DNA of 61,567 bases, filler included, from an uncultured Methanosarcinales archaeon (GTDB lineage: Archaea > Nanobdellota > Nanobdellia > Woesearchaeales > GW2011-AR9): assembly GCA_964434885.1 (NCBI GenBank). It is 12 parts of 12 records of this genome, joined end to end, with 100 filler letters (N's around TTAATTAATTAA, not from the genome) between each part and the next. Parts side by side here need not be neighbours in the genome. Positions count along the whole stretch, not along the records: positions 26,664 to 32,723 come from CAYSWQ010000054.1; 11 more parts are not named here. The stretch is one strand, 5' to 3'. The notes under the pieces are model-generated. The model did not search any database, was not told the origin of the DNA, and saw only the letters and a list, made by a program, of their open reading frames with translations. Both the position numbers and the translations under genes were made by a program. Numbering within the stretch: the first letter of the stretch is position 1; each line of letters begins with the position of its first letter. Shown here in pieces: positions 1 through 61,567 of this stretch.

Positions 1-131
1 GGGAAAGATATGAAATGAGAATTCATAAACGTTTGATTGATTTATCTGCTGACGAAAGAACATTACGTTTAGTTATGAGAGTACCAATTCCAGAAGGTCT
101 TAATATTGAGATCGAAATGGTTGATGTTTAA
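1..131 (+). CDS. rps10: 30S ribosomal protein uS10, C-terminal part (5' truncated)
   Basis: Frame 3 reads [42 protein letters not shown]; matches the archaeal S10 signature; absent from ORF track. Confidence 0.93.
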
Positions 132-841
132 GTATATTTCTTTACTACTTTAATTATATCTTCAAATTTATTTAGATAACAATCTGGTTTAGATTTGTAT
201 TTTTTAAATCGAGATGAACCAGTAAGTTTTTTTATACTATTGTCTGGTGCACCATATTTTGCTAAACAACTAACTAAACCAACTTTTTTTGCACCTAGAA
301 CATCTCCTTTAATCCAATCTCCAACCATTATACATTCTTCTGGTTTTAGTTTTAATTGTTTTAAAGCATGTTCAAATGGTCTTCTAGAGGGTTTGTATTT
401 ATGGGTATCATCATGTGTAACAATAACATCAAAAAAGTCTACAATACGCATTCCATAAAGTCTTTCATAAGCTCTAAGTTTTGGAGCATCACTAACAACA
501 CCTAATTTCAAACCTTGATGGCGTAGTTGAATTAAGGTTTTAATTACACCAGGATAGGTGTGCATGAAACCTCCTAAAACTCTTTTATGGGTAACTATGG
601 CGGCTGCAATAATTTTGTGATTAATCTTACCATAAAGTTTTTTAGAAAATTGTTGATAGAGATCATGTGAATCCATTCCAATATCACTGAAAAGATCATG
701 AATTATTTTGTAAGCTTTAGTTTTGCTGATATTTAATCCAGCATCAATCATGGCATCTACTGCTTCATTGATTGAAATTCTTTTCATCCGATAGAAATCG
801 ATTAAAGTATTGTCAATATCAAAAATAACTGCTTTTATCAT
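128..841 (-). CDS. HAD-superfamily hydrolase (subfamily IA)
   Basis: FDIDNTL motif I, VVSD motif II, KP motif III, MVGD...DV motif IV. Confidence 0.92.
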
Positions 842-891
842 TATACGCCTCTTTTATATGGGTAAGATAAAGTTATTAATAAATTTTTGGA

Positions 892-2355
892 TTATTGGTT
901 AATCCAAACTTTTACTTCTTGAATAATTTCACTGGATCTTTCTGGGTCGTAGATTTCAAAATCCATGAAAACTTTACATTCTAAACCAACTTTTTCATAC
1001 TCTTCTACTTGTCTTTCGGGAATCCACTTGTAATCTGGAAACTCGTTTTTTTCACAGAATTCTTGACCGTGATGATAAGAACCCCAAAGTTCAATAACTT
1101 TTGGTTGGGATTTTACTTTGAAATCTGGTAGGACGTTTCTGCCATCTTTTAATGTTCGATACCATGAATTACCATTAATGCCAGGATAATATATTAATCC
1201 TGGTTCGGCTTCATGACGATCTGGAGCATATAGTCCTGCTTCTGTTAATTGAAAGACGAATAAGTCTTCTAAACAATTTGGTCGTTTTTCTAGAGAAGTT
1301 ATGACTCTGTGAACGTATTCGGGATCTTTCCATCTTTCTCGAGAGAGTTGACGTTGTTTTTCAATATATTCTGGACTTTGCATTATTTGAGCCATTCTTT
1401 CTCTAAATTCAGAATCTTGCCATTGTTCTTTGGTCCTTTGAGATAACATTGCCTTCCACTCATGACTTTGGTATAATTCAGACATTATTTTCCTATATTT
1501 GGGATCTTGCCATCGCTCTTTGGCTAGTTGAGACATAATTTCGCTCCATTCAGGACCTTGCATTATTTGATCTATTTTTTCTCTAAACTCAGGATCTTGC
1601 CATTGTTCTTTGGCTTGTTCAGACATCATCTTTCGAAATTCTGCACTTTGATATATGCTAGTCATTTTATCTCTAAACTCTGGATTGTTCCATAGTTCTT
1701 GAGACATTTGAGCCATTTCTTTTTGATATTCGGGATCCTGCCATCTCAGAAGCATATATTCTGACCTTTTTTTTCTATAATTAGGATCTTCCCACCTTTC
1801 ACGGGCTTTTTGAGACACTATTCTACGATGTTCAGGATTTTCCCAGCGTTCTTTTGAAAGTTCAGAAACTCTAGCTTTGAATTTAGGGTCTTGAAAAAGG
1901 CGAGACATTTTTTCTCTAAACTCAGGATCTTGCCATTGTTCTTTTTTGATTTTGGACAAAGCAGCCCGATAATTTGGATCTTGGCGAATTTCAGACATTT
2001 TTGCTTGATAATCTGGGTCTTCCCATCTTTCTCGAGTTTTTTTGGCCTGTTTTTCTTTGTATTCTGGACTTTGTGTTATTTGTGACATCTTTTCTTTAAA
2101 CTCAGGATCTTGCCATCGTTCTTTGGAATTTTGAATTCTAAGATTTTGTGTTCTATATTGTCTTAGGTCAGAATCTATCACTCTTAAATACCTAAGTATC
2201 GATTTTCTACTAACTCCAAGTAATTCTATTAAATTTTGAGTAGTAGTGAGGTGAGATAGATCTCCATTTTGATGAGCCAAAATTTCTTCTTCGACTAGGT
2301 CTACTAATGCTTGTTTGTCTTCTTTACTTAATCTAGTTGGTTTTTTTTTAGTCAT
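892..2355 (-). CDS. HTH + NUMOD3-like helical repeats + C-terminal Vsr/DUF559-like endonuclease
   Basis: N-terminal LIELLGVSRKSILRYL (HTH-like); 11 xxW[QENK][DN][PS][EDNK][FYH] repeats; C-terminal PNCLE...PDF...VIELWGSYHHG. Confidence 0.65.
   Translation of the reverse strand: MTKKKPTRLSKEDKQALVDLVEEEILAHQNGDLSHLTTTQNLIELLGVSRKSILRYLRVIDSDLRQYRTQNLRIQNSKERWQDPEFKEKMSQITQSPEYKEKQAKKTRERWEDPDYQAKMSEIRQDPNYRAALSKIKKEQWQDPEFREKMSRLFQDPKFKARVSELSKERWENPEHRRIVSQKARERWEDPNYRKKRSEYMLLRWQDPEYQKEMAQMSQELWNNPEFRDKMTSIYQSAEFRKMMSEQAKEQWQDPEFREKIDQIMQGPEWSEIMSQLAKERWQDPKYRKIMSELYQSHEWKAMLSQRTKEQWQDSEFRERMAQIMQSPEYIEKQRQLSRERWKDPEYVHRVITSLEKRPNCLEDLFVFQLTEAGLYAPDRHEAEPGLIYYPGINGNSWYRTLKDGRNVLPDFKVKSQPKVIELWGSYHHGQEFCEKNEFPDYKWIPERQVEEYEKVGLECKVFMDFEIYDPERSSEIIQEVKVWINQ
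1310..2125 (-). repeat. Intragenic degenerate tandem repeats (ERWQDPEFREKMS-type)
   Basis: GGATCTTGCCA-like units recur on the + strand (near 1502, 1591, 1925, 2105) and match the protein repeats. Confidence 0.85.
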
Positions 2356-2394
2356 TTTGTTAAAATCTAAAACCGCTTTTTAAAATAATTAGAA

Positions 2395-3789
2395 TTATTC
2401 TTTACTAGCTTGAATATATAGTCCTCTTCTATCCCAAAGAGTAGTGTGTCTACAATGTGCTCGATCAATAATTTCACAATGTCTTCTTAAGATGTCATCA
2501 GTTGGTTCTCTGATTGTACATAATGCTCTTCTACCAGTTCTCCAATCTCTTTCTTGGTATTTTTTAACATGTCGAGATCTTTGTCTATCTTCAGAAATGT
2601 TAGTCATTTCTCTTGCAGATCTGTTTAAAAGGTGCCATTTGTTGGCATAAGCTTCGGGATCAAAAACTTTGTACAGGACTTTTGGTAGTTTAGTTCTTTC
2701 ATCATAAATGATTCTGCTGCTAACATTTTTTCCTGATTTTGAAGAGTTAGGAGGTAGATCAAAAACAATAGAAACTGTTTGATCGGGGGTACCGACAAAT
2801 TCTAAGGAATAACCTTGGAATCTTCTTCCTTGATCAAAGAAATGTTCTTCTAAAGCTTGAATAGTGGCCCAATGATAAGGAGAAAAGCTTTTGTTTTTTA
2901 GTAAAACTCCTTTTGGCAATAGTCCTGCTCTATGATAATCATTTGCTACATTAGTGGTAATGTTATGGCCTAGAGATGAATTATCTATTTCTGCTAAAGT
3001 TAGATTTCCAGTTGGATGTCCAGTTACTTCTCTGATTGTTTTTCTAGGTGCATATTTTAATAGGAAAGTTTCTAAGGCATATTTAGTTGTTTTTGGAGCG
3101 GAAAAATTAAAAGGTAATTCTACGCCGGTTTCTGGAAGATCTCCATTGGTTTTAATTAAATGAGGGTGGGAATTAACTAAATCATTAAACGCAATCATGG
3201 CTGCACTACGGGCATAATCCATTACATTTAATCTTTGCATAAATTGTCTTCTGTCAGATGGATTAAGTGAATCTAAATAAGTTTTTTCTTGTTTTAAACC
3301 TTCATTCCAATGTTCTCCTCTTTTGAGAGTTACTTCTGAAAATCTAGTTCCTCCATCAAAATCTAATTCTAATAAATTGAATGGGTTGTACATTTGAATT
3401 TGATAAGGTTCTTGTTCTCTTCGTAATGATCTAGAGTCGATGGTTGTGCTTACTTGTAATCTTGGAGACATAGACATAACATAAGAATCTGTTTTTGGAA
3501 TTACTGAACTTTTAATAATCATTTTTTGAGAATGTTCTAATCTTTCAACCATGTTGGCTAGGGTGTCAGTGTTAAAATTTTCTTGTTTAAGATAATGAGC
3601 TAGTAAAGGTGTATCTTCAATATCTATTTTTTTATCTTTTACATCTTGACTTAGTGTTTGAATAATATTATCTAGTGTTTTTTTTCTTCTAGTACCAATA
3701 AAAGCTAAAGCTGATTGACTAGGTGGAATAATTAATCCATTAGGTGTGATTAATCCAAGATGTTGTGGATTTAAGCCTTTTCTTACCAT
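2395..3789 (-). CDS. Hypothetical protein (464 aa)
   Basis: Long ORF with TATA-like TTTATAAA about 25 nt upstream; no motif recognised. Confidence 0.75.
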   Translation of the reverse strand: MVRKGLNPQHLGLITPNGLIIPPSQSALAFIGTRRKKTLDNIIQTLSQDVKDKKIDIEDTPLLAHYLKQENFNTDTLANMVERLEHSQKMIIKSSVIPKTDSYVMSMSPRLQVSTTIDSRSLRREQEPYQIQMYNPFNLLELDFDGGTRFSEVTLKRGEHWNEGLKQEKTYLDSLNPSDRRQFMQRLNVMDYARSAAMIAFNDLVNSHPHLIKTNGDLPETGVELPFNFSAPKTTKYALETFLLKYAPRKTIREVTGHPTGNLTLAEIDNSSLGHNITTNVANDYHRAGLLPKGVLLKNKSFSPYHWATIQALEEHFFDQGRRFQGYSLEFVGTPDQTVSIVFDLPPNSSKSGKNVSSRIIYDERTKLPKVLYKVFDPEAYANKWHLLNRSAREMTNISEDRQRSRHVKKYQERDWRTGRRALCTIREPTDDILRRHCEIIDRAHCRHTTLWDRRGLYIQASKE

Positions 3790-3892
3790 GAGTTTTTTAT
3801 TGGAGGTGTTATTTATAAATTTTTCCTATGTTTTACCACTATTAAATAACACAACCATTAAGTTTTTATAATTGAATTGGAATTGGGTCTTT

Positions 3893-4876
3893 ATGTATCA
3901 GATTAAACAAGATTTTAAGGATTTTTTAGTTAAGGAAATTAGTAATTTTCCTGTTTTAGATAAAGGAAGTTATATTATTTTTAAATTGAAAAAAGAGAAT
4001 TATAATACGTTGGATGTAGTAGAGATTGTTGCTAGGAAATTAGGAATTTTATCAAAAGATGTTGGTTTTGCAGGAAGTAAAGATAAAAAAGCAATTACTG
4101 AACAGTTGATTTCGATTAAATGTAGAAATGAGATTCAAGCTAATAAATTAAAGGGGAGAATTGCTAGTTTAGAATTACGAGAGATTAATTTGGAATTTTT
4201 AGGTTTTGCTTCAGAACCAATTACATTAGGTAGTTTAGAAGGAAATTCTTTTGAAATTGTGGTTCGGGATTTAAGTGAGGAAGAAGTGTTTAAGTTTGTT
4301 GAAAAGTATAAAGAGGTTACAAAATTAAAAATTGTTAATTATTTTGGAGAACAAAGGTTTGGTGGAAATAATGCTGAGATTGGTAAATGTATTATTAAAA
4401 AGGATTTTTCTCGGGCTTGTGATTTGATTGATGATTATAAAGTTAAAGAACACTTAGAAAGGAAGAAAAATGATTTTGTTGGTGCTATTAGATTACTTCC
4501 TAGAAGGTTGCTTAGGTTGTATGTAAATGCGTTTCAGAGTTATTTGTGGAATAAAATTGTTAAGAGAAAATTGAATGTTGTTGAGGTTCCTTTAGTTGGT
4601 TTTGGGACCGATATTTTGGGTTTGGAAGAGGAATTAAGAACTATTGTTGAAGATCTTTTAGAGGAGGAAAATATTGAATTAATTGATTTTGTGATTAAGC
4701 AAATTCCCAATTTAAGTTTAGAAGGAAGTTTTAGGAAAGTATTTGTTGATGTTAATGAATTTAAGATTTTGGGAGAAGGAGAAGATGAATTGAATAAAGG
4801 CAAGGAAAAAATAAAAATTGGTTTTAGTTTGCCGAAAGGGAGTTATGCTACTGTTGTAGTTAAGAGTTTGTTTTAA
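3893..4876 (+). CDS. truD: tRNA pseudouridine(13) synthase TruD
   Basis: GFAGSKDKKAITEQ, GNSFEIVVR, NYFGEQRFG, FSLPKGSYAT; start moved to ATG 3893. Confidence 0.96.
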   Translation: MYQIKQDFKDFLVKEISNFPVLDKGSYIIFKLKKENYNTLDVVEIVARKLGILSKDVGFAGSKDKKAITEQLISIKCRNEIQANKLKGRIASLELREINLEFLGFASEPITLGSLEGNSFEIVVRDLSEEEVFKFVEKYKEVTKLKIVNYFGEQRFGGNNAEIGKCIIKKDFSRACDLIDDYKVKEHLERKKNDFVGAIRLLPRRLLRLYVNAFQSYLWNKIVKRKLNVVEVPLVGFGTDILGLEEELRTIVEDLLEEENIELIDFVIKQIPNLSLEGSFRKVFVDVNEFKILGEGEDELNKGKEKIKIGFSLPKGSYATVVVKSLF

Positions 4877-5492
4877 TAACTTCCTTAACACCACTATAAA
4901 CAACATCTGGGGCAGGAGCACCATCAACTGTTTTTAAAATTCCTTTTTCTTGGTAATAATCAATCAAAGGTTTAGTTTTTTCATAATAAACTTTGAACCT
5001 CTCCTTAATTACTTCGGGTACGTCATCTTTTCTTTGGATAAGTTCAGTGCCACATTCATTGCAAATACCTTCTTGTTCCGGTGGTAGGTATTTAATATGG
5101 TAACCAGCTTTACATTTGGGGCAAGCTCTTCTGCCGGCAAATCTTTCAACAACTACTTCTTCAGGTACTTCTAAATAAATAGCCATGTCAATTTCTATTT
5201 CTTCAATTGCTTGGGCTTGATATAAAGTTCTTGGAAACCCATCTAAGATAAAATTGTCAGAGAAATCATCTTTTGATAATTTATCTTTAACCATACCAAT
5301 AGTAACTTCATCTGGAACTAGTAAACCTTGTTGAATATATTCTTGGGCTTTTTTTCCTAATTCAGTTTCTCCTTTGATATTTTCTCGGAATAGTTCTCCA
5401 GAAGAAATGTGATTGAGGTTAAAATCTTTAGCTAATTTTTCAGAAACTGTGCCTTTTCCAGAACCAGGAGGGCCTAACATAATTATTTTCAT
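4860..5492 (-). CDS. adk: Adenylate kinase (long, Zn-lid type)
   Basis: GPPGSGKGT, FILDGFPRT, CPKC...CNEC lid, QRKDD. Confidence 0.97.
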   Translation of the reverse strand: MKIIMLGPPGSGKGTVSEKLAKDFNLNHISSGELFRENIKGETELGKKAQEYIQQGLLVPDEVTIGMVKDKLSKDDFSDNFILDGFPRTLYQAQAIEEIEIDMAIYLEVPEEVVVERFAGRRACPKCKAGYHIKYLPPEQEGICNECGTELIQRKDDVPEVIKERFKVYYEKTKPLIDYYQEKGILKTVDGAPAPDVVYSGVKEVIKTNS

Positions 5493-5959
5493 TTTTTCTC
5501 ACCTACTGGAATCCAAATTTCATATTCGGATTCTTCTTTATCGCCTTTCCAACGATGATCATAAAACTCTACCCAAAAACCTCCTTTTTGTACTTTATTT
5601 GTTTTGGGAATAGTTTCCATTATTTGCATATATGTATCTCCTACTTTTTCTAATTTGCCTTTATGAATAAAAACAAAATAATTTTCTGCAGGAATGGTTA
5701 TTTCTTCCATTCCTTCTGGTAAGTCATCAAATTTATTTACTTCTGCGGAAGCAACATACCGAAAAGTACATTCTCTTGGTTTTGGATTTATACATACTCC
5801 ATAATTTTTCATTCCACCAACATAATTCTTGATTTCTTTGTATCTTTGCATGAACTTTTCCCATACTTGAGGACAATCTTGTCTAGCAGTTTGAACAGAA
5901 GTATTGATTCCAAAACCAACAAATTTCATAGCTGGTTTTTTACTTTCAGTATATTTCAT
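5489..5959 (-). CDS. GyrI-like small-molecule-binding domain protein
   Basis: VWEKF, FIHKG, VEFY, EIWIPV pattern; probable start MKYTESKK overlaps the upstream stop. Confidence 0.82.
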   Translation of the reverse strand: MKYTESKKPAMKFVGFGINTSVQTARQDCPQVWEKFMQRYKEIKNYVGGMKNYGVCINPKPRECTFRYVASAEVNKFDDLPEGMEEITIPAENYFVFIHKGKLEKVGDTYMQIMETIPKTNKVQKGGFWVEFYDHRWKGDKEESEYEIWIPVGEKK

Positions 5960-6456
5960 TCTATTTTTCCTAAAATAACCACATAATTTTTGCCATATTT
6001 CTTTGCGCATTTGGGACAAGTAGTGTACCAATAATACTTCTTTTCAACTTGTAAACTTTTACTTGTTGTAATTTGATCAAAATCATTCGTCCACTTTTTA
6101 ATATCTTTATATGGTCCTTCATACACCTTAGTGAAGAATTTTCCAGACAGAGTTAGATTTTCTGTATTGAGAATGTCTTTGTCTACAGCTAAATATAAAT
6201 CCATATTCCATTTAGAAGTATGATCTGAAAGACATAACCAATCAGGCGTTTTGGCTTGTGCTTGAGTTACTTTTTTCATCATTCTTTTGATAACACTACC
6301 AAAGTTTAAAGGCATATAGAATAAAGTAAATACTTTATCTTTGATGAATTTTTTATTTTGCCAATCAATTGTTTTATCTTGCCAGGGTTCTGGGTTGAAT
6401 TGGGGGCAACAAATTTTATTATTTTCGAGGGTATTTTGATCATCCATATATATCAC
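5956..6456 (-). CDS. Conserved hypothetical protein (GyrI-like fold, CCPxF...YTTCPKCAKKYG family)
   Basis: CCPQFNPEPW, KVYEGPY, YTTCPKCAKKYGKNYVV. Confidence 0.7.
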   Translation of the reverse strand: MIYMDDQNTLENNKICCPQFNPEPWQDKTIDWQNKKFIKDKVFTLFYMPLNFGSVIKRMMKKVTQAQAKTPDWLCLSDHTSKWNMDLYLAVDKDILNTENLTLSGKFFTKVYEGPYKDIKKWTNDFDQITTSKSLQVEKKYYWYTTCPKCAKKYGKNYVVILGKIE

Positions 6457-6568
6457 CTTTTAGGAAAAATAAGTATTTTTATTTAAAGATTGCCATAACG
6501 ATGGAATTGGTTGATTGAAATTAATACCTATTGGGTAGTAGTAAATAACGAAAGATTTATATAATACC

Positions 6569-6594
6569 TATGTTTACTACATAGTAATAACATA
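6569..6594. promoter_or_regulatory. Imperfect palindrome between TATA box and small AbrB-like ORF (candidate operator)
   Basis: TATGT-TTACTA-CA-TAGTAA-TA-ACATA downstream of TTTATATA. Confidence 0.4.
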
Positions 6595-6627
6595 TGAAAC
6601 ACCAGTTTTATAATGGTGCCATATAGA

Positions 6628-6768
6628 ATGACAGAATTTACTTTAACGAAACAAATCTCAAAACAAGGACCACAGAGTGTGATAATCATACCTTCATTTT
6701 TACGTGATAAACTGAAGCCAAAAACATTGGTAGAGATTAAAATTAAAGTAATTGGAGAAGAAATATGA
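6628..6768 (+). CDS. Small AbrB/MazE-like (swapped-hairpin) DNA-binding protein
   Basis: MTEFTLTKQISKQGPQSVIIIPSFLRDKLKPKTLVEIKIKVIGEEI; GGTG upstream; ATGA overlap with a next ORF cut by the contig end. Confidence 0.6.
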   Translation: MTEFTLTKQISKQGPQSVIIIPSFLRDKLKPKTLVEIKIKVIGEEI

Positions 6769-6805
6769 CAGACGATAACAATAGAATTATACAAGGTGGA
6801 GAATT

Positions 6806-6905
6806 NNNNNNNNNNNNNNNNNNNNNNNNNNNNNNNNNNNNNNNNNNNNTTAATTAATTAANNNNNNNNNNNNNNNNNNNNNNNNNNNNNNNNNNNNNNN
6901 NNNNN
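6806..6905. other. Artificial contig linker (N44-TTAATTAATTAA-N44)
   Basis: Same linker at 13408, 19996, 26564, 32724, 38515, 44130, 48077, 51618, 55001, 58383; stops in all six frames; contigs decrease in size. Confidence 0.98.
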
Positions 6906-6925
6906 TTTTTCTTTTAAGGCAGTTT

Positions 6926-7384
6926 CTAAATCTTTTTTAGACATTTTTTATTTTCGTGTTTTCTTTCTTGTTTTCTAATAAAGCCTAATCTAAGTAAGGT
7001 TCCAGCAGGTAACCCATAAAGGAAAAATAAGGAAAGGAAAAGCAATTTTAAATTTTGTTCGATTGTTATGAAATAAATAATAATGAAGAAAAAATAATTT
7101 GATATTTCTTTTAGATAAAAATAGTTTTTGATAATTTTCTTTTTGGTTAGGATTAGGAATAAAATACTGAAAATTAAGGGTATAATGAGTAAATAATATT
7201 GTTGGAGTAGAATTATTAAGTAAATTGATGTTAAGGTAATTGAAATAAATAAAACTCTTTGAATGAAAATGAAATATTTTTTTCCAGGACGTAATTCTTC
7301 TGGAGAAATGATGGATAAGATAAAACCCACTAGAAAACCAGCTAAGGAAATTAAAAGCATAGCTAAATTAGTTAATAATCCCAT
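6926..7384 (-). CDS. Hypothetical membrane protein
   Basis: About 5 hydrophobic segments; SPEELRPG and FLYGLPAG. Confidence 0.75.
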   Translation of the reverse strand: MGLLTNLAMLLISLAGFLVGFILSIISPEELRPGKKYFIFIQRVLFISITLTSIYLIILLQQYYLLIIPLIFSILFLILTKKKIIKNYFYLKEISNYFFFIIIYFITIEQNLKLLFLSLFFLYGLPAGTLLRLGFIRKQERKHENKKCLKKI

Positions 7385-7447
7385 AATAAGAAGTAAACTT
7401 TTATGATTTATAAAATAATTGTTTTAATTAATGTGTAGAAATTAAGA

Positions 7448-8494
7448 TTATTGGAATTCTTTAATCTCTCTTCTTAAATTATCTAGGAATTGGTTCCAGT
7501 CATGTCTTTTGATGCTACCACCACAAGCTAATTCATGGCCTCCTGAACGTCCATCTATCCCAATCATAGCTTTTTCTAATAATAGAGATACTGGTAATTC
7601 TTTACTACGGAAACTACATTTCATTTCTCCTGATTTTTCTCGAGCAACAATAACTATTTTTTTAGGATTAAAATGAATTAATTCATTACTTAATTCGCTT
7701 GTAAAAGACATTTCTGTTTCTGAGTATTCAAAAATATGTAATTGGTCATTTGGTTTTTGCTTGGTTTCTTTTGCTCGGTCTAATAATTTTTCATACTTAG
7801 TGTTAATTCTTTCAAATTTCTTGTAAATATATTTCCCTTGAGCAGTTTCTTGGTTTAAAATTTCAAAAGGAGATTTAACTCTAGTTAATATTTTAATACA
7901 TTTATTCATGTCAGAAGTTTTACCTTTTAAAATAAATGAAAAAATTCTAATCAATTTACCAAGAGTAGTTTCAAAGATGATCTTATCTTTATCTTTGGTT
8001 TCAGTTAGAATATCTGGAAATTGTTTTGAAAATTCTTCAGTGAAATCAGGTAAGCAATAATCAGATAAACAACCAATCATAGCTAACCAAATATCTTTTG
8101 GATTGTCAGCAATATGATACGCCATTAAAGTGGTAGGAATATAAGCAGAATCATCAGCGATTCTAGGATTAAAATAGTTAATATTGGTTCTATCTAAAGG
8201 GGGATGGTGGTCTAACCAAAAAATAGGAGATTTAACTTGATCAATAAAATCTTGTTCAACAATTGGCATGTCTAAAATAAAAACTTTATCTGGATGATAT
8301 TCTTTTACTTTTCTAACAAATTTGGTATCAACAGTAGGGATGCTTTTAACAGCCATACCTCTACCTTCTCGATTCATTCGATATAATAAGAGAAAAGAAC
8401 ATAAACCATCGGGATCATCATCAAAAAGATAGAAAGGTTGCTTTGCTGTGTTAATCTCTTCCCGAAAGGTTTTGATTTGTTCTTGAGTAAGCAT
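7448..8494 (-). CDS. DHH/DHHA1 family phosphoesterase (RecJ/NrnA-like)
   Basis: DDDPDG, FILD, LDHH, CSFRS, GGHELACG. Confidence 0.92.
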   Translation of the reverse strand: MLTQEQIKTFREEINTAKQPFYLFDDDPDGLCSFLLLYRMNREGRGMAVKSIPTVDTKFVRKVKEYHPDKVFILDMPIVEQDFIDQVKSPIFWLDHHPPLDRTNINYFNPRIADDSAYIPTTLMAYHIADNPKDIWLAMIGCLSDYCLPDFTEEFSKQFPDILTETKDKDKIIFETTLGKLIRIFSFILKGKTSDMNKCIKILTRVKSPFEILNQETAQGKYIYKKFERINTKYEKLLDRAKETKQKPNDQLHIFEYSETEMSFTSELSNELIHFNPKKIVIVAREKSGEMKCSFRSKELPVSLLLEKAMIGIDGRSGGHELACGGSIKRHDWNQFLDNLRREIKEFQ

Positions 8495-8578
8495 TTTTAA
8501 ATGGAATTTTTGTTGTGTTTTTAAAGGTTGGGGTGAAGAATAATAATTATTATAAATGTTGGTTTTTCTTAAGATTAA

Positions 8579-9769
8579 ATGGATGATGTAAAAATAGCTG
8601 GTTTGTTTAACTTACATAGTAAACACCATAATGATAGTTTATTTAACCAAGCAGTATATTCAATTAATCGTTTAAATAATGGGGTGGGGAATGGCCATAG
8701 TTTATGTCGAGTAACATATGATGAGTATAGTTTAAATCGAGACACACAGGAAATTGCTGAATTTCGACCTGAGAAATTAATTCTTAGTGGAGGAGATGCA
8801 TCAGTATTATTCTATCTTAGTAAATTGAAAGAATTCTATGGTTCAGATCCTCTTCCTCAACTTATTTTTTTAGCTACTGGAACTGAAAATAGATTAAGTT
8901 ACGAATTAAATTATTCAGAAAAGCCAGATACCTTTCTAGAGCAAGTAGTTGAAGATATTGAACAAGGAACAGAAAGTTATGATAAAATGAGTTTGATGGA
9001 AATTACATTAGATGGAAATAGAACTTATTATAATTTTGAAATTGGTTTTGGATTAGCAGTTAACATCTTAGCTAATTATTACGGAACTTCTCCTTCACAA
9101 ATAAGAAAAAATGATGATTTTCGTAATCTTCGTTTTCAGAAAAGTAAATTTGATGGGTTTCGAACTTTTGCTGAAATGATGTTTTACTCAGCAGTTTATG
9201 TTCAAAGTAAATTAAGTGAAAATTTGAATGGAAATCGCCGAATAAAACCGGAAAATGATTCTAGATTGGCAAAGTTATTAGATAAAAAGAATTACTGGAA
9301 GGAAAGAGCAGAAGAGAGTTTTGGAAGCACTAATGCAACAATCACAATAGATGGCCAAACGCCAGTAGATGGTTCTTGGTTGGGAGGAGTAGCTGGGACA
9401 AACATCAAACTTTATCGGAATTTCAAACCATTGCATCGAGGACGAGAAGATCCAGAAAAAATGCATTTGTTTGTTACTTCTTTGCCACCGGCTATTTTGG
9501 CTTTAAATGTGATGAATATCTATCAAGGAAAACCAATAGCTACTGGTGCAGATATCTTACAAGAAGTTATAGGTCTAGAATTAACTAGTAAATTGCTTGG
9601 GACTACTATCGAGGAGACAGCGAAAAAAATTGAATTGGATTTTAAAAAAGAGTGGGTGTTTCAAATGGCAGGAGAATTTAGAATTACTAATAAAGTAAAT
9701 GCTGAAGTTACAGATCAAGTTTGTTTTATTAAACCAAATTCAGAGCGTAAGAAAAAAAGTTTATTCTAA
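8579..9769 (+). CDS. Diacylglycerol kinase-like protein (divergent)
   Basis: LILSGGDAS resembles GGDGT; ATGTENRL resembles PxGTGND; GFG; QMAGE resembles DGE. Confidence 0.65.
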   Translation: MDDVKIAGLFNLHSKHHNDSLFNQAVYSINRLNNGVGNGHSLCRVTYDEYSLNRDTQEIAEFRPEKLILSGGDASVLFYLSKLKEFYGSDPLPQLIFLATGTENRLSYELNYSEKPDTFLEQVVEDIEQGTESYDKMSLMEITLDGNRTYYNFEIGFGLAVNILANYYGTSPSQIRKNDDFRNLRFQKSKFDGFRTFAEMMFYSAVYVQSKLSENLNGNRRIKPENDSRLAKLLDKKNYWKERAEESFGSTNATITIDGQTPVDGSWLGGVAGTNIKLYRNFKPLHRGREDPEKMHLFVTSLPPAILALNVMNIYQGKPIATGADILQEVIGLELTSKLLGTTIEETAKKIELDFKKEWVFQMAGEFRITNKVNAEVTDQVCFIKPNSERKKKSLF

Positions 9770-10966
9770 ATGCGAATAAAAAGAGCGAGATATAAAGAGT
9801 TGGAGAAGTTTCCTAGTTTTAATTTTAAGAAAGAATTTAAAGAAGATTTCTTTGGTTCTTCACCTGCCCCTTTTATTGGAAGGTTTGGTTATCCTCAAGT
9901 GAATATTGGGGTTTTGAGTCCACAAATTTCAGAGAAGACTGGGATTTTTGATAATCCTAAACAATGGAGTAAGCAAAGTTATTCTATCCCTAAAATTGCA
10001 GGTATGCGTTACCAAATGGTTAATTCTCGTGAGCAAGCTAAAATTATGATTGGGGAAAATAAAAGGAATAAATTGTTAGAGGTTTGTCAGGAAGTGGGAA
10101 TGGCTTCTAAACCAGTAGAATTAGAAGTGAATCTAGGAAATAAACCAAAATTAAGATTGGAAAAGGAAAGTGAAATTATTCCTTTTGGTCCTTCGGGAAA
10201 ATTAAAGAAGATTAAGATTACTGAAAACTCGAAGATTGATCAAAAAGTTGATTATGTGGTTTCTGATACTGATTTGAAGGCTGTTTCTGGTGTTTTGGAT
10301 TTGTATAAAAAAGGTTTTGATCAAAATTTTTTAACCAAATTAATTTCTGTAGGTAATTTGGGTTTGAAGAAAAATCGTAGATTGGTTCCGACTAGATGGT
10401 CTATAACTGCCATTGATGATACAGTGGGAAAAGATTTGATTAATGAGGTTAAAAAATATTCAGTTGGTGATTATTCTTGTTATTTTGGTGGTGGATGGGG
10501 AAATTATTATTTGGTGTTGTTTTTTCCTGAAGTTTGGTCATATGAATTATTTGAGATGTATTTGGGATATAAAGTTAATCCTTGGTCTAGTGCAAGTAAT
10601 TTTTATTCTACTGATTATGAAAATTACAATGGTCGGAAGGAATATGCTAAAGAATGTGCTGGTGGATATTATGCAGCCAGAATTTCTATCTTGGAAAAAA
10701 TGAAAGAAAAGAAAAAACAACAATCTGCCTTGGTTTTACGTTTTATTACTCCAGAATACAATGTTCCTTTGGGAGTGTGGGTGTGTAGGGAAGCGACAAA
10801 GAAAAGTTTGGAAGAGAAGCCATTGAGTTTTGGTAGTGAGGAATTAATGTTGAAATACGCTACTGAATTGATTAAAAGGAAATTTGATTTTGATTTAGGA
10901 TTGTTGTTGAAAGAGAGTAAGTTGTTGAAAGAGAAGAAAGTGCAAAGGAAGTTAAGTGAGTTTTGA
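9770..10966 (+). CDS. nreA: Nre family DNA repair protein
   Basis: GSSP.PFIGRFGYP, LVPTRWSITAIDD, GGYYAAR, PLGVWVCRE; C-terminal PIP box QRKLSEF. Confidence 0.92.
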   Translation: MRIKRARYKELEKFPSFNFKKEFKEDFFGSSPAPFIGRFGYPQVNIGVLSPQISEKTGIFDNPKQWSKQSYSIPKIAGMRYQMVNSREQAKIMIGENKRNKLLEVCQEVGMASKPVELEVNLGNKPKLRLEKESEIIPFGPSGKLKKIKITENSKIDQKVDYVVSDTDLKAVSGVLDLYKKGFDQNFLTKLISVGNLGLKKNRRLVPTRWSITAIDDTVGKDLINEVKKYSVGDYSCYFGGGWGNYYLVLFFPEVWSYELFEMYLGYKVNPWSSASNFYSTDYENYNGRKEYAKECAGGYYAARISILEKMKEKKKQQSALVLRFITPEYNVPLGVWVCREATKKSLEEKPLSFGSEELMLKYATELIKRKFDFDLGLLLKESKLLKEKKVQRKLSEF

Positions 10967-10969
10967 AGA

Positions 10970-11818
10970 TTAATTTTTAGTAATTATTCTTTTCTTTTTC
11001 TCTGGTTGACTTAAGTAATTTTGAGAAGTACTTACTTTTTTTCCAGATTCTCTTTCTAATTTCTTACGAGCTTCTCCAGCAATAGTTCCCCCTTTCTCAG
11101 CAGAGATTTTATTTTCATTAAAACCCTGAGCATTTTTATTTATAGTGATTTCAGTAGTAGAAGCTTCTCCCAACATTGTAAAAATTAACTCCAAATCATT
11201 CATATGGTCTCTAAGATTTTCTCTTTCTAATTTCTTAAATTCCACATATTCACTAGGGGTCATTCCAAAAGTGGCTTTGGAAATCTCGGCAGTTAAAATA
11301 GAATATTCTTTTTGAGTTTTCACTCCTCTCTGGTCCCATTCGTCGGTTAATTCATCTCTAATTGCTATTCCTCGAACTCGTTTTTCAATCCATGCTTTAG
11401 AATAACCTTTTTGCAAGTAAATATCTTTCATCCTTTTTTGAGCTAGTTCTGGGTTTTCTATTTCTTTTATCCGGTCATAACCAACTCTAGCTAACCATAT
11501 TTTGAAGGGTTCTGCTTTTTTGGAAGGAATAGATTGGATTATTCTAAATATTCCTTCAGGATTAGCACAATTTAGGTTTTGCCTTCCTCCTCTAGTTTTA
11601 ATAGGAAGGGGGGTGGCAATTTTCCTCCACCCTTTAGATAATTCTTCATCACGGCGTCTCATATCTTTAATATAACCTTTAGGATCCTTAGAATTTGTTA
11701 AGATAAATACCACATCTTGAATAACAAACCACCATTCTTTTTGATGCCAAATTCTTCTTACATTTTCCCCTTGAAAAACCACTAAAGAATTGTTTTCCTC
11801 TGTTTTTTCGTTATCCAT
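10970..11818 (-). CDS. Bro-N domain protein (phage antirepressor-like)
   Basis: WWFVIQDVV, IFRIIQSIPSKKAEPFKIWLA, NLRDHMNDLELIF. Confidence 0.88.
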   Translation of the reverse strand: MDNEKTEENNSLVVFQGENVRRIWHQKEWWFVIQDVVFILTNSKDPKGYIKDMRRRDEELSKGWRKIATPLPIKTRGGRQNLNCANPEGIFRIIQSIPSKKAEPFKIWLARVGYDRIKEIENPELAQKRMKDIYLQKGYSKAWIEKRVRGIAIRDELTDEWDQRGVKTQKEYSILTAEISKATFGMTPSEYVEFKKLERENLRDHMNDLELIFTMLGEASTTEITINKNAQGFNENKISAEKGGTIAGEARKKLERESGKKVSTSQNYLSQPEKKKRIITKN

Positions 11819-11923
11819 ATAATTTAGCAGATGTACTTATTTATATATTCTACCTGGACTTGTCCACTTGTCCACTGATTGTTTTATCAAAGAAATCACT
11901 AAGTGATAGAAACAGTTGTTTTA

Positions 11924-12469
11924 TTATTGCATTAGTTTTTTTAAACTATCTATTACTTTTTGTTCCTGTTCAATTCGCCATTTTAATAGTTCTTTCATTT
12001 GATCATTATCGTAACCAATAATTTTGTATCCCATTATAAAAGCAGCCCTTAATCCTTCAATTGGGGGATTATGCTGGGGTTTTAAATTTGTCATTTCCTT
12101 AAGATTATAATCTGAAACTTCACAACCATCGGACGGAATATTTTTGTAATCTGGTTCACTGGGCTGAACAATAGCGAGTGTTGAGATTGTTTGGATCAAA
12201 TATTTCTTCGGTTTTAGTATAACAACTCCTTCTTCTGGAGGTTCTATTTTCATACTGACCCTTGATTTTTTGCTTTCCCCTTCTATATATGCAAAACATA
12301 TTTTTGTATTGGATTGACATAACCAAGTAAAATTACGTGTGGTAACATAACCACTACACTGAACTTCGATTGGAAAACTAAGATTATAAACTTTATCTCT
12401 GCGGTGATCTACAAGGCCTTTTACTCTATCAACTAATTCATCCAATGTATTTAGTGTAGTTGGTTTCAT
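11924..12469 (-). CDS. Hypothetical protein
   Basis: 181-aa ORF with upstream TATA; no motif. Confidence 0.65.
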   Translation of the reverse strand: MKPTTLNTLDELVDRVKGLVDHRRDKVYNLSFPIEVQCSGYVTTRNFTWLCQSNTKICFAYIEGESKKSRVSMKIEPPEEGVVILKPKKYLIQTISTLAIVQPSEPDYKNIPSDGCEVSDYNLKEMTNLKPQHNPPIEGLRAAFIMGYKIIGYDNDQMKELLKWRIEQEQKVIDSLKKLMQ

Positions 12470-12589
12470 TTTTTAGATTAATTTTTATTTAATTATGCAT
12501 CATTACTTATAAATTTTTCTATATTAACTACTAATAGGTAATCAATTCAAAAAACAAACTCTTATAAAAAAACTAATTTTTGTTTTGAT

Positions 12590-13015
12590 ATGAGATATAG
12601 AAAGAAAGTTTATGGTTCTTATAAAAGGATCACTTGTCCTTTTTGTGAGCGGGGAGCTACACATAAGAATGAACAAGGTTTGGATGTGTGTCATAAGCAC
12701 ACCAAAGAGGTTTTTCAAGAGATTAAGTGTTTATGTGGTTCTTGGTTGGAATTAAGATCGGGAAAGTTTGGTGCTTATTTTAATTGTATTAAATGTGGGA
12801 ATATGAATTATGATAAGGCGATGACAATAAAAGAAAGAACAGATAAGAGATTTGCTGGGGAAATTGAAAAGAATAAACCAGAACTTTCTGAAAGTAAAAA
12901 TAATAATTTTGAAAAAGAATGTTATGGGTCAACTAATAATTTTAATAAAAAAAGAGAAAAGAATAAACCTAAAGAAATAATTATTACTTCTAATGATGTT
13001 GAGTATTTTGATTAG
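12590..13015 (+). CDS. Zn-ribbon-containing hypothetical protein
   Basis: CPFC...CHKH and CLCG...RSGKFGAYFNCIKC (topoisomerase C4-ribbon-like). Confidence 0.75.
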   Translation: MRYRKKVYGSYKRITCPFCERGATHKNEQGLDVCHKHTKEVFQEIKCLCGSWLELRSGKFGAYFNCIKCGNMNYDKAMTIKERTDKRFAGEIEKNKPELSESKNNNFEKECYGSTNNFNKKREKNKPKEIIITSNDVEYFD

Positions 13016-13300
13016 TTATTTTTTCCAAGTGATTTTTGGTATTCTTCCGCCTTTGAAAATATAAGCAGAGATAATTAAAGCAATTCCTAAGATGATAGAA
13101 GGGAAGAGAAAATCATATTCTTTAACCACAATTTCTTTTGGGAATTGATGACATTCGTAATCTGAACCACAATAACTATTCTTAGAACAATCTTTATTTG
13201 TTTTGCATTCTCTTTGAGAAACATCCATCACATAAACTATTAATATGATTAGACATAATACTAAAATAATGGCCATTGGACCAACCGCTTTTTTGTTCAT
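13016..13300 (-). CDS. Small membrane protein with 4-Cys extracellular module
   Basis: MNKKA + hydrophobic stretch; CKTNKDCSKNSYCGSDYEC; C-terminal TM. Confidence 0.7.
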   Translation of the reverse strand: MNKKAVGPMAIILVLCLIILIVYVMDVSQRECKTNKDCSKNSYCGSDYECHQFPKEIVVKEYDFLFPSIILGIALIISAYIFKGGRIPKITWKK

Positions 13301-13380
13301 ATCTTAATTGGAAAGTGATTTGTTTTTAAAGATTTGTGAAGTTGAAAGGATATTGTAGTATCACGTTTTAAGGGCACAGT

Positions 13381-13405
13381 ATAATACATCTTGGTGATGT
13401 ATTAT
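13381..13405. repeat. Perfect 10-bp inverted repeat at contig end
   Basis: ATAATACATC-TTGGT-GATGTATTAT. Confidence 0.6.
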
Positions 13406-13542
13406 GTNNNNNNNNNNNNNNNNNNNNNNNNNNNNNNNNNNNNNNNNNNNNTTAATTAATTAANNNNNNNNNNNNNNNNNNNNNNNNNNNNNNNNNNNNN
13501 NNNNNNNTAGATTTCTCAATAGTAGTAATTTTCTTTACAGAA

Positions 13543-14184
13543 ATGAAAAATTACAAAATAAACAAAGATTTGGCGGAGGAAACAGGCATACATATTGGTG
13601 ATGGAAGTATGAATATCTATAATGGAGTTTATTGTTATACTCTTGCATGTCATCATGTAGATGATAAAGAATACATTGATCAACACATCATCAATTTGTA
13701 TGAAAAAATTTATGGAATAAAATTAAGTCCCAAGATTTGGTCAAAAGGTGCGTATGGTTTTAGAATCCACAATAAAAATATTGTCAAATTTAAAAAAGAA
13801 GTTCTTAAATTACCTTATGGAAAAAAGAGCAACATAATTATTCCTCAACAAATATTAGAAAAAGAAGATTTAAAAAAATCATTTTTGAAAGGTTTTATTG
13901 ATACTGATGGAGGAGTAAATACTTTTTTAGCAAATAAAAATAAAATATATCCTCGGATAGAAATGTGTAATATTTCAAAAGAATTGATGTATCAAATAAA
14001 TTCTATGTTGCATGAGTTTGGATTTAGAACTTCTATTTGGCGCATAAATAAAAACAAACCAAATTGGAATGAAGGTTTAAGAATCACCATAAATGGTTTT
14101 GAAATGGTTAAAAAATGGGTTGATGAAATTGGTTTTAGCAATCCCAAACATATTAAAAAAATAAAAAAATTAGGAATTCTTTAG
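13543..14184 (+). CDS. Free-standing two-motif LAGLIDADG homing endonuclease-like protein
   Basis: LAEETGIHIGDG and FLKGFIDTDG; C-terminal IGFSNPKH; frame open to the contig edge. Confidence 0.88.
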   Translation: MKNYKINKDLAEETGIHIGDGSMNIYNGVYCYTLACHHVDDKEYIDQHIINLYEKIYGIKLSPKIWSKGAYGFRIHNKNIVKFKKEVLKLPYGKKSNIIIPQQILEKEDLKKSFLKGFIDTDGGVNTFLANKNKIYPRIEMCNISKELMYQINSMLHEFGFRTSIWRINKNKPNWNEGLRITINGFEMVKKWVDEIGFSNPKHIKKIKKLGIL

Positions 14185-14222
14185 TAACTTTTTTAAATAA
14201 CTTCTTTATTTTGATTTAATAT

Positions 14223-14324
14223 GCCCCTGTAGCATAGTAGCTATTGCGGCAGGGTTTTATCGTCGAAACTTGTAGCTATGTGCAAGCGATCTGCAGGTCG
14301 GGAGTGCAATTCTCCCCAGGGGCT
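14223..14324 (+). tRNA. tRNA-Thr(UGU) with two introns (30/31: 14253-14267; 37/38: 14275-14288)
   Basis: Acceptor GCCCCTG/CAGGGGC; removing both introns gives GCAGA-CTTGTAA-TCTGC; T arm GGGAG/CTCCC; BHB central helices CGGC/GTCG and CTTG/CAAG. Confidence 0.82.
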
Positions 14325-14377
14325 TATTTCTATTTATCTCCAAAACAATTAAAAATATACATTAAATAATCATTTAA

Positions 14378-15235
14378 ATGGTTAATGATAAAAAATTTAC
14401 CCAAGAATTCGAACAAAAAGTAAAAGAAACAATCAAAAAGCACAAACTATGCAACAAAAAAGAAAAAATAATTGTAGCTTGCTCTGGGGGGAAAGATTCT
14501 ACTACTGTTCTGTATTTATTACATAAATGGGGATACAACATCGAAGCATTAATTATAGATCTTTTAATCGGAAAATGGTCAGATCAAAATTTACAAAATA
14601 TCAAACAATTCTGTCAAGAACAAAAAATCAAACTTCATGAAGTTAATCTGCGAGATGAATTTGGTTGTTCCATGTGTTTTATGCGTTCTGGAATTCAGAA
14701 AAAAGTAAAATTAAACAATTGTCTTATTTGTGGAATTATCAAGCGATGGTTATTGAACAAGAAAACAAGAGAAATGAAAGCTGATAAAATTGTTACTGGA
14801 CATAATTTAGATGATGCTGCCGAAACTTTCATGATGAATTTGTTGAAAGGAAACATGAGATTAAATATTGGACAAGGTCCCGCTACAGGCGTTATCAAAG
14901 ACAAGAAATTTGTTCCACGAATTAAACCATTATATTTTTGTCTAAATGAAGAAGTTAAAAGATATTCTGATATTAAAAAATTCCCAGTTCTTTATGATGA
15001 ATGTCCTTGTTCTGTAGAAGTATTTAGAAAAAAAATTAGGAGAAATTTAACAGAATTAGAAAAGAAAAACCCGCAAGTTAAAATTAATATAGTGAACAAT
15101 TTCATTAATTTATTGCCTTCTTTAAAGAAAAAATACAAAACTACTGAAAAATTAAATTACTGCACTGCTTGTGGTGAACCTAGTCGAAAAGATTTCTGTA
15201 AGATGTGTGAATTAGTTAAAATTTGGAAAGAATAA
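14378..15235 (+). CDS. ttuA: tRNA 2-thiolation protein, TtuA/Ncs6 (TIGR00269) family
   Basis: PP-loop SGGKDS, CLICG, GHNLDD, RIKPL, CP, C-terminal CxxCG...CKMC. Confidence 0.88.
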   Translation: MVNDKKFTQEFEQKVKETIKKHKLCNKKEKIIVACSGGKDSTTVLYLLHKWGYNIEALIIDLLIGKWSDQNLQNIKQFCQEQKIKLHEVNLRDEFGCSMCFMRSGIQKKVKLNNCLICGIIKRWLLNKKTREMKADKIVTGHNLDDAAETFMMNLLKGNMRLNIGQGPATGVIKDKKFVPRIKPLYFCLNEEVKRYSDIKKFPVLYDECPCSVEVFRKKIRRNLTELEKKNPQVKINIVNNFINLLPSLKKKYKTTEKLNYCTACGEPSRKDFCKMCELVKIWKE

Positions 15236-15242
15236 AAAAAAG

Positions 15243-15429
15243 TGTGGGGGAAGGGATTTGAACCCTCGGACTCACTAAGAGACAGGATATCTTTTTCATC
15301 GAGCAAAGCTCTCCACACTTAAGTGAAACTTAAGTCCTGCGCGTTTAGTCACTTGATTTAAGTAGACATTGCATAAGCACTGCGCCACTGTAATAAAACC
15401 AAATGTTGACCAGACTTCGCTACCCCCAC
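15243..15429 (-). tRNA. tRNA-Leu(UAA) with D-loop intron (15345-15405) and 37/38 intron (15289-15328)
   Basis: Acceptor GTGGGGG/CCCCCAC-A; CAGGA-CTTAAG|A-TCCTG; long variable arm; GGTTCAAATCC; BHB GGTC/GACT at the D-loop intron. Confidence 0.88.
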
Positions 15430-15532
15430 ATCTGATCTGCTAACAGGTGTCTCATTTTAGTGATTAACAAAGAAAAACCTCAATTGTTTTAAAAAGTTTT
15501 TGTGTTTTTTTAAGCACACCACAATAACTAAA

Positions 15533-16864
15533 TCAAAAATCATTCGGAGCTATAATTTTACGTAATCTTCTTATCCTTCTTTTCTTTCTTTCTCCAAATT
15601 GTCCTCTTAAAACTCCACTAACTTTGAGAACGTCTTCTATTGATTCAAGTTGTTGTTTAACTAATCTTTTAGTTTTAAAATCTGGAGCAAGAGGACCTTC
15701 CATCAAAGTCTCCCAACCTTCACCACCCCTATAACGGTAATGTTCAAAGAAATCTTGAAACATACAATTGAATCTATTCTCCAAAAAACGTTCTTTTAAT
15801 TCTCCATCATCTTTTAAATCTGATTCTTCCCTTCGACCCACCAGTTTTCGTATTTCGTAAGGGTTTTTTTGACAGTAATTTGCATATAATCTAAGTGACT
15901 CTTTTATTCTAGCTGCTAGCAATCTAGAGTGCCTACCTGGAAACTCTTTTGGAGAAAGTCCAATTCCTGCAAAGTATTCATTGCCCATCATTATTGATCG
16001 TTTTTCTTCTCCTGGTTTGAATTGTGACCTATAAACATTATAAATAATATTGACTAAATCGATATCGCTACCTGGACCCAATCGTACTCGAGGAAAATCA
16101 ATAACTCTTATTTTTTCTTCAGTAGGAATATAAAATATGTTTTGAGGTTTTGCTTCTGCCCAAACAAAACTGGCTTCGTTGTTTGTTAAATTTAGATCTC
16201 TTTCAATAATTTCTTCAACTTCAGTTTTAAGATCTATTCCTCTAGTATCTAGGAATCTAGAAACTTGTGTACGAATTTTTTTAGGATTCAAATCTTGGTG
16301 ATTGATCCCCCGATCTGTCAAATAATCTTCAAAATCTGTACTTTCGTAATAAATGATGGCTTGAAAATAATTTAACCATCTACCAACTTCTTCGTTTCGG
16401 TTTCTTGTTTTTAATCCAATTCTATTTTTTCTTTTCTTATTCCTGCTAGCGACTTTGATTGTTTTTAAATGTTCATTACAAACAGAATGATAAGTGGCCA
16501 AGATTTGCACCATTTGTTCAGTTAAAATGTCTGGATCAGATCCTGGTTTCAGCATAACTTCTTCAAAAGTTGGGTGACCAATATATTCCATCCTAATATT
16601 TAATGTACGGCCATCGGAATCAATATATTCGGGAACTATTCTTGGATTAATTTCTGAAAGGGCAGATAAAATGGCTGCTTCAATTTTGAAAAAATGTCTT
16701 CTTCTCTCTGAATCATAAGTAGATAAATGAACACAGTCTTCTCTCCCAAACAATTCTAAATAAGCTCCATTGGCTCGCCTTTCTGGATTATAACATTTAT
16801 AGACTAAACCATCTTCTTTATAAACAACACTTTCTCTTCCAATGCTTAGTATTTCCTTTTCCAT
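15533..16864 (-). CDS. Protein-kinase-like (APH/RIO-like fold) protein with degenerate catalytic loop
   Basis: IGRESVVYK, VYK, VPEY, MEYI, WAEAKPQNI, VIDF. Confidence 0.65.
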   Translation of the reverse strand: MEKEILSIGRESVVYKEDGLVYKCYNPERRANGAYLELFGREDCVHLSTYDSERRRHFFKIEAAILSALSEINPRIVPEYIDSDGRTLNIRMEYIGHPTFEEVMLKPGSDPDILTEQMVQILATYHSVCNEHLKTIKVASRNKKRKNRIGLKTRNRNEEVGRWLNYFQAIIYYESTDFEDYLTDRGINHQDLNPKKIRTQVSRFLDTRGIDLKTEVEEIIERDLNLTNNEASFVWAEAKPQNIFYIPTEEKIRVIDFPRVRLGPGSDIDLVNIIYNVYRSQFKPGEEKRSIMMGNEYFAGIGLSPKEFPGRHSRLLAARIKESLRLYANYCQKNPYEIRKLVGRREESDLKDDGELKERFLENRFNCMFQDFFEHYRYRGGEGWETLMEGPLAPDFKTKRLVKQQLESIEDVLKVSGVLRGQFGERKKRRIRRLRKIIAPNDF

Positions 16865-16951
16865 TATTTAAAGATTATTCTCAATAAAATATTATTTAAT
16901 TGAGTTGTATTTATAAAATTTTCTTAAGTTTTTACTTAAAAGTAAGAACTA

Positions 16952-17911
16952 TTAAAAAGGAGCATTTTGGTAGATTAATCGACCAATTGAATTAACATCA
17001 ACCACTAATGCTTTAGTACTATGCATTAAATAACCTATCAATGGAATGTTTCTATTTTTAGCAAAGAAAGCTTCACATTCTTCAATTAATTTTCCTCTTC
17101 TATCTACAACTTCATGTGCGATTTCGATGTTATTATTATAAAATGCTTTTAATAATTCAAGATAATCTTTTTCAATTTTTTCTAATAACTGAATAAATTC
17201 TTTTTTACTTGTTTTGCTAAACTTTATTTCTTTCATATAACGTGCAATTCTTTTGATTCCATCTCCCACTTGTTCAATATTAAAAGACATCCACCAGCGA
17301 TTAAAAAGGCCTATTTGGTCAAGATTAAAATTTTTCAATAAAGCCACAGGGTTCTCCATTCCGAACCACACAATTCTATAAACTAAAAAACGAAATTTAT
17401 TAATATCTTTATCTCTCAAATAAATACTCTCACAATTATCTTCTTTGAACATATTTTTACAATCACTAAACATAGATCTACTAATAATGTCCATCTTACG
17501 AATAATCTGATCTATAGAAATATCATTTAAACTCAAAAAATCCTTAGCTACAATTTTTTTTGAATCTTGTTCAACAATTTCTAACGCCACTAATTTTTGA
17601 ACAAACTCTTGGATTTCTTTTGCTTTATCTTTAATCTCTTTTCCCATTAAGATAATTGTTTTAAAATTACGAATATAAGAAGCAATAATTTCCCTTTGTA
17701 TTCTTTTTAACTTCTTACCTTCAATATTTATTACAATTTCTTTTTCTTCTTTTTCTTTTTCTAATTGTTTAGGCATCAACACTAAATTAGTATCTGTTTC
17801 ATCAAAATGAATAATGTCTCCTTTCTTTAATTTATGTTTATCAATCCAAGGTTTAGGTAAAGAAACCACAAAACTACTTTTCCCGAAAGAGATTAGTTTT
17901 CTATATTCCAT
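16952..17911 (-). CDS. phoU: AbrB-domain PhoU-family regulator
   Basis: RKLISFGKSSFVVSLPKPW N-terminus; IIASYI, LEIVEQ, IEQVGD PhoU-like repeats. Confidence 0.88.
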   Translation of the reverse strand: MEYRKLISFGKSSFVVSLPKPWIDKHKLKKGDIIHFDETDTNLVLMPKQLEKEKEEKEIVINIEGKKLKRIQREIIASYIRNFKTIILMGKEIKDKAKEIQEFVQKLVALEIVEQDSKKIVAKDFLSLNDISIDQIIRKMDIISRSMFSDCKNMFKEDNCESIYLRDKDINKFRFLVYRIVWFGMENPVALLKNFNLDQIGLFNRWWMSFNIEQVGDGIKRIARYMKEIKFSKTSKKEFIQLLEKIEKDYLELLKAFYNNNIEIAHEVVDRRGKLIEECEAFFAKNRNIPLIGYLMHSTKALVVDVNSIGRLIYQNAPF

Positions 17912-17968
17912 TTTTCAAAAACATCCAAAACCCATTAAACAATTCAAAACTAACTATATACTGAAGAT

Positions 17969-18009
17969 ATAGTATATATACTATTAGGGATATGTATTTA
18001 TATATAAAT
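17969..18009. promoter_or_regulatory. Perfect 16-bp palindrome plus symmetric TATA in divergent promoter
   Basis: ATAGTATATATACTAT (17969-17984) and ATTTATATATAAAT (17996-18009). Confidence 0.5.
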
Positions 18010-18049
18010 GTTTTTATAATTTATGCAACAGACTAGGGGGTGGTCTATT

Positions 18050-18229
18050 ATGTATCCAAAAGGTAAATTTTTTAGAAGTGGTTCTATGGTTGATAGTTTA
18101 ACTTGTTATCGAGAAAGAGAAAAAGTTGTCCATGATGTTAAGAATGGAATAATCAGTTCAGCTGAAGGTGGTTTTTTAAATGGTTACCATGAGGCCAGTA
18201 TCTATTCTGAAGAGGAAGAAGAGGAATAG
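18050..18229 (+). CDS. Small hypothetical protein, acidic tail
   Basis: GGGGGTGG SD-like sequence before ATG 18050; ends EEEEEE. Confidence 0.6.
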   Translation: MYPKGKFFRSGSMVDSLTCYREREKVVHDVKNGIISSAEGGFLNGYHEASIYSEEEEEE

Positions 18230-18230
18230 C

Positions 18231-18416
18231 ATGTTTTCAGAAGGATTAAATGAACTTTTAGGTATTTCTGATCATGAATTAATTAGGTTAATTGCTAAGG
18301 CTAGAGCGGAAAGAAAAGAAGAAGTTGAATTTGTAGTAAATGGGGAACAGATTAAAGTAAAATTAAACCATATTGATCCAGACCATACACATAACTGGAT
18401 GGAAGAGGGTTGGTAA
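18231..18416 (+). CDS. Small hypothetical protein
   Basis: ATG one base after the upstream stop, preceded by GAGGA. Confidence 0.6.
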   Translation: MFSEGLNELLGISDHELIRLIAKARAERKEEVEFVVNGEQIKVKLNHIDPDHTHNWMEEGW

Positions 18417-18479
18417 TTTTTTTAGAACAACAAACATTTTTTCATAGTAAGATTTAAAACACTCATGGGTTTTACTTAG

Positions 18480-19310
18480 TTGATGAATCCAATAAAAAGA
18501 GGAATTTTTGATACCTTCAGTACAATCAAAAAGAACAAATTGCTTTTCTTTGGTTTAATGATTATTCAATTATTATTTTTAATTTCTATATCTTATGTCG
18601 CTGTTAATTACCAAATTGAAATTTATAGTAATTTAAATGAAATACTAGACCCATTAAAAAATGCAAATTTTAATGCCACTTCTTTAGAATCAGGTCAACC
18701 TTTTTTACCAGATATGTCTACTAATCTGGCTGCAATGACTAAAGGATATAATCAAATGATCAAAGGTATTTTTGAGGCGCTTTTCTTAATTTTTGGATGT
18801 TATATCTTATTTAATGGATTTTTATGGAGTATTGCTAATTATTTAGTTAAATCGAAAAGAAAAAATTCTTCATTTCACATTCTAAAAAAAATTGGAAATT
18901 ATTGGAAAAAATTTACACTTCTTAGTTTATTTTTTTTAATTCCTACTATTGTTTTAGGATATTATTTGTTGATTAATTTAGTTTTTGATAGCCAGTTATT
19001 AAAAGATGCTATTCAGTGGGTAGAGATATTTTTATTGGTTGTTTTTTATTTTTTAATCATTGGTTTTTGTCATTTAGATTCAAAAATAAAAAATATATTT
19101 ATTCAATTCTTTCGAACAGGAATATTTCAAGCTCATTGGGTATTAATTAGTCTTTTTATTAATTTGGTTTTAATTTTCTTGAGTTTATTATTGATTTATT
19201 ATAGCACAGATAGTTTATTTTTTATGACTTTAGGAATATTTTTAACTATTTTCTTTTTAGTGTTGGGAAAAATATTTTTAGTTAGTATTGTTAAGAGATT
19301 AAAAGAATAA
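18480..19310 (+). CDS. Hypothetical polytopic membrane protein
   Basis: About 6 hydrophobic segments. Confidence 0.75.
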   Translation: MMNPIKRGIFDTFSTIKKNKLLFFGLMIIQLLFLISISYVAVNYQIEIYSNLNEILDPLKNANFNATSLESGQPFLPDMSTNLAAMTKGYNQMIKGIFEALFLIFGCYILFNGFLWSIANYLVKSKRKNSSFHILKKIGNYWKKFTLLSLFFLIPTIVLGYYLLINLVFDSQLLKDAIQWVEIFLLVVFYFLIIGFCHLDSKIKNIFIQFFRTGIFQAHWVLISLFINLVLIFLSLLLIYYSTDSLFFMTLGIFLTIFFLVLGKIFLVSIVKRLKE

Positions 19311-19383
19311 AAATTAACAGAATAAAATAAATAAGAAACATTTATTAAGCAAAAAATATTCTTATTAAAAAAAGAGGTGAAAA

Positions 19384-19995
19384 ATGGCAGCTTTAGGAGT
19401 ATTAACATCATTATCAATTTTATTATTAATTGGATTATTATTAACTTATCTTTGTCAGAAATTTAAAGTTTCTAATGTATTAATTTTGATTGTGGCTGGA
19501 GTATTAATTTCTTTTTTAAAATACAAGGGACAAAAATTAATTTCTTTTTCGAGCGATTTTTTGATTTCCATTGCAGTTATTGCTTTAATCATGATTGTTT
19601 TTGATTCTACTTCTCAATTTAGATTGAGTAAAATAATCAAAGAAACTGGTCGAGCAGTAGAAGTAAGTACTTTATTTATGATTGCTTGCATAGTTGTCGT
19701 TTCTATTGCTGCCAAATATATTTTTGGTTTCGAATGGTGGATTAGTTTTTTATTTTCTTCAATGATGTTAGGAACAGATCCTAGTGGAGTTATTGCTGTC
19801 TTGGGGGATTTGAAACACCAGGCCATCACCTTTTTAGAATGGGAATCAATTATTAATACTCCTTTAACAGTTGTTATTCCTTTTATGGTTATTGAAATGA
19901 GTAAGTCATTCCAATGGGGATCAATTTTAAGTAAATTTTTAGAACAGATCATTCCATTCCTACAACAAATTATTACTGGAGTTGGAGCCGGAGTA
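19384..19995 (+). CDS. Cation:proton antiporter (CPA1/NhaP-like), N-terminal part
   Basis: GTDP and LEWESIIN motifs; multi-TM; GAGGTGA SD; cut by linker. Confidence 0.85.
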
Positions 19996-20095
19996 NNNNN
20001 NNNNNNNNNNNNNNNNNNNNNNNNNNNNNNNNNNNNNNNTTAATTAATTAANNNNNNNNNNNNNNNNNNNNNNNNNNNNNNNNNNNNNNNNNNNN

Positions 20096-20383
20096 CAATT
20101 TAGCATCTAACTCAACCACATGAAAGCAAGCCTTCCCTTTCAACAACCCACTCAAAAAATCAAACCTCTTAGCATCAACATAAATTGGCATAAAATGAAA
20201 ACTAACATATCTTTTCCTAACCACCAATCCAGCAAAATTAACTTCTTTCCTTTTACGACCCGCAATCACCATCTCCTTAAAAGACCATAAATCATACTCA
20301 GAAACAGAATCAACTTTCAGTTTTAAATCTCCTTCATATTTCTTTAATAATTTCTTCAACCTATTAAAAATTTTAACCCGCAT
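20096..20383 (-). CDS. DUF1801-like protein (3' truncated)
   Basis: FAGL...YVSFHFMPIY...LKGKACF. Confidence 0.6.
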
Positions 20384-20939
20384 AATTAATATACTGGATA
20401 GCTTGTCCAGCTACATTTCCTTCCGGTAAAAACATCCCCAATACAAATATAATCGCGAGAACAATAACAAAATTTATTACTAATATTCCAAATGTCTTTG
20501 CTGCTGAAATCTGGTGACAATAACTGATTGCAAAGAAAACCAAAAAGACATAATATCCAAACACAAACAACATCAACACTATACTAATCATGCTTGCATA
20601 AGGTAATAAAAAAACCAAAGGTACAAGATAAATCAACACTAAATCAATACTCACCATACCACTAAACAAATTCCAAAATTCTCCTTTTCCTTTAAACAAC
20701 CATTTTCCAATAAGTAATACTGCCCCTACAGAGATAAAAGTGCTTAAAATACTCTGTAATACAAAAGCAATTGCTTGTAAATTAAAACCTTGTAAAAAAT
20801 ACAAACCATTAACAATAAATAAAATTCCCATTGCAATCCATCTAAAATTTTTACCTTGAGAACAGATAATTTTCATCGGCTCTCTTGCTTTAAAAATCAA
20901 TAAACTCAATGCCACCAATATATTTTTCCACATATTCAA
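20373..20939 (-). CDS. Yip1-like membrane protein
   Basis: 5 TM segments; LFKGKGEF. Confidence 0.65.
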   Translation of the reverse strand: MNMWKNILVALSLLIFKAREPMKIICSQGKNFRWIAMGILFIVNGLYFLQGFNLQAIAFVLQSILSTFISVGAVLLIGKWLFKGKGEFWNLFSGMVSIDLVLIYLVPLVFLLPYASMISIVLMLFVFGYYVFLVFFAISYCHQISAAKTFGILVINFVIVLAIIFVLGMFLPEGNVAGQAIQYINYAG

Positions 20940-21008
20940 ACCATTTCTTTAAGATTTATAAACATTTCCAAAACATATAAATACCTCTTCTAAATTCCAA
21001 AACCAGAG

Positions 21009-21572
21009 GTGTTAGAAATTAAAGAGAGTTTTGTGATAGTAGATATAGAAACTACTGGTTTATCCAGATATAGACATAAGATTACTGAAATCTCCGCCAT
21101 TAAATTTAAAGACGGAGAAATAATAGATGAATTTACAACCTTAGTAAACCCTGAAACAAAAATCCCTTCTTTCATAACCAAACTCACTGGCATCACTAAT
21201 GAAATGGTTAAAGATTCTCCTAAAATCCATCAAATCATCCAAGACTTTCACAACTTCACCAAAGATTCTCATTTTGTTGCCCACAATGCCACTTTTGATT
21301 ATAATTTCCTTAACCACAATCTCAAACAACATACAAACAAAGAATTAGAAAACCAAGTCTTTTGCACTTGTAAATTAGCAAGAAGACTCCTCCCAAATCT
21401 CCCCAACAAAAAACTAGGCACTGTTTGCGACCATTTAAACATTGGTAATTACGCTGCCCACCGAGCTAGAGGTGATGCTATCGCCACTACTTTTGTTTTC
21501 AAAAAATTCTTAGAACATGCAGAAGACTTAACTCATCTAAAAAAGATAGAAAAATCCAAGATACCTAGGTGA
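21009..21572 (+). CDS. DEDDh 3'-5' exonuclease (DnaQ-like)
   Basis: VDIETTG, VAHNATFD, HRARGDA. Confidence 0.95.
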   Translation: MLEIKESFVIVDIETTGLSRYRHKITEISAIKFKDGEIIDEFTTLVNPETKIPSFITKLTGITNEMVKDSPKIHQIIQDFHNFTKDSHFVAHNATFDYNFLNHNLKQHTNKELENQVFCTCKLARRLLPNLPNKKLGTVCDHLNIGNYAAHRARGDAIATTFVFKKFLEHAEDLTHLKKIEKSKIPR

Positions 21573-21576
21573 TTAT

Positions 21577-22233
21577 TTACAACCCATATTTTTTTATTTG
21601 GGTTTTGAGCCAATTCCTAATCATATATTCTGGTCCTGGTTGTACTTCTCGATACCAAGGTGCATTGCTAGCAAAACCAATTCCTGGATTAGTAGAAGAA
21701 TTAAATTCTAAAAAAGAATAAGGCTTACTTGAGGAACTTCGAAATACAATATCTGGTGTAAGTATCAAATCATATTTTCCGGTTTTCGAATTCTTTAATG
21801 TCAATTTCATGTCAGTATTAACGTTTACTTGAAAATTAGCATTAGTTAATTCATTTACTAATACATCAATCCCATCCTTTTCAGTCTGGATATTTTTTTT
21901 GGAGAGTTTAGTATCTGGCCATGGCGTAAAATCTGGCCATTGTGGTTTATCAGGTAATGAAACCACATCTAGAGTAGGTACTTTTCCATCTAGTTGAGGA
22001 GGTTTATACTTACCAACGCCACAACAACAGGCAATATCAAACATAGTTGTACATTCTCGATAATTATTACGATGAGCATATTCTCCTGCATTACTCAGTT
22101 CTTCAATAGTTAATACAACACATTCATCAGAAGAATAAGGAACAATTCTACATTTAGTATTGGTTTCAGTTGTACAATTAATATGAACTGCTGCTAACCC
22201 TGCCAATAACAATTTACCTATTTTCATTTTCAA
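21577..22233 (-). CDS. Hypothetical secreted protein or lipoprotein overlapping the Rhs gene end
   Basis: MKMKIGKLLLAGLAAVHINC signal; Cys-rich N-terminal half. Confidence 0.6.
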   Translation of the reverse strand: MKMKIGKLLLAGLAAVHINCTTETNTKCRIVPYSSDECVVLTIEELSNAGEYAHRNNYRECTTMFDIACCCGVGKYKPPQLDGKVPTLDVVSLPDKPQWPDFTPWPDTKLSKKNIQTEKDGIDVLVNELTNANFQVNVNTDMKLTLKNSKTGKYDLILTPDIVFRSSSSKPYSFLEFNSSTNPGIGFASNAPWYREVQPGPEYMIRNWLKTQIKKYGL

Positions 22234-25200
22234 TCACATAAAAACCATCGTCATTATCATCATACCATTCATCATCAGCATTATAAACCACCCAACCTTC
22301 TTCTGGTTCAAAATCATCTTCACTATGTCTACTCCATTCTTCTTCATCAGCATTATAAACCATCCACCTTTCGTCTCTTTCTGTTTCCCCACTCCTTCTC
22401 CAATCCCTCTCTGGTTCAAAATCATGTATTTCTTCTTCATCAGAATTATGAATTATCCAATCTTCTCTCTCTGTTCTACTCCATTCTTCTTCCAACTCAA
22501 AATCTATTTCACGTTCTTCTCTTTCTATCTCTTCCATTCTTCTCCACTCTTCCTCTCTTTCAAAATCATTTCTTTCTTCTGAATCAACATCCCTATGTTC
22601 CTCTTCACGCCACCCATCAGCGTTATAAACCATCCACCCTTCTTCTGGTTCAAAATCATCCTTACTATGTCTTTCTTCAACTTCTCTACGTTCTCCTTCA
22701 TGCCATTCATCTTCAACATGCCTTTCTTCCAGATCTCTTTCTCTATTCTCACGATCGCAATCTCGACACTCAACCTCTCTTAAGTTTTCTTTTTCAATAT
22801 TAATGAGATCAGATCTAACTTGGCCAGTAAGTATACTTTCCCTCTCTGAATCTGAATCAATTATTTGGTCATTTACTGGTGGGTTTTTAGTTGGTTTTGT
22901 ACACAACTGAGTATTGAAATAACCTTTGTTATCAATCTCATTAGTTTCTGGAATCTTATTATTTGGATCTGCTCTAAATTCTATGTATTTGGGACAATTA
23001 TAGAAAAAGATTGGATAAACAATATTAATTTTATTTGGTCCTAATTCTTTTATCGGAGTGGTTCCACTCTCTGCCAAAACCTTGTTCTGATCATCCTTAA
23101 CTACCCATTCCACATCTCTTGCTACTCCAGTGCCTTTGTTTCTAATAATAAACTCAAAAACAGCCAATCCACCTTTGTTCACAACCTTGCTAGACAATTT
23201 TACTGGATGATCAACATCCAGATTCACTGGTAATTTTGGCACACATTTATTGCTAACACATTTCTGATCAGATAGACAACTTGGATTATTATAGGCACAT
23301 CCAGTACTCTTTACACAAACATTATTCACACAACCATATCCACTACCACAACTTGGATTATTATATTTACATCCTTTCTTCTTTTCGCATTTATTATTCA
23401 CACAAATTTCACTACTGGAACAACTAGGATTACCATAACTACATCCAGTCTTCAACACACACTTATTATTCACACAATTATAATTAGACCCACNNNNNNN
23501 NNNNNNNNNNNNNNNNNNNNNNNNNNNNNNNNNNNNNNNNNNNNNNNNNNNNNNNNNNNNNNNNNNNNNNNNNNNNNNNNNNNNNNNNNNNNNACTAGGA
23601 TTATTATAAGAACAACCAGTCTTCAACACACACTTATTATTCACACAATTATAATTACTTCCACAAACTGGATTATTGTATGCACACCCTTTCTTCAGTA
23701 CACATTGATTATTAACACATTGATAATTCCCAGTACATTTGGGATTACCATAGCTACATCCAGTCTTCAACACACACTTATTATTCACACAATTATAATT
23801 AGACCCACAACTAGGATTATTATAAGAACAACCAGTCTTCAACACACACTTATTATTCACACAAGTTTCACTACTGGAACAACTTGGATTACCATAGCTA
23901 CAACCTGTCTTCTTTACACAGACATTATTCACACAACCATACCCACTACCACAACTTGGATTATTATAAGCACATCCCAATTTCAACGGAGCTGAAACAC
24001 TGCTCGGAGAATGCGCTGGTTTCCCAGAATAAGAAAACCAATATGCCGCATTATTTATTTTTGCCAGTATAATATTTCCAATATTGTCATAATAATAACT
24101 AGCCGTAAATCCATTTTTAGAAGAAACTTTTTTGACTGATGAAAGGCGATCAAATTGATCATAATCCATTGAATAAGTAGCCCCATTAATAGTATCACTT
24201 ATTCCTTTGACATTACCAACTTTATCATAAACATAACCGAGATTTTGTTTGCTAGACGTCTTAATATTATTCAACCTATAATTCTTATAATCATAACTGA
24301 AAACAGAAGTCAAAAAATTGCCATAACTTCTTGACCATATCTGCCCAGCTTCGTTATAATCTATATTATTAACTATCCCTGATATTTTATCTAATTTATT
24401 ACTCTTATCATAATAATAATTTATCTTTTCACCAGTTGGTAAAGTTTTTACTTTCAAATTATCTAGTGAATTATAAAGATAACTTGTTTTAAATTTTTGA
24501 CCATCAATTATCTTCTCTTCACTAATTTTTCTCAATCTTTGATCATATTTGTAGTTAGTAGTTAAATGAGGGGTTTTTACTTGAGAGAGAGTTCCCTTTA
24601 CTCCTTGATCATAAACAAAAGTAATGGTGCCACTAGAAGAAGATTTTTTAGTCATACGATTCAACTTATCATAAGTCATGGTGATTTTATTTCCATTAGC
24701 ATCCTTCTGTTCAATTAAATTACCAACTGAATCATAAGTATAATACCATTTACCTAAATCTGGATCATCCATTTTAATTTGCTGACCTAACCCATCATAA
24801 TCAAAATAAAAATTAGTTTTGTACTGGTTAATCTTAGTTAATTTATCATCTGCTCTATATTGGTAGGAAGTTATATAATTGCCATTCTTACCTACTTTGA
24901 TTATATTTCCATGAGCATCAAAAGTTATTGTTTTTTGATGACCATTTTCATTATTCACATACATTTCCCAAGGAGGAAAATTAATTTCCTTACTAGTTCC
25001 GTCCGGATTGGTTATTTTTGTAATTCGACTTTTGTGGTCATAAGAATACTTGCGATTTAATGTTGATCCAACTGAAGAAAAAGAATTACTATATGTATAC
25101 AAAAGTGGGTTTTCTTCTTGCTTAACTCTTCCTAAGCCATCATGATAGAAATTCTGAATAACTTGCTTATTATTTTCTTTTTCAGTTTTTAGTTGTATTT

Positions 25201-26563
25201 TATTTCCAAAACCATCATAGAAATAATGAGAATCATAAGTTCCAATTTGATTTGGTTCTTCTCTCTGCTTAATTTTTATTCCTTCTGGAGCAGTACCATC
25301 AAAAGAATATTCGATTACTTCAGTTGGGTAAGATTGACCATCATAAGGTCTAGTAGTGCTAATTTTTCGCCCAAAAGAATCATATTTATGGATAGTCACA
25401 TAATTATTAGGATCCGTTTCCCATAACACATTACCTGTCCCCAAATCATATTTGACATAACTATTTTGTCCAAGTGCATTAGTGCTCTTAATCGGAAAAG
25501 TATGGGATGAATCATAATAATAATGTGTTGGATTGCCTCGACCATCGGTTTCTTTAATTAAGTTACCATAAGAATCATAATTATAACTAGTTGTTTTGTA
25601 TTTACTTCCAACAATCCATTCCTCTGTTTTTGTTAAATCTCCTTTAGTTGGAGCCGACCCATACCATTGGCCATCATAATTATATTTAGTTTCCTTGATT
25701 ATATAATTATTACTATCTTTAAGATTGTATTTTTTTGGCTTATCTACTACCCAATTATTAATATTATAAGAATATTCATAGTAATTTTTTTTGTCATCTT
25801 GCCCATTAGTAGTATCTCCTTTTTCATGAATTAAAATAGGATTGCCATAATTGTCATAAGAATAACTAGTTTCTTTATTTTTTTTGATGTTATTGTAACC
25901 TTCTGTTATTGTTTTCTTAATTTTGTCTAGGGTGACTATATAATAACCATTCTGTTTTTTAGAACTCCACACATTCTCTATTTTTTGAATAAAAAAAGTG
26001 TTGATATTGTACATTTTTGTCTCTATTTCTTTCCCTTTTCTACTATCATCTTGGTGGAACCAATGTTTTATTTTGGTTTTATCTGGTCCAATTTCTTCTA
26101 CATAATTAAAACCCCTAAATTCTTTATCTTGATAATCGTAGAAACCATCACCATAATTATAAGTATGTTTTCCTGTGGCTTGACGAAGACCCAACATCCC
26201 ATTATCTTTAGTTACTGAACTAACTACCCATCCACTAAAAGGTAAATCACTAATACTATCTGGTCCAGTGTTATCTAGGTTGGCTATTTTGTAATAATCG
26301 ATAATGGTTTTACCACCAAAAGTGTTTTTGATCTCTTTTAGCAAATATGCTTTAGAGGCCTTATTCAACCAAGTACTCCTATCACTGCTAGTCTTCCCTT
26401 TAATTATATCTACTGCCCCATCACTATTGATATCAACTAATTTTGATTCGAATTTATCTAGGTAAACACCGCTTGGTAAAGACCACTGGTTATCAAGCGA
26501 CCAACCTTACCCTTTATTAATCCAACTTACACCAGTTGATCCTTTGGCATGTACAAAATCAAC
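22214..26563 (-). CDS. Large Rhs/YD-repeat surface protein (FG-GAP/TcB-mid-like, YD repeats, Cys repeats, CARDB, acidic tail); 5' truncated, in-frame TAA at 26507-26509
   Basis: LVDINSDGAVDII, EFRGFNYVE, many YxYDxxG repeats, DPDLG, ADPNNKIPETNEIDN. Confidence 0.85.
22240..22760 (-). repeat. Acidic low-complexity repeats (DFE[PRL]E; W[MVI][VI][YH]N[AS]D)
   Basis: Seen in the translation; CCTTCTTCTGGTTCAAAATCATC occurs twice in DNA. Confidence 0.8.
23238..23977 (-). repeat. 72-bp (24-aa) Cys-rich tandem repeats GC[SAK]Y[NG]NP.C.....CVNN.C...
   Basis: About 9 units visible around an N gap at 23494-23593. Confidence 0.92.
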
Positions 26564-26663
26564 NNNNNNNNNNNNNNNNNNNNNNNNNNNNNNNNNNNNN
26601 NNNNNNNTTAATTAATTAANNNNNNNNNNNNNNNNNNNNNNNNNNNNNNNNNNNNNNNNNNNN

Positions 26664-26916
26664 GATTGATTGGACTAGTAGAAAGTAAATTTATTAATTC
26701 ACCTACATTAATCCAGTTTTCTAAATATCTTCGACTAACTCGAGCAAAATTTCCTACTTTGTTTAAAGGATAAGGGTCAGAAAAAGAGTAAGGGCTGATT
26801 ATTTCTTGGTAGGCGGAATGATGGCCTTTTGTTCCAAAAAGAATGTGGTTGTAGATTGTTCTAACACAAGCATCAATTCCTTCAGTGTTTCTAAATTCTA
26901 ATGTGGGTTGTTTCAT
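26664..26916 (-). CDS. Hypothetical protein (3' truncated)
   Basis: MKQPTLEFRNTEG... starts one base after the probable stop of the upstream gene. Confidence 0.55.
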
Positions 26917-26917
26917 T

Positions 26918-28772
26918 TTAATATATTCTACTAACTGCAATAACAGAATTATTGTTATTGTAAACNNNNNNNNNNNNNNNAGCCAACTAGATTTATTATT
27001 CGATTGAACTCGGTTTCGATAAGAGGTTTAGAATCAATTACCCAAAGAGCAGGGTTTAAAGGAGATCTTTCTTTAGTTAGGAAAAAAGCACTAATAATTT
27101 GATTATCCAAAATATAAATTGGTTCTGGATGAATTAGATGTTCTGGAGAAAGTTGATGGCCATTTAAAACTCCTTGTTTTAGGAATTCTTGAGAATCTGG
27201 TTGTTGATAATAACGAATATCTTTTTGAGAATCTCCTTCTGTGAGAATTAAGTCAGGTTTATTTCTTATTTTTTCACCTTCTCTTCTTATTAAAATATCT
27301 CTAAGATTAGCATAAATAGTTTGATCACTAGTAAGATTGAAAGGAGTTCCTCCAAATAAAGTAAATAAAACTTGACGATCTTCGATAGTGGTTTGGACTT
27401 CTTGAAAATGTGATTGGTTTAGTGTTAATAAGTCCCAAAAACGAAACTCAGGAAGACTAATATCTGATCTGATACAATTGATTAAAGCAGCTCTAATCGC
27501 TTCTAAGTTAATATCTGTTAATAACATAGTAACATCATAACCGAGAGCAGTTAATTCATTGTAACAGATTATTTCTTTATTTGCTGGTCCACATCCCCCT
27601 CCAATAATAATAATTTCATTCTCTAAACTTTTTTCCTGATGTAATCTTTGAATTACTTGTTGATAATTAGATGGTTCAAATTGTTTATCAATTAATCTTT
27701 GGTAATGTAGCATAGCTTGTTGACTAGAATAAAGATTGGCTTGTTCTGGACGTAAATCAAAACAATTTGTAATGTTTCTTTTTATTCCTAATTGGTGTGC
27801 TTCTCTAGTTAATTTTTCAGCTAAAGTCGGTTTTATTTTGATTTGAAGGATTGCTTGTAAATTAGTAGGTTTGAGGTTGTGATCTAATTGGCAAAATTTT
27901 TGACCAACTAATTTTTCTTCTTCTTGATCGGAAATACCTAATAAAACATTAGTGTACGCTTTTAAAAAATCAAGATGGTTTAATTCATCTAAAGAACAAT
28001 TTTCTTTTAACCGATCTGCAGTTTCTTGTCCGCGAATAATTTTAATTTCTTCATAATAATCTTCAATAGGGGTTGAATCATTATATTCAAAAACAGCATC
28101 TTTTACTTCCACTGAAAGCTGACCATTTAATCTAATAATATCTTTAGTTAAATCTGACAAAGTTAAATGACTAAAAGTTGGTTCGAGGTCAATTTTATAT
28201 TTAACTGCGTTTTGAATTGTTCTCATCAGATTATGAAATTGACGGGTTAATTTATCATGAATTACATATTTACCCGAGACGTCAATAGAATGAATAACTT
28301 GTCCCAGTAAACCAACTAATTCTTCAGGTGGGTCTTGTAAGTTTTTTAATCCGGAAATAACTTTGGGAAAAGATCCTAAGAATGCTTTTTTTCTAAAGAT
28401 TATGCCTAGTTCGTAGAGATGTTCGTTATGACATTGTTCATGGAAATCAATAACTTCATTAGCAATATCTCGGAATTGTTCATATCTAACCATGTAAGAA
28501 CAATCTAGCATGGTTTGATTTATTTCATTGAGATTTTCTCTTACTTTTTTAGGAGCTTGAACTGCTTTGAGAATTGTGGTGAATGAAGTTAAAACATCAG
28601 CAACCCATTCGTTTGATTTATCTTTCCAACTTTCAAATAATTCATAAGCCCAATCTACTCCTTCTGGATGAGTTGATCTTAATTCTTCTAGTTTATTAGT
28701 AAAATTTTTAGGTAAAGGTTGTAAACTAGAATGAATGAGTGCTTCAATTCCTCGCTGACTACCCATATGCAT
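26918..28772 (-). CDS. Large protein with C-terminal EgtD-like (Methyltransf_33) SAM-dependent methyltransferase domain
   Basis: IIGGGCGPANKE, LLTDIN, LFGGTPFNL, LTEGD; probable true end VYNNNNSVIAVSRIY* lies past the N gap at 26966-26980. Confidence 0.62.
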
Positions 28773-28783
28773 TTTTGTTTAAC

Positions 28784-28794
28784 TTTAGCGAGGT
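28784..28794. promoter_or_regulatory. TTTAGCGAGGT motif copy 1 (11 nt upstream of the methyltransferase ATG)
   Basis: Identical copies at 28998-29008 and 31682-31692. Confidence 0.6.
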
Positions 28795-28795
28795 A

Positions 28796-28945
28796 TTAAG
28801 ATGAATTATGAGTTTCGAAAGGGAGTGCTAATAACCAAGGTTGTTGTTGTTTTGGCATAATTGGAGTTTGTATCTTTTGACATGATGGAGACCAAACTCT
28901 GATCTTCATTTGCCAGGAAATGATTTCTTTGAGGGTGTTTTCCAT
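28796..28945 (-). CDS. Small leaderless ORF (49 aa), possible leader peptide
   Basis: MENTLKEIISWQMKIRVWSPSCQKIQTPIMPKQQQPWLLALPFETHNSS*; TATATAAA about 20-27 nt upstream. Confidence 0.45.
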   Translation of the reverse strand: MENTLKEIISWQMKIRVWSPSCQKIQTPIMPKQQQPWLLALPFETHNSS

Positions 28946-28977
28946 TTTGAATTAACCAAAAAATTTATATATTTCTT

Positions 28978-29050
28978 AACCTCCTAAAGTGTTAACCTTT
29001 AGCGAGGTTTGGTTGGGAGGAGGAACTTGTTTCTCCTTCCTACCTTTTCT
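28978..29050 (+). ncRNA. Candidate structured small RNA: two tandem hairpins plus U-tract, containing motif copy 2
   Basis: AACCTCCTAAAG/CTTTAGCGAGGTT, then GGTTGGGAGGAGGAA-CTTG-TTTCTCCTTCCTACC (14 of 15 pairs, 2 G-U on + strand), then TTTT. Confidence 0.5.
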
Positions 29051-29192
29051 GCTATTGTTATCTGTAGAAGTTAATAATGCTCAGGATTAAAAGTTTGACT
29101 ATATCTAACTAGTGGAAGAGAAAGAATATAAATCTTTTTAATATATTTTTTATCTATTTGCAGAATCGAGAGGGGTTGTTGGTATTTTGGGA

Positions 29193-29498
29193 ATGAAGTT
29201 TAGGGATTTTGTAAATAAATCAAACTATTATTTTGTAAATAAAAGACCCTTATTTTATACTTCTTCTTTCATTGGTAAAAGTGGTTTGGCAACCGGATTT
29301 AATGCTGCATTAACAAGTAAAGCTACGAATGATTTGGATCCTTTTAAATTAGATGAAGTTGGAGATAAATTTCTAGAACGAGGTAAAGAATATCTTATTT
29401 GTCAAAACGATGTTGGTAGAATATCTCACTGTAATCTTTTAGTTTCATCAAACAATCTCTTTAACTACTTTAGTTGTATTAATTTAAGACGAATGTAA
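29193..29498 (+). CDS. Hypothetical protein
   Basis: 101-aa ORF; no motif. Confidence 0.45.
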   Translation: MKFRDFVNKSNYYFVNKRPLFYTSSFIGKSGLATGFNAALTSKATNDLDPFKLDEVGDKFLERGKEYLICQNDVGRISHCNLLVSSNNLFNYFSCINLRRM

Positions 29499-29509
29499 AA
29501 TCAACTTAG

Positions 29510-30196
29510 TTAGAGGTTCTTTCGTTTAATTAACAATTGAACAAAATCTTTTTTTAATCTTTTCGCAACAACACATTTTTCCTTATGTTTTTTGGGGTAT
29601 TCAGGTCTGAGTGGGCCGGGGATTATTACAATTTCTTCTTCATATCCAGACACCCAAGAGTAGATTGAATGCAAAACCCCAGTACCTGGTTTTGGTTGCG
29701 GAGGTACAAAATGATTAATAAAAGTAAGAATCTGATTGATTGTTCTAATAAAAGTTATACTCAGTCTCTCTATTTGCTCATCTCCTTCTCTGTAACCTTG
29801 GTGAATCTCTATTTGTTTTTTAAACTCTTCTTCCAACAATAAAGCTTTTTCAAATTCTTTTTTTGCTTTCAATAGTAAGATAATACATTGCTCTTCTTGC
29901 CAAACTCTATTTCTCCAAACTCCATCCTCATCTTGATAAAAATTATATTTTTCATCACCATTTACCGTATGATAAATAAGTTTTTCATGTGTGGGGATAT
30001 CTTCTTCCTCAATAAAATGAAAATGGTCGCCCCCAAGATGTTTTTTTATGTATCTAGCAATGTCTAGGTCATTAAAATCCGTAAGTTTAGCTTCAGTTAA
30101 GTTTTTCACTCCATTTTTAATACAAATAAATTCTCCTGCTTCTTCTTTCCATAATTTTTTTTCAAAGGCTTCTTGTTCTTCTTCAGTTCTGACCAT
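29510..30196 (-). CDS. Hypothetical protein
   Basis: 228-aa ORF; TTTATTTA about 25 nt upstream. Confidence 0.7.
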   Translation of the reverse strand: MVRTEEEQEAFEKKLWKEEAGEFICIKNGVKNLTEAKLTDFNDLDIARYIKKHLGGDHFHFIEEEDIPTHEKLIYHTVNGDEKYNFYQDEDGVWRNRVWQEEQCIILLLKAKKEFEKALLLEEEFKKQIEIHQGYREGDEQIERLSITFIRTINQILTFINHFVPPQPKPGTGVLHSIYSWVSGYEEEIVIIPGPLRPEYPKKHKEKCVVAKRLKKDFVQLLIKRKNL

Positions 30197-30230
30197 AATT
30201 GGATTAAACCAAACTAATAAATAAAGCTTT

Positions 30231-30291
30231 CCTAAAAACCTCCGTTTATTTTATTCTGATATTTTCCGAACAAATAGGTGGTTTTTATAGG
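30231..30291. repeat. Imperfect inverted repeat downstream of the AAA ATPase
   Basis: TAAAAACCTCC (30233-30243) / GGTGGTTTTTA (30277-30287), one mismatch; inner TATTT/AAATA. Confidence 0.45.
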
Positions 30292-30318
30292 GGAGTATAT
30301 TATTTACTAATAAAAATA

Positions 30319-31380
30319 TCAAACACCAAAGCCAATAACCTTAGGTTCCCACTCTTCTTCTTTCTCAGAGCGGTCATAAACATTTATTGCTTGCAATAAG
30401 TCTTTGTCATAGATATAGGTTTCTTCTGGTTGGATTAAGGAATTAGGGGAATCACTTTCAATAAAATATTTGATTCGGTTTAAAGAAGCAAGCTTGAGTA
30501 TTTCTGCGATGTCTGCTCCATTCATTCCTTTATCAAACATTTGGTGAGCTAAATAAGAAACATTTTCAATGTGATATATTTCCCTATCTGCTTTTTTCTC
30601 TTTAGCTTTCATTTGTTTCAAAAAGATATCTTCTACTCCTTCAAGACCAGGTTGGGGGATTTCCAAAACATAATCAAAACGACCAGCTCTTAAGATAGCT
30701 GTATCAATATATTCGATATGATTAGTAGCAGCGACAAAAATTAAGCCTTGATTACTCCCCATTCCATCCATTGTTCTTAACCAAACATTAACACAGCGAT
30801 CTAAAACACCATGAGATTCGTAGCTTCCTCTTTCGCGAAACATTTGCTCTGCCTCATCAACAAATAACATCACTGGTTTATCTGTTTCGGCATGTTTTTG
30901 TTTAGCTAAGGCCAACATCTGTTCTAAGTTCTGTTCTGCTTCTCCCACATATTTGCTAATGATTTGGGTTAAAGGTAATTCCATAAACCAACAATCTAAT
31001 TCTCTGGACATGGCTTTTGCAATCATTGTTTTCCCACAACCAGGAGGACCGTACATTAACAAACCACTGGGTGGTTCAATTCCATAAACAGAATACATTT
31101 GTGGATATTCAATGGCATAACCAAAATGTTTAATTTCATTTAAGATAGAATCTAAACCACCAATATCTTCAAAAGAAGTTTCTTCTTCACTCAAAATGAT
31201 TCCAATACCTTCTTGAACTTTTTCAATTTGTTCTAATTTTTTTTCATACAAGTTAATAATTGTCTTTTGTTCTTTGATAGTTTCTGATTGTTTTTTTAAA
31301 ATGTTAAGATATTGTTGAATAATTTCATCTTTACTTTTTTTTACTGGTAAATTTTTTCCTTCTTCAGCTCTTTCATCCAT
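30319..31380 (-). CDS. Classic-clade AAA+ ATPase with N-terminal coiled coil (CDC48/PAN-like single module)
   Basis: FEDIGGL, GPPGCGKT, SKYVGE pore loop, LFVDEAE, AATN, AILRAGRFD, C-terminal IGF. Confidence 0.92.
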   Translation of the reverse strand: MDERAEEGKNLPVKKSKDEIIQQYLNILKKQSETIKEQKTIINLYEKKLEQIEKVQEGIGIILSEEETSFEDIGGLDSILNEIKHFGYAIEYPQMYSVYGIEPPSGLLMYGPPGCGKTMIAKAMSRELDCWFMELPLTQIISKYVGEAEQNLEQMLALAKQKHAETDKPVMLFVDEAEQMFRERGSYESHGVLDRCVNVWLRTMDGMGSNQGLIFVAATNHIEYIDTAILRAGRFDYVLEIPQPGLEGVEDIFLKQMKAKEKKADREIYHIENVSYLAHQMFDKGMNGADIAEILKLASLNRIKYFIESDSPNSLIQPEETYIYDKDLLQAINVYDRSEKEEEWEPKVIGFGV

Positions 31381-31381
31381 T

Positions 31382-31681
31382 TTAATCAACCACCCTTATT
31401 TTTTTCTCTTTTCCAGAATAATAGAAAGTTCTAATTTCACCACATTGGCCCAGTATTTTTCGCGCTCTAGTTAATTGTTTTACAGCTTTGTCGTAACCAT
31501 CGTTGCTTTTGACTTCATAAATATCCCACTGGTCATTACAAATGCCAACTAAATCTAATTCTCCAGCTACTTGATTGGAATTAGGAAGAGTATATTCAAC
31601 ATTTCTAAGAATTACTTGGTAATTAGCTTTGACTTTTTCTTCTAATTCTTCAATAATTTGGTCGTGTTTAGATTTAGCCAT
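31382..31681 (-). CDS. Small PD-(D/E)XK restriction-endonuclease-like protein
   Basis: GELDLV...IYEVKS...KAVKQL. Confidence 0.75.
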   Translation of the reverse strand: MAKSKHDQIIEELEEKVKANYQVILRNVEYTLPNSNQVAGELDLVGICNDQWDIYEVKSNDGYDKAVKQLTRARKILGQCGEIRTFYYSGKEKKIRVVD

Positions 31682-31692
31682 TTTAGCGAGGT
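31682..31692. promoter_or_regulatory. TTTAGCGAGGT motif copy 3 (abuts the nuclease ATG)
   Basis: Minus strand reads ACCTCGCTAAA-ATG. Confidence 0.6.
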
Positions 31693-31695
31693 TGT

Positions 31696-31827
31696 GTTCT
31701 AAATCACATCATACAAAATAAATTCCCTTGCCAAAGGAGGCGCATTTTTTACCCGATAAGTAACTGAAAGGGTGAAAAATCCCTGCGCCGTGCAAGGTAT
31801 TTATTTTGGTTCTTTTTGATTTAGAAC
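31696..31827. ncRNA. 132-nt nested inverted repeat (rod-like RNA or structured leader candidate)
   Basis: Five stacked helices: GTTCTAAATCA/TGATTTAGAAC, CAAAATAAAT/ATTTATTTTG, CCTTGC/GCAAGG, GGCGCA/TGCGCC, TTTTTTACCC/GGGTGAAAAA. Confidence 0.65.
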
Positions 31828-31861
31828 CTAAGTTTACTAATTATAAAGAACCCTATCAATG

Positions 31862-32723
31862 CTACTTGGGGTGGCCAGGGACAGGGTTCTGTTTCTTTTC
31901 AGTTGCTGTTTTTTTCTTCTCTGCTACCATTTTAATGATTTCATCAGCATGTCTGATAGTGTGATCGGCAATAGATATTATTTCATTGGAAGGAACAGCC
32001 ATTACTAATTCAGAATTAAGTCCTCGACCATTCAAAATATAAGCTCGAACTAAACCCATCCACACATATTTGTTTCCTCGTTTAGCAAAAAAGGGCCCTC
32101 CAGAATTACCTTGCATAATGCGAACACTTAAGATATTAGTTTTAATTCCTCGGAAATTACGCAAAGGATTACTAACTACTCCTTTAGTCATAGCTTTGAA
32201 CATTCCACCAGGAAAACCAGCAACATATATTTCTTCTCCATATTTCAAACTACTAGAATCTCCAAAATATGAATTACCTAAAACATTAATTTTTTGTTTA
32301 GTTCTTAATACTGCTAGATCTTTAATTGGGTCTTCGTAAACCAATTCAAGTTTGATATCATCGCTAGTGTCTTGATCAAATTTGGAATCAATAATTGAAG
32401 TTAAAGTTTTTCCTCGATGAAAAACCAATGGGCCATAACGATGTTTTTTCCCACCTAAAACATGGCGATTAGTAATTAAATAATAATATTCTCCTGCTTT
32501 TCGATAGCCAAAGCCGGAACCTAAAAAACTTTTTTGTAAATTTAAACCTTCTTTGGTTTTATATTCTGCCTTCACCCTAAGACAATAGGAAGTATCAATT
32601 AATTGGTCTAACGAATTAGCTTGGTGGTTACCTTGTAACATGATTCTATTTTTTTCATGGTACTCTTGTGGTTTAATGACAGAACAACAACTGCTAGCTC
32701 CAAGTAAACTAGCAGCAGCAATA
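31862..32723 (-). CDS. Trypsin-like serine protease, probable lipoprotein (5' truncated)
   Basis: GSGF, ITNRHV, DLAVL, GNSGGP; frame extends upstream as IAAASLLGASSCC. Confidence 0.88.
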
Positions 32724-32823
32724 NNNNNNNNNNNNNNNNNNNNNNNNNNNNNNNNNNNNNNNNNNNNTTAATTAATTAANNNNNNNNNNNNNNNNNNNNN
32801 NNNNNNNNNNNNNNNNNNNNNNN

Positions 32824-33122
32824 TAAAAGCTTTAGCCTTATTTGGGATTTATCTTTTAGTGAGGGTAGGAGTAATTTTCTTTGTATTTAGAGGAATTAAA
32901 GAAAGAAAATTCAAAGAAAAGATCTTTATGTCTTTGAACTCATCTAAAGGGGTAGCCGTAGCCACCGTAGTTTTTTTGCTAGTGGCTCAAGGTATTGGTG
33001 GTAAAAGCTTGATTGATTTAGGAGTATTATTCATCTTGTATTCATTGATACTTAGCACCATAATTGCTAAAAGTAATAGGTACTTTTTAAAATTTAAAAA
33101 ACCAACCTCTTCTACGAAATGA
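32824..33122 (+). CDS. Cation:proton antiporter C-terminal fragment
   Basis: LLVRV...SKGVAVATVV, TM-rich; may be the 3' end of the gene begun at 19384. Confidence 0.6.
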
Positions 33123-34366
33123 TACTGGAAACTGCGTTATTAAAAAATTTTTTAGTTGCCTTAGCACTAGGAGCATTAATTGGTTTGGAAAGAGAGTATT
33201 CTCAATACAAAGGCAAATACAAATCTTTTGCTGGAATTAGAACTTTTCCTTTAATTGCCTTGTGTGGTAGTTTAATTGCTTATCTGGGTAAGATAGTTTC
33301 GGTTTGGATTTTAATTGTTGGAACTTTAATTTTTTCCGGATTGATTATTGCTGCTTATTATTCTTCTTCTGTTAAATCAAAATATCATGGCATTACCACC
33401 GCTTTAGCTGCGCTAATGGCTTTTATTTTAGGAATAATTACCATCCATGGTCCGATGATTTTAGCAGTTTTAGTTGGTATCGTGGTGGCTGTCTTATTAT
33501 ATGCTAAAAATTTTCTTCATCATTTTGCTAAGAAAATAAAAAAAGAAGAGTTAGTAGATACCTTAAAATTCGCAGTTATTGCTTTTGTAATTCTTCCTTT
33601 TCTACCTAACCAAGGATATGGCCCACATCAAATCTTTAACCCTTTTATTATTTGGTTAATGGTGGTTTTTATCTCTGGAATTAGTTTTGCTGGTTATATT
33701 CTGATGAAATGGTTTGGGGAAAGAGGAATAGAATTGGCCGGTGTTTTTGGAGGTTTAGTTAGTAGTACTGCAGTAACCACTAGTTTCGCAGAGCGAAGTA
33801 AGAAAGAGAAAAAAATCTTGTTTTCTTTAGTATTGGGAGTAGTTTTAGCTAACTCAATTATGTTTATTAGAATTTTGATAGAAGTATTTGTCATCAACCG
33901 AACTTTATTGAACAAAATGATTATTCCTCTTGGAATTTTATTTTTAGTTTCCTTAATTTTTTCTGGTCTTCTTTTTCGTAAAGCCATTCAAGTCAAAAAA
34001 CATAAATTAATTTTGGGCTCTCCATTTACATTAAAACCTGCTCTGAAATTTGGTTTATTTTTTGCTGTAATTTTAGCTTTAGTTAAATTAGCTGATGTTT
34101 ATTTATCTACCAAAGGAGTATACTTAGTTAGTTTCATTTCTGGTTTTGCTGATGTAGATGCCATTACTGTCTCTTTATCTCAATTAGCTAAAAAAGATTT
34201 GGCTATGGCAATTGCTCAAAAAGGAATCTTAATCGCTGCCCTAACCAATGTTGCTGTCAAGGGAGGAATCGCTTATTTCTTCGGCTCTAAAGAATTTGGT
34301 AGAATTGTTTTAGCCCTCTACTTTGTTTTAATCTTGATTGGCGCAGGGGTTATTTGGTTGTTTTAA
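33119..34366 (+). CDS. MgtC/SapB family protein with DUF4010
   Basis: IGLERE, AGIRTF, GITT, GGLVSSTAVT, DVDAIT. Confidence 0.92.
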   Translation: MILETALLKNFLVALALGALIGLEREYSQYKGKYKSFAGIRTFPLIALCGSLIAYLGKIVSVWILIVGTLIFSGLIIAAYYSSSVKSKYHGITTALAALMAFILGIITIHGPMILAVLVGIVVAVLLYAKNFLHHFAKKIKKEELVDTLKFAVIAFVILPFLPNQGYGPHQIFNPFIIWLMVVFISGISFAGYILMKWFGERGIELAGVFGGLVSSTAVTTSFAERSKKEKKILFSLVLGVVLANSIMFIRILIEVFVINRTLLNKMIIPLGILFLVSLIFSGLLFRKAIQVKKHKLILGSPFTLKPALKFGLFFAVILALVKLADVYLSTKGVYLVSFISGFADVDAITVSLSQLAKKDLAMAIAQKGILIAALTNVAVKGGIAYFFGSKEFGRIVLALYFVLILIGAGVIWLF

Positions 34367-34737
34367 TAAGAAACAACTTTAACATCTTCTTTTTCTTCTT
34401 CCACTTCTTCCTGCTTTTCTCTCAAACTAGATAACTTAGCCAAATCAATCACTGGTTCTTCTGCTGTTTTTTCAGTTTGGGTAGAATTATCTCCAAACAT
34501 ATTTACAAATGCATTCTGGTTAGCACCACCAACATCACCATTCCCTGTATTGTTTGTATTATTCAAATCACTAGTTGAAGAATCACCTAAACCACTAAAC
34601 ACATCATTATCTGAAAAAGCATCTTTTCTAGAAGATAAAAACTCATTCTTTTCATTATTAACTATATTAGAAAGCAAATTGATGACTTTATGTATCTCTT
34701 CTTTAGAATCCTCTTTTGTATCGATCGTGATTTTCAT
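34363..34737 (-). CDS. Hypothetical protein
   Basis: MKITIDTKEDSKEEI N-terminus; low-complexity middle. Confidence 0.7.
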   Translation of the reverse strand: MKITIDTKEDSKEEIHKVINLLSNIVNNEKNEFLSSRKDAFSDNDVFSGLGDSSTSDLNNTNNTGNGDVGGANQNAFVNMFGDNSTQTEKTAEEPVIDLAKLSSLREKQEEVEEEKEDVKVVSY

Positions 34738-34752
34738 AACAATAGTAAATTT

Positions 34753-34989
34753 TCAAGGTTTATAATCTTTTCTTTTGAGTTCTTCTATGGATTTATCAAC
34801 ATAAGTCTGTATTTCCTCAGGAAGTTTCCCCAATACCAAATCTTTATATTGGTCCGGTGTTCCATTTAATCTTAACTGTAAATATAAACCAATAACTTTT
34901 TTGATAGTGTCTTCTTTTCCAAGAGCAGAAGGGTTTTGAATTAAATTTACTCCTAATTCTTCCACTTTACCATCTAAACTCTTTTTCAT
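34753..34989 (-). CDS. Small hypothetical protein
   Basis: MKKSLDGKVEEL... Confidence 0.55.
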   Translation of the reverse strand: MKKSLDGKVEELGVNLIQNPSALGKEDTIKKVIGLYLQLRLNGTPDQYKDLVLGKLPEEIQTYVDKSIEELKRKDYKP

Positions 34990-35049
34990 AACCAAAGAAT
35001 TAAACAACAATTTATTAAGATTTACTTTCTCTAGAATATATAAATTAAT

Positions 35050-35427
35050 TTATTTAACCAAAACACCATTAACAGTGTCAGCTTGACCTGGTCTAGAAGT
35101 AATTTTCACTTTTCCTAATTTAGTTTCCACAATTGCCCCTTTAGTAAGGATGTTTCGTCTAACTAAGTTTGGATTGGCTGGATTTTCTAAAACATTCACA
35201 ATTTCAGTTTTTTGGGTTTTTCCTTTAGAATCTGTAACACTAACTTCTTTTGCTGACAAAAGAACTTTCTTTTGGTTTCCCCCAATAGTTCTAATTTTTT
35301 TAACTTTCTTTTCTTTTAACAAAGTTAAAGTTGGCTTACGAGCTAATTCGTCCTTCCTTTTAGTTCTAGCTGAATGGTATCTTCCACCAGATACTTTTCT
35401 TTTAGATTTTGTTTGTGCTCTTGCCAT
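35050..35427 (-). CDS. rps8e: 30S ribosomal protein eS8
   Basis: KRKVSGG, RTIGGN, NPAN...RRNILTKGAI, ITSRPGQ. Confidence 0.97.
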   Translation of the reverse strand: MARAQTKSKRKVSGGRYHSARTKRKDELARKPTLTLLKEKKVKKIRTIGGNQKKVLLSAKEVSVTDSKGKTQKTEIVNVLENPANPNLVRRNILTKGAIVETKLGKVKITSRPGQADTVNGVLVK

Positions 35428-35461
35428 ATTTTATGTTTAAAATTGAGTTGGTTTAAAAAGA

Positions 35462-37327
35462 TTACTCTTTTTCTTTCCCATTAATCCTTTCAAAGATATT
35501 TTTCTTGCCATTCCAATCCAATGCTTCTGCTAAAACTTCTTCAATGGTCTCTACTGGAACAATCTTGATTTTCTTCGCTTTATTCTTATCCAAAACAATA
35601 TCTTTCATATTGCTTTTGGGTACAATAACCGTTTTAATGCCTGCATCTACTGCTGCTTCGACTTTACTACTTACTCCCCCAATTGGTAATACTTTCCCTC
35701 GCACTGACAATGAACCAGTCATGGCTACATCTTGTTTAATTGGAACTTCTTTCAAAGCAGAAATGATTGAAGTAGCCACCGCAATACTAGCAGAATCTCC
35801 TTCTACTCCTTCATGAGTCTGTAAAAATTGAACAAAAATATCTCTGGTTTCTTTAATATCTTCTCCAAAGTATTTCATTACGATTGCTGAAACATTTTTA
35901 ACTGCTTCTTTTGCAATCTCTCCTAGTTTTCCAGTTGCAATAATCTCAGATTTCTTACCTCCCATTGTTACTTCAGATTCAATTGGTAATAATATTCCAG
36001 AATATGCTGCTCCCGAACCAATTACTGCTAAACCATTAACTCGACCAATTCTTTTTCCTTTAGTCACAATTACTTCATATTCTTTTTTCTTTTCAATCAT
36101 ATCATCAGCCATTTGCTGTTCTAATGGTCTAGCTAATTTCTTAGCTTGTTGAACATGTCTTCTTTCTACCAAATTAGCTTTCTTTTCTTTAGCTAAATCT
36201 CCCGCTGCTCTAACTAATCCACCTAACCCCCTTAACCTTAAGGTCAGATGTCCTTTTCGATTAGCTCTTCTTCTTGCTTCTTGCAGGATTTCTAAGACTG
36301 CTTCTCGAGAGAAGTGAGGAATTTTACCTTTTTCTTTTTCCACTTCTTGAGCTACAAAACGAGCAATTTTCCTTCTGTTGTCTGGAGTATCTTTCATGGT
36401 GTCTTTCATATAAATTTCATAACCATAACCCCTAATTCTAGATCTCAAAGCAGGATGCATATTTTTGATAGTATCTACATTTCCTGCTGCAATTAAAATA
36501 AAATCACAAGGTACTGGTTCACTTCTAACCATTGAACCAGAACTTCTTTCTGATTGTCCTGTAATTGGAAATTTCTTTTCTTGTAAAGCTGATAACAATT
36601 CTTGTTGCGTTCTTGGATGTAATGTGGCAATTTCATCAATAAACAAAACTCCTTTGTTAGCTTTATGGATTAGTCCAGCAACTACTCTTAAATTAGCAGG
36701 AGTCCCTAATCCTCCACTTTGGAAAGGATCGTGTAAACAATCTCCTAATAATGCTCCAGCATGGCTACCTGTTGCATCATAAAACGGAGATTTCTTTTGA
36801 TCAAAATTATCTACTATCAATTTGGGGTTTTGAATCTTTGATTGACCCAGGTTCATTCTTGGGCCCATATTTAATAAAAATACTAGGCCTACTAAGAATA
36901 ACATTCCTCCCAGAAAAAATGCTGTAAACATCAAATCAGATTTGTATGTGTGTCTAATCCACCAAGGGGCAATCATAGCCGCAATAGCTAATATGAAAAA
37001 CAAAAAATTATAATTTTTAAACAATTGTTTTGCTTGTAATTGTGATTTTTGAACTTCTTCTCTTCCTGTACCTGCTTGAAGAGTTTTAATTAATGGCATA
37101 TTTTCATCATTTGGGTTAGGCAAAGAAATAATGTCTTGGAGTTTCTCTTTCGGCAACAATTCTGCTAAAGCTACTCCTAACATTGACTTCCCAGTACCAG
37201 GTTCTCCAATTAGTAAGATATGTCTTCTTTGGAGAGCAGTTTTATGTATTAAATCAACTGCCTCATCTTGACCAATAACTTGATCAATGACTTTTTTAGG
37301 TACTTTAATTTCTTTTGTGGTTTTCAT
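35462..37327 (-). CDS. lonB: Archaeal membrane-anchored Lon protease LonB
   Basis: GEPGTGKS, two TM helices, LFIDEI, EGDSAS, GGVSSK. Confidence 0.97.
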
Positions 37328-37336
37328 CTTTTAATC

Positions 37337-37385
37337 AACTGATTAGTTAATTACATTAATAATTACTTCAGTAACTAATTAGTTA
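37337..37385. promoter_or_regulatory. Two related palindromes in the lonB leader (candidate operators)
   Basis: AACTGATTAGTT (37337-37348) and TAACTAATTAGTTA (37372-37385). Confidence 0.55.
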
Positions 37386-37444
37386 ACATTTCAAGAAGAA
37401 TGCTATTTAAAAAGATTGTGTTTTTTTACTATTAAGTAAGAAAG

Positions 37445-38514
37445 TTAATTTGGTGGTGGGCTTCTCTTTGCTTTACTTTTTCTCAAATTTCTCAATCTAA
37501 ATTTAACATTTTTTAAACGATTAAAGATATTTTTATCTTTCGGATTTTCTCTCAAAAAATAAAGTGTTTTAACATTCCCATATTTTAAATGAAATTGATT
37601 TAAATCATTCAGCAAAGGAACTTGATAAGAATGACTTTTTTCCATTCTAATAAATCTCTCTACTGAAAAAAATCTTTCTTTCAATCCTTTTTTATTTAAC
37701 TCCTTCTTACTTTCTTCAACTGGAGCCATTGGTTTATTTTCAGTTACCGGAATAACTACTCTTTTATTGCCTGCAGATTGAATTACCTTTTTCCACTGCC
37801 CTTGTTCTATCTTTTCTCCTTTCTCTTTCTCTTCTCCTGGTTGATAAATTACGTTTCCATTTTGTTGCGATAAAACCCGTTGACTTTTTCGATATAACCA
37901 TAAAATTATTACTATTAACAATATTGATCCAAGTGCAAATAAGACCACATTTAAATTCAATTTAATTTCCTTTTTCAAACCTTTGGGTTGTTGTAAGACA
38001 ACTTTTGTTTGATTGCCAGTGTTATCCAAATAAATAGTTCGGTGGGAATTGGCTTGGTAATTTTCAAATCCTACTTGCACTTGGAATTTGTAGTTGCCAG
38101 TAGGTAAATTCTTAGGTAACCAAATTTTGGTTTTTTCTGTTTTCTCTTCAAATGAACCCAAATAAATTGTATCTCTACCTGAACTCACTTTCTTCCCTTC
38201 TTTCTCTAACCAGAAATCAATTATTACATCTCCACTGATATTGGCCATTCCTTTTATGAAATAAGTAAACTTCAGTAAATCATCTTTTCCTATTGGAGAT
38301 TCAATATCAATTATTTTTACATCAAACAATTTTACACATTTATTATAATAACAGGTTTTATCTTCTGGACAATGATCATTACTTGTACATTCTGGTATCT
38401 CTGCAGCAAATGCTTTTTGAGGTTCTTTTATTTCAGCAGATCTACTGCTTCCCCCACCTCCTCCGCCACCAGTTGTGCCAGGGCTGGAAGTAGGCGCAGC
38501 TTGAGTTCCCCTAA
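37445..38514 (-). CDS. Cell-surface protein C-terminal part (Gly linker, 4-Cys module, Ig-like domain, TM anchor)
   Basis: Frame open to the contig edge: GGGGGGG...CTSNDHCPEDKTCYYNKC...LPTGNY...TM. Confidence 0.72.
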
Positions 38515-38614
38515 NNNNNNNNNNNNNNNNNNNNNNNNNNNNNNNNNNNNNNNNNNNNTTAATTAATTAANNNNNNNNNNNNNNNNNNNNNNNNNNNNNN
38601 NNNNNNNNNNNNNN

Positions 38615-38835
38615 GATGCCCCTTCCATAAAACCTTGTTCCACGTTGTCCATTTCATCTTCGTCTTCCATAACTTCTCTTCCTTCTTGAGTATAAGGGTC
38701 TTCTTCTTTGGTTCCAGTATGAAAGTCGTCTTTAATTTCTTCAGTAGTTTCTTTAGGTAATATTCCTTGTTCTTCGGCTGGATAATCTTTGCTTTCATCA
38801 ACGTTAGATTTCACTTTCTTTTTTTTAGTTTCCAT
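38615..38835 (-). CDS. Acidic hypothetical protein (3' truncated)
   Basis: DPYTQEGRE...EQGFMEGA. Confidence 0.6.
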
Positions 38836-38888
38836 ATTCTTAGGAAATAGTTTTAATATAAAAGGATTTGGGTTTTAGACAGGTAATC

Positions 38889-39362
38889 TTATTTAGGTTT
38901 GACTAATCCAGCAATAACTTCTCCAGAAAAAAAACCAGGAATTTCCATTTTCCATTTACCTGAATAGGCCTTAGGAGTCTCACGAGTTCCTTGGTAGTTT
39001 AATTTTAAAACTAAATCTTGATTCGATCGATTAACAAATTGATAATAGTATTGATCCATTTTTTTAATAAACATCCCATCATAGTATTTGTTAATTTTTT
39101 TCTCTTCAACTACTGGAAACCCATTTGAACCATTTAATAAAGAATTCCTGACAAAAAGAAATAATCCTTGGTTAACTATCATTTCTACTTCACTATTGTT
39201 AATATGGGTAATCCCTGTTCCAGGAGTTAAATAAGCCGGAACTTCTGGAAATTTTAGTTTAGCATGAAGATTATCCTCTTCAATACTGACTTGGGATAGA
39301 TATCTAGCTTGAGGAAGATACATCTCCAATAATTCGTTGGTTTGCTTATCTGGTAATTTCAT
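38889..39362 (-). CDS. FcoT-like hotdog-fold thioesterase (tentative)
   Basis: LEMYLPQARYL and THINNSEVEMIVNQ resemble the FcoT H.N..E.....NQ pattern. Confidence 0.5.
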   Translation of the reverse strand: MKLPDKQTNELLEMYLPQARYLSQVSIEEDNLHAKLKFPEVPAYLTPGTGITHINNSEVEMIVNQGLFLFVRNSLLNGSNGFPVVEEKKINKYYDGMFIKKMDQYYYQFVNRSNQDLVLKLNYQGTRETPKAYSGKWKMEIPGFFSGEVIAGLVKPK

Positions 39363-39460
39363 ATAAACTTGGGTAAAAATCAAATTATAAATAATTAAGA
39401 TGTAAGTTAATTTACCACAATTCCATTAAATTTTTATAGTGGTCTTTAGAAAATCAAAAA

Positions 39461-40171
39461 ATGATTGAGGAATTGATTACATTGGGGTTTTGTAAAAATG
39501 AAGCCATTATTTATTTAGAATTACTTTCCAAAGGAGCATTGAAAGCTGGAACAATTAGTAAGAACACTTTGATTAACCGAAGAACAACCTATGATACTTT
39601 ACAAAGATTAATTGAAAAAGGTTATGTTAATTATGTAATTAGTTCCAACCAAAAAATCTTTCAGGCTGTTGATCCCATAATTATTGAGGAAAAAATAAAA
39701 GAAAAGCAGGAAAAAATAAATGAACTCTTGCCTAAACTTCAAACAATTTATAGTGAAAATAAAGAAGAGCAAACAGTTCAAGTGTACAAAGGAAGAAGAG
39801 GAATTCGTGTTGTGATGAATGAAATATTAAAATATAATTCTTATGTTAGTTTTGGTTGTAATGAAAAATTTCCACAAGTGATGAAACATGATTATTTTAT
39901 TTTTCAGAAAAAAAAGAAAAAATTAAGGATTGAAGGGAAAACTTTATTACCCTTATTTCTCAAAGGAAAAGATATTATTAAAACAGCAATAGCTGAATTC
40001 AAGTATGTTGAAGAAACAAATCCTCAACCTATCTCTACCACAATTTATGGAAATAATGTAGCAATCGTTGTCTGGAGTGATATTCCGGTCGCCACAGTAA
40101 TTGAAAATAAAGAATTAGCTAAAACTTATACTGAATTATTTTATTCCTTGTGGAATAAAGCAGTAGAATGA
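39461..40171 (+). CDS. TrmB-family transcriptional regulator
   Basis: LGF..NEAIIYLELL, RRTTYDTLQRLIEKG, VYKGRRG, IYGNNVAI. Confidence 0.92.
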   Translation: MIEELITLGFCKNEAIIYLELLSKGALKAGTISKNTLINRRTTYDTLQRLIEKGYVNYVISSNQKIFQAVDPIIIEEKIKEKQEKINELLPKLQTIYSENKEEQTVQVYKGRRGIRVVMNEILKYNSYVSFGCNEKFPQVMKHDYFIFQKKKKKLRIEGKTLLPLFLKGKDIIKTAIAEFKYVEETNPQPISTTIYGNNVAIVVWSDIPVATVIENKELAKTYTELFYSLWNKAVE

Positions 40172-40223
40172 ATGACCGATTAAGGAAAGAATATTTAAAC
40201 TAGTAGTATATTTTTATTTTAAA

Positions 40224-41666
40224 ATGATAGACTCAACTGAAGAAATAAAATTAAATAAAATTAATGATTATATTTGGGAAATTCCCAAAACTGGTAAGAT
40301 GAAGGTTCCCACTAGAATTTTTGCTTCGGAGAAATTATTAGAAAAGATGAAGCAAGATAAAACTTTGTTTCAAGGAAGGAATATGGCAATGTTGCCAGGA
40401 ATTTACAAAAATGCAATTATCCTCCCGGATGGACATGAAGGGTATGGCTTTAGTATTGGTGGTGTTGCGGCATTAGATTATGAGAAAGGAGGTATTTCTC
40501 CAGGAGGAATTGGTTTTGATATCAATTGTGGAGTGCGTCTTTTGGCAACTAACTTGAATGCAGAAGAAATTACTCCTAAGGTTAAAGAATTATTAGAGAG
40601 TCTTTTTAAGAAAGTCCCAGCAGGACTAGGGGGGAGCAATATTACTGTTACTTCTGAAATATTAAATGAAGTTTTAGATAAAGGTGCTAAATGGGCGGTA
40701 GAAAATAATTATGGTAATGAAGAAGATTTAGCCAATTGTGAATCAAATGGTTGCATGGAAACAGCTGATTCAAGTGCTGTTTCGGAAAAGGCTAAAAAAA
40801 GAGGTCGGAAACAATTAGCTACTTTGGGTTCGGGCAATCATTTTTTAGAAATTCAAGCCGTGGATGAGATTTTTGATAAAGAAGTGGCTGAAGCTTTTGG
40901 ATTTACAGAACCCGGACAAGTAGTAGTAATGATTCATTGTGGTTCTAGGGGATTGGGACATCAAGTTTGTTCTGATTATTTGCGAAAAATGGAAAGGACT
41001 TATCCAGATTTATTGAAGAGTTTACCAGATCGGCAATTGATTTATTCTCCAGCTGGAAGTGAATTGTGTGATAAATATTTGAAAGGAATGAGTGCGGCTG
41101 CTAATTTTGCCTGGTGCAATAGACACATTATAGGGCATCAAACTCGTGAGGCATTTAAACAGGTTTTTCCGGAAGTTAAAATGAAGACTGTTTATGATGT
41201 TGCTCACAATATTTGTAAAGTGGAAGAACATGAAATTGATGGTTCAGTTAAGAAAGTATTTTTACATCGAAAAGGAGCAACTAGAGCTTTCCCCCCAGGA
41301 CATCCAGAATTATCTCCAGTTTACCAAAAAACAGGTCAACCTATTTTGTTGCCAGGAAGTATGGGTACTGCTTCTTATGTTTTAGTTGGTACTGAAGAAG
41401 GCATGAAAGCAACATTTGGTTCAACAGCACATGGAGCTGGTCGGGTTATGTCGCGTCATGCTGCATTGCAAAAATTTAGAGGAGAACAAGTTAAAAGAGA
41501 TTTAGAAAGTCAAGGCATTGCTTTGAAAGGTGCTTCTTGGAAAGGTGTTGCAGAAGAAGCCCCTGGAGTGTATAAAGATATTGAAGAAGTAGCTAAAGTT
41601 TCTCATGAAACAGGTATTGGAAAGAAAGTTGTTCGGTTGAAACCTCTTGGTGTGATTAAAGGTTGA
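40224..41666 (+). CDS. rtcB: RNA-splicing ligase RtcB
   Basis: PDGHEGYGF, GFDINCG, GSGNHF, HCGSRG, HRKGAT, HGAGR. Confidence 0.98.
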   Translation: MIDSTEEIKLNKINDYIWEIPKTGKMKVPTRIFASEKLLEKMKQDKTLFQGRNMAMLPGIYKNAIILPDGHEGYGFSIGGVAALDYEKGGISPGGIGFDINCGVRLLATNLNAEEITPKVKELLESLFKKVPAGLGGSNITVTSEILNEVLDKGAKWAVENNYGNEEDLANCESNGCMETADSSAVSEKAKKRGRKQLATLGSGNHFLEIQAVDEIFDKEVAEAFGFTEPGQVVVMIHCGSRGLGHQVCSDYLRKMERTYPDLLKSLPDRQLIYSPAGSELCDKYLKGMSAAANFAWCNRHIIGHQTREAFKQVFPEVKMKTVYDVAHNICKVEEHEIDGSVKKVFLHRKGATRAFPPGHPELSPVYQKTGQPILLPGSMGTASYVLVGTEEGMKATFGSTAHGAGRVMSRHAALQKFRGEQVKRDLESQGIALKGASWKGVAEEAPGVYKDIEEVAKVSHETGIGKKVVRLKPLGVIKG

Positions 41667-41721
41667 TTTTGATGATTAATAATTAGAAAACTATAAAAAC
41701 TAAGTCTTATTGTAGTGAGAT

Positions 41722-42135
41722 ATGAAACCTTATGAATTTTTACCACATACAGCAGATGTACGAATTGTAGCTAGAGGAAAAGATTTGGCAGAAGCCTTTG
41801 GTAATGCTGCTTACGCTATGACTGATGTTGTTACAGATCATTTTAAAATTGAGAAGAAGATTGAGAAAAAGATTTCAGTTAAGTCTGAGAATCAGGAATC
41901 TTTATTGTATGATTTTTTGGAAGAGTTTTTAATTTTAATTGATTCAGAAGGTTTTTTGTTAGCTGAAATTTTAGAGATTAAGATTGATGGTTTGAAGTTA
42001 GTTGCTAGAATAGTTGGCGATACTTTTTCTGAGAAGTATGAAACCAAGACTCATGTGAAAGCAATGACTTATCAAGAGATGATTATTAAAGAAGAAAGTG
42101 ATGGAGTTGAAATTAGGTTTATTGTTGATATTTAA
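41722..42135 (+). CDS. Archease
   Basis: HTADV, VKAMTY, C-terminal VDI; adjacent to rtcB. Confidence 0.96.
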   Translation: MKPYEFLPHTADVRIVARGKDLAEAFGNAAYAMTDVVTDHFKIEKKIEKKISVKSENQESLLYDFLEEFLILIDSEGFLLAEILEIKIDGLKLVARIVGDTFSEKYETKTHVKAMTYQEMIIKEESDGVEIRFIVDI

Positions 42136-42180
42136 ATCACTATTGAATGAAAAGCAATTAATATAAAGTGAAATAAAATC

Positions 42181-42888
42181 TTGAGTATAATGGCATTGAT
42201 TTATATTATTGAATTTTTTATTTTCTCATTTATTGGTTGGATTCTTGATTCTGGATATAGGTCGATCGCAAAAAGAAAATTGATTAATGCTGGATATTTT
42301 AGAGGTCCAATTTGTCCAATTTATGGGATTGGTGGTTTAATTTTGGTTTTCTTATTGCAGTATTTTAATTTTTTACATATTTTTTGGAGTTTAATAATAT
42401 CTTCTTTTTCATTAATATTTTTAGAATATGTGGGTGGTATTTTTAGTGAGAAAGTATTAAAAGTTAGATTGTGGGATTATTCGGAAACTACATTTAACAT
42501 TGGAGGACATATTGATTTATTACATTCTGCTTTCTGGATTATTTTAACAGTGCTTTTTTATTTTTTGATATTTCCATATGTGATTTTATTAGAAAAAATA
42601 ATTATAATTCCGGAATATTTGAACTTTCCTGGATTATTATTGTTTGTGGTAATGACTATGTGGGTAACCATTAGGAAAAATCCTCAACAATTTTTAGAAT
42701 TTAGAGGACATATAATTGATATGTCTGTTTCGGAATATCAAAAAGTTTTTTCTCATTTTAAGAAATTGTCACGAGCTGAATCACTAACTTTGAAGAAAAA
42801 GTGGGTTGAGAGATTGCGAACGCAATTGAAAAATACTGGTGCTAAATTAAAGAATATTGAAAAATTAAAGAAGTTGAAAAATGAATGA
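42181..42888 (+). CDS. Putative ABC-transporter permease-like membrane protein (CmpB/TMEM229-like)
   Basis: FSFIGW, GPICPIYG, LEY..G, LWDYS...FN. Confidence 0.85.
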   Translation: MSIMALIYIIEFFIFSFIGWILDSGYRSIAKRKLINAGYFRGPICPIYGIGGLILVFLLQYFNFLHIFWSLIISSFSLIFLEYVGGIFSEKVLKVRLWDYSETTFNIGGHIDLLHSAFWIILTVLFYFLIFPYVILLEKIIIIPEYLNFPGLLLFVVMTMWVTIRKNPQQFLEFRGHIIDMSVSEYQKVFSHFKKLSRAESLTLKKKWVERLRTQLKNTGAKLKNIEKLKKLKNE

Positions 42889-42919
42889 TATTTTTATTTA
42901 CTTTCTTCGAATTTAGTTT

Positions 42920-43643
42920 TTACTTCTTTACCAATACAAACATATAGGCTTGTCCAGTTAATCCTTTGTAAGGAAGAGGAAATTCTTTTTTAATGATTTT
43001 AAAATTCTTAGAAAGAAGTTCCATTAATCTTTCTTTAGAATATTCAAAGTGTCCAAAGATAGCTTTATCAAACTTAAAAATCAACCTATAAATTTCTCTT
43101 AACTTGTGTCGGAATCTACTTAAGATATATCGATCAATAATAATTAATTTACCGGTTGGTTTTAATATTCGATGAATTTCATTTAGAACTTGTTCTTTAT
43201 TTTTTAAGTGATGCAAACACATCCTAAAAACAACAATATCGCAAGAATTGTCTTCTAATTCGGTCTGATGAGCAAATGTTTTTTTCAATTTAATATTAGT
43301 ATTATTTTTGAATTTCTCTCTTGCAAAATTAAGCATGTCTTCAGGACCATCAATCCCGATAATATTCTTGGCTTGATCTGTTAATATTTCTATTGAATTT
43401 CAATCATTTGTACAATAAAATCTATCTAGGTCTACTGGAAGGAATTAAAAAAAAAGGAGAGTAAGTTGTAAAATTCATTTTGTTAGAAATGAATTAATGG
43501 TTTAATAAGTTATAAACACTGTTGATTGAATTTGATTGAGTATTTTCTAGAATGAATTTATTATAAATCTTTGTTCTTTCAGTACTTTTGACTCTTTGAT
43601 CATAATCCCTGGCTACTTTTCCTTCCATTAATCCATTGGCCAT
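42920..43643 (-). pseudogene. Interrupted class I SAM methyltransferase
   Basis: 5' piece 43494-43643 (ARDYDQRV...); 3' piece 42920-43399 (IIGID...ML, LHHL, EIHRILKPTG); no GxGxG motif; stops between the pieces. Confidence 0.7.
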
Positions 43644-43644
43644 T

Positions 43645-44129
43645 TTAATGCAGGTGTATAAACTTAACTCCAGCCATCAGTAAAATTCCGAGAATGAAAA
43701 CTCCAAAATACAATATGCTCTTTTTTAATTGTGTTTCTTTTCTGATTTCTGGAATTAAATCGGAAGCAGCGATATAGATAAATCCTCCAGCGGCGAAAGG
43801 CAATAATAATTCAGCAGTGAGTTTAGAATAATTGGCCAAAAAATATCCAATGATTCCACCAAAAACTGCAGTGAGAGCAGTTAGGAAATTTAAAAATAAT
43901 GCTTTTGTTTTTTTGAAACCACCATGAACTAACACCCCAAAATCTCCAATTTCTTGTGGGATTTCGTGCAAAGCGACTGCTATTGTGGTTGTGATACCTA
44001 AATGAATATTGGTAACAAAGGCGGCTGCAATGACTAAACCATCAATTAAATTATGGACCATATCTCCCACTAAATTCATATAGGCAAATGTGTGAATTTC
44101 ACATTTTCCATGATGGCAATGTCTCCAAT
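43645..44129 (-). CDS. ZIP-family metal transporter, C-terminal part
   Basis: WRHCHH, HNLIDG, HEIPQEIGDF, AGGFIYIA. Confidence 0.93.
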
Positions 44130-44229
44130 NNNNNNNNNNNNNNNNNNNNNNNNNNNNNNNNNNNNNNNNNNNNTTAATTAATTAANNNNNNNNNNNNNNN
44201 NNNNNNNNNNNNNNNNNNNNNNNNNNNNN

Positions 44230-44474
44230 ACAAGTAGGAATAAAACAAAACCAATCAAAACATTGATAAAAACTCCTGCTGGCATGAATTTTTCAATAGA
44301 TTCTGGAATAAGATGAATGAAAGCTCCACCCATTAAAGTTCCGGCAGATAAAGCCACTAAGACAAGTAGAATCTTATTTAGGAGTTTTTCTTTTAAACTT
44401 AATGTGATTATCCCGATGAAAGAAATTAGGCTAACTAAGAAAGTTGCTAATAAAATTGTTAAAAATGTATTCAT
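44230..44474 (-). CDS. ZIP-family metal transporter, N-terminal part
   Basis: LSAGTLMGGAFIHLIPES; complements the fragment across the linker. Confidence 0.88.
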
Positions 44475-44512
44475 GGTACAATTGAAAAAAACATTATTTA
44501 TATATCTTTTTG

Positions 44513-45010
44513 TTAATTGATGTCCATAGTAGACCAAAATTGTAATATGTTGGGGTTGTCGATTGCTGGAATTCCAATATAACTGCCACTTTTTAGCCTA
44601 ATACCTTCTTGGATCATTCTGGCTCGGTCATTAGTTAATAAGTCAAGAACTTCTTGGTAAGTATCAGGAGTAATATATTTAGCAGGTTTATATTCACTGA
44701 TTGGATTAATTGGTTTCGAATCTGAAATTCCCTTAGGAGGAGTGTTATCATTTTTTTCACAAATTATGCTAGAACAAGTAATACTCTCAGGCCCGGTAAA
44801 ATCCTTTCTTTGTGGGTCGATGACAGTTCCATTTAAACTGTGATCGATAAGGTAAAAGTGATCTGTTTCCTGAAAAATTGTGAAATGATAACGGGAGACC
44901 ATGCCATCTAATACCTGGACATCATTTTCAGGATGACGACCAATTGAAAAATGAGGTTTGTTTAGTGTGTGTTCTTTTAAACCTCCAAAATAAGTAACTA
45001 ATCTTGACAT
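44513..45010 (-). CDS. FHA-domain protein
   Basis: IGRHPENDV, VSRYH, DHSLNGT. Confidence 0.88.
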   Translation of the reverse strand: MSRLVTYFGGLKEHTLNKPHFSIGRHPENDVQVLDGMVSRYHFTIFQETDHFYLIDHSLNGTVIDPQRKDFTGPESITCSSIICEKNDNTPPKGISDSKPINPISEYKPAKYITPDTYQEVLDLLTNDRARMIQEGIRLKSGSYIGIPAIDNPNILQFWSTMDIN

Positions 45011-45050
45011 AAATGTTGTTACTTTCAAGTATTTAAAAATTTTTCCATAA

Positions 45051-45947
45051 TTAAGAATTCTTTCTAATCTCTTTATATGCCATGTTGGCAGCAATAGCTC
45101 CATCGGCTGCAGCAGTAATTATTTGTTTCATGATCCCATTAGTGACATCACCAACAGCAAATAAACCAGGGATGTTGGTTTTCTTTTGGTTGTCAACTTT
45201 GATAAATTGATTTTCTAATTCCACTCCTAGTGGTTGAACAATTTTGCTAGCTGGTTCACTACCAATCTCAACAAACAAACCATCTAATTCTAATTCTTGA
45301 TTTTTTAATTTAACTTTTTGTAGTTTTTCTTCTCCAATTAATTCTTGGACTTCTTCATTAAAAATTACTTCAATCTTATCATTTTGATTAATGTTTTCTA
45401 CCCAAGCAGGTTCAACCCTAGTGAAATCTGGTTTACGATAAATAATGTATATTTTTTTAGCATATTCTGCCAACAATAAAGCTGATTTAACTGCAGAATT
45501 TCCACCACCAACAACAGCTACAATTTTATCTTGATAGAAAGCCCCATCACAAGTGCAACAATAACTAACTCCCTTACCAACTAATTTTTCTTCGTTTTCT
45601 AAGCCCAATTTTCTTTTTTCTGAACCTGTAGCAATAATTACTTTTTTTGAAGAATATGTTTCTTGATTGGTTTTGATTTCGAAAAGGTTATTTTTTTTAT
45701 TAATTTCAGTAACTTTTTCATATTTGATTTCTGCCCCTACTTTTTTTGCTTGTTCTTCCATCTTCATAAATAAATCCATCCCACCAATAGATTTGTAGCT
45801 AAGAAAATTACAAATGTTTTCAGTTTCTCCCATCATTCCTCCGGGAAGTTCTCCAAGAACTAATGTCTTTAACATATATCTACCTGCATAAACTGCAGCA
45901 TTCATTCCGCCAGGTCCAGCTCCAACAATTATTAAGTCATATTCCAT
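45051..45947 (-). CDS. trxB: Thioredoxin reductase
   Basis: GAGPGG, SYCCTCDG, GGGNSA, FAVGD. Confidence 0.95.
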   Translation of the reverse strand: MEYDLIIVGAGPGGMNAAVYAGRYMLKTLVLGELPGGMMGETENICNFLSYKSIGGMDLFMKMEEQAKKVGAEIKYEKVTEINKKNNLFEIKTNQETYSSKKVIIATGSEKRKLGLENEEKLVGKGVSYCCTCDGAFYQDKIVAVVGGGNSAVKSALLLAEYAKKIYIIYRKPDFTRVEPAWVENINQNDKIEVIFNEEVQELIGEEKLQKVKLKNQELELDGLFVEIGSEPASKIVQPLGVELENQFIKVDNQKKTNIPGLFAVGDVTNGIMKQIITAAADGAIAANMAYKEIRKNS

Positions 45948-45980
45948 TGTTTAAGTTAAAATTCTTCTTTTTTTAAAAAC

Positions 45981-46553
45981 TTATTCAATAATTTCCCCAT
46001 GGGTTTTGGTTTCAATTCCAGCAGCATTGCCTTCATCGCGATCAAGATGAATTGCAAGAGCATATTTGGGATTAATTCTGACTATAATTTCTTCAAAAAT
46101 TAAACTTCTTTCTCCAGGAATTTTGATTTTGATTTTATCCCCTTCTTTAAGATTAAGCTGGTTTGCTTCTTGTGGATTTGCATGAAGATGTCTTTTAGCA
46201 ATGATTACTCCTTGTTTTAATTTGGTTTTTCCTTTAGGGCCAATTATTTCAATTCCAGGGGTGTTTTTTAAATCTCCTGATTCTTTCAAAGGAACTTTTA
46301 TTTTTAATTGATTGGCATCATTTCTGGATAATTCAATTTGAGTTTGATTTCTAACTGGACCAATTACTCTTACTCTTTCTAGTTTTCTGTCTTCATTACT
46401 TAATGTAATTGTTTCTTCCGCAGCAAATTCTCCAGATTGGGAAAGTGATTTTAATTTATTTAATTGATAATTTTCTCCAAACAAAGAATTTAAATCTTCT
46501 TTAGATAAATGAATATGTCGGTGAGAGACTTCTACTAATATTTTTTTGGACAT
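45981..46553 (-). CDS. pduL: Phosphate propanoyltransferase / phosphotransacylase PduL
   Basis: VSHRHIHLS, LSQSGEFA, AKRHLH, IHLDRDEGNAA. Confidence 0.93.
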   Translation of the reverse strand: MSKKILVEVSHRHIHLSKEDLNSLFGENYQLNKLKSLSQSGEFAAEETITLSNEDRKLERVRVIGPVRNQTQIELSRNDANQLKIKVPLKESGDLKNTPGIEIIGPKGKTKLKQGVIIAKRHLHANPQEANQLNLKEGDKIKIKIPGERSLIFEEIIVRINPKYALAIHLDRDEGNAAGIETKTHGEIIE

Positions 46554-46588
46554 GAAAAGAAGTAATTTGATTTCTTTATTAATTTTTC

Positions 46589-47536
46589 TTAAACTTCATC
46601 GGTTCGCCAATGAGGATTTACTTGGATATCTCCTGTTTCATCTTTTCTTAAGAAACCTTCCCAGGCAATCATTGCTCCTTGATCACCAGCTAAATCCATG
46701 GGAACTTTGTAGAATTTTGCTCCTCTTTCTTGACACATTATATTTAGCATTTCACAGAATCTTTTGTTAGCTCCCACTCCACCAACTAGAAGAAGTTCAT
46801 TTTTTCCAGTGTGGGCTAAAGCTCGTTCACTAACTTCAGCCAACATGGCAAAACAAATTTCTTGGACAGAAAAACAAAGGTCTTCTTTCTTTTCTCCTTT
46901 TTGAAAAAGTTGTTGAGTTTTACTTAAGATTCCGGAAAAACTAGTATCCATTCCTTTAACTACATAAGGTAGTTTTACATATTCTCCTTGTTTTGCGATT
47001 TTTTCAATTTTTGGACCAGCAGGAAAACCTAAATTTAGAATTCTTCCTAGTTTATCCAACATATTACCTAAACCAATATCTAAAGTCTCTCCCATCACTC
47101 GGTATTTTTTATCTTCATAATTTACAATTTGAGTATTAACTCCAGAAACATACAAGTAAACAGGATCTTTTAGATTGTTAATCTTTTTTCCAATACTTAA
47201 ATGAGCACAACAATGATTAATGCCTTTCAATTCTTTATTGTATTTTTTAGACCATTCTTTTGCTTTATGGTAACCAGCCCATAAAGCAGGATCTAAACCA
47301 GGGCCAGCTGAGTAGGCAATGAAGTTGATTTGCTCCCAAGTAGTATTTGCTTTTTTTAGAGCTTTGTTTAGAACATTTTCTGCTACATCTTTGTGATGTT
47401 CAGCTACTTGATCGGGAATCATACCTCCTTCTTTAGAACTGAAGCTGTCAATTTCGTTGGCCAAGACTTGCCCTCTGTCATTTATGATACCTACTCCAAA
47501 AGTGTGTGCGGTTGATTCTATTCCTAAGATGTTCAT
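46589..47536 (-). CDS. kae1: tRNA t6A threonylcarbamoyltransferase Kae1
   Basis: GIESTAH, AGPGL, NHCCAH, VSGVNT, GGVGAN, WRTDEV. Confidence 0.96.
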   Translation of the reverse strand: MNILGIESTAHTFGVGIINDRGQVLANEIDSFSSKEGGMIPDQVAEHHKDVAENVLNKALKKANTTWEQINFIAYSAGPGLDPALWAGYHKAKEWSKKYNKELKGINHCCAHLSIGKKINNLKDPVYLYVSGVNTQIVNYEDKKYRVMGETLDIGLGNMLDKLGRILNLGFPAGPKIEKIAKQGEYVKLPYVVKGMDTSFSGILSKTQQLFQKGEKKEDLCFSVQEICFAMLAEVSERALAHTGKNELLLVGGVGANKRFCEMLNIMCQERGAKFYKVPMDLAGDQGAMIAWEGFLRKDETGDIQVNPHWRTDEV

Positions 47537-47568
47537 TTTAAAGAAAAAGAATTGTTGTTTTATAAAAG

Positions 47569-48076
47569 TTAACTAATAATTTCATTTACTATTCCAGACC
47601 AAGCAAGGTGGATTTTAGCATTGTAACTAGGATAATCTTCAGAAGTTAAGCCGATTAAGTATAATTCTCCAGGATACCCATTTTCTTCTAAAGTACGAAT
47701 TGTTCTAGCATCATTATCAATTAGCCCATTTATTTCAGGATATAAAAATTCTAAAGCAGCTACCTTCCAAGCAGAACCATTAGAAAAATCAATACTTGGA
47801 TCTTTAAGTACTAGGGGAAGATCGGGAAAGACACCTTTTAACCAAAAATCTGTAATTTGGCGCATTGGTTCAACCCTGGCAGTTAAATAACAAGCTAATT
47901 CTCCCGATTGGTGCAAAGTTTGTAATGCTTCAACCGCCCCAGGAACTACAGCTAAATCGCTATGAAAACCATTGTCATTTACATAACTATGTGCTAATTC
48001 CATGGCCGCAGGAATTTTACCCCAATATAAAATCTGCCCATCTAAACCAAATTGTTTCTTAACATCTAGTGGAGTA
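47569..48076 (-). CDS. HAD-like 5'(3')-nucleotidase family protein (5' truncated)
   Basis: VPGAVEAL, YLTAR, T..WL, LIDND; frame open to the contig edge. Confidence 0.65.
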
Positions 48077-48176
48077 NNNNNNNNNNNNNNNNNNNNNNNN
48101 NNNNNNNNNNNNNNNNNNNNTTAATTAATTAANNNNNNNNNNNNNNNNNNNNNNNNNNNNNNNNNNNNNNNNNNNN

Positions 48177-48390
48177 AAAAGATCAAATATAGTCCAACTA
48201 AAGAAACAAAAATCATAATCCCTATACTAATATTAGTTTGCCAAGCTAAAGTGGTCCACATTGGACAAGCAGAACCATGAGAACAGGAAACAGTAACCAT
48301 TTGAGTTAAAGCTCGATTAAAACTAAAGATAATAAAACCAATTAGTAAAGTTATTCCTAAGATTACAAATCCAACATTTTTGTTATTCAT
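48177..48390 (-). CDS. Membrane protein N-terminus (3' truncated)
   Basis: Two TM segments flanking CSHGSACPM. Confidence 0.6.
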
Positions 48391-48683
48391 TTTGTTAAAG
48401 AAAGCAAGAAAGAAGTATCTTCTTCTGCTTTTAATGAATGTTTAGCATTACTATCCATATAGATGTAAACTCCAGGTTGCATAATGATGTCTTCTCCTTC
48501 TAAATTAAAAATACCTTTGCCTTCTATTACATAAACAAACCCTTCTTTAGTGGAAGTATGGTCTCCGATTGAAGTACCAGCAGCCATAGAAAACAAAGTA
48601 ACATTTTGTTTATCTGTTTTAGTTATTACTTTACTTAAAATTCCGTTTGGTGAATAAGTTATTTGTTCTTTAATATTTGTCAT
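48387..48683 (-). CDS. Cupin-domain protein
   Basis: HTS...VIEG.G...HSLKA. Confidence 0.9.
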   Translation of the reverse strand: MTNIKEQITYSPNGILSKVITKTDKQNVTLFSMAAGTSIGDHTSTKEGFVYVIEGKGIFNLEGEDIIMQPGVYIYMDSNAKHSLKAEEDTSFLLSLTK

Positions 48684-48729
48684 TTTGATTTTGTTAATCT
48701 AATCTTTTATAAATTTGTTGAAAGAATAA

Positions 48730-49761
48730 TTATTTTAGATGTTTATTTAGAAAAGGAATAGCTTGTTCTTCAATATCTTTATTAGTAAAACCTTTGAAAT
48801 GATTGGCATTATTTCTAGTTATTAATTGGCTAGGAATGTTTTTATTTTGTAGTTGTTGATGAAAATATTTGCTTTGGGCAACTGGAACAACATTGTCTTT
48901 TTTACCATGAAAAATAAGGAAAGAAGGATCATTTTGATCTAAATGTGAAGTAGGAGAAGCTAATTTAATTTTTTTTAGGAAATTTGATTCTTCTTGAATA
49001 TTTTTAATTCCAATTAACTTTCTAAAGGCAATAGCCATGGGAGTGTCTTGTTTTTCTTCTAGGATTTGATAATCAACTGGGCCAAACCAATCAACAACTG
49101 CTTTTATATTACTGGAAACAGACAAATAATTATTACCTTCAATTTCTTTAATTCCAGTTGAAGTTCCTAATAAACTAGCTAAGTGGGCTCCGGCTGATTC
49201 TCCCCAAGCAGCGAAATTATTGGGATCTAGATTATATTCTCGAGCTTGTAATTTTAGCCATCTAACTGCTTCTTTTATATCTATTATTTGTGCTGGAAAT
49301 TTTGCTTTTCCACTTAAACGATATTGGATACAAGCAACTGCATAATCATGAACAACAATTTTTTCAGCTGGACAATCTTCATGATTTCCTCCTTCCCAAC
49401 CACCACCATGAATGTAGATTATAGTTGGTAATTTTTCTTGGTTGTTTTTTGGGCGATATAAATCCAAAACTATTTCTTCGTCTTTGATGGTTTTGTAAAC
49501 AATCCCTCTTTTAATTTCAACATATTGCATTAATTGATTATTTTTTGCTAAGAAGCCTTGGTATAGATATTGATCTGATTTTAAGACTGAACTAATTTCT
49601 TTTGAATTAAGGGTTTTGGTAATTTCTTTTTTTTGTTTAATTTCTTCTTTGTTTGTTTCTAAGTTAATATTTGATTGTTCTTCTTTTTGAGAATCTTTTG
49701 AAGCACAACTAATTAAGAATATAGTTAATATCAAAAATATTAAATTTACTTTTTTGTTCAT
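48730..49761 (-). CDS. Secreted alpha/beta hydrolase (esterase), lipoprotein
   Basis: LISC lipobox, HGGGW, GESAG, HG..D..VP. Confidence 0.92.
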   Translation of the reverse strand: MNKKVNLIFLILTIFLISCASKDSQKEEQSNINLETNKEEIKQKKEITKTLNSKEISSVLKSDQYLYQGFLAKNNQLMQYVEIKRGIVYKTIKDEEIVLDLYRPKNNQEKLPTIIYIHGGGWEGGNHEDCPAEKIVVHDYAVACIQYRLSGKAKFPAQIIDIKEAVRWLKLQAREYNLDPNNFAAWGESAGAHLASLLGTSTGIKEIEGNNYLSVSSNIKAVVDWFGPVDYQILEEKQDTPMAIAFRKLIGIKNIQEESNFLKKIKLASPTSHLDQNDPSFLIFHGKKDNVVPVAQSKYFHQQLQNKNIPSQLITRNNANHFKGFTNKDIEEQAIPFLNKHLK

Positions 49762-49804
49762 GATTATCTTATTTTGTTGGAGTTCATAAAGTTAACTATC
49801 AAAG

Positions 49805-50039
49805 TTATCTCCATTCAGAATGACCAAATTGAAGCAACAAATCAACTTCAACTTTAGGTGTATCACAAGCACCATAGCAAGAATTCAACCAGAAATAGAT
49901 TTGGGCNNNNNNNNNNTTCTTTTTTTATTTCAGGAACTTTAGTTTTTAATCCATCTGGTAATTGTACTAAAATAGTTTTAGGATTGGCTTGTTTAATTTG
50001 AACAACTGCTTTTTCCAGTTGTAAATCTAAAGAAATCAT
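49805..50039 (-). CDS. dph2: Diphthamide biosynthesis protein Dph2, stand-alone N-terminal domain
   Basis: LVQLPDGLK...(N gap)...SCYGACD...VDLLLQFGHS*; ATGA overlap with spt5; missed by the ORF track. Confidence 0.8.
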
Positions 50040-50491
50040 TCTTCTTCTCTACGAATAACTTTAACGGCATCCATCTTAACTGTGATTGGAATAGGAACAG
50101 CAGCTTCTAATAATTCAACAACAATTTCTTCTTTTTGTTTGTTGATTCTCATTACTTTAGCTTGTTCTCTTTTGAAAGCACCAGAAATAATTTCAACAAT
50201 ATCATTCTTTTTGATATTCATTTCTACTTTCACTTGTTCTAACATATGTTCAATCTCTGGATAAGGAATTTCATGCCCTAAAACTCCTCGAGCATAAGGT
50301 ACTCCACCTAATGCTTGTTCAGCTTGAAGTTTAGATTCGGCTTCCATGAAAATATAACCTCTCATTCCATGAGGTCTAATAACTGCAAAAACTCCAGAAT
50401 CTGCTTTCTGTGTTAGCTTGGAGATTAGAAAATCTATCACTTGGTCTTCTCGATTAGCGGCAGTTCTGATTCCAAAAATTTTTGATTCCAT
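50036..50491 (-). CDS. spt5: Transcription elongation factor Spt5
   Basis: NGN domain (RGYIFMEA) and KOW (VEIISGAFK), VPIPITV. Confidence 0.96.
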   Translation of the reverse strand: MESKIFGIRTAANREDQVIDFLISKLTQKADSGVFAVIRPHGMRGYIFMEAESKLQAEQALGGVPYARGVLGHEIPYPEIEHMLEQVKVEMNIKKNDIVEIISGAFKREQAKVMRINKQKEEIVVELLEAAVPIPITVKMDAVKVIRREEE

Positions 50492-50492
50492 T

Positions 50493-50687
50493 TTATCCGA
50501 ATAATAATTGTTTAATCAGGAAAATAATAAATCCCAAAGCACCAATCACAGCAGCTCCTAAACCAGTAACTTTAACTGTGGTTTTGAACTCTTCTTTATT
50601 TGGTTTTTTAGTTAATCTTAATACTCTACGAGTTTCTTTTAAAAACCTTTTTATTTTCTGAGTTTTGGTTTCTTGATAGACTTCCAT
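50493..50687 (-). CDS. secE: Protein translocase SecE/Sec61-gamma
   Basis: RVLRLTKKP..EEF...G.G...IG.LGF; ftsZ-secE-spt5 order. Confidence 0.95.
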   Translation of the reverse strand: MEVYQETKTQKIKRFLKETRRVLRLTKKPNKEEFKTTVKVTGLGAAVIGALGFIIFLIKQLLFG

Positions 50688-50755
50688 CTTCTAGATTAAT
50701 ATTTTACTTAAAAAACCATATGCTGATTTATAAAGTTTTGGGTTTAAATTAGGGA

Positions 50756-51617
50756 TTAATCCACAAATTCAATTCCCAAATCATTTTCGATCTGTTTCTT
50801 TTTCTTATCAGAAAGAGTTCTTTCTCCACCAAAAATTTGTTCTGAACGAACTCCAGTAATGATGACCATGGTTCTGATGGTTTTATCTAGGTCTTTATAG
50901 ATTTGAGCTCCCCAAATTATTCTCGCATTTTCATCTAATCTTTGAGCTACTGCCTCTACAATAAATCTAGCTTCATTTAAAGTTAAGCTATCTCCACCTG
51001 CAATATTTACTAAAGCACCAGTAGCATTAGTAATGTCCACATCAATTAATGGATTTTCTAAGGCTTTTTGCACTGATTCAGAAGCTCTTTCTTCAGTATC
51101 GGATTCTCCAACTCCAATTAAAGAAACTCCACCTTCGCTCATTACGGTTTTAATATCGGCAAAATCTAAGTTAACTAATCCTGCTTTAGTTACTAATTCA
51201 GCAATACCTTTAACAGCATTAGTTAAGATTTCATCAGCAACTTTAAAAGCAGTATGTAGTGGTAAGTTGGGAGCCAATTCAATCAATTTTTCATTAGGAA
51301 TAACAATAAGGGTATTGATAATCTGCTCCATTTTTTCTAAACCAATCATGGCATTTTCATATCTGCGGTTTCCTTCCATTTGAAAAGGTAAAGTAACAAT
51401 TCCTACAGTTAGAATTCCTAATTTTTTAGCTACATGACCAACTACAGGAGCAGAACCTGTTCCAGTTCCTCCACCTAAACCACAAGTGACAAAAACCATA
51501 TCGGAGTTAAGAAGAGATTTTTTTATGTCAGATTCACTTTCTCGAGCAGCTTCTTCACCAATTTTAGGATTAGAGCCAGCTCCTAAACCTTTGGTTAATT
51601 CTTTTCCAATTAGAATT
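50756..51617 (-). CDS. ftsZ: Cell division protein FtsZ (5' truncated)
   Basis: [21 protein letters not shown]. Confidence 0.97.
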
Positions 51618-51717
51618 NNNNNNNNNNNNNNNNNNNNNNNNNNNNNNNNNNNNNNNNNNNNTTAATTAATTAANNNNNNNNNNNNNNNNNNNNNNNNNNN
51701 NNNNNNNNNNNNNNNNN

Positions 51718-52383
51718 TGTAAGTTTTTGAAAAGAGATTTTGTTTGTTATGCTGTTGGTTTTCAGGATTCTGAGACTAAAGAACCAGAAGATATTACCGA
51801 AGCTAAAAAAGTAGCTAAAGTGTTAGGTTTGAAATTAAAATTTAAGATTTATACTTTGAAAGAAGTAGAAATAATTATTAAAAAAGTGGTTGAGATTTTG
51901 AAACCAGTTGGTAAGACAGATGTAGTGAATGTAGGGGTGGGGGCAGTTGTGTTAGCAGCTAGAGAATTGGGCAAGAAAGAAAAAGTTTTTTTAGGTGGTT
52001 TAGGTTCAGAAGAGATTTTTGCTGGTTATGAGAGACACAAAGTTAAAGATGTCAATGAAGAATGTTGGCAAGGTTTGAAAAAGATGTGGTCTCGTGATTT
52101 GGTTCGAGATTTTAATTTAGCGAAAAAGAGTGAAATTCGGGTGGGAACACCTTTTCTCGACGAGGAATTAATTAAGTATGCGATGCAATTACCTGGTAAG
52201 TGGAAATTAAGTGAAGTAGAGAAGAAAATAATTTTAAGGGAAGTAGCTGAAGAATTTTTGGGAGAATTCGCTTGGCGGAAAAAGAAAGCAGCCCAATATG
52301 GAAGTTGTTTTGATAAAGCAATTGGTAAATTGGCAAAGCAAAAAGGATTTAAATTGAAGAAAGATTATTTAGGGAGTTTGTAG
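51718..52383 (+). CDS. Asparagine synthase C-terminal domain protein (5' truncated)
   Basis: GLGSEEIFAGY, RD, PFLD, KIILR, RKKKAAQYGS. Confidence 0.88.
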   Translation, partial: CKFLKRDFVCYAVGFQDSETKEPEDITEAKKVAKVLGLKLKFKIYTLKEVEIIIKKVVEILKPVGKTDVVNVGVGAVVLAARELGKKEKVFLGGLGSEEIFAGYERHKVKDVNEECWQGLKKMWSRDLVRDFNLAKKSEIRVGTPFLDEELIKYAMQLPGKWKLSEVEKKIILREVAEEFLGEFAWRKKKAAQYGSCFDKAIGKLAKQKGFKLKKDYLGSL

Positions 52384-52388
52384 TTAGT

Positions 52389-53501
52389 TTACTTCAAATG
52401 GATTTCAACAATGTCATTATCTCCTAGTTTGTAATCTAAACCTACTGCTGCTCCATCGTGTTTAGCGCTACCCCAAACACGAGCGTATTTGAATTTTTTA
52501 ATGAAGTCTTTGTGAACATGCATGGCCATATCTTTGATTGAGCTTCCGATTTTCAAAGTGATTGGTTCGGTCATTTTAGGTTTCTTGCCAGGTTCTTTGG
52601 TGTAGACCTTGATTAATCTCAATTTTTCCCACATTTTTTCTTGTAATAAATCTAAATTGAATTTTTCAGTAACCGAAGTAGGAAGAATTTCAAAGTTTTG
52701 GTGTTTTAACAACTTACCTTTAGTTTGTTTATTCCAAACAATTAATGCAGGTAAGTAAGCTAATTTTTCATTCATCACTTCAAAAAAATCATCTAATTCC
52801 ACTGGTTCAAAAACTTCAATTATTGCATTAGCAACATTGTTTTCTCGAAGAACTTTTTTGACATCATCCATCTCTGCTTTGATGAGTTTTTCTCCGATAA
52901 ATTCTAAACCATCAGTAGAAGTTTTTCTAATACGAATAGCGGGTTTTGGTTTATTTAGTAAGATGTGGCTGTCTGAGAAATCTTTGAGTAATTGTTTAAC
53001 TTGTTTTAAATCATCTACAACAATTAAAGCCAAATCAGCGTTTCGGATAATGGCAAAATAAGTAGCTTGTTTTAAAGCAGCATCTGGGTTTAAAGGAGGA
53101 AGATCAACTAATTGTAGTTTAACAGTTTGATAATCCAAAGTCCCCAAGTTTGGTTTAGTAGTAGTAAAAGGATATTCAGCAGTATCATATTGGGCATTTG
53201 TTAAGGCATTAAGCAAAGAAGTTTTTCCTGTATTCGGAGGACCAACCAAAACTACTTGGGCCGCCCCTTCTTTTTTTACAGATAAAGAATAACCTTTCTT
53301 TTTTGTTTCTTTTTCTTTCAAAAGTTTTTCTTTTATTTTAGAAATTTTGGTTTTGATCTCTGCTCTTAATGTTTCACCCCCTTTGTGAGAAGGAGCTTCT
53401 CGTAACATAACTTCCAAACATTTCAGTTTTTCAATATCCGTTGAGGCTTGTTGATAATCTCTTTCAGCTTTAGCATATTCAACTGTGGCGTTAATTGGCA
53501 T
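52389..53501 (-). CDS. DRG/OBG-family GTPase with TGS domain
   Basis: HKGGE, GPPNTGKT, YPFTT, IKVYTKEPG, YARVWG. Confidence 0.93.
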   Translation of the reverse strand: MPINATVEYAKAERDYQQASTDIEKLKCLEVMLREAPSHKGGETLRAEIKTKISKIKEKLLKEKETKKKGYSLSVKKEGAAQVVLVGPPNTGKTSLLNALTNAQYDTAEYPFTTTKPNLGTLDYQTVKLQLVDLPPLNPDAALKQATYFAIIRNADLALIVVDDLKQVKQLLKDFSDSHILLNKPKPAIRIRKTSTDGLEFIGEKLIKAEMDDVKKVLRENNVANAIIEVFEPVELDDFFEVMNEKLAYLPALIVWNKQTKGKLLKHQNFEILPTSVTEKFNLDLLQEKMWEKLRLIKVYTKEPGKKPKMTEPITLKIGSSIKDMAMHVHKDFIKKFKYARVWGSAKHDGAAVGLDYKLGDNDIVEIHLK

Positions 53502-53592
53502 TTTTAAAGATAATTTAGTTGTGGTTTATAAAATTTTTTTGGATATTTGGTATTTCAATAAACCTTATAAACCATAAAACAATTCTTTAGAT

Positions 53593-54111
53593 ATGTTGGA
53601 GTTATTAAAAGTTATTGAAACTAAGCTAGCAGCCATAGTAATTTTATTGGTGGGTTTAATTGTTGGTTTAGTTGTTAGAAAAGTTTTGAAGAAAGTTTTA
53701 CACGAAATCGAATTAGATAAAAACATCAATCGTTTTGGGAAAAATTATAAATTAGAAAGCAAGCTAAGTAATTTGGCTGCATATATTATTTATTTTTTAG
53801 CGTTAGTTATTTTTTTGAACCAATTAGGAATAACTTCTTTGATTTTGTATGTAGTAGCAGGAGTTATTTTGCTTTTGTTAGGAGGAGCATTTTTGTTAGG
53901 TGTTAAAGATTTTATACCTAATTTTATGGCTGGATTAAGTCTTTCTCGTAAAGGAGATTTAGCAGTTGGAAAAAAAATAACTGTGAATAAAATAAAAGGA
54001 AAAATTACTAAATTAGGGTTATTAGAGATTGAAGTAGAAACAAGAAAGAAAGACAAAATATTTATTCCTAACGCATTGTTGGTTAAATCAAAATTCTTAC
54101 TTAAAGATTAG
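53593..54111 (+). CDS. Small MscS-family mechanosensitive channel
   Basis: KDFIPNFMAG, IFIPN. Confidence 0.82.
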   Translation: MLELLKVIETKLAAIVILLVGLIVGLVVRKVLKKVLHEIELDKNINRFGKNYKLESKLSNLAAYIIYFLALVIFLNQLGITSLILYVVAGVILLLLGGAFLLGVKDFIPNFMAGLSLSRKGDLAVGKKITVNKIKGKITKLGLLEIEVETRKKDKIFIPNALLVKSKFLLKD

Positions 54112-54340
54112 CGCTTTCTAACAAAGAAACAACATCCCATATTTGGGTACGATCATAAGAAGGAATTTCTGAAGAATCTAAATCTTCCAATTCTCGAAGC
54201 GCTTGATCAACATTAGAATCTGATTTTAGATTTAATAAATTAATAATTAAATCTGCTTTTTCTTTAACTTTTCTAATTGTCATAGGGTCTTCTTTAAGAA
54301 ATTCTAATGCTTCAATGACTTCTTGATACTGGTTACTCAT
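54101..54340 (-). CDS. UPF0147 family protein
   Basis: PSYDRTQIWDVVSLLE. Confidence 0.85.
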   Translation of the reverse strand: MSNQYQEVIEALEFLKEDPMTIRKVKEKADLIINLLNLKSDSNVDQALRELEDLDSSEIPSYDRTQIWDVVSLLESANL

Positions 54341-54651
54341 TTTTTCATACTTTCCATCACTTTTTTTTGCAATTCTTCAGTTTTTTCTTTTAATGTGGTT
54401 TCTTGTTTTTCGAAATTTTTAATTCTCAAATTTAAAAGTTCTTCTTTTTCTTTTAACTCTTTTTGTAATTCTTCTTTTTTACTTGAAACCATGATGTTTC
54501 CTAATATTTTATAAGTAGTTTCAGAAGTTTCAATCTCTTTTAAAGCAGAACTAATTTCAGTAAGTTGTTTTTGAAATTGTTGTTTTTGAACTAGAATATT
54601 TTGTAGATTTTGCTGGAGCAATTGTAATTGAGTTAAATCTGCATCAGTCAT
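54337..54651 (-). CDS. pfdB: Prefoldin beta subunit
   Basis: Coiled coils flanking YKILGNIMV. Confidence 0.92.
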   Translation of the reverse strand: MTDADLTQLQLLQQNLQNILVQKQQFQKQLTEISSALKEIETSETTYKILGNIMVSSKKEELQKELKEKEELLNLRIKNFEKQETTLKEKTEELQKKVMESMKK

Positions 54652-54653
54652 TT

Positions 54654-54791
54654 TTACCTAGCTTTTATTTTAGTAACTACTTTTCTATCTTTGTATAGAA
54701 TTTTAGAACCACAATATGGACATCTTACTTTAGTTTTGGCATACCTATCTCTTTCTATTTTTTTCCCACAATTAAAGCATTTATAATACAT
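54654..54791 (-). CDS. rpo12: RNA polymerase subunit Rpo12 (P)
   Basis: MYYKCFNCGK...VRCPYCGSKILYKDR...KAR*; below the ORF-track cutoff. Confidence 0.93.
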   Translation of the reverse strand: MYYKCFNCGKKIERDRYAKTKVRCPYCGSKILYKDRKVVTKIKAR

Positions 54792-54794
54792 TTT

Positions 54795-54986
54795 CTAAGG
54801 TGAGTAGGCCCGGCCAGCAAATTTTTGTTCACATTTACGACATTCCCAGATACCAACAGCTACTCTTTTAACTCCATTTTTATTACAATAAGGACATTTA
54901 TGTTTGCTTCTTTGTTGTTGTTCTATTTGAGCAAACTTTTTCTTTGGTCTTCGTCCATATCTTGCTCCAAATCTTTTAGTCGGCAT
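54795..54986 (-). CDS. rpl37ae: 50S ribosomal protein eL43 (L37Ae)
   Basis: RFGARYG, CPYC, GIWECRKC, FAG.AY. Confidence 0.96.
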   Translation of the reverse strand: MPTKRFGARYGRRPKKKFAQIEQQQRSKHKCPYCNKNGVKRVAVGIWECRKCEQKFAGRAYSP

Positions 54987-55100
54987 TTTAGGTTATTTTG
55001 NNNNNNNNNNNNNNNNNNNNNNNNNNNNNNNNNNNNNNNNNNNNTTAATTAATTAANNNNNNNNNNNNNNNNNNNNNNNNNNNNNNNNNNNNNNNNNNNN

Positions 55101-55338
55101 AAAAATACAAATAATTTCCGGAGAATTATTGCAAACTAAAATGCTCTCCTTTATTGAAGGACATCAATGTATTTCAAAATTATTTAAGCCTCAGGTTTCC
55201 ATTATTCATAACCTAAGTGAATTAATTAGTGAAAAGGAAATGCTTGCCAATTATGAAAAAATTAGAAAAGGAAAAAATTCACATATTAATGTCCATATCA
55301 TTTCAGACGGACGTAAAGCCTACATTCAAAGAATATGA
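55101..55338 (+). CDS. Hypothetical protein C-terminus (5' truncated)
   Basis: Open frame ending in an ATGA overlap with the next gene. Confidence 0.5.
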
Positions 55339-56072
55339 AACCAAAAATAATGACTGTAGACTTGGAAAATGATTTACGCTCTTCTAAATGTCAAAGTATT
55401 ACTTCCATCGTTCCAAAACTTTTAGATTACTTCGACGACCAAAAAATAAAAGCCACTTTTTTCACGGTTTCTTCTTTGTTAGAAAAATATGAAAATGAAA
55501 TTAAAGAAATTTCTCAAAAACATGAAATTGCTTCTCATTCTCACACCCATAATTGGTTAAACAACCATAATGCGGAATTTGAAATTAAAACCTCCAAAGA
55601 AAAATTCCAAGAATACAAAATTCCCTGTTCTGGATTTAGAGCTCCTGGTTTTATCACTACCAAAAATCATTTTTCTCTCTTAAAAAAATACAATTACAAA
55701 TATGATTCTTCCTTGGCAACTTTTTTACCTGGAAGATATTCTAATTTCAATCTACCTCAAAAACCATTTACCAAAAAACAAATCATCGAATTTCCAATGC
55801 CAACTTTCATCTATCCTTCAATCAATTCTGGACTTACTTACTTGAAATTACTACATCCTTTCTCCAAATTATTTCCACAAAAATACATGTTTTATTTACA
55901 TCCCTGGGAATTTCTAAATAAAAACAAATTATCTAAATCAAATTCTTTAATTTCTAACTTTCTAACTAGAAACTCCGGGAAAAAAGCTTGGAATATATTT
56001 ACTAACTACATTGAAAAACAACCAAACAAATGGATTTCATGTAATGACTGGATTGAAAAAAGAAATTCTTAA
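55335..56072 (+). CDS. Polysaccharide deacetylase family protein
   Basis: TVDLE, ATFF, HEIASHSHTH, GFRAP, YDSS, YLHPWE. Confidence 0.92.
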   Translation: MKPKIMTVDLENDLRSSKCQSITSIVPKLLDYFDDQKIKATFFTVSSLLEKYENEIKEISQKHEIASHSHTHNWLNNHNAEFEIKTSKEKFQEYKIPCSGFRAPGFITTKNHFSLLKKYNYKYDSSLATFLPGRYSNFNLPQKPFTKKQIIEFPMPTFIYPSINSGLTYLKLLHPFSKLFPQKYMFYLHPWEFLNKNKLSKSNSLISNFLTRNSGKKAWNIFTNYIEKQPNKWISCNDWIEKRNS

Positions 56073-56150
56073 AACTAACCAAAAAATTTATATAATAATA
56101 AGTAAATTAAGTAATTTAAGTAAAAATAAATTATTAAGGAGGATAAGAAA

Positions 56151-56372
56151 ATGGTAAATATGACTTTATCTCTTCCAGATAAACTACATAAAAAAATGAG
56201 AGAATTTCCAGAAATAAAATGGGCTGAAATTGCTAGAAGAGCAATAGAACAAAGAGTAACCGACTTAAAAACAATTAACCAATTAGCTTCTAAAAGTAAA
56301 CTAACCAAACAAGATGTTGAAGAATTAAGTAAAAAAATAAAAGCCGGAGCAACAAGGAGATTCTTGGCATGA
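56151..56372 (+). CDS. RHH/CopG-like antitoxin
   Basis: MVNMTLSLPD...IKWAEIARRAI; AGGAGG SD; overlaps the PIN gene. Confidence 0.8.
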   Translation: MVNMTLSLPDKLHKKMREFPEIKWAEIARRAIEQRVTDLKTINQLASKSKLTKQDVEELSKKIKAGATRRFLA

Positions 56373-56791
56373 TTATTGTTATAGACTCCAATATTTTTAT
56401 GTCTGCTTTAATAAAAGATTCTTTAACTAGAAAATTAATGGTGGAATGTTCACAAAGATTATTGTTTCCAGAAATAATATTTGATGAAATGAGAAAACAC
56501 AAAAATGAAATTATTAAAAAATCTAAATTAACCAAAGAAGAATACGAAAAATTAATATCAAAACTTCTTAGTTATGTTGAAATTATTCCTTTAGAAACCA
56601 TTAGACAATTCAGATGGGAAGCAAAAAAGATAATGGAACATATTGATCCAAATGATGTCCTCTTTATAGCTACTGCTTTGGCTTATGAATCAGCATATAT
56701 CTGGAGTGATGACAAACATTTTCAACAACAAGATAAAATTAATATTTTTACAACATCAGAAATGATTCATTTATTTTTAGACAAACATTAA
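56369..56791 (+). CDS. PIN-domain toxin (VapC-like)
   Basis: VIDSNI, DE, DPNDVLF, WSDD. Confidence 0.9.
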   Translation: MIIVIDSNIFMSALIKDSLTRKLMVECSQRLLFPEIIFDEMRKHKNEIIKKSKLTKEEYEKLISKLLSYVEIIPLETIRQFRWEAKKIMEHIDPNDVLFIATALAYESAYIWSDDKHFQQQDKINIFTTSEMIHLFLDKH

Positions 56792-56816
56792 TAAAACATA
56801 ATAAAATCATCTGACT

Positions 56817-57203
56817 ATGAAAACAATCATTTTAGACACTAACACCTTAATGGCTATTGGTCAATTTAAGCTAGATATCTTCTCCGAAATAAAAAAAATA
56901 TGTGATTTTTCTTATCAATTAAACATTGTCAAAGGTACAATAGACGAGTTAAACAAAATAATCCAAGAACAATCTGGAAAACACAAACTTAATGCTAAAT
57001 TAGCTTTAGATATCATAAAAAAGAAGAAAATCAAATTACTTCCCGGACCAAACAATAAAGAAACAGTAGATGATTTATTGGTAAAAAAAGCTGAAAAAGG
57101 AGCAATTATTGCTACCCAAGATCAAGCTTTAAAAAAAAGAATCAAAGCCGTTGAAGGTAAATTATTGGTCATCCGTCAGAAGAAAAAAGTGATTTTAATA
57201 TAA
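56817..57203 (+). CDS. PIN-domain protein (Fcf1/Utp23-like)
   Basis: ILDTN, DEL, VDD, ATQD..LK, IRQKK; usual position before rpo7. Confidence 0.88.
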   Translation: MKTIILDTNTLMAIGQFKLDIFSEIKKICDFSYQLNIVKGTIDELNKIIQEQSGKHKLNAKLALDIIKKKKIKLLPGPNNKETVDDLLVKKAEKGAIIATQDQALKKRIKAVEGKLLVIRQKKKVILI

Positions 57204-57266
57204 TTTAAAGCAAAAATTTATAAATCAGATGATAAAAGTTAGTTAAACTAAGAAAATAAGATAAAA

Positions 57267-57839
57267 ATGTTTTATAAAGTTAAAGTCAAGGATTTTGTTC
57301 GGGTACCACCCGCAATGTTTAGCTCCAGCAAGAAAGAAGCTATTCTAAAAAATATCCAAGAAAGTTATGAAAATTATGTTTCTAAAGAATTAGGTTTTGT
57401 CATTAGTGTTTCAGAAATCGGCGACGCAGATGAGGGAGTAATTGTTCCAGGAGATGGAGCAGGTTACTATGAAGCTGAATTTGAATTATTAACTTTTAAA
57501 CCAGAAATGAATGAAGTAGTTTATGGAAGAATCAAAGATGTTGTTGATTTCGGAGCTTTTGTAGAAGTTGGAGCTACAGAAGGAATGGTCCACATTGGTC
57601 AAAGTATGGATGATTTCGTTTCCTTTAGCAAAGACAAAGTCTTACAAGGTAAAAAAAGTGGACGTAGTCTAAAAGTAGGAGACAAATGTAAAGCTCGAAT
57701 TATCGCTGTTAGTTTCCGTGATATGAATAATCCAAAAATTGGTTTAACCATGAGACAAGAAGGTTTAGGTAAACTAGAATGGCTAAACCAAGATGAAACT
57801 AATGTTGCTAAACCAAAAGAAGAAAAAGATAATAATTAA
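57267..57839 (+). CDS. rpo7: RNA polymerase subunit Rpo7 (E')
   Basis: VRVPP, PGDG, FGAFV, IGLTMRQ.GLG..EW. Confidence 0.97.
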   Translation: MFYKVKVKDFVRVPPAMFSSSKKEAILKNIQESYENYVSKELGFVISVSEIGDADEGVIVPGDGAGYYEAEFELLTFKPEMNEVVYGRIKDVVDFGAFVEVGATEGMVHIGQSMDDFVSFSKDKVLQGKKSGRSLKVGDKCKARIIAVSFRDMNNPKIGLTMRQEGLGKLEWLNQDETNVAKPKEEKDNN

Positions 57840-57841
57840 AA

Positions 57842-58030
57842 ATGGCTAAGAAAAAAGCATGTAAAAAATGTAAGATGTTTGTTGAGGGAGGAGTTTGTCC
57901 TGGTTGTAAAGGAAATTCTTTCAGCAATAACTGGCAAGGCCGATTATTCATAAATGATGTTAATAATTCAATGATCGCAGAGAAAATTGGAATTAAAGTT
58001 AAAGGTGAATATGCAATCAAGGTGAAATAA
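57842..58030 (+). CDS. spt4: Transcription elongation factor Spt4 (RpoE'')
   Basis: ACKKC...CPGC...WQG...GEYAIKV. Confidence 0.95.
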   Translation: MAKKKACKKCKMFVEGGVCPGCKGNSFSNNWQGRLFINDVNNSMIAEKIGIKVKGEYAIKVK

Positions 58031-58382
58031 TGAAAATTGAAATTACAGAAAAAAAAGAAAACAAATTACTAGGACGTTTAGAAGTTTCTGGTAAATTAAA
58101 CTTCTCTGGAGCTGTTCCTGCTAACGATGTTTTGCAAGCCCAATTAGCAGTTGATTTAAAAGTAGAAAAAGATTTGGTAGTTATTAAAAATATTTATTCA
58201 AAATTTAGTCATCAAGAAGCAGAATTTTTAGCTTTGGTTTACAACGATAAAGAAAAGATGGATAAAGCAGAAGTAATGACTAAACATCTTCGAAAAAAAG
58301 CTGAAGAGGATGCTAAAAAAGCTAAAGAAGCAGCTGAAAAGAAAGAAGAAGAAAAACCAGCTGAGGAAGAAAAAGTTGAGGA
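58030..58382 (+). CDS. rps24e: 30S ribosomal protein eS24 (3' truncated)
   Basis: KENKLLGRLEV; position after spt4. Confidence 0.85.
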
Positions 58383-58482
58383 NNNNNNNNNNNNNNNNNN
58401 NNNNNNNNNNNNNNNNNNNNNNNNNNTTAATTAATTAANNNNNNNNNNNNNNNNNNNNNNNNNNNNNNNNNNNNNNNNNNNN

Positions 58483-59109
58483 ATTATATCTAATTGGATA
58501 AGACATCAAAGCTGGAAAATCTTGCTGCATTTTGGCTAACATGTTCTTACAAATTTTATTCCGCCGATCAAACAAAGTTGGAATAATTTTGCTGATTTTG
58601 ATATTGTGATTATAATGTTCATTAATCTTATTTACAATATCAGTCATTTTACCCAAAGCATCATATCCCAGAAAATCAGTAGCTACTGGAACAAAAGCTT
58701 CTGTTCCCAAAGTTAAAGCATTTTGATTCAAAACCCCCAATGATGGAGGACAGTCAATAATCATATAATCATAACCATTAATCTTACTCAACATATCTTT
58801 CAATAATAGACGAGAACTGTCATCTTTAACCAAATAATGTTCTAATTTAACCAAATTTTCTTTTGAAGTAATAATATCAAAATTTTCTGCAATGTGAATA
58901 ATACATTGTTGTAATGGTAATTTGCCTACTGCCGCATCATATAAATCATATTCTGCATTAACTTTTAATGAAGCATCAATATTTCCTTGAGGATCCAAAT
59001 CCACCAATAATACTTTTTTGTCTCTCCGAGAAATTCCAGCTGCTAAATTAATCGCTGTTGTTGTTTTACCTACTCCCCCTTTATAATTAAAAATACAGAT
59101 TGTTCTCAT
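58483..59109 (-). CDS. ParA/Soj-family ATPase (3' truncated)
   Basis: KGGVGKTT, VDLDPQGN, IIDCPP. Confidence 0.95.
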
Positions 59110-59191
59110 GTTATCTACCTCTTGATGTTTTTTAAGGAAAGTTTTGCTTAGCTTTATAAAGATTATTAAAGTCGATTAGTTATTAAAGAAT

Positions 59192-60709
59192 TCATTCAAA
59201 ACCCTGAAAACTTCTAGTCACATTTTCTTTTTTATCTTTTTTAACAAATTCTTCAAATAATGGGATTTTAATTGGAACAGCAAATTTAGTAAACACTGAA
59301 GTTACTAGAGCTTCTCCTTTGTCTAAAGAAGCAATGTTCCGAGAATCTTGACTTAAATCTTGTGGCGAAGATTCAATCACTGCTTGTCTTTCTGAACCCA
59401 TTTCTACGCCCAAAATTATTTTAGTATTCATGTTGGCTAACACAGTCTTCGGAATTTCTGAAGGTAGTTGAGTTATAGCGACTAAACCCACTTTAAATTT
59501 ACGACCTTCTCTAGCAATCGTTGAAAATATATTAGGGCCTTTTTCTAAAACTTGTTTACCTAAAACCCTTGGCGCTTCTTCAATAACAATACTTATTACT
59601 GGTTTTTCTACTAAACTCCCATGTGTTTTATAATATTTGTACTTGTTAAAAATTTCAGTTGTTATTAAACCACCAACTAAAATTTCAATCGCTCCCGAAA
59701 ATAAAGAAGTATCTACTACTACAACTTTTCCTTGTTCTAAATCTCTACAGATATCACCAATAGTATTTTCTCCTGCAACATTATCAAAGATTCCTTCACA
59801 ATGGATTTCACCAGCAGACAATTCCAATCCCAATAATCCAATTAATCTTCTTTTTACCACAGCAATTGTATCTTCATGAAAACTAACTCCTTCAATTTTA
59901 ACTTCTTTTAAGATCATAGAGATCCAATTCTCCTTAAATTTCTTGTAATAAGCAAACAATGCTTGTCTTTGTGGATCAGAAAAATAAACTGCTCCTTCAA
60001 AATGTTCTGGTTTTAATAAATTGACATTTATTTTCAAACTTCTGGTCCCAGGAAGAGGATTAACACTATAGTATGTTACTTTTTCTCGATGAGGATGGTC
60101 TTTCAATCCCAATTCACTCCGACCATAATATTCATCATGAGGATCTAAAACCAACATTCCACAAAAATCTTTATTCAAAACATCCCATAAAATACAAGAA
60201 ACCAGATTGCTTTTTCCTTTACCTGTACTAGCAGGAATTAAAACATGTTCACTAAAAACTTTTTCTCCTGGAAGAAAAATGTCAACATCTAAAACAGCAC
60301 TACCACTTCTTAAGTTACCTAAATAAAAAGGATTTCTTGGTTTAGTAATAAATGATAAGTCTTCTTTAACAATTTCTCTGGCTTTAGTAAAAAATGCAGG
60401 TAGTTCTTTACATATTTTGCTTTGACCTTCTTTCACCACTAGAACTGGTTTTAAAAAAGCCAATTGGTAATTTCTTAATTCTTTTTCCATGATTTCAAAA
60501 TTACCTTCTACTAAATTCATTCCCGAAACCAATTCTAAGATTTGTGGACTAATTTGAGAACCATATTTAAGTTCATAAACCTGTAGAATAAATTTTTGCC
60601 GAACATCATCCAGTACAACTAGTTCACCCAATTCTAATTTCTCATTGGCTTTAATACGAACAACAATCTTACTAATATCTCCAGATACAACTTGGGCTTT
60701 TGTCTTCAT
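59192..60709 (-). CDS. herA: HerA-family helicase/ATPase
   Basis: HAS-barrel-like N-terminus, [35 protein letters not shown]. Confidence 0.88.
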
Positions 60710-61122
60710 TTTGCAGCTTGTTTTTTCTCCAATTTTTGGAAGAATTTAAATTTCTTTTCTGGAACTCTTTTTTCCAAATCTCTCATAAAAAGAAACATTT
60801 TGGCCATAACTTCATTTACTTGTTCATATAAATTGACAAATTCAGTTTGGGTAATATAACCCAGGTCTTTTGATAAATTTAACAAAACTTCAACTTCTTT
60901 GGCAGATCCAAAGCCATAAGTTAAAAATTGTAAGAATTCCCTATTACTTCTTCTTGAAGACCCCTCCGCAATATTTAGTGGAATTGAGACTACTGCCCGT
61001 CTTAATTGTTGACTAATATTTTTGTGTTCAAATTCTGGAAACTTTTCTGTAGTCTTATATACTTTAAGTGTAAAATTATAACTTAAATTATATATTTGCA
61101 AGTCTTTGTAATTACGCGCCAT
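60706..61122 (-). CDS. Four-helix-bundle protein (23S rRNA IVP / bAvd-like family)
   Basis: [31 protein letters not shown]. Confidence 0.93.
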
Positions 61123-61261
61123 ATGGTTTGGCTAAGATTAAATAATATAAAGATTTCTATCTTCGAGAGATTGTTTTTTTATCTCGAATAAATGGCCTAG
61201 CTGTCGCTAATTTATAATTCATTGAAGAAGAAAAAATAAAAATGAACCATACATAAATTAG

Positions 61262-61567
61262 CAAAATGTGAACGTTAGTAACCGCATGCTGAATGGGTCG
61301 TTGCCTTCCCACTTACACATCGGTTCTATCAAACAACTGTTCTTGTTGTGTTCGAAGGAGTCTCTTTTCAAGGTACGCTTCGTGCTTAGATGCTTTCAGC
61401 ACTTATCGCTTAAGGCGTAGCTGCCCAGCATACCTTATCAGATAACTGGTCGACCAGAGGCCTCGAAACGCCAGTTCCTCTCGTACTATGGCTTCCTTCC
61501 TTTCAGACTCCCAACATTTCCAGTAGATATCAAACAAACTGCCTCACAGCGTTCTGAACCCAGCTCA
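61262..61567 (-). rRNA. 23S rRNA, 3' end (partial)
   Basis: Minus strand has TGAGCTGGGTTCAGAACG, sarcin-ricin loop AGTACGAGAGGAAC and GCTGAAAGCATCTAAG; 3' boundary approximate. Confidence 0.97.

Follow-up and report, generated by a model that had tools for sequence, protein, structure and literature searches.

The question raised by C54 (G000:C54, CAYSWQ010000054.1) is what kind of locus this single 6060-bp contig represents, and why one 11-mer recurs in it at the starts of different genes. It spans positions 26664-32723 of the window, i.e., of the whole 61,567-nucleotide stretch of DNA that was analysed, and has on both ends joiners of the form N44-TTAATTAATTAA-N44, which are repeated across the window. 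The host is a tiny marine archaeon with a 1.07-Mb genome. The initial annotation had described ORFs nearly all on the minus strand and no recognisable housekeeping genes, and so it is: the seven protein ORFs of C54 are all on the minus strand and none matched a housekeeping family in family library searches, while other contigs of the window carry such ORFs (ribosomal protein S8e-like, archaeal Lon-like). Its observations were confirmed as regards the contig, the ORFs, the 11-mer and the gene labels, and in part only as regards spacer structure. The protein genes, in window coordinates, are:

31862-32723, minus strand: exported trypsin-like serine protease (PF13365 Trypsin_2, 56.8 bits, cut-off 27.6)
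31382-31681, minus strand: nuc99, a 99-aa PD-(D/E)xK nuclease (invariant residues, predicted structure)
30319-31389, minus strand: AAA ATPase of the classical type, coiled-coil-like at its N-terminus (PF00004, 111.9 bits)
29510-30196, minus strand: p228, orphan protein without family assignment
28796-28945, minus strand: s49, 49 aa, conserved, encoded in the interval from sRNA locus to methyltransferase gene (homolog in metagenome contig L194)
26918-28772, minus strand: MT605, an all-helical N-terminal domain (about 1-300) plus an EgtD-like (Methyltransf_33-type) SAM methyltransferase domain (predicted structure, family profile)
26664-26916, minus strand: second methyltransferase-like protein, first 84 residues, cut by the contig end (phmmer to relatives)

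Family and structure searches upheld the four labels already given to these genes (exported protease, nuclease, AAA ATPase and methyltransferase fusion). The N-terminus of the protease is missing because its ORF runs open to the end of C54; the first visible residues (…LLGASSCCS…) resemble the final part of a lipoprotein signal peptide, and homologs in the same island of G326, G421, G278, G013 and G019 have signal-peptide-like N-termini. In nuc99, residues D43, E56 and K58 are unchanged across 25 homologs, and its AF2 model (pLDDT 95.3) gave Foldseek matches at a TMq of about 0.6, of which we take the recognised ones (R2 endonuclease, AddAB, Cas4, Can2 and cap-snatching endonuclease) to be PD-(D/E)xK domains. 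The AAA ATPase could start at TTG 31389, overlapping the nuclease gene by 8 nt, or at ATG 31380, 1 base past the nuclease stop; its motifs GPPGCGKT, FVDEAE, AATN, RAGRFD and KYVGEAE are kept in 6 orthologs. A search for p228 among 5.8 billion cluster representatives, at near lengths only, found nothing but p228 itself; four family libraries gave no family, an AMP_N match lying below threshold, and the protein is not related to the large protein of genus g193. The s49 homolog of L194 (62 aa; phmmer E 4.5e-17; tblastn 50% identity, E 8.5e-15) occupies the same position there.

The MT605 gene contains a 15-N gap (26966-26980), which is closed by P0001, an identical 615-aa protein. EgtD occupies all of the first 12 Foldseek rows listed for its AF2 model (pLDDT 87.3; E about 2e-8, TMt 0.59-0.68), and the family profile search reaches PF10017 proteins. 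Like EgtD (histidine N-alpha-methyltransferase of ergothioneine synthesis; PF10017), with which the modelled C-terminal ~300 residues share the fold, MT605 conserves a glycine-rich SAM loop and an acidic residue after strand 2. It differs in its identity to EgtD of about 12%, with no direct Pfam match, and in its fusion to a ~300-residue helical domain, for which no Pfam or PDB sequence match was found; no ergothioneine genes were seen. One base past its stop lies the ATG of the second methyltransferase-like gene, whose product has 456-534 aa in relatives and matches by phmmer the gene downstream of the methyltransferase-like (MT-like) gene in G019, G326, G421 and G217 (E 2.5e-9 to 2.5e-5); the likeness of the G019 homolog to class I methyltransferases provides a lead only.

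The non-coding features are the following:

31714-31808, minus strand: long nested hairpin of spacer A (MFE -47.5 kcal/mol, z -3.67)
31682-31861, minus strand: spacer A (GC 0.356; fold rank 37/323)
31682-31692, minus strand: box 1, ACCTCGCTAAA, exact match, adjoining the nuclease ATG (0 nt) and complementary to the sRNA seed
30197-30318, minus strand: spacer B, AT-rich, with a weak hairpin (GC 0.246, under the median; fold rank 84/323; z -2.52)
29110-29163, minus strand: non-coding, conserved block that includes a sense-oriented TATA-like box (89% identical over 54 nt to L194:262-315)
28993-29050, plus strand: predicted sRNA gene, ~58 nt, with 5' seed ACCUUUAGCGAGGUUUGGUUGGG, 15-bp hairpin and U tract (covariance model R1)
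28964-28971, plus strand: TATA box of the sRNA, TTTATATA, with a purine-rich stretch before it (in 12/12 sRNA loci)
28784-28794, minus strand: box 3, ACCTCGCTAAA, exact match, 11 nt ahead of the first ATG of the methyltransferase gene

Besides boxes 1 and 3, a third exact copy of the 11-mer lies on the minus strand at 28998-29008, and an exact search found none elsewhere in the 1,069,348-bp genome. As had been claimed, it links the starts of the nuclease/ATPase and methyltransferase genes with an sRNA element. Only two loci genome-wide, C54 being one of them, have a same-strand intergenic 11-mer (GC>=4) in at least three copies on one contig. A fourth box, with one mismatch, adjoins the ATG of a phosphoesterase gene on contig C41; the end of C41 truncates a fifth. 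The core, ACCUCGCUAAA, is often lengthened by GG or by the upstream CCAACCAA. Boxes sit 0-40 nt ahead of the start codons of island genes or just within them, positions that fit, in silico, the control at translation initiation which was first proposed. In G326, a variant is found 9 nt ahead of the nuclease ATG, and L194 has an exact box at the same place as box 3.

The middle copy is covered, as its complement, by the predicted sRNA gene, which scores 72.8 bits with model R1 and is single-copy in the G000 genome. Twelve sRNA loci (10 distinct sequences) have in common the TATA box, a variable spacer, an invariant 5' block, the hairpin and a T tract. The distance from TATA to the conserved RNA start is 22-25 nt in all twelve, the spacer sequence not being conserved; a TATA box ~22-25 nt ahead of the RNA start is the geometry of archaeal promoters. 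Helix cells are paired in 94.4% of cases vs 37-66% in slid registers, and the combined score of pairing and covariation was reached by 1 of 500 shuffles, with one pair changed on both sides and eight on one side; this covariation is thin, the loci amounting effectively to two or three lineages. Because of G-U pairs the helix is strand-specific: pairing falls from 94.4% on the sRNA strand to 77.1% on the gene strand. No Rfam family corresponds to this RNA, and a search of RNA runs found none that contains the stretch. The candidate gene lies on the plus strand, which corrects the strand implied at first; a previously unnoticed small RNA gene is probably present opposite to the island genes. In the comparison of duplex energies between the seed and 1071 start regions, the targets rank 1st, 3rd (methyltransferase, with box 3) and 7th (nuclease, with box 1), at -32.5, -23.9 and -21.1 kcal/mol vs a median of -10.5.

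The reference for the spacers was a set of 323 intergenic spacers of 80-800 nt from this genome (median GC 0.262, 90th percentile 0.344), ranked by their best 100-nt folding energy, z-scores being those of folds against shuffles. Of the three GC-richer, paired spacers originally reported, A and C stand, the 28773-29186 part of C having a GC of 0.326, fold rank 9/323 and z -2.23 (245 nt of C), but B is unremarkable among the genome's spacers. Likewise, only C is conserved; neither A, whose hairpin has no Rfam match either, nor B showed similarity in any fetched locus (about 196 for the A hairpin). The local hairpin described at the middle 11-mer exists, but relatives do not keep it; what they keep is the adjacent hairpin, as formed on the opposite strand. 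Spacer C alone is explained, A being structured yet unexplained. The conserved block at 29110-29163 may be the promoter of an s49-MT605 mRNA.

The sRNA and the boxes recur beside the same island genes in the distant genus g193 (45-53% GC) and in 7 metagenome contigs; as these 7 loci were found by the exact seed 19-mer, the invariance of their seed is partly circular. In the family of G326, the sRNA occurs in 8/12 g193 genomes and 0/6 genomes from outside that genus. The same 8 g193 species have the MT-like gene, the other 4 having neither, and 7 of the 8 have the AAA ortholog, mostly on the same contig. No sRNA match above 21.5 bits was obtained in 150 other genomes of the order. The gene-neighbourhood analysis initially suggested shows that the island genes co-occur elsewhere: AAA orthologs exist in 10 genomes besides G000, with an MT-like gene on the same contig in 9 and on another contig in G278. 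Six sRNA loci extend far enough on that side, and all of them have island genes next to the sRNA, be it the MT-like gene (L188, L191, L194, G326 (L166) and G278 (L168)) or the gene that follows it (G217 (L167)), and L194 (58-60% protein identity) keeps the order sRNA, s49, box, methyltransferase. On g193 island contigs, all 12 non-sRNA box matches (at most one mismatch) have the orientation of the gene that follows and fall between about 40 nt upstream and about 25 nt downstream of its start, some of them at junctions within operons. Of the 4 exact box copies in G326 (1.6 Mb), three are no more than 14 kb away from the island; when one mismatch is allowed, genome-wide counts are near the reversed-pattern control, only the local clustering being significant.

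C54 is a fragment of a rare chromosomal accessory island, gained and lost in small DPANN-type archaea. The island has as its core the exported trypsin-like protease, a metallophosphoesterase-like protein, the PD-(D/E)xK nuclease with its AAA unfoldase-type ATPase, and a methyltransferase-like pair whose first member is the helical-domain/EgtD-like fusion. In G000, contig C41 has the phosphoesterase-like gene with three small ORFs, and C54 the protease, the nuclease and the AAA gene. For this subfamily, three scans of viral sequences gave no sign of sharing with viruses. In G019, where AAA-nuclease pair, protease and both methyltransferase-like genes share a contig, there is no sRNA and no box; therefore, the island proteins do not need the RNA. 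The island is modular, since G001 and G075 hold an MT-like gene without an AAA ortholog, and G013 the protease and nuclease without one.

The gene anatomy and conservation of the sRNA, the positions of the boxes and the co-occurrence of the genes, all established in silico, make it reasonably probable that this is an undescribed island co-regulated at translation starts by one antisense sRNA. The island would bring its own ~58-nt RNA, transcribed against gene direction, whose production and pairing we infer from sequence. Its unpaired invariant 5' end is complementary to the boxes of the nuclease-AAA operon, the methyltransferase gene and the C41 phosphoesterase operon, and pairing would cover the ribosome-binding or start region. 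With start regions so hidden, one RNA would set the translation of all target operons together, repression being the most likely sign of the effect. The interpretation first advanced, that of a co-regulated module, is accordingly supported for gene co-occurrence, spacer C and the 11-mer link, and not for the sRNA strand or spacers A and B. That the proteins form a conflict or DNA-handling module, with nucleases, protease and unfoldase kept silent until needed, is a tentative suggestion drawn from domain types.

The same boxes could be DNA operators for a transcription factor, such as the HTH proteins of the g193 island, and the spacer C block a promoter-operator instead of an RNA gene. HTH/AsnC-type genes within or next to the island in g193, G019 and G013 could provide the reader, the TATA box belongs to the conserved block, and at some genes a TATA-like box, the repeated box and the start codon follow one another in this order. 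We nevertheless regard this as unlikely: an operator requires neither a 15-bp helix that forms with G-U pairs on one strand nor a T tract, both part of the conserved block, and boxes occupy short intra-operon junctions, as in G217 (large protein to AAA gene, 37 nt) or between the AAA gene and the next one (G326 and G278). The sense orientation of all 12 g193 boxes and all G000 boxes also argues against operators, and neither C54 nor the surroundings of the C41 operon showed a recognisable HTH gene. Strict orientation and cistron-start positions would agree with an RNA signal bound by a protein, either a processing site or a translation enhancer, with the sRNA-like block as decoy or antisense by-product, and the island has nucleases without assigned substrate. 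This alternative is rather improbable, as it leaves unexplained why 10 distinct sequences keep the box complement invariant along with a promoter, a hairpin and a U tract belonging to it, and no RNA-binding domain was recognised. A promoter of a phage-type single-subunit RNA polymerase is very hard to sustain: the box with its following GG agrees with what we take to be the T3 promoter core at 11/12 places, G runs follow the box in g193 and the box is always directed to the next gene, but some boxes are just 0-11 nt from start codons, the sRNA core has no match in viral contigs, and no PF00940 polymerase was found in G000, G326, G421, G217, G278 or G019, in a search whose control genomes also gave none. 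Finally, unrelated neighbours on a mis-binned or chance contig with a coincidental 11-mer, conceivable for short, low-coverage metagenome DNA whose protease, nuclease and methyltransferase families are also found separately, were rejected as extremely improbable, given the fit of C54 GC (0.32) to the level of the whole genome, three exact 11-mer copies vs 0 in the other 1.06 Mb, and the recurrence of the same boxes, the sRNA and the set of genes in metagenomes as well as in a second family.

The initial statement that no named system matches agrees with defence-system and family model searches, including PADLOC and NCBIfam, which found none. The best PADLOC matches of the ATPase are IetA models (121 bits), and as in IetAS (AAA ATPase IetA plus subtilisin-like protease IetS) a classical-type AAA ATPase is near a serine protease. 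Nonetheless, the island protease is trypsin-like and exported, not subtilisin-like, and a nuclease gene stands between protease and ATPase. The NCBIfam equivalog scores 104.5 bits where its cut-off is 510, less than the 160 bits obtained with generic proteasome-ATPase models.

Type I toxin-antitoxin and other antisense-RNA loci encode a small RNA beside the genes that it silences, which pairs at the mRNA start of potentially harmful proteins. The island would follow a similar logic, with an antisense RNA encoded beside its genes and pairing at start regions. No small toxin was identified, and one RNA would serve many boxes in several operons, including trans targets on another contig. In Methanosarcina mazei, sRNA162 pairs through a single-stranded region with mRNA, masking the ribosome-binding site, and base-pairs with both a cis-encoded and a trans-encoded target (PMC3510493). 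Both are archaeal small RNAs, the island one being predicted from sequence, with start-site pairing proposed for it; they have no sequence relation, the island seed is at the 5' end, and it would act on several operons of a single accessory island, which travels with the RNA.

The stretch 26664-32723 is exactly one contig (C54) of the source genome (66 contigs, 1,069,348 bp, 92% complete), with the same GC as the remainder of that genome (0.32) and with its genes on the minus strand throughout. The window itself is made of contigs of about 6 kb chained through N44-TTAATTAATTAA-N44 linkers (e.g., the N runs at 26564-26663 and 32724-32823), and the shorter runs of 100, 15 and 10 N are gaps within scaffolds; it is therefore joined contigs and not contiguous DNA, and no gene neighbourhood can be read across the linkers. 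The initial annotation had seen in this contig an RNA-linked, co-regulated module, which the comparative evidence largely bears out, with the RNA placed on the other strand; what had been observed was real, and was described only in part. No housekeeping model fits the C54 proteins, in agreement with the earlier impression, and no tRNA gene was found in the window. One plus-strand ORF (29187-29498) is probably not a gene, because it has no homolog in any search.

The 11-mer ACCTCGCTAAA, reported to recur on the contig and hereafter called the box, does so in three exact same-strand copies and is found nowhere else in the genome; a comparable intergenic triple exists at only one other locus genome-wide. 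In 40 related genomes it gives 15 matches vs. 29 for the reversed control, i.e., chance level, and it therefore first looked private to C54. A look for words shared upstream of island genes found the C54 motif also in G326, a genome of a distant genus (g193). Every island genome with boxes has one copy inside a longer conserved block which, read opposite to the genes, consists of a purine-rich stretch and TTTATATA, 22-25 non-conserved nt, ACCUUUAGCGAGGUUUGGUUGGG, a 15-bp hairpin and a U tract. This arrangement is the one known for archaeal promoters, here with a short transcript and its terminator behind it.

Features at the predicted sRNA locus of C54 (window positions)
28964-28971, plus strand: TATA box of the sRNA, in the conserved block
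28993-29050, plus strand: predicted sRNA, in the conserved block
28979-29008, minus strand: hairpin described in the initial annotation, in which a box pairs with a near-complement that lies downstream and includes AGGAGGT
29110-29163, minus strand: non-coding block with a TATA-like box toward the gene of a 49-aa protein (s49) and the methyltransferase gene, 89% identical to the compared locus L194:262-315

At 12 of 12 sRNA loci the TATA box stands at a constant distance, the spacer is variable, and a hairpin and T tract are present. A predicted promoter and a terminator-like 3′ end hence appear conserved as a unit, as a base-pairing regulatory sRNA requires; such an RNA also needs a conserved seed complementary to conserved sites in the start regions of its targets, and the 5′ end of the putative RNA provides one. 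Over 10 distinct sequences, 94.4% of the cells of the helix are paired vs. 37-66% in slid registers, one pair having changed on both sides and eight on one side; on the opposite strand the value is 77.1%, because G-U pairs turn into mismatches there.

Covariance modelling of the spacers, envisaged from the outset, was applied to this conserved block. The model, built on five genomic copies, finds one copy in the source genome and one in G326; across 150 further genomes from the order it scores no higher than 21.5 bits, and it gives nothing significant in G019, G001, G013 and G075. The exact seed 19-mer occurs on nine metagenome contigs and the whole RNA on seven (52-86 bits), the remaining two being probably chance matches, as they combine the absence of a model match with GC-rich DNA. 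Rfam models gave no match on C54 at E ≤ 1, and noise alone (E of at least 1.3) on the sRNA locus of G278, another g193 genome. The structure attributed to the spacers of C54 holds for spacer A, with a hairpin of about 95 nt (z −3.67) that has no relatives and no Rfam match, and not for spacer B, which is unremarkable; the hairpin at the middle 11-mer lies mostly within the promoter spacer of the sRNA, being partly kept in L194 and absent in g193.

The genes flanking the sRNA loci connect the RNA with the island. The g193 gene order recurs in L188 and L191 as far as ribosomal protein S3Ae, just its S3Ae-side end is visible in the shorter L190 and L195, and L194 (GC 0.36) is ordered as C54: sRNA, s49 homolog, exact box and methyltransferase gene (58-60% identity). 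The block at 29110-29163 is as similar as listed to its L194 counterpart though the proteins are only about 58% identical, and it may start the s49-methyltransferase mRNA. Within the family of G326, the sRNA is present in 8 of 12 g193 genomes (including G425, unpublished) and in none of 6 from other genera. The same eight carry the methyltransferase-like gene, more distant members of which occur in three other genomes, and seven of the eight have the ortholog of the C54 AAA ATPase; two of the four g193 genomes devoid of sRNA, methyltransferase-like gene and AAA gene are at least 85% complete.

Outside the sRNA locus, the island contigs of g193 contain 12 matches to the box with one mismatch or none. 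Each of the 12 is in sense orientation to the next gene, at a position between about 40 nt ahead of its start and about 25 nt beyond it.

Genes with boxes in g193 genomes
Protease gene: G326, G278
Large-protein gene: G326
AAA gene: G217
Small gene following the AAA gene: G278
p174 gene: G326
Transglutaminase-like gene: G421, G217, G278
HTH gene: G278
Gene of a 248-260-aa protein: G217, G278

Furthermore, a box variant lies 9 nt upstream of the G326 nuclease gene. Three of the four exact box copies in the 1.6-Mb G326 genome fall within 14 kb at the island; the fourth spans codons 2-5 of a lipoprotein-like gene.

In the source genome, the seed was folded against positions −50 to +20 of the starts of 1071 genes. 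The first-ranked target (−32.5 kcal/mol; median −10.5) is the gene of a 272-aa protein on another contig, C41, and the methyltransferase and nuclease genes of C54 rank third and seventh; the second-ranked one, on C21, lacks a box, owes most of its pairing to G-U, and was treated as a false positive. A one-mismatch box abuts the ATG of the C41 gene, with extended similarity to the sRNA complement. The operon (C41:6287-7998, L186) comes after a ribosomal-protein operon and comprises the box, the 272-aa gene and three small ORFs of 116 aa (HExxH, weak SprT-like/M76 matches), 81 aa and 85 aa, and the contig end falls within another box copy. The 272-aa protein has no Pfam match and shows phosphoesterase-like motifs; compared with the large g193 protein by hhalign, it gives E 6e-4 and a probability of 28%. 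The C41 operon is probably part of the same island as C54, and C41 may adjoin the protease end of C54.

The initial annotation had raised the question of whether these genes co-occur elsewhere, and they do. The small nuclease family is widespread (single copies in 108 of 400 further genomes from the order), and the neighbours of 31 distant homologs include no recurrent partner (the biggest shared neighbour family covers 3 loci). The AAA ortholog is rare, being found in 4 of the 400 genomes, all of genus g193 in another family, and in G019, of the same family as the source genome. Among 35 nuclease loci, it stands beside the nuclease only in G019, G326 and G278, whose nucleases are three of the four closest; the fourth, in G013, adjoins the protease instead. 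The methyltransferase-like family is likewise rare: 1.84 billion representatives yield 34 clusters at E ≤ 1e-30, and the order sample has it in four g193 genomes and in G075, with a weak match in G026. In G001 and G075 the methyltransferase-like gene is present and the AAA ortholog absent, and G013 has neither. G019 keeps the island proteins without sRNA or boxes, the genes of these families being scattered along a 39-kb contig.

In g193 (GC 45-53%) a segment of about 12 kb contains the island genes, in the order protease, protein of about 800 aa, AAA ATPase, nuclease and/or another small protein, and HTH protein, then variable genes (transglutaminase-like, SPFH, GGDEF-like), and finally a second HTH protein, the methyltransferase-like gene and a second methyltransferase-like gene. 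The gene of the ~800-aa protein (L066:9706-12180; orthologs in L067-L069) is upstream of the AAA gene, whose start it overlaps by 4 nt; the protein has no Pfam match and conserves DEH, GD, GNHAD and GHTHD, a metallophosphoesterase pattern. At L067:7458-7784, L068:9340-9603 and about L069:9885-10130, the AAA gene is followed by an unrelated protein of 87-108 aa (…EDCEHV…). Since it replaces the nuclease in G421 and G217 and precedes it in G278, the small partners of the AAA gene seem to be swappable. In G019, two genes (L012:16266-17105 and 14461-15888) stand between the AAA-nuclease pair and the protease, their products being Nmad3 (nucleotide-modification-associated) and DUF2779/RNase H-like proteins, respectively, hinting at a variable, conflict-type neighbourhood.

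As regards the proteins of C54, the protease is a trypsin-like serine peptidase (Trypsin_2, PF13365, 56.8 bits vs. a gathering score of 27.6); its ORF is open at the contig end, the first residues seen resemble the end of a lipoprotein signal peptide, and relatives in other genomes have signal-peptide-like N-termini. In an alignment of 25 sequences (one of them, L060, from the unpublished genome G339), residues D43, E56, V57 and K58 of the 99-aa nuclease are invariant and correspond to the catalytic D...(D/E)xK. Its AF2 model (pLDDT 95.3, pTM 0.86) has as recognised Foldseek matches PD-(D/E)xK domains (R2 endonuclease, AddAB, Cas4, Can2/Card1, cap-snatching endonuclease; TMq 0.45-0.64), so that predicted fold and catalytic residues both place it in the PD-(D/E)xK nuclease superfamily. 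Regarding NERD (PF08378), the C54 nuclease matches no Pfam family at E ≤ 0.01, and weak matches occur in 8 of 25 homologs (best E 1.6e-5).

The AAA gene starts either 8 nt within the nuclease gene or one base past its stop. Its product is a classical AAA ATPase (PF00004, 111.9 bits vs. a gathering score of 21.2) with nucleotide-binding motifs and a KYVG pore-loop-like motif conserved in 6 orthologs (Walker A/B, sensor 1, arginine fingers and pore loop). Complex prediction for the ATPase with the nuclease scored 0.00, which speaks neither for nor against an interaction.

The methyltransferase fusion has 615 aa in full, an identical database protein filling its N gap. Its C-terminal ~300 residues adopt an EgtD fold in the AF2 model (pLDDT 87.3), the first 12 PDB entries listed by Foldseek being all EgtD (E 2e-8 to 3e-7). 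Neither the C54 protein nor five full-length relatives match PF10017 directly at E ≤ 0.01, and the family profile finds nothing under E 0.1 among PDB sequences; 11 of 15 tested profile matches carry PF10017, as do 28 of 30 atlas neighbours of the protein, which are PF10017 clusters. Profile homology and modelled fold together thus classify the C-terminal domain as Methyltransf_33/EgtD-like. The following gene is represented on C54 by its first 84 residues, and that its full-length relatives are class I methyltransferase look-alikes is only a lead. The s49 protein is conserved in one relative. A 228-aa orphan protein has no relatives at near lengths, and no relation was found between it and the large g193 protein.

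None of these proteins leads to a named system, as had been stated. PHROGs and NCBIfam give generic domain matches only; PADLOC-DB 2.0 gives none for 4 of the 7 C54 proteins and, as candidates for a known anti-phage system, domain-level matches to IetA, TRIP13, Nhi and LmuA-protease. IetAS is discarded by the IetA equivalog score (104.5 bits vs. 510) and by the adjoining protease, which is Trypsin_2 whereas the partner IetS is subtilisin-like. The ATPase likewise stays far from the NCBIfam cut-offs for the proteasome-activating nucleotidase PAN (best score 160.3 bits vs. 500), Cdc48 (152 vs. 803), FtsH (131 vs. 600) and CdvC (123 vs. 650). Viral contigs contained 80 AAA loci, which scored no more than 158 bits and were generic throughout, none with a nuclease, methyltransferase-like or large-protein neighbour, and had no match to the nuclease pattern or to the sRNA core. 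A scan of metagenome contigs for the methyltransferase protein gave 87 pattern stretches and 0 confirmed, and a scan of genome contigs with a small methyltransferase alignment (A2) returned a single locus, the G421 contig. A phage-type polymerase was also considered; PF00940 was not found in 6 genomes, though the controls were equally silent.

What is seen in silico is the anatomy of the predicted sRNA gene, the complementarity of seed and boxes, where the boxes lie, and co-inheritance. From these we infer that the sRNA would be made from its own promoter and that its free 5′ end would pair with the boxes, which would block translation initiation, as the boxes adjoin start codons or continue into GGTG/GGGG sequences resembling ribosome-binding sites. 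If transcribed from the block at 29110-29163, the s49-methyltransferase mRNA would have a leader fully complementary to the sRNA, which would then be both cis- and trans-acting. This is also reported for sRNA162 of Methanosarcina mazei (PMC3510493).

Judged from sequence, the sRNA would be new and the island undescribed, with a mechanism of a known kind. A wider and rather doubtful reading is that of a portable “RNA master switch”, where one antisense sRNA would travel with the island across archaeal families (31-53% GC) and identical boxes at many starts would silence potentially self-harmful enzymes (two nucleases, protease, unfoldase, methyltransferases) until release, as a multi-operon counterpart of type I toxin-antitoxin control that would guard a conflict or DNA-processing machine so far undescribed. 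If true, DPANN archaea would thereby have their first described sRNA regulon; our literature search listed no sRNA studies on them, which is not proof that none exist; archaeal small RNAs with known targets are, to our knowledge, few. The RNA and its target boxes are legible directly from genomes and conserved across lineages of very different base composition, and therefore offer directly testable seed/box pairs. Moreover, the boxes delimit an island whose proteins fit no named system and assign to it genes on other contigs, such as the C41 phosphoesterase operon, thus giving a handle on its full gene set and function.

Near-identical C54 sequence is present at low depth in marine/seawater metagenome DNA runs of two studies. 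Metatranscriptome mapping had been proposed initially; no RNA run is among the runs listed as holders of the stretch. In 4 DNA runs (2 studies) the contigs equal C54 apart from isolated differences, and hence provide no population variation for testing the boxes. Contigs of runs X1 and X6 reach 559 and 806 nt past window position 32723.

Some features of the contigs adjoining C54 in the window may also be mentioned. A 1384-aa ORF (22214-26368, minus strand) has YD/RHS-like repeats, followed by many Cys-rich repeats of about 33 aa (with a 100-N gap among them) and a very acidic tail, and resembles proteins of the surface or toxin-delivery kind. The next contig encodes an MgtC/DUF4010 membrane protein (33119-34366, plus strand; Pfam) and, identified by eye, a ribosomal protein S8e-like ORF (35050-35427, minus strand) and an archaeal Lon-like ORF (35462-37327, minus strand); housekeeping genes are therefore present in the window overall.
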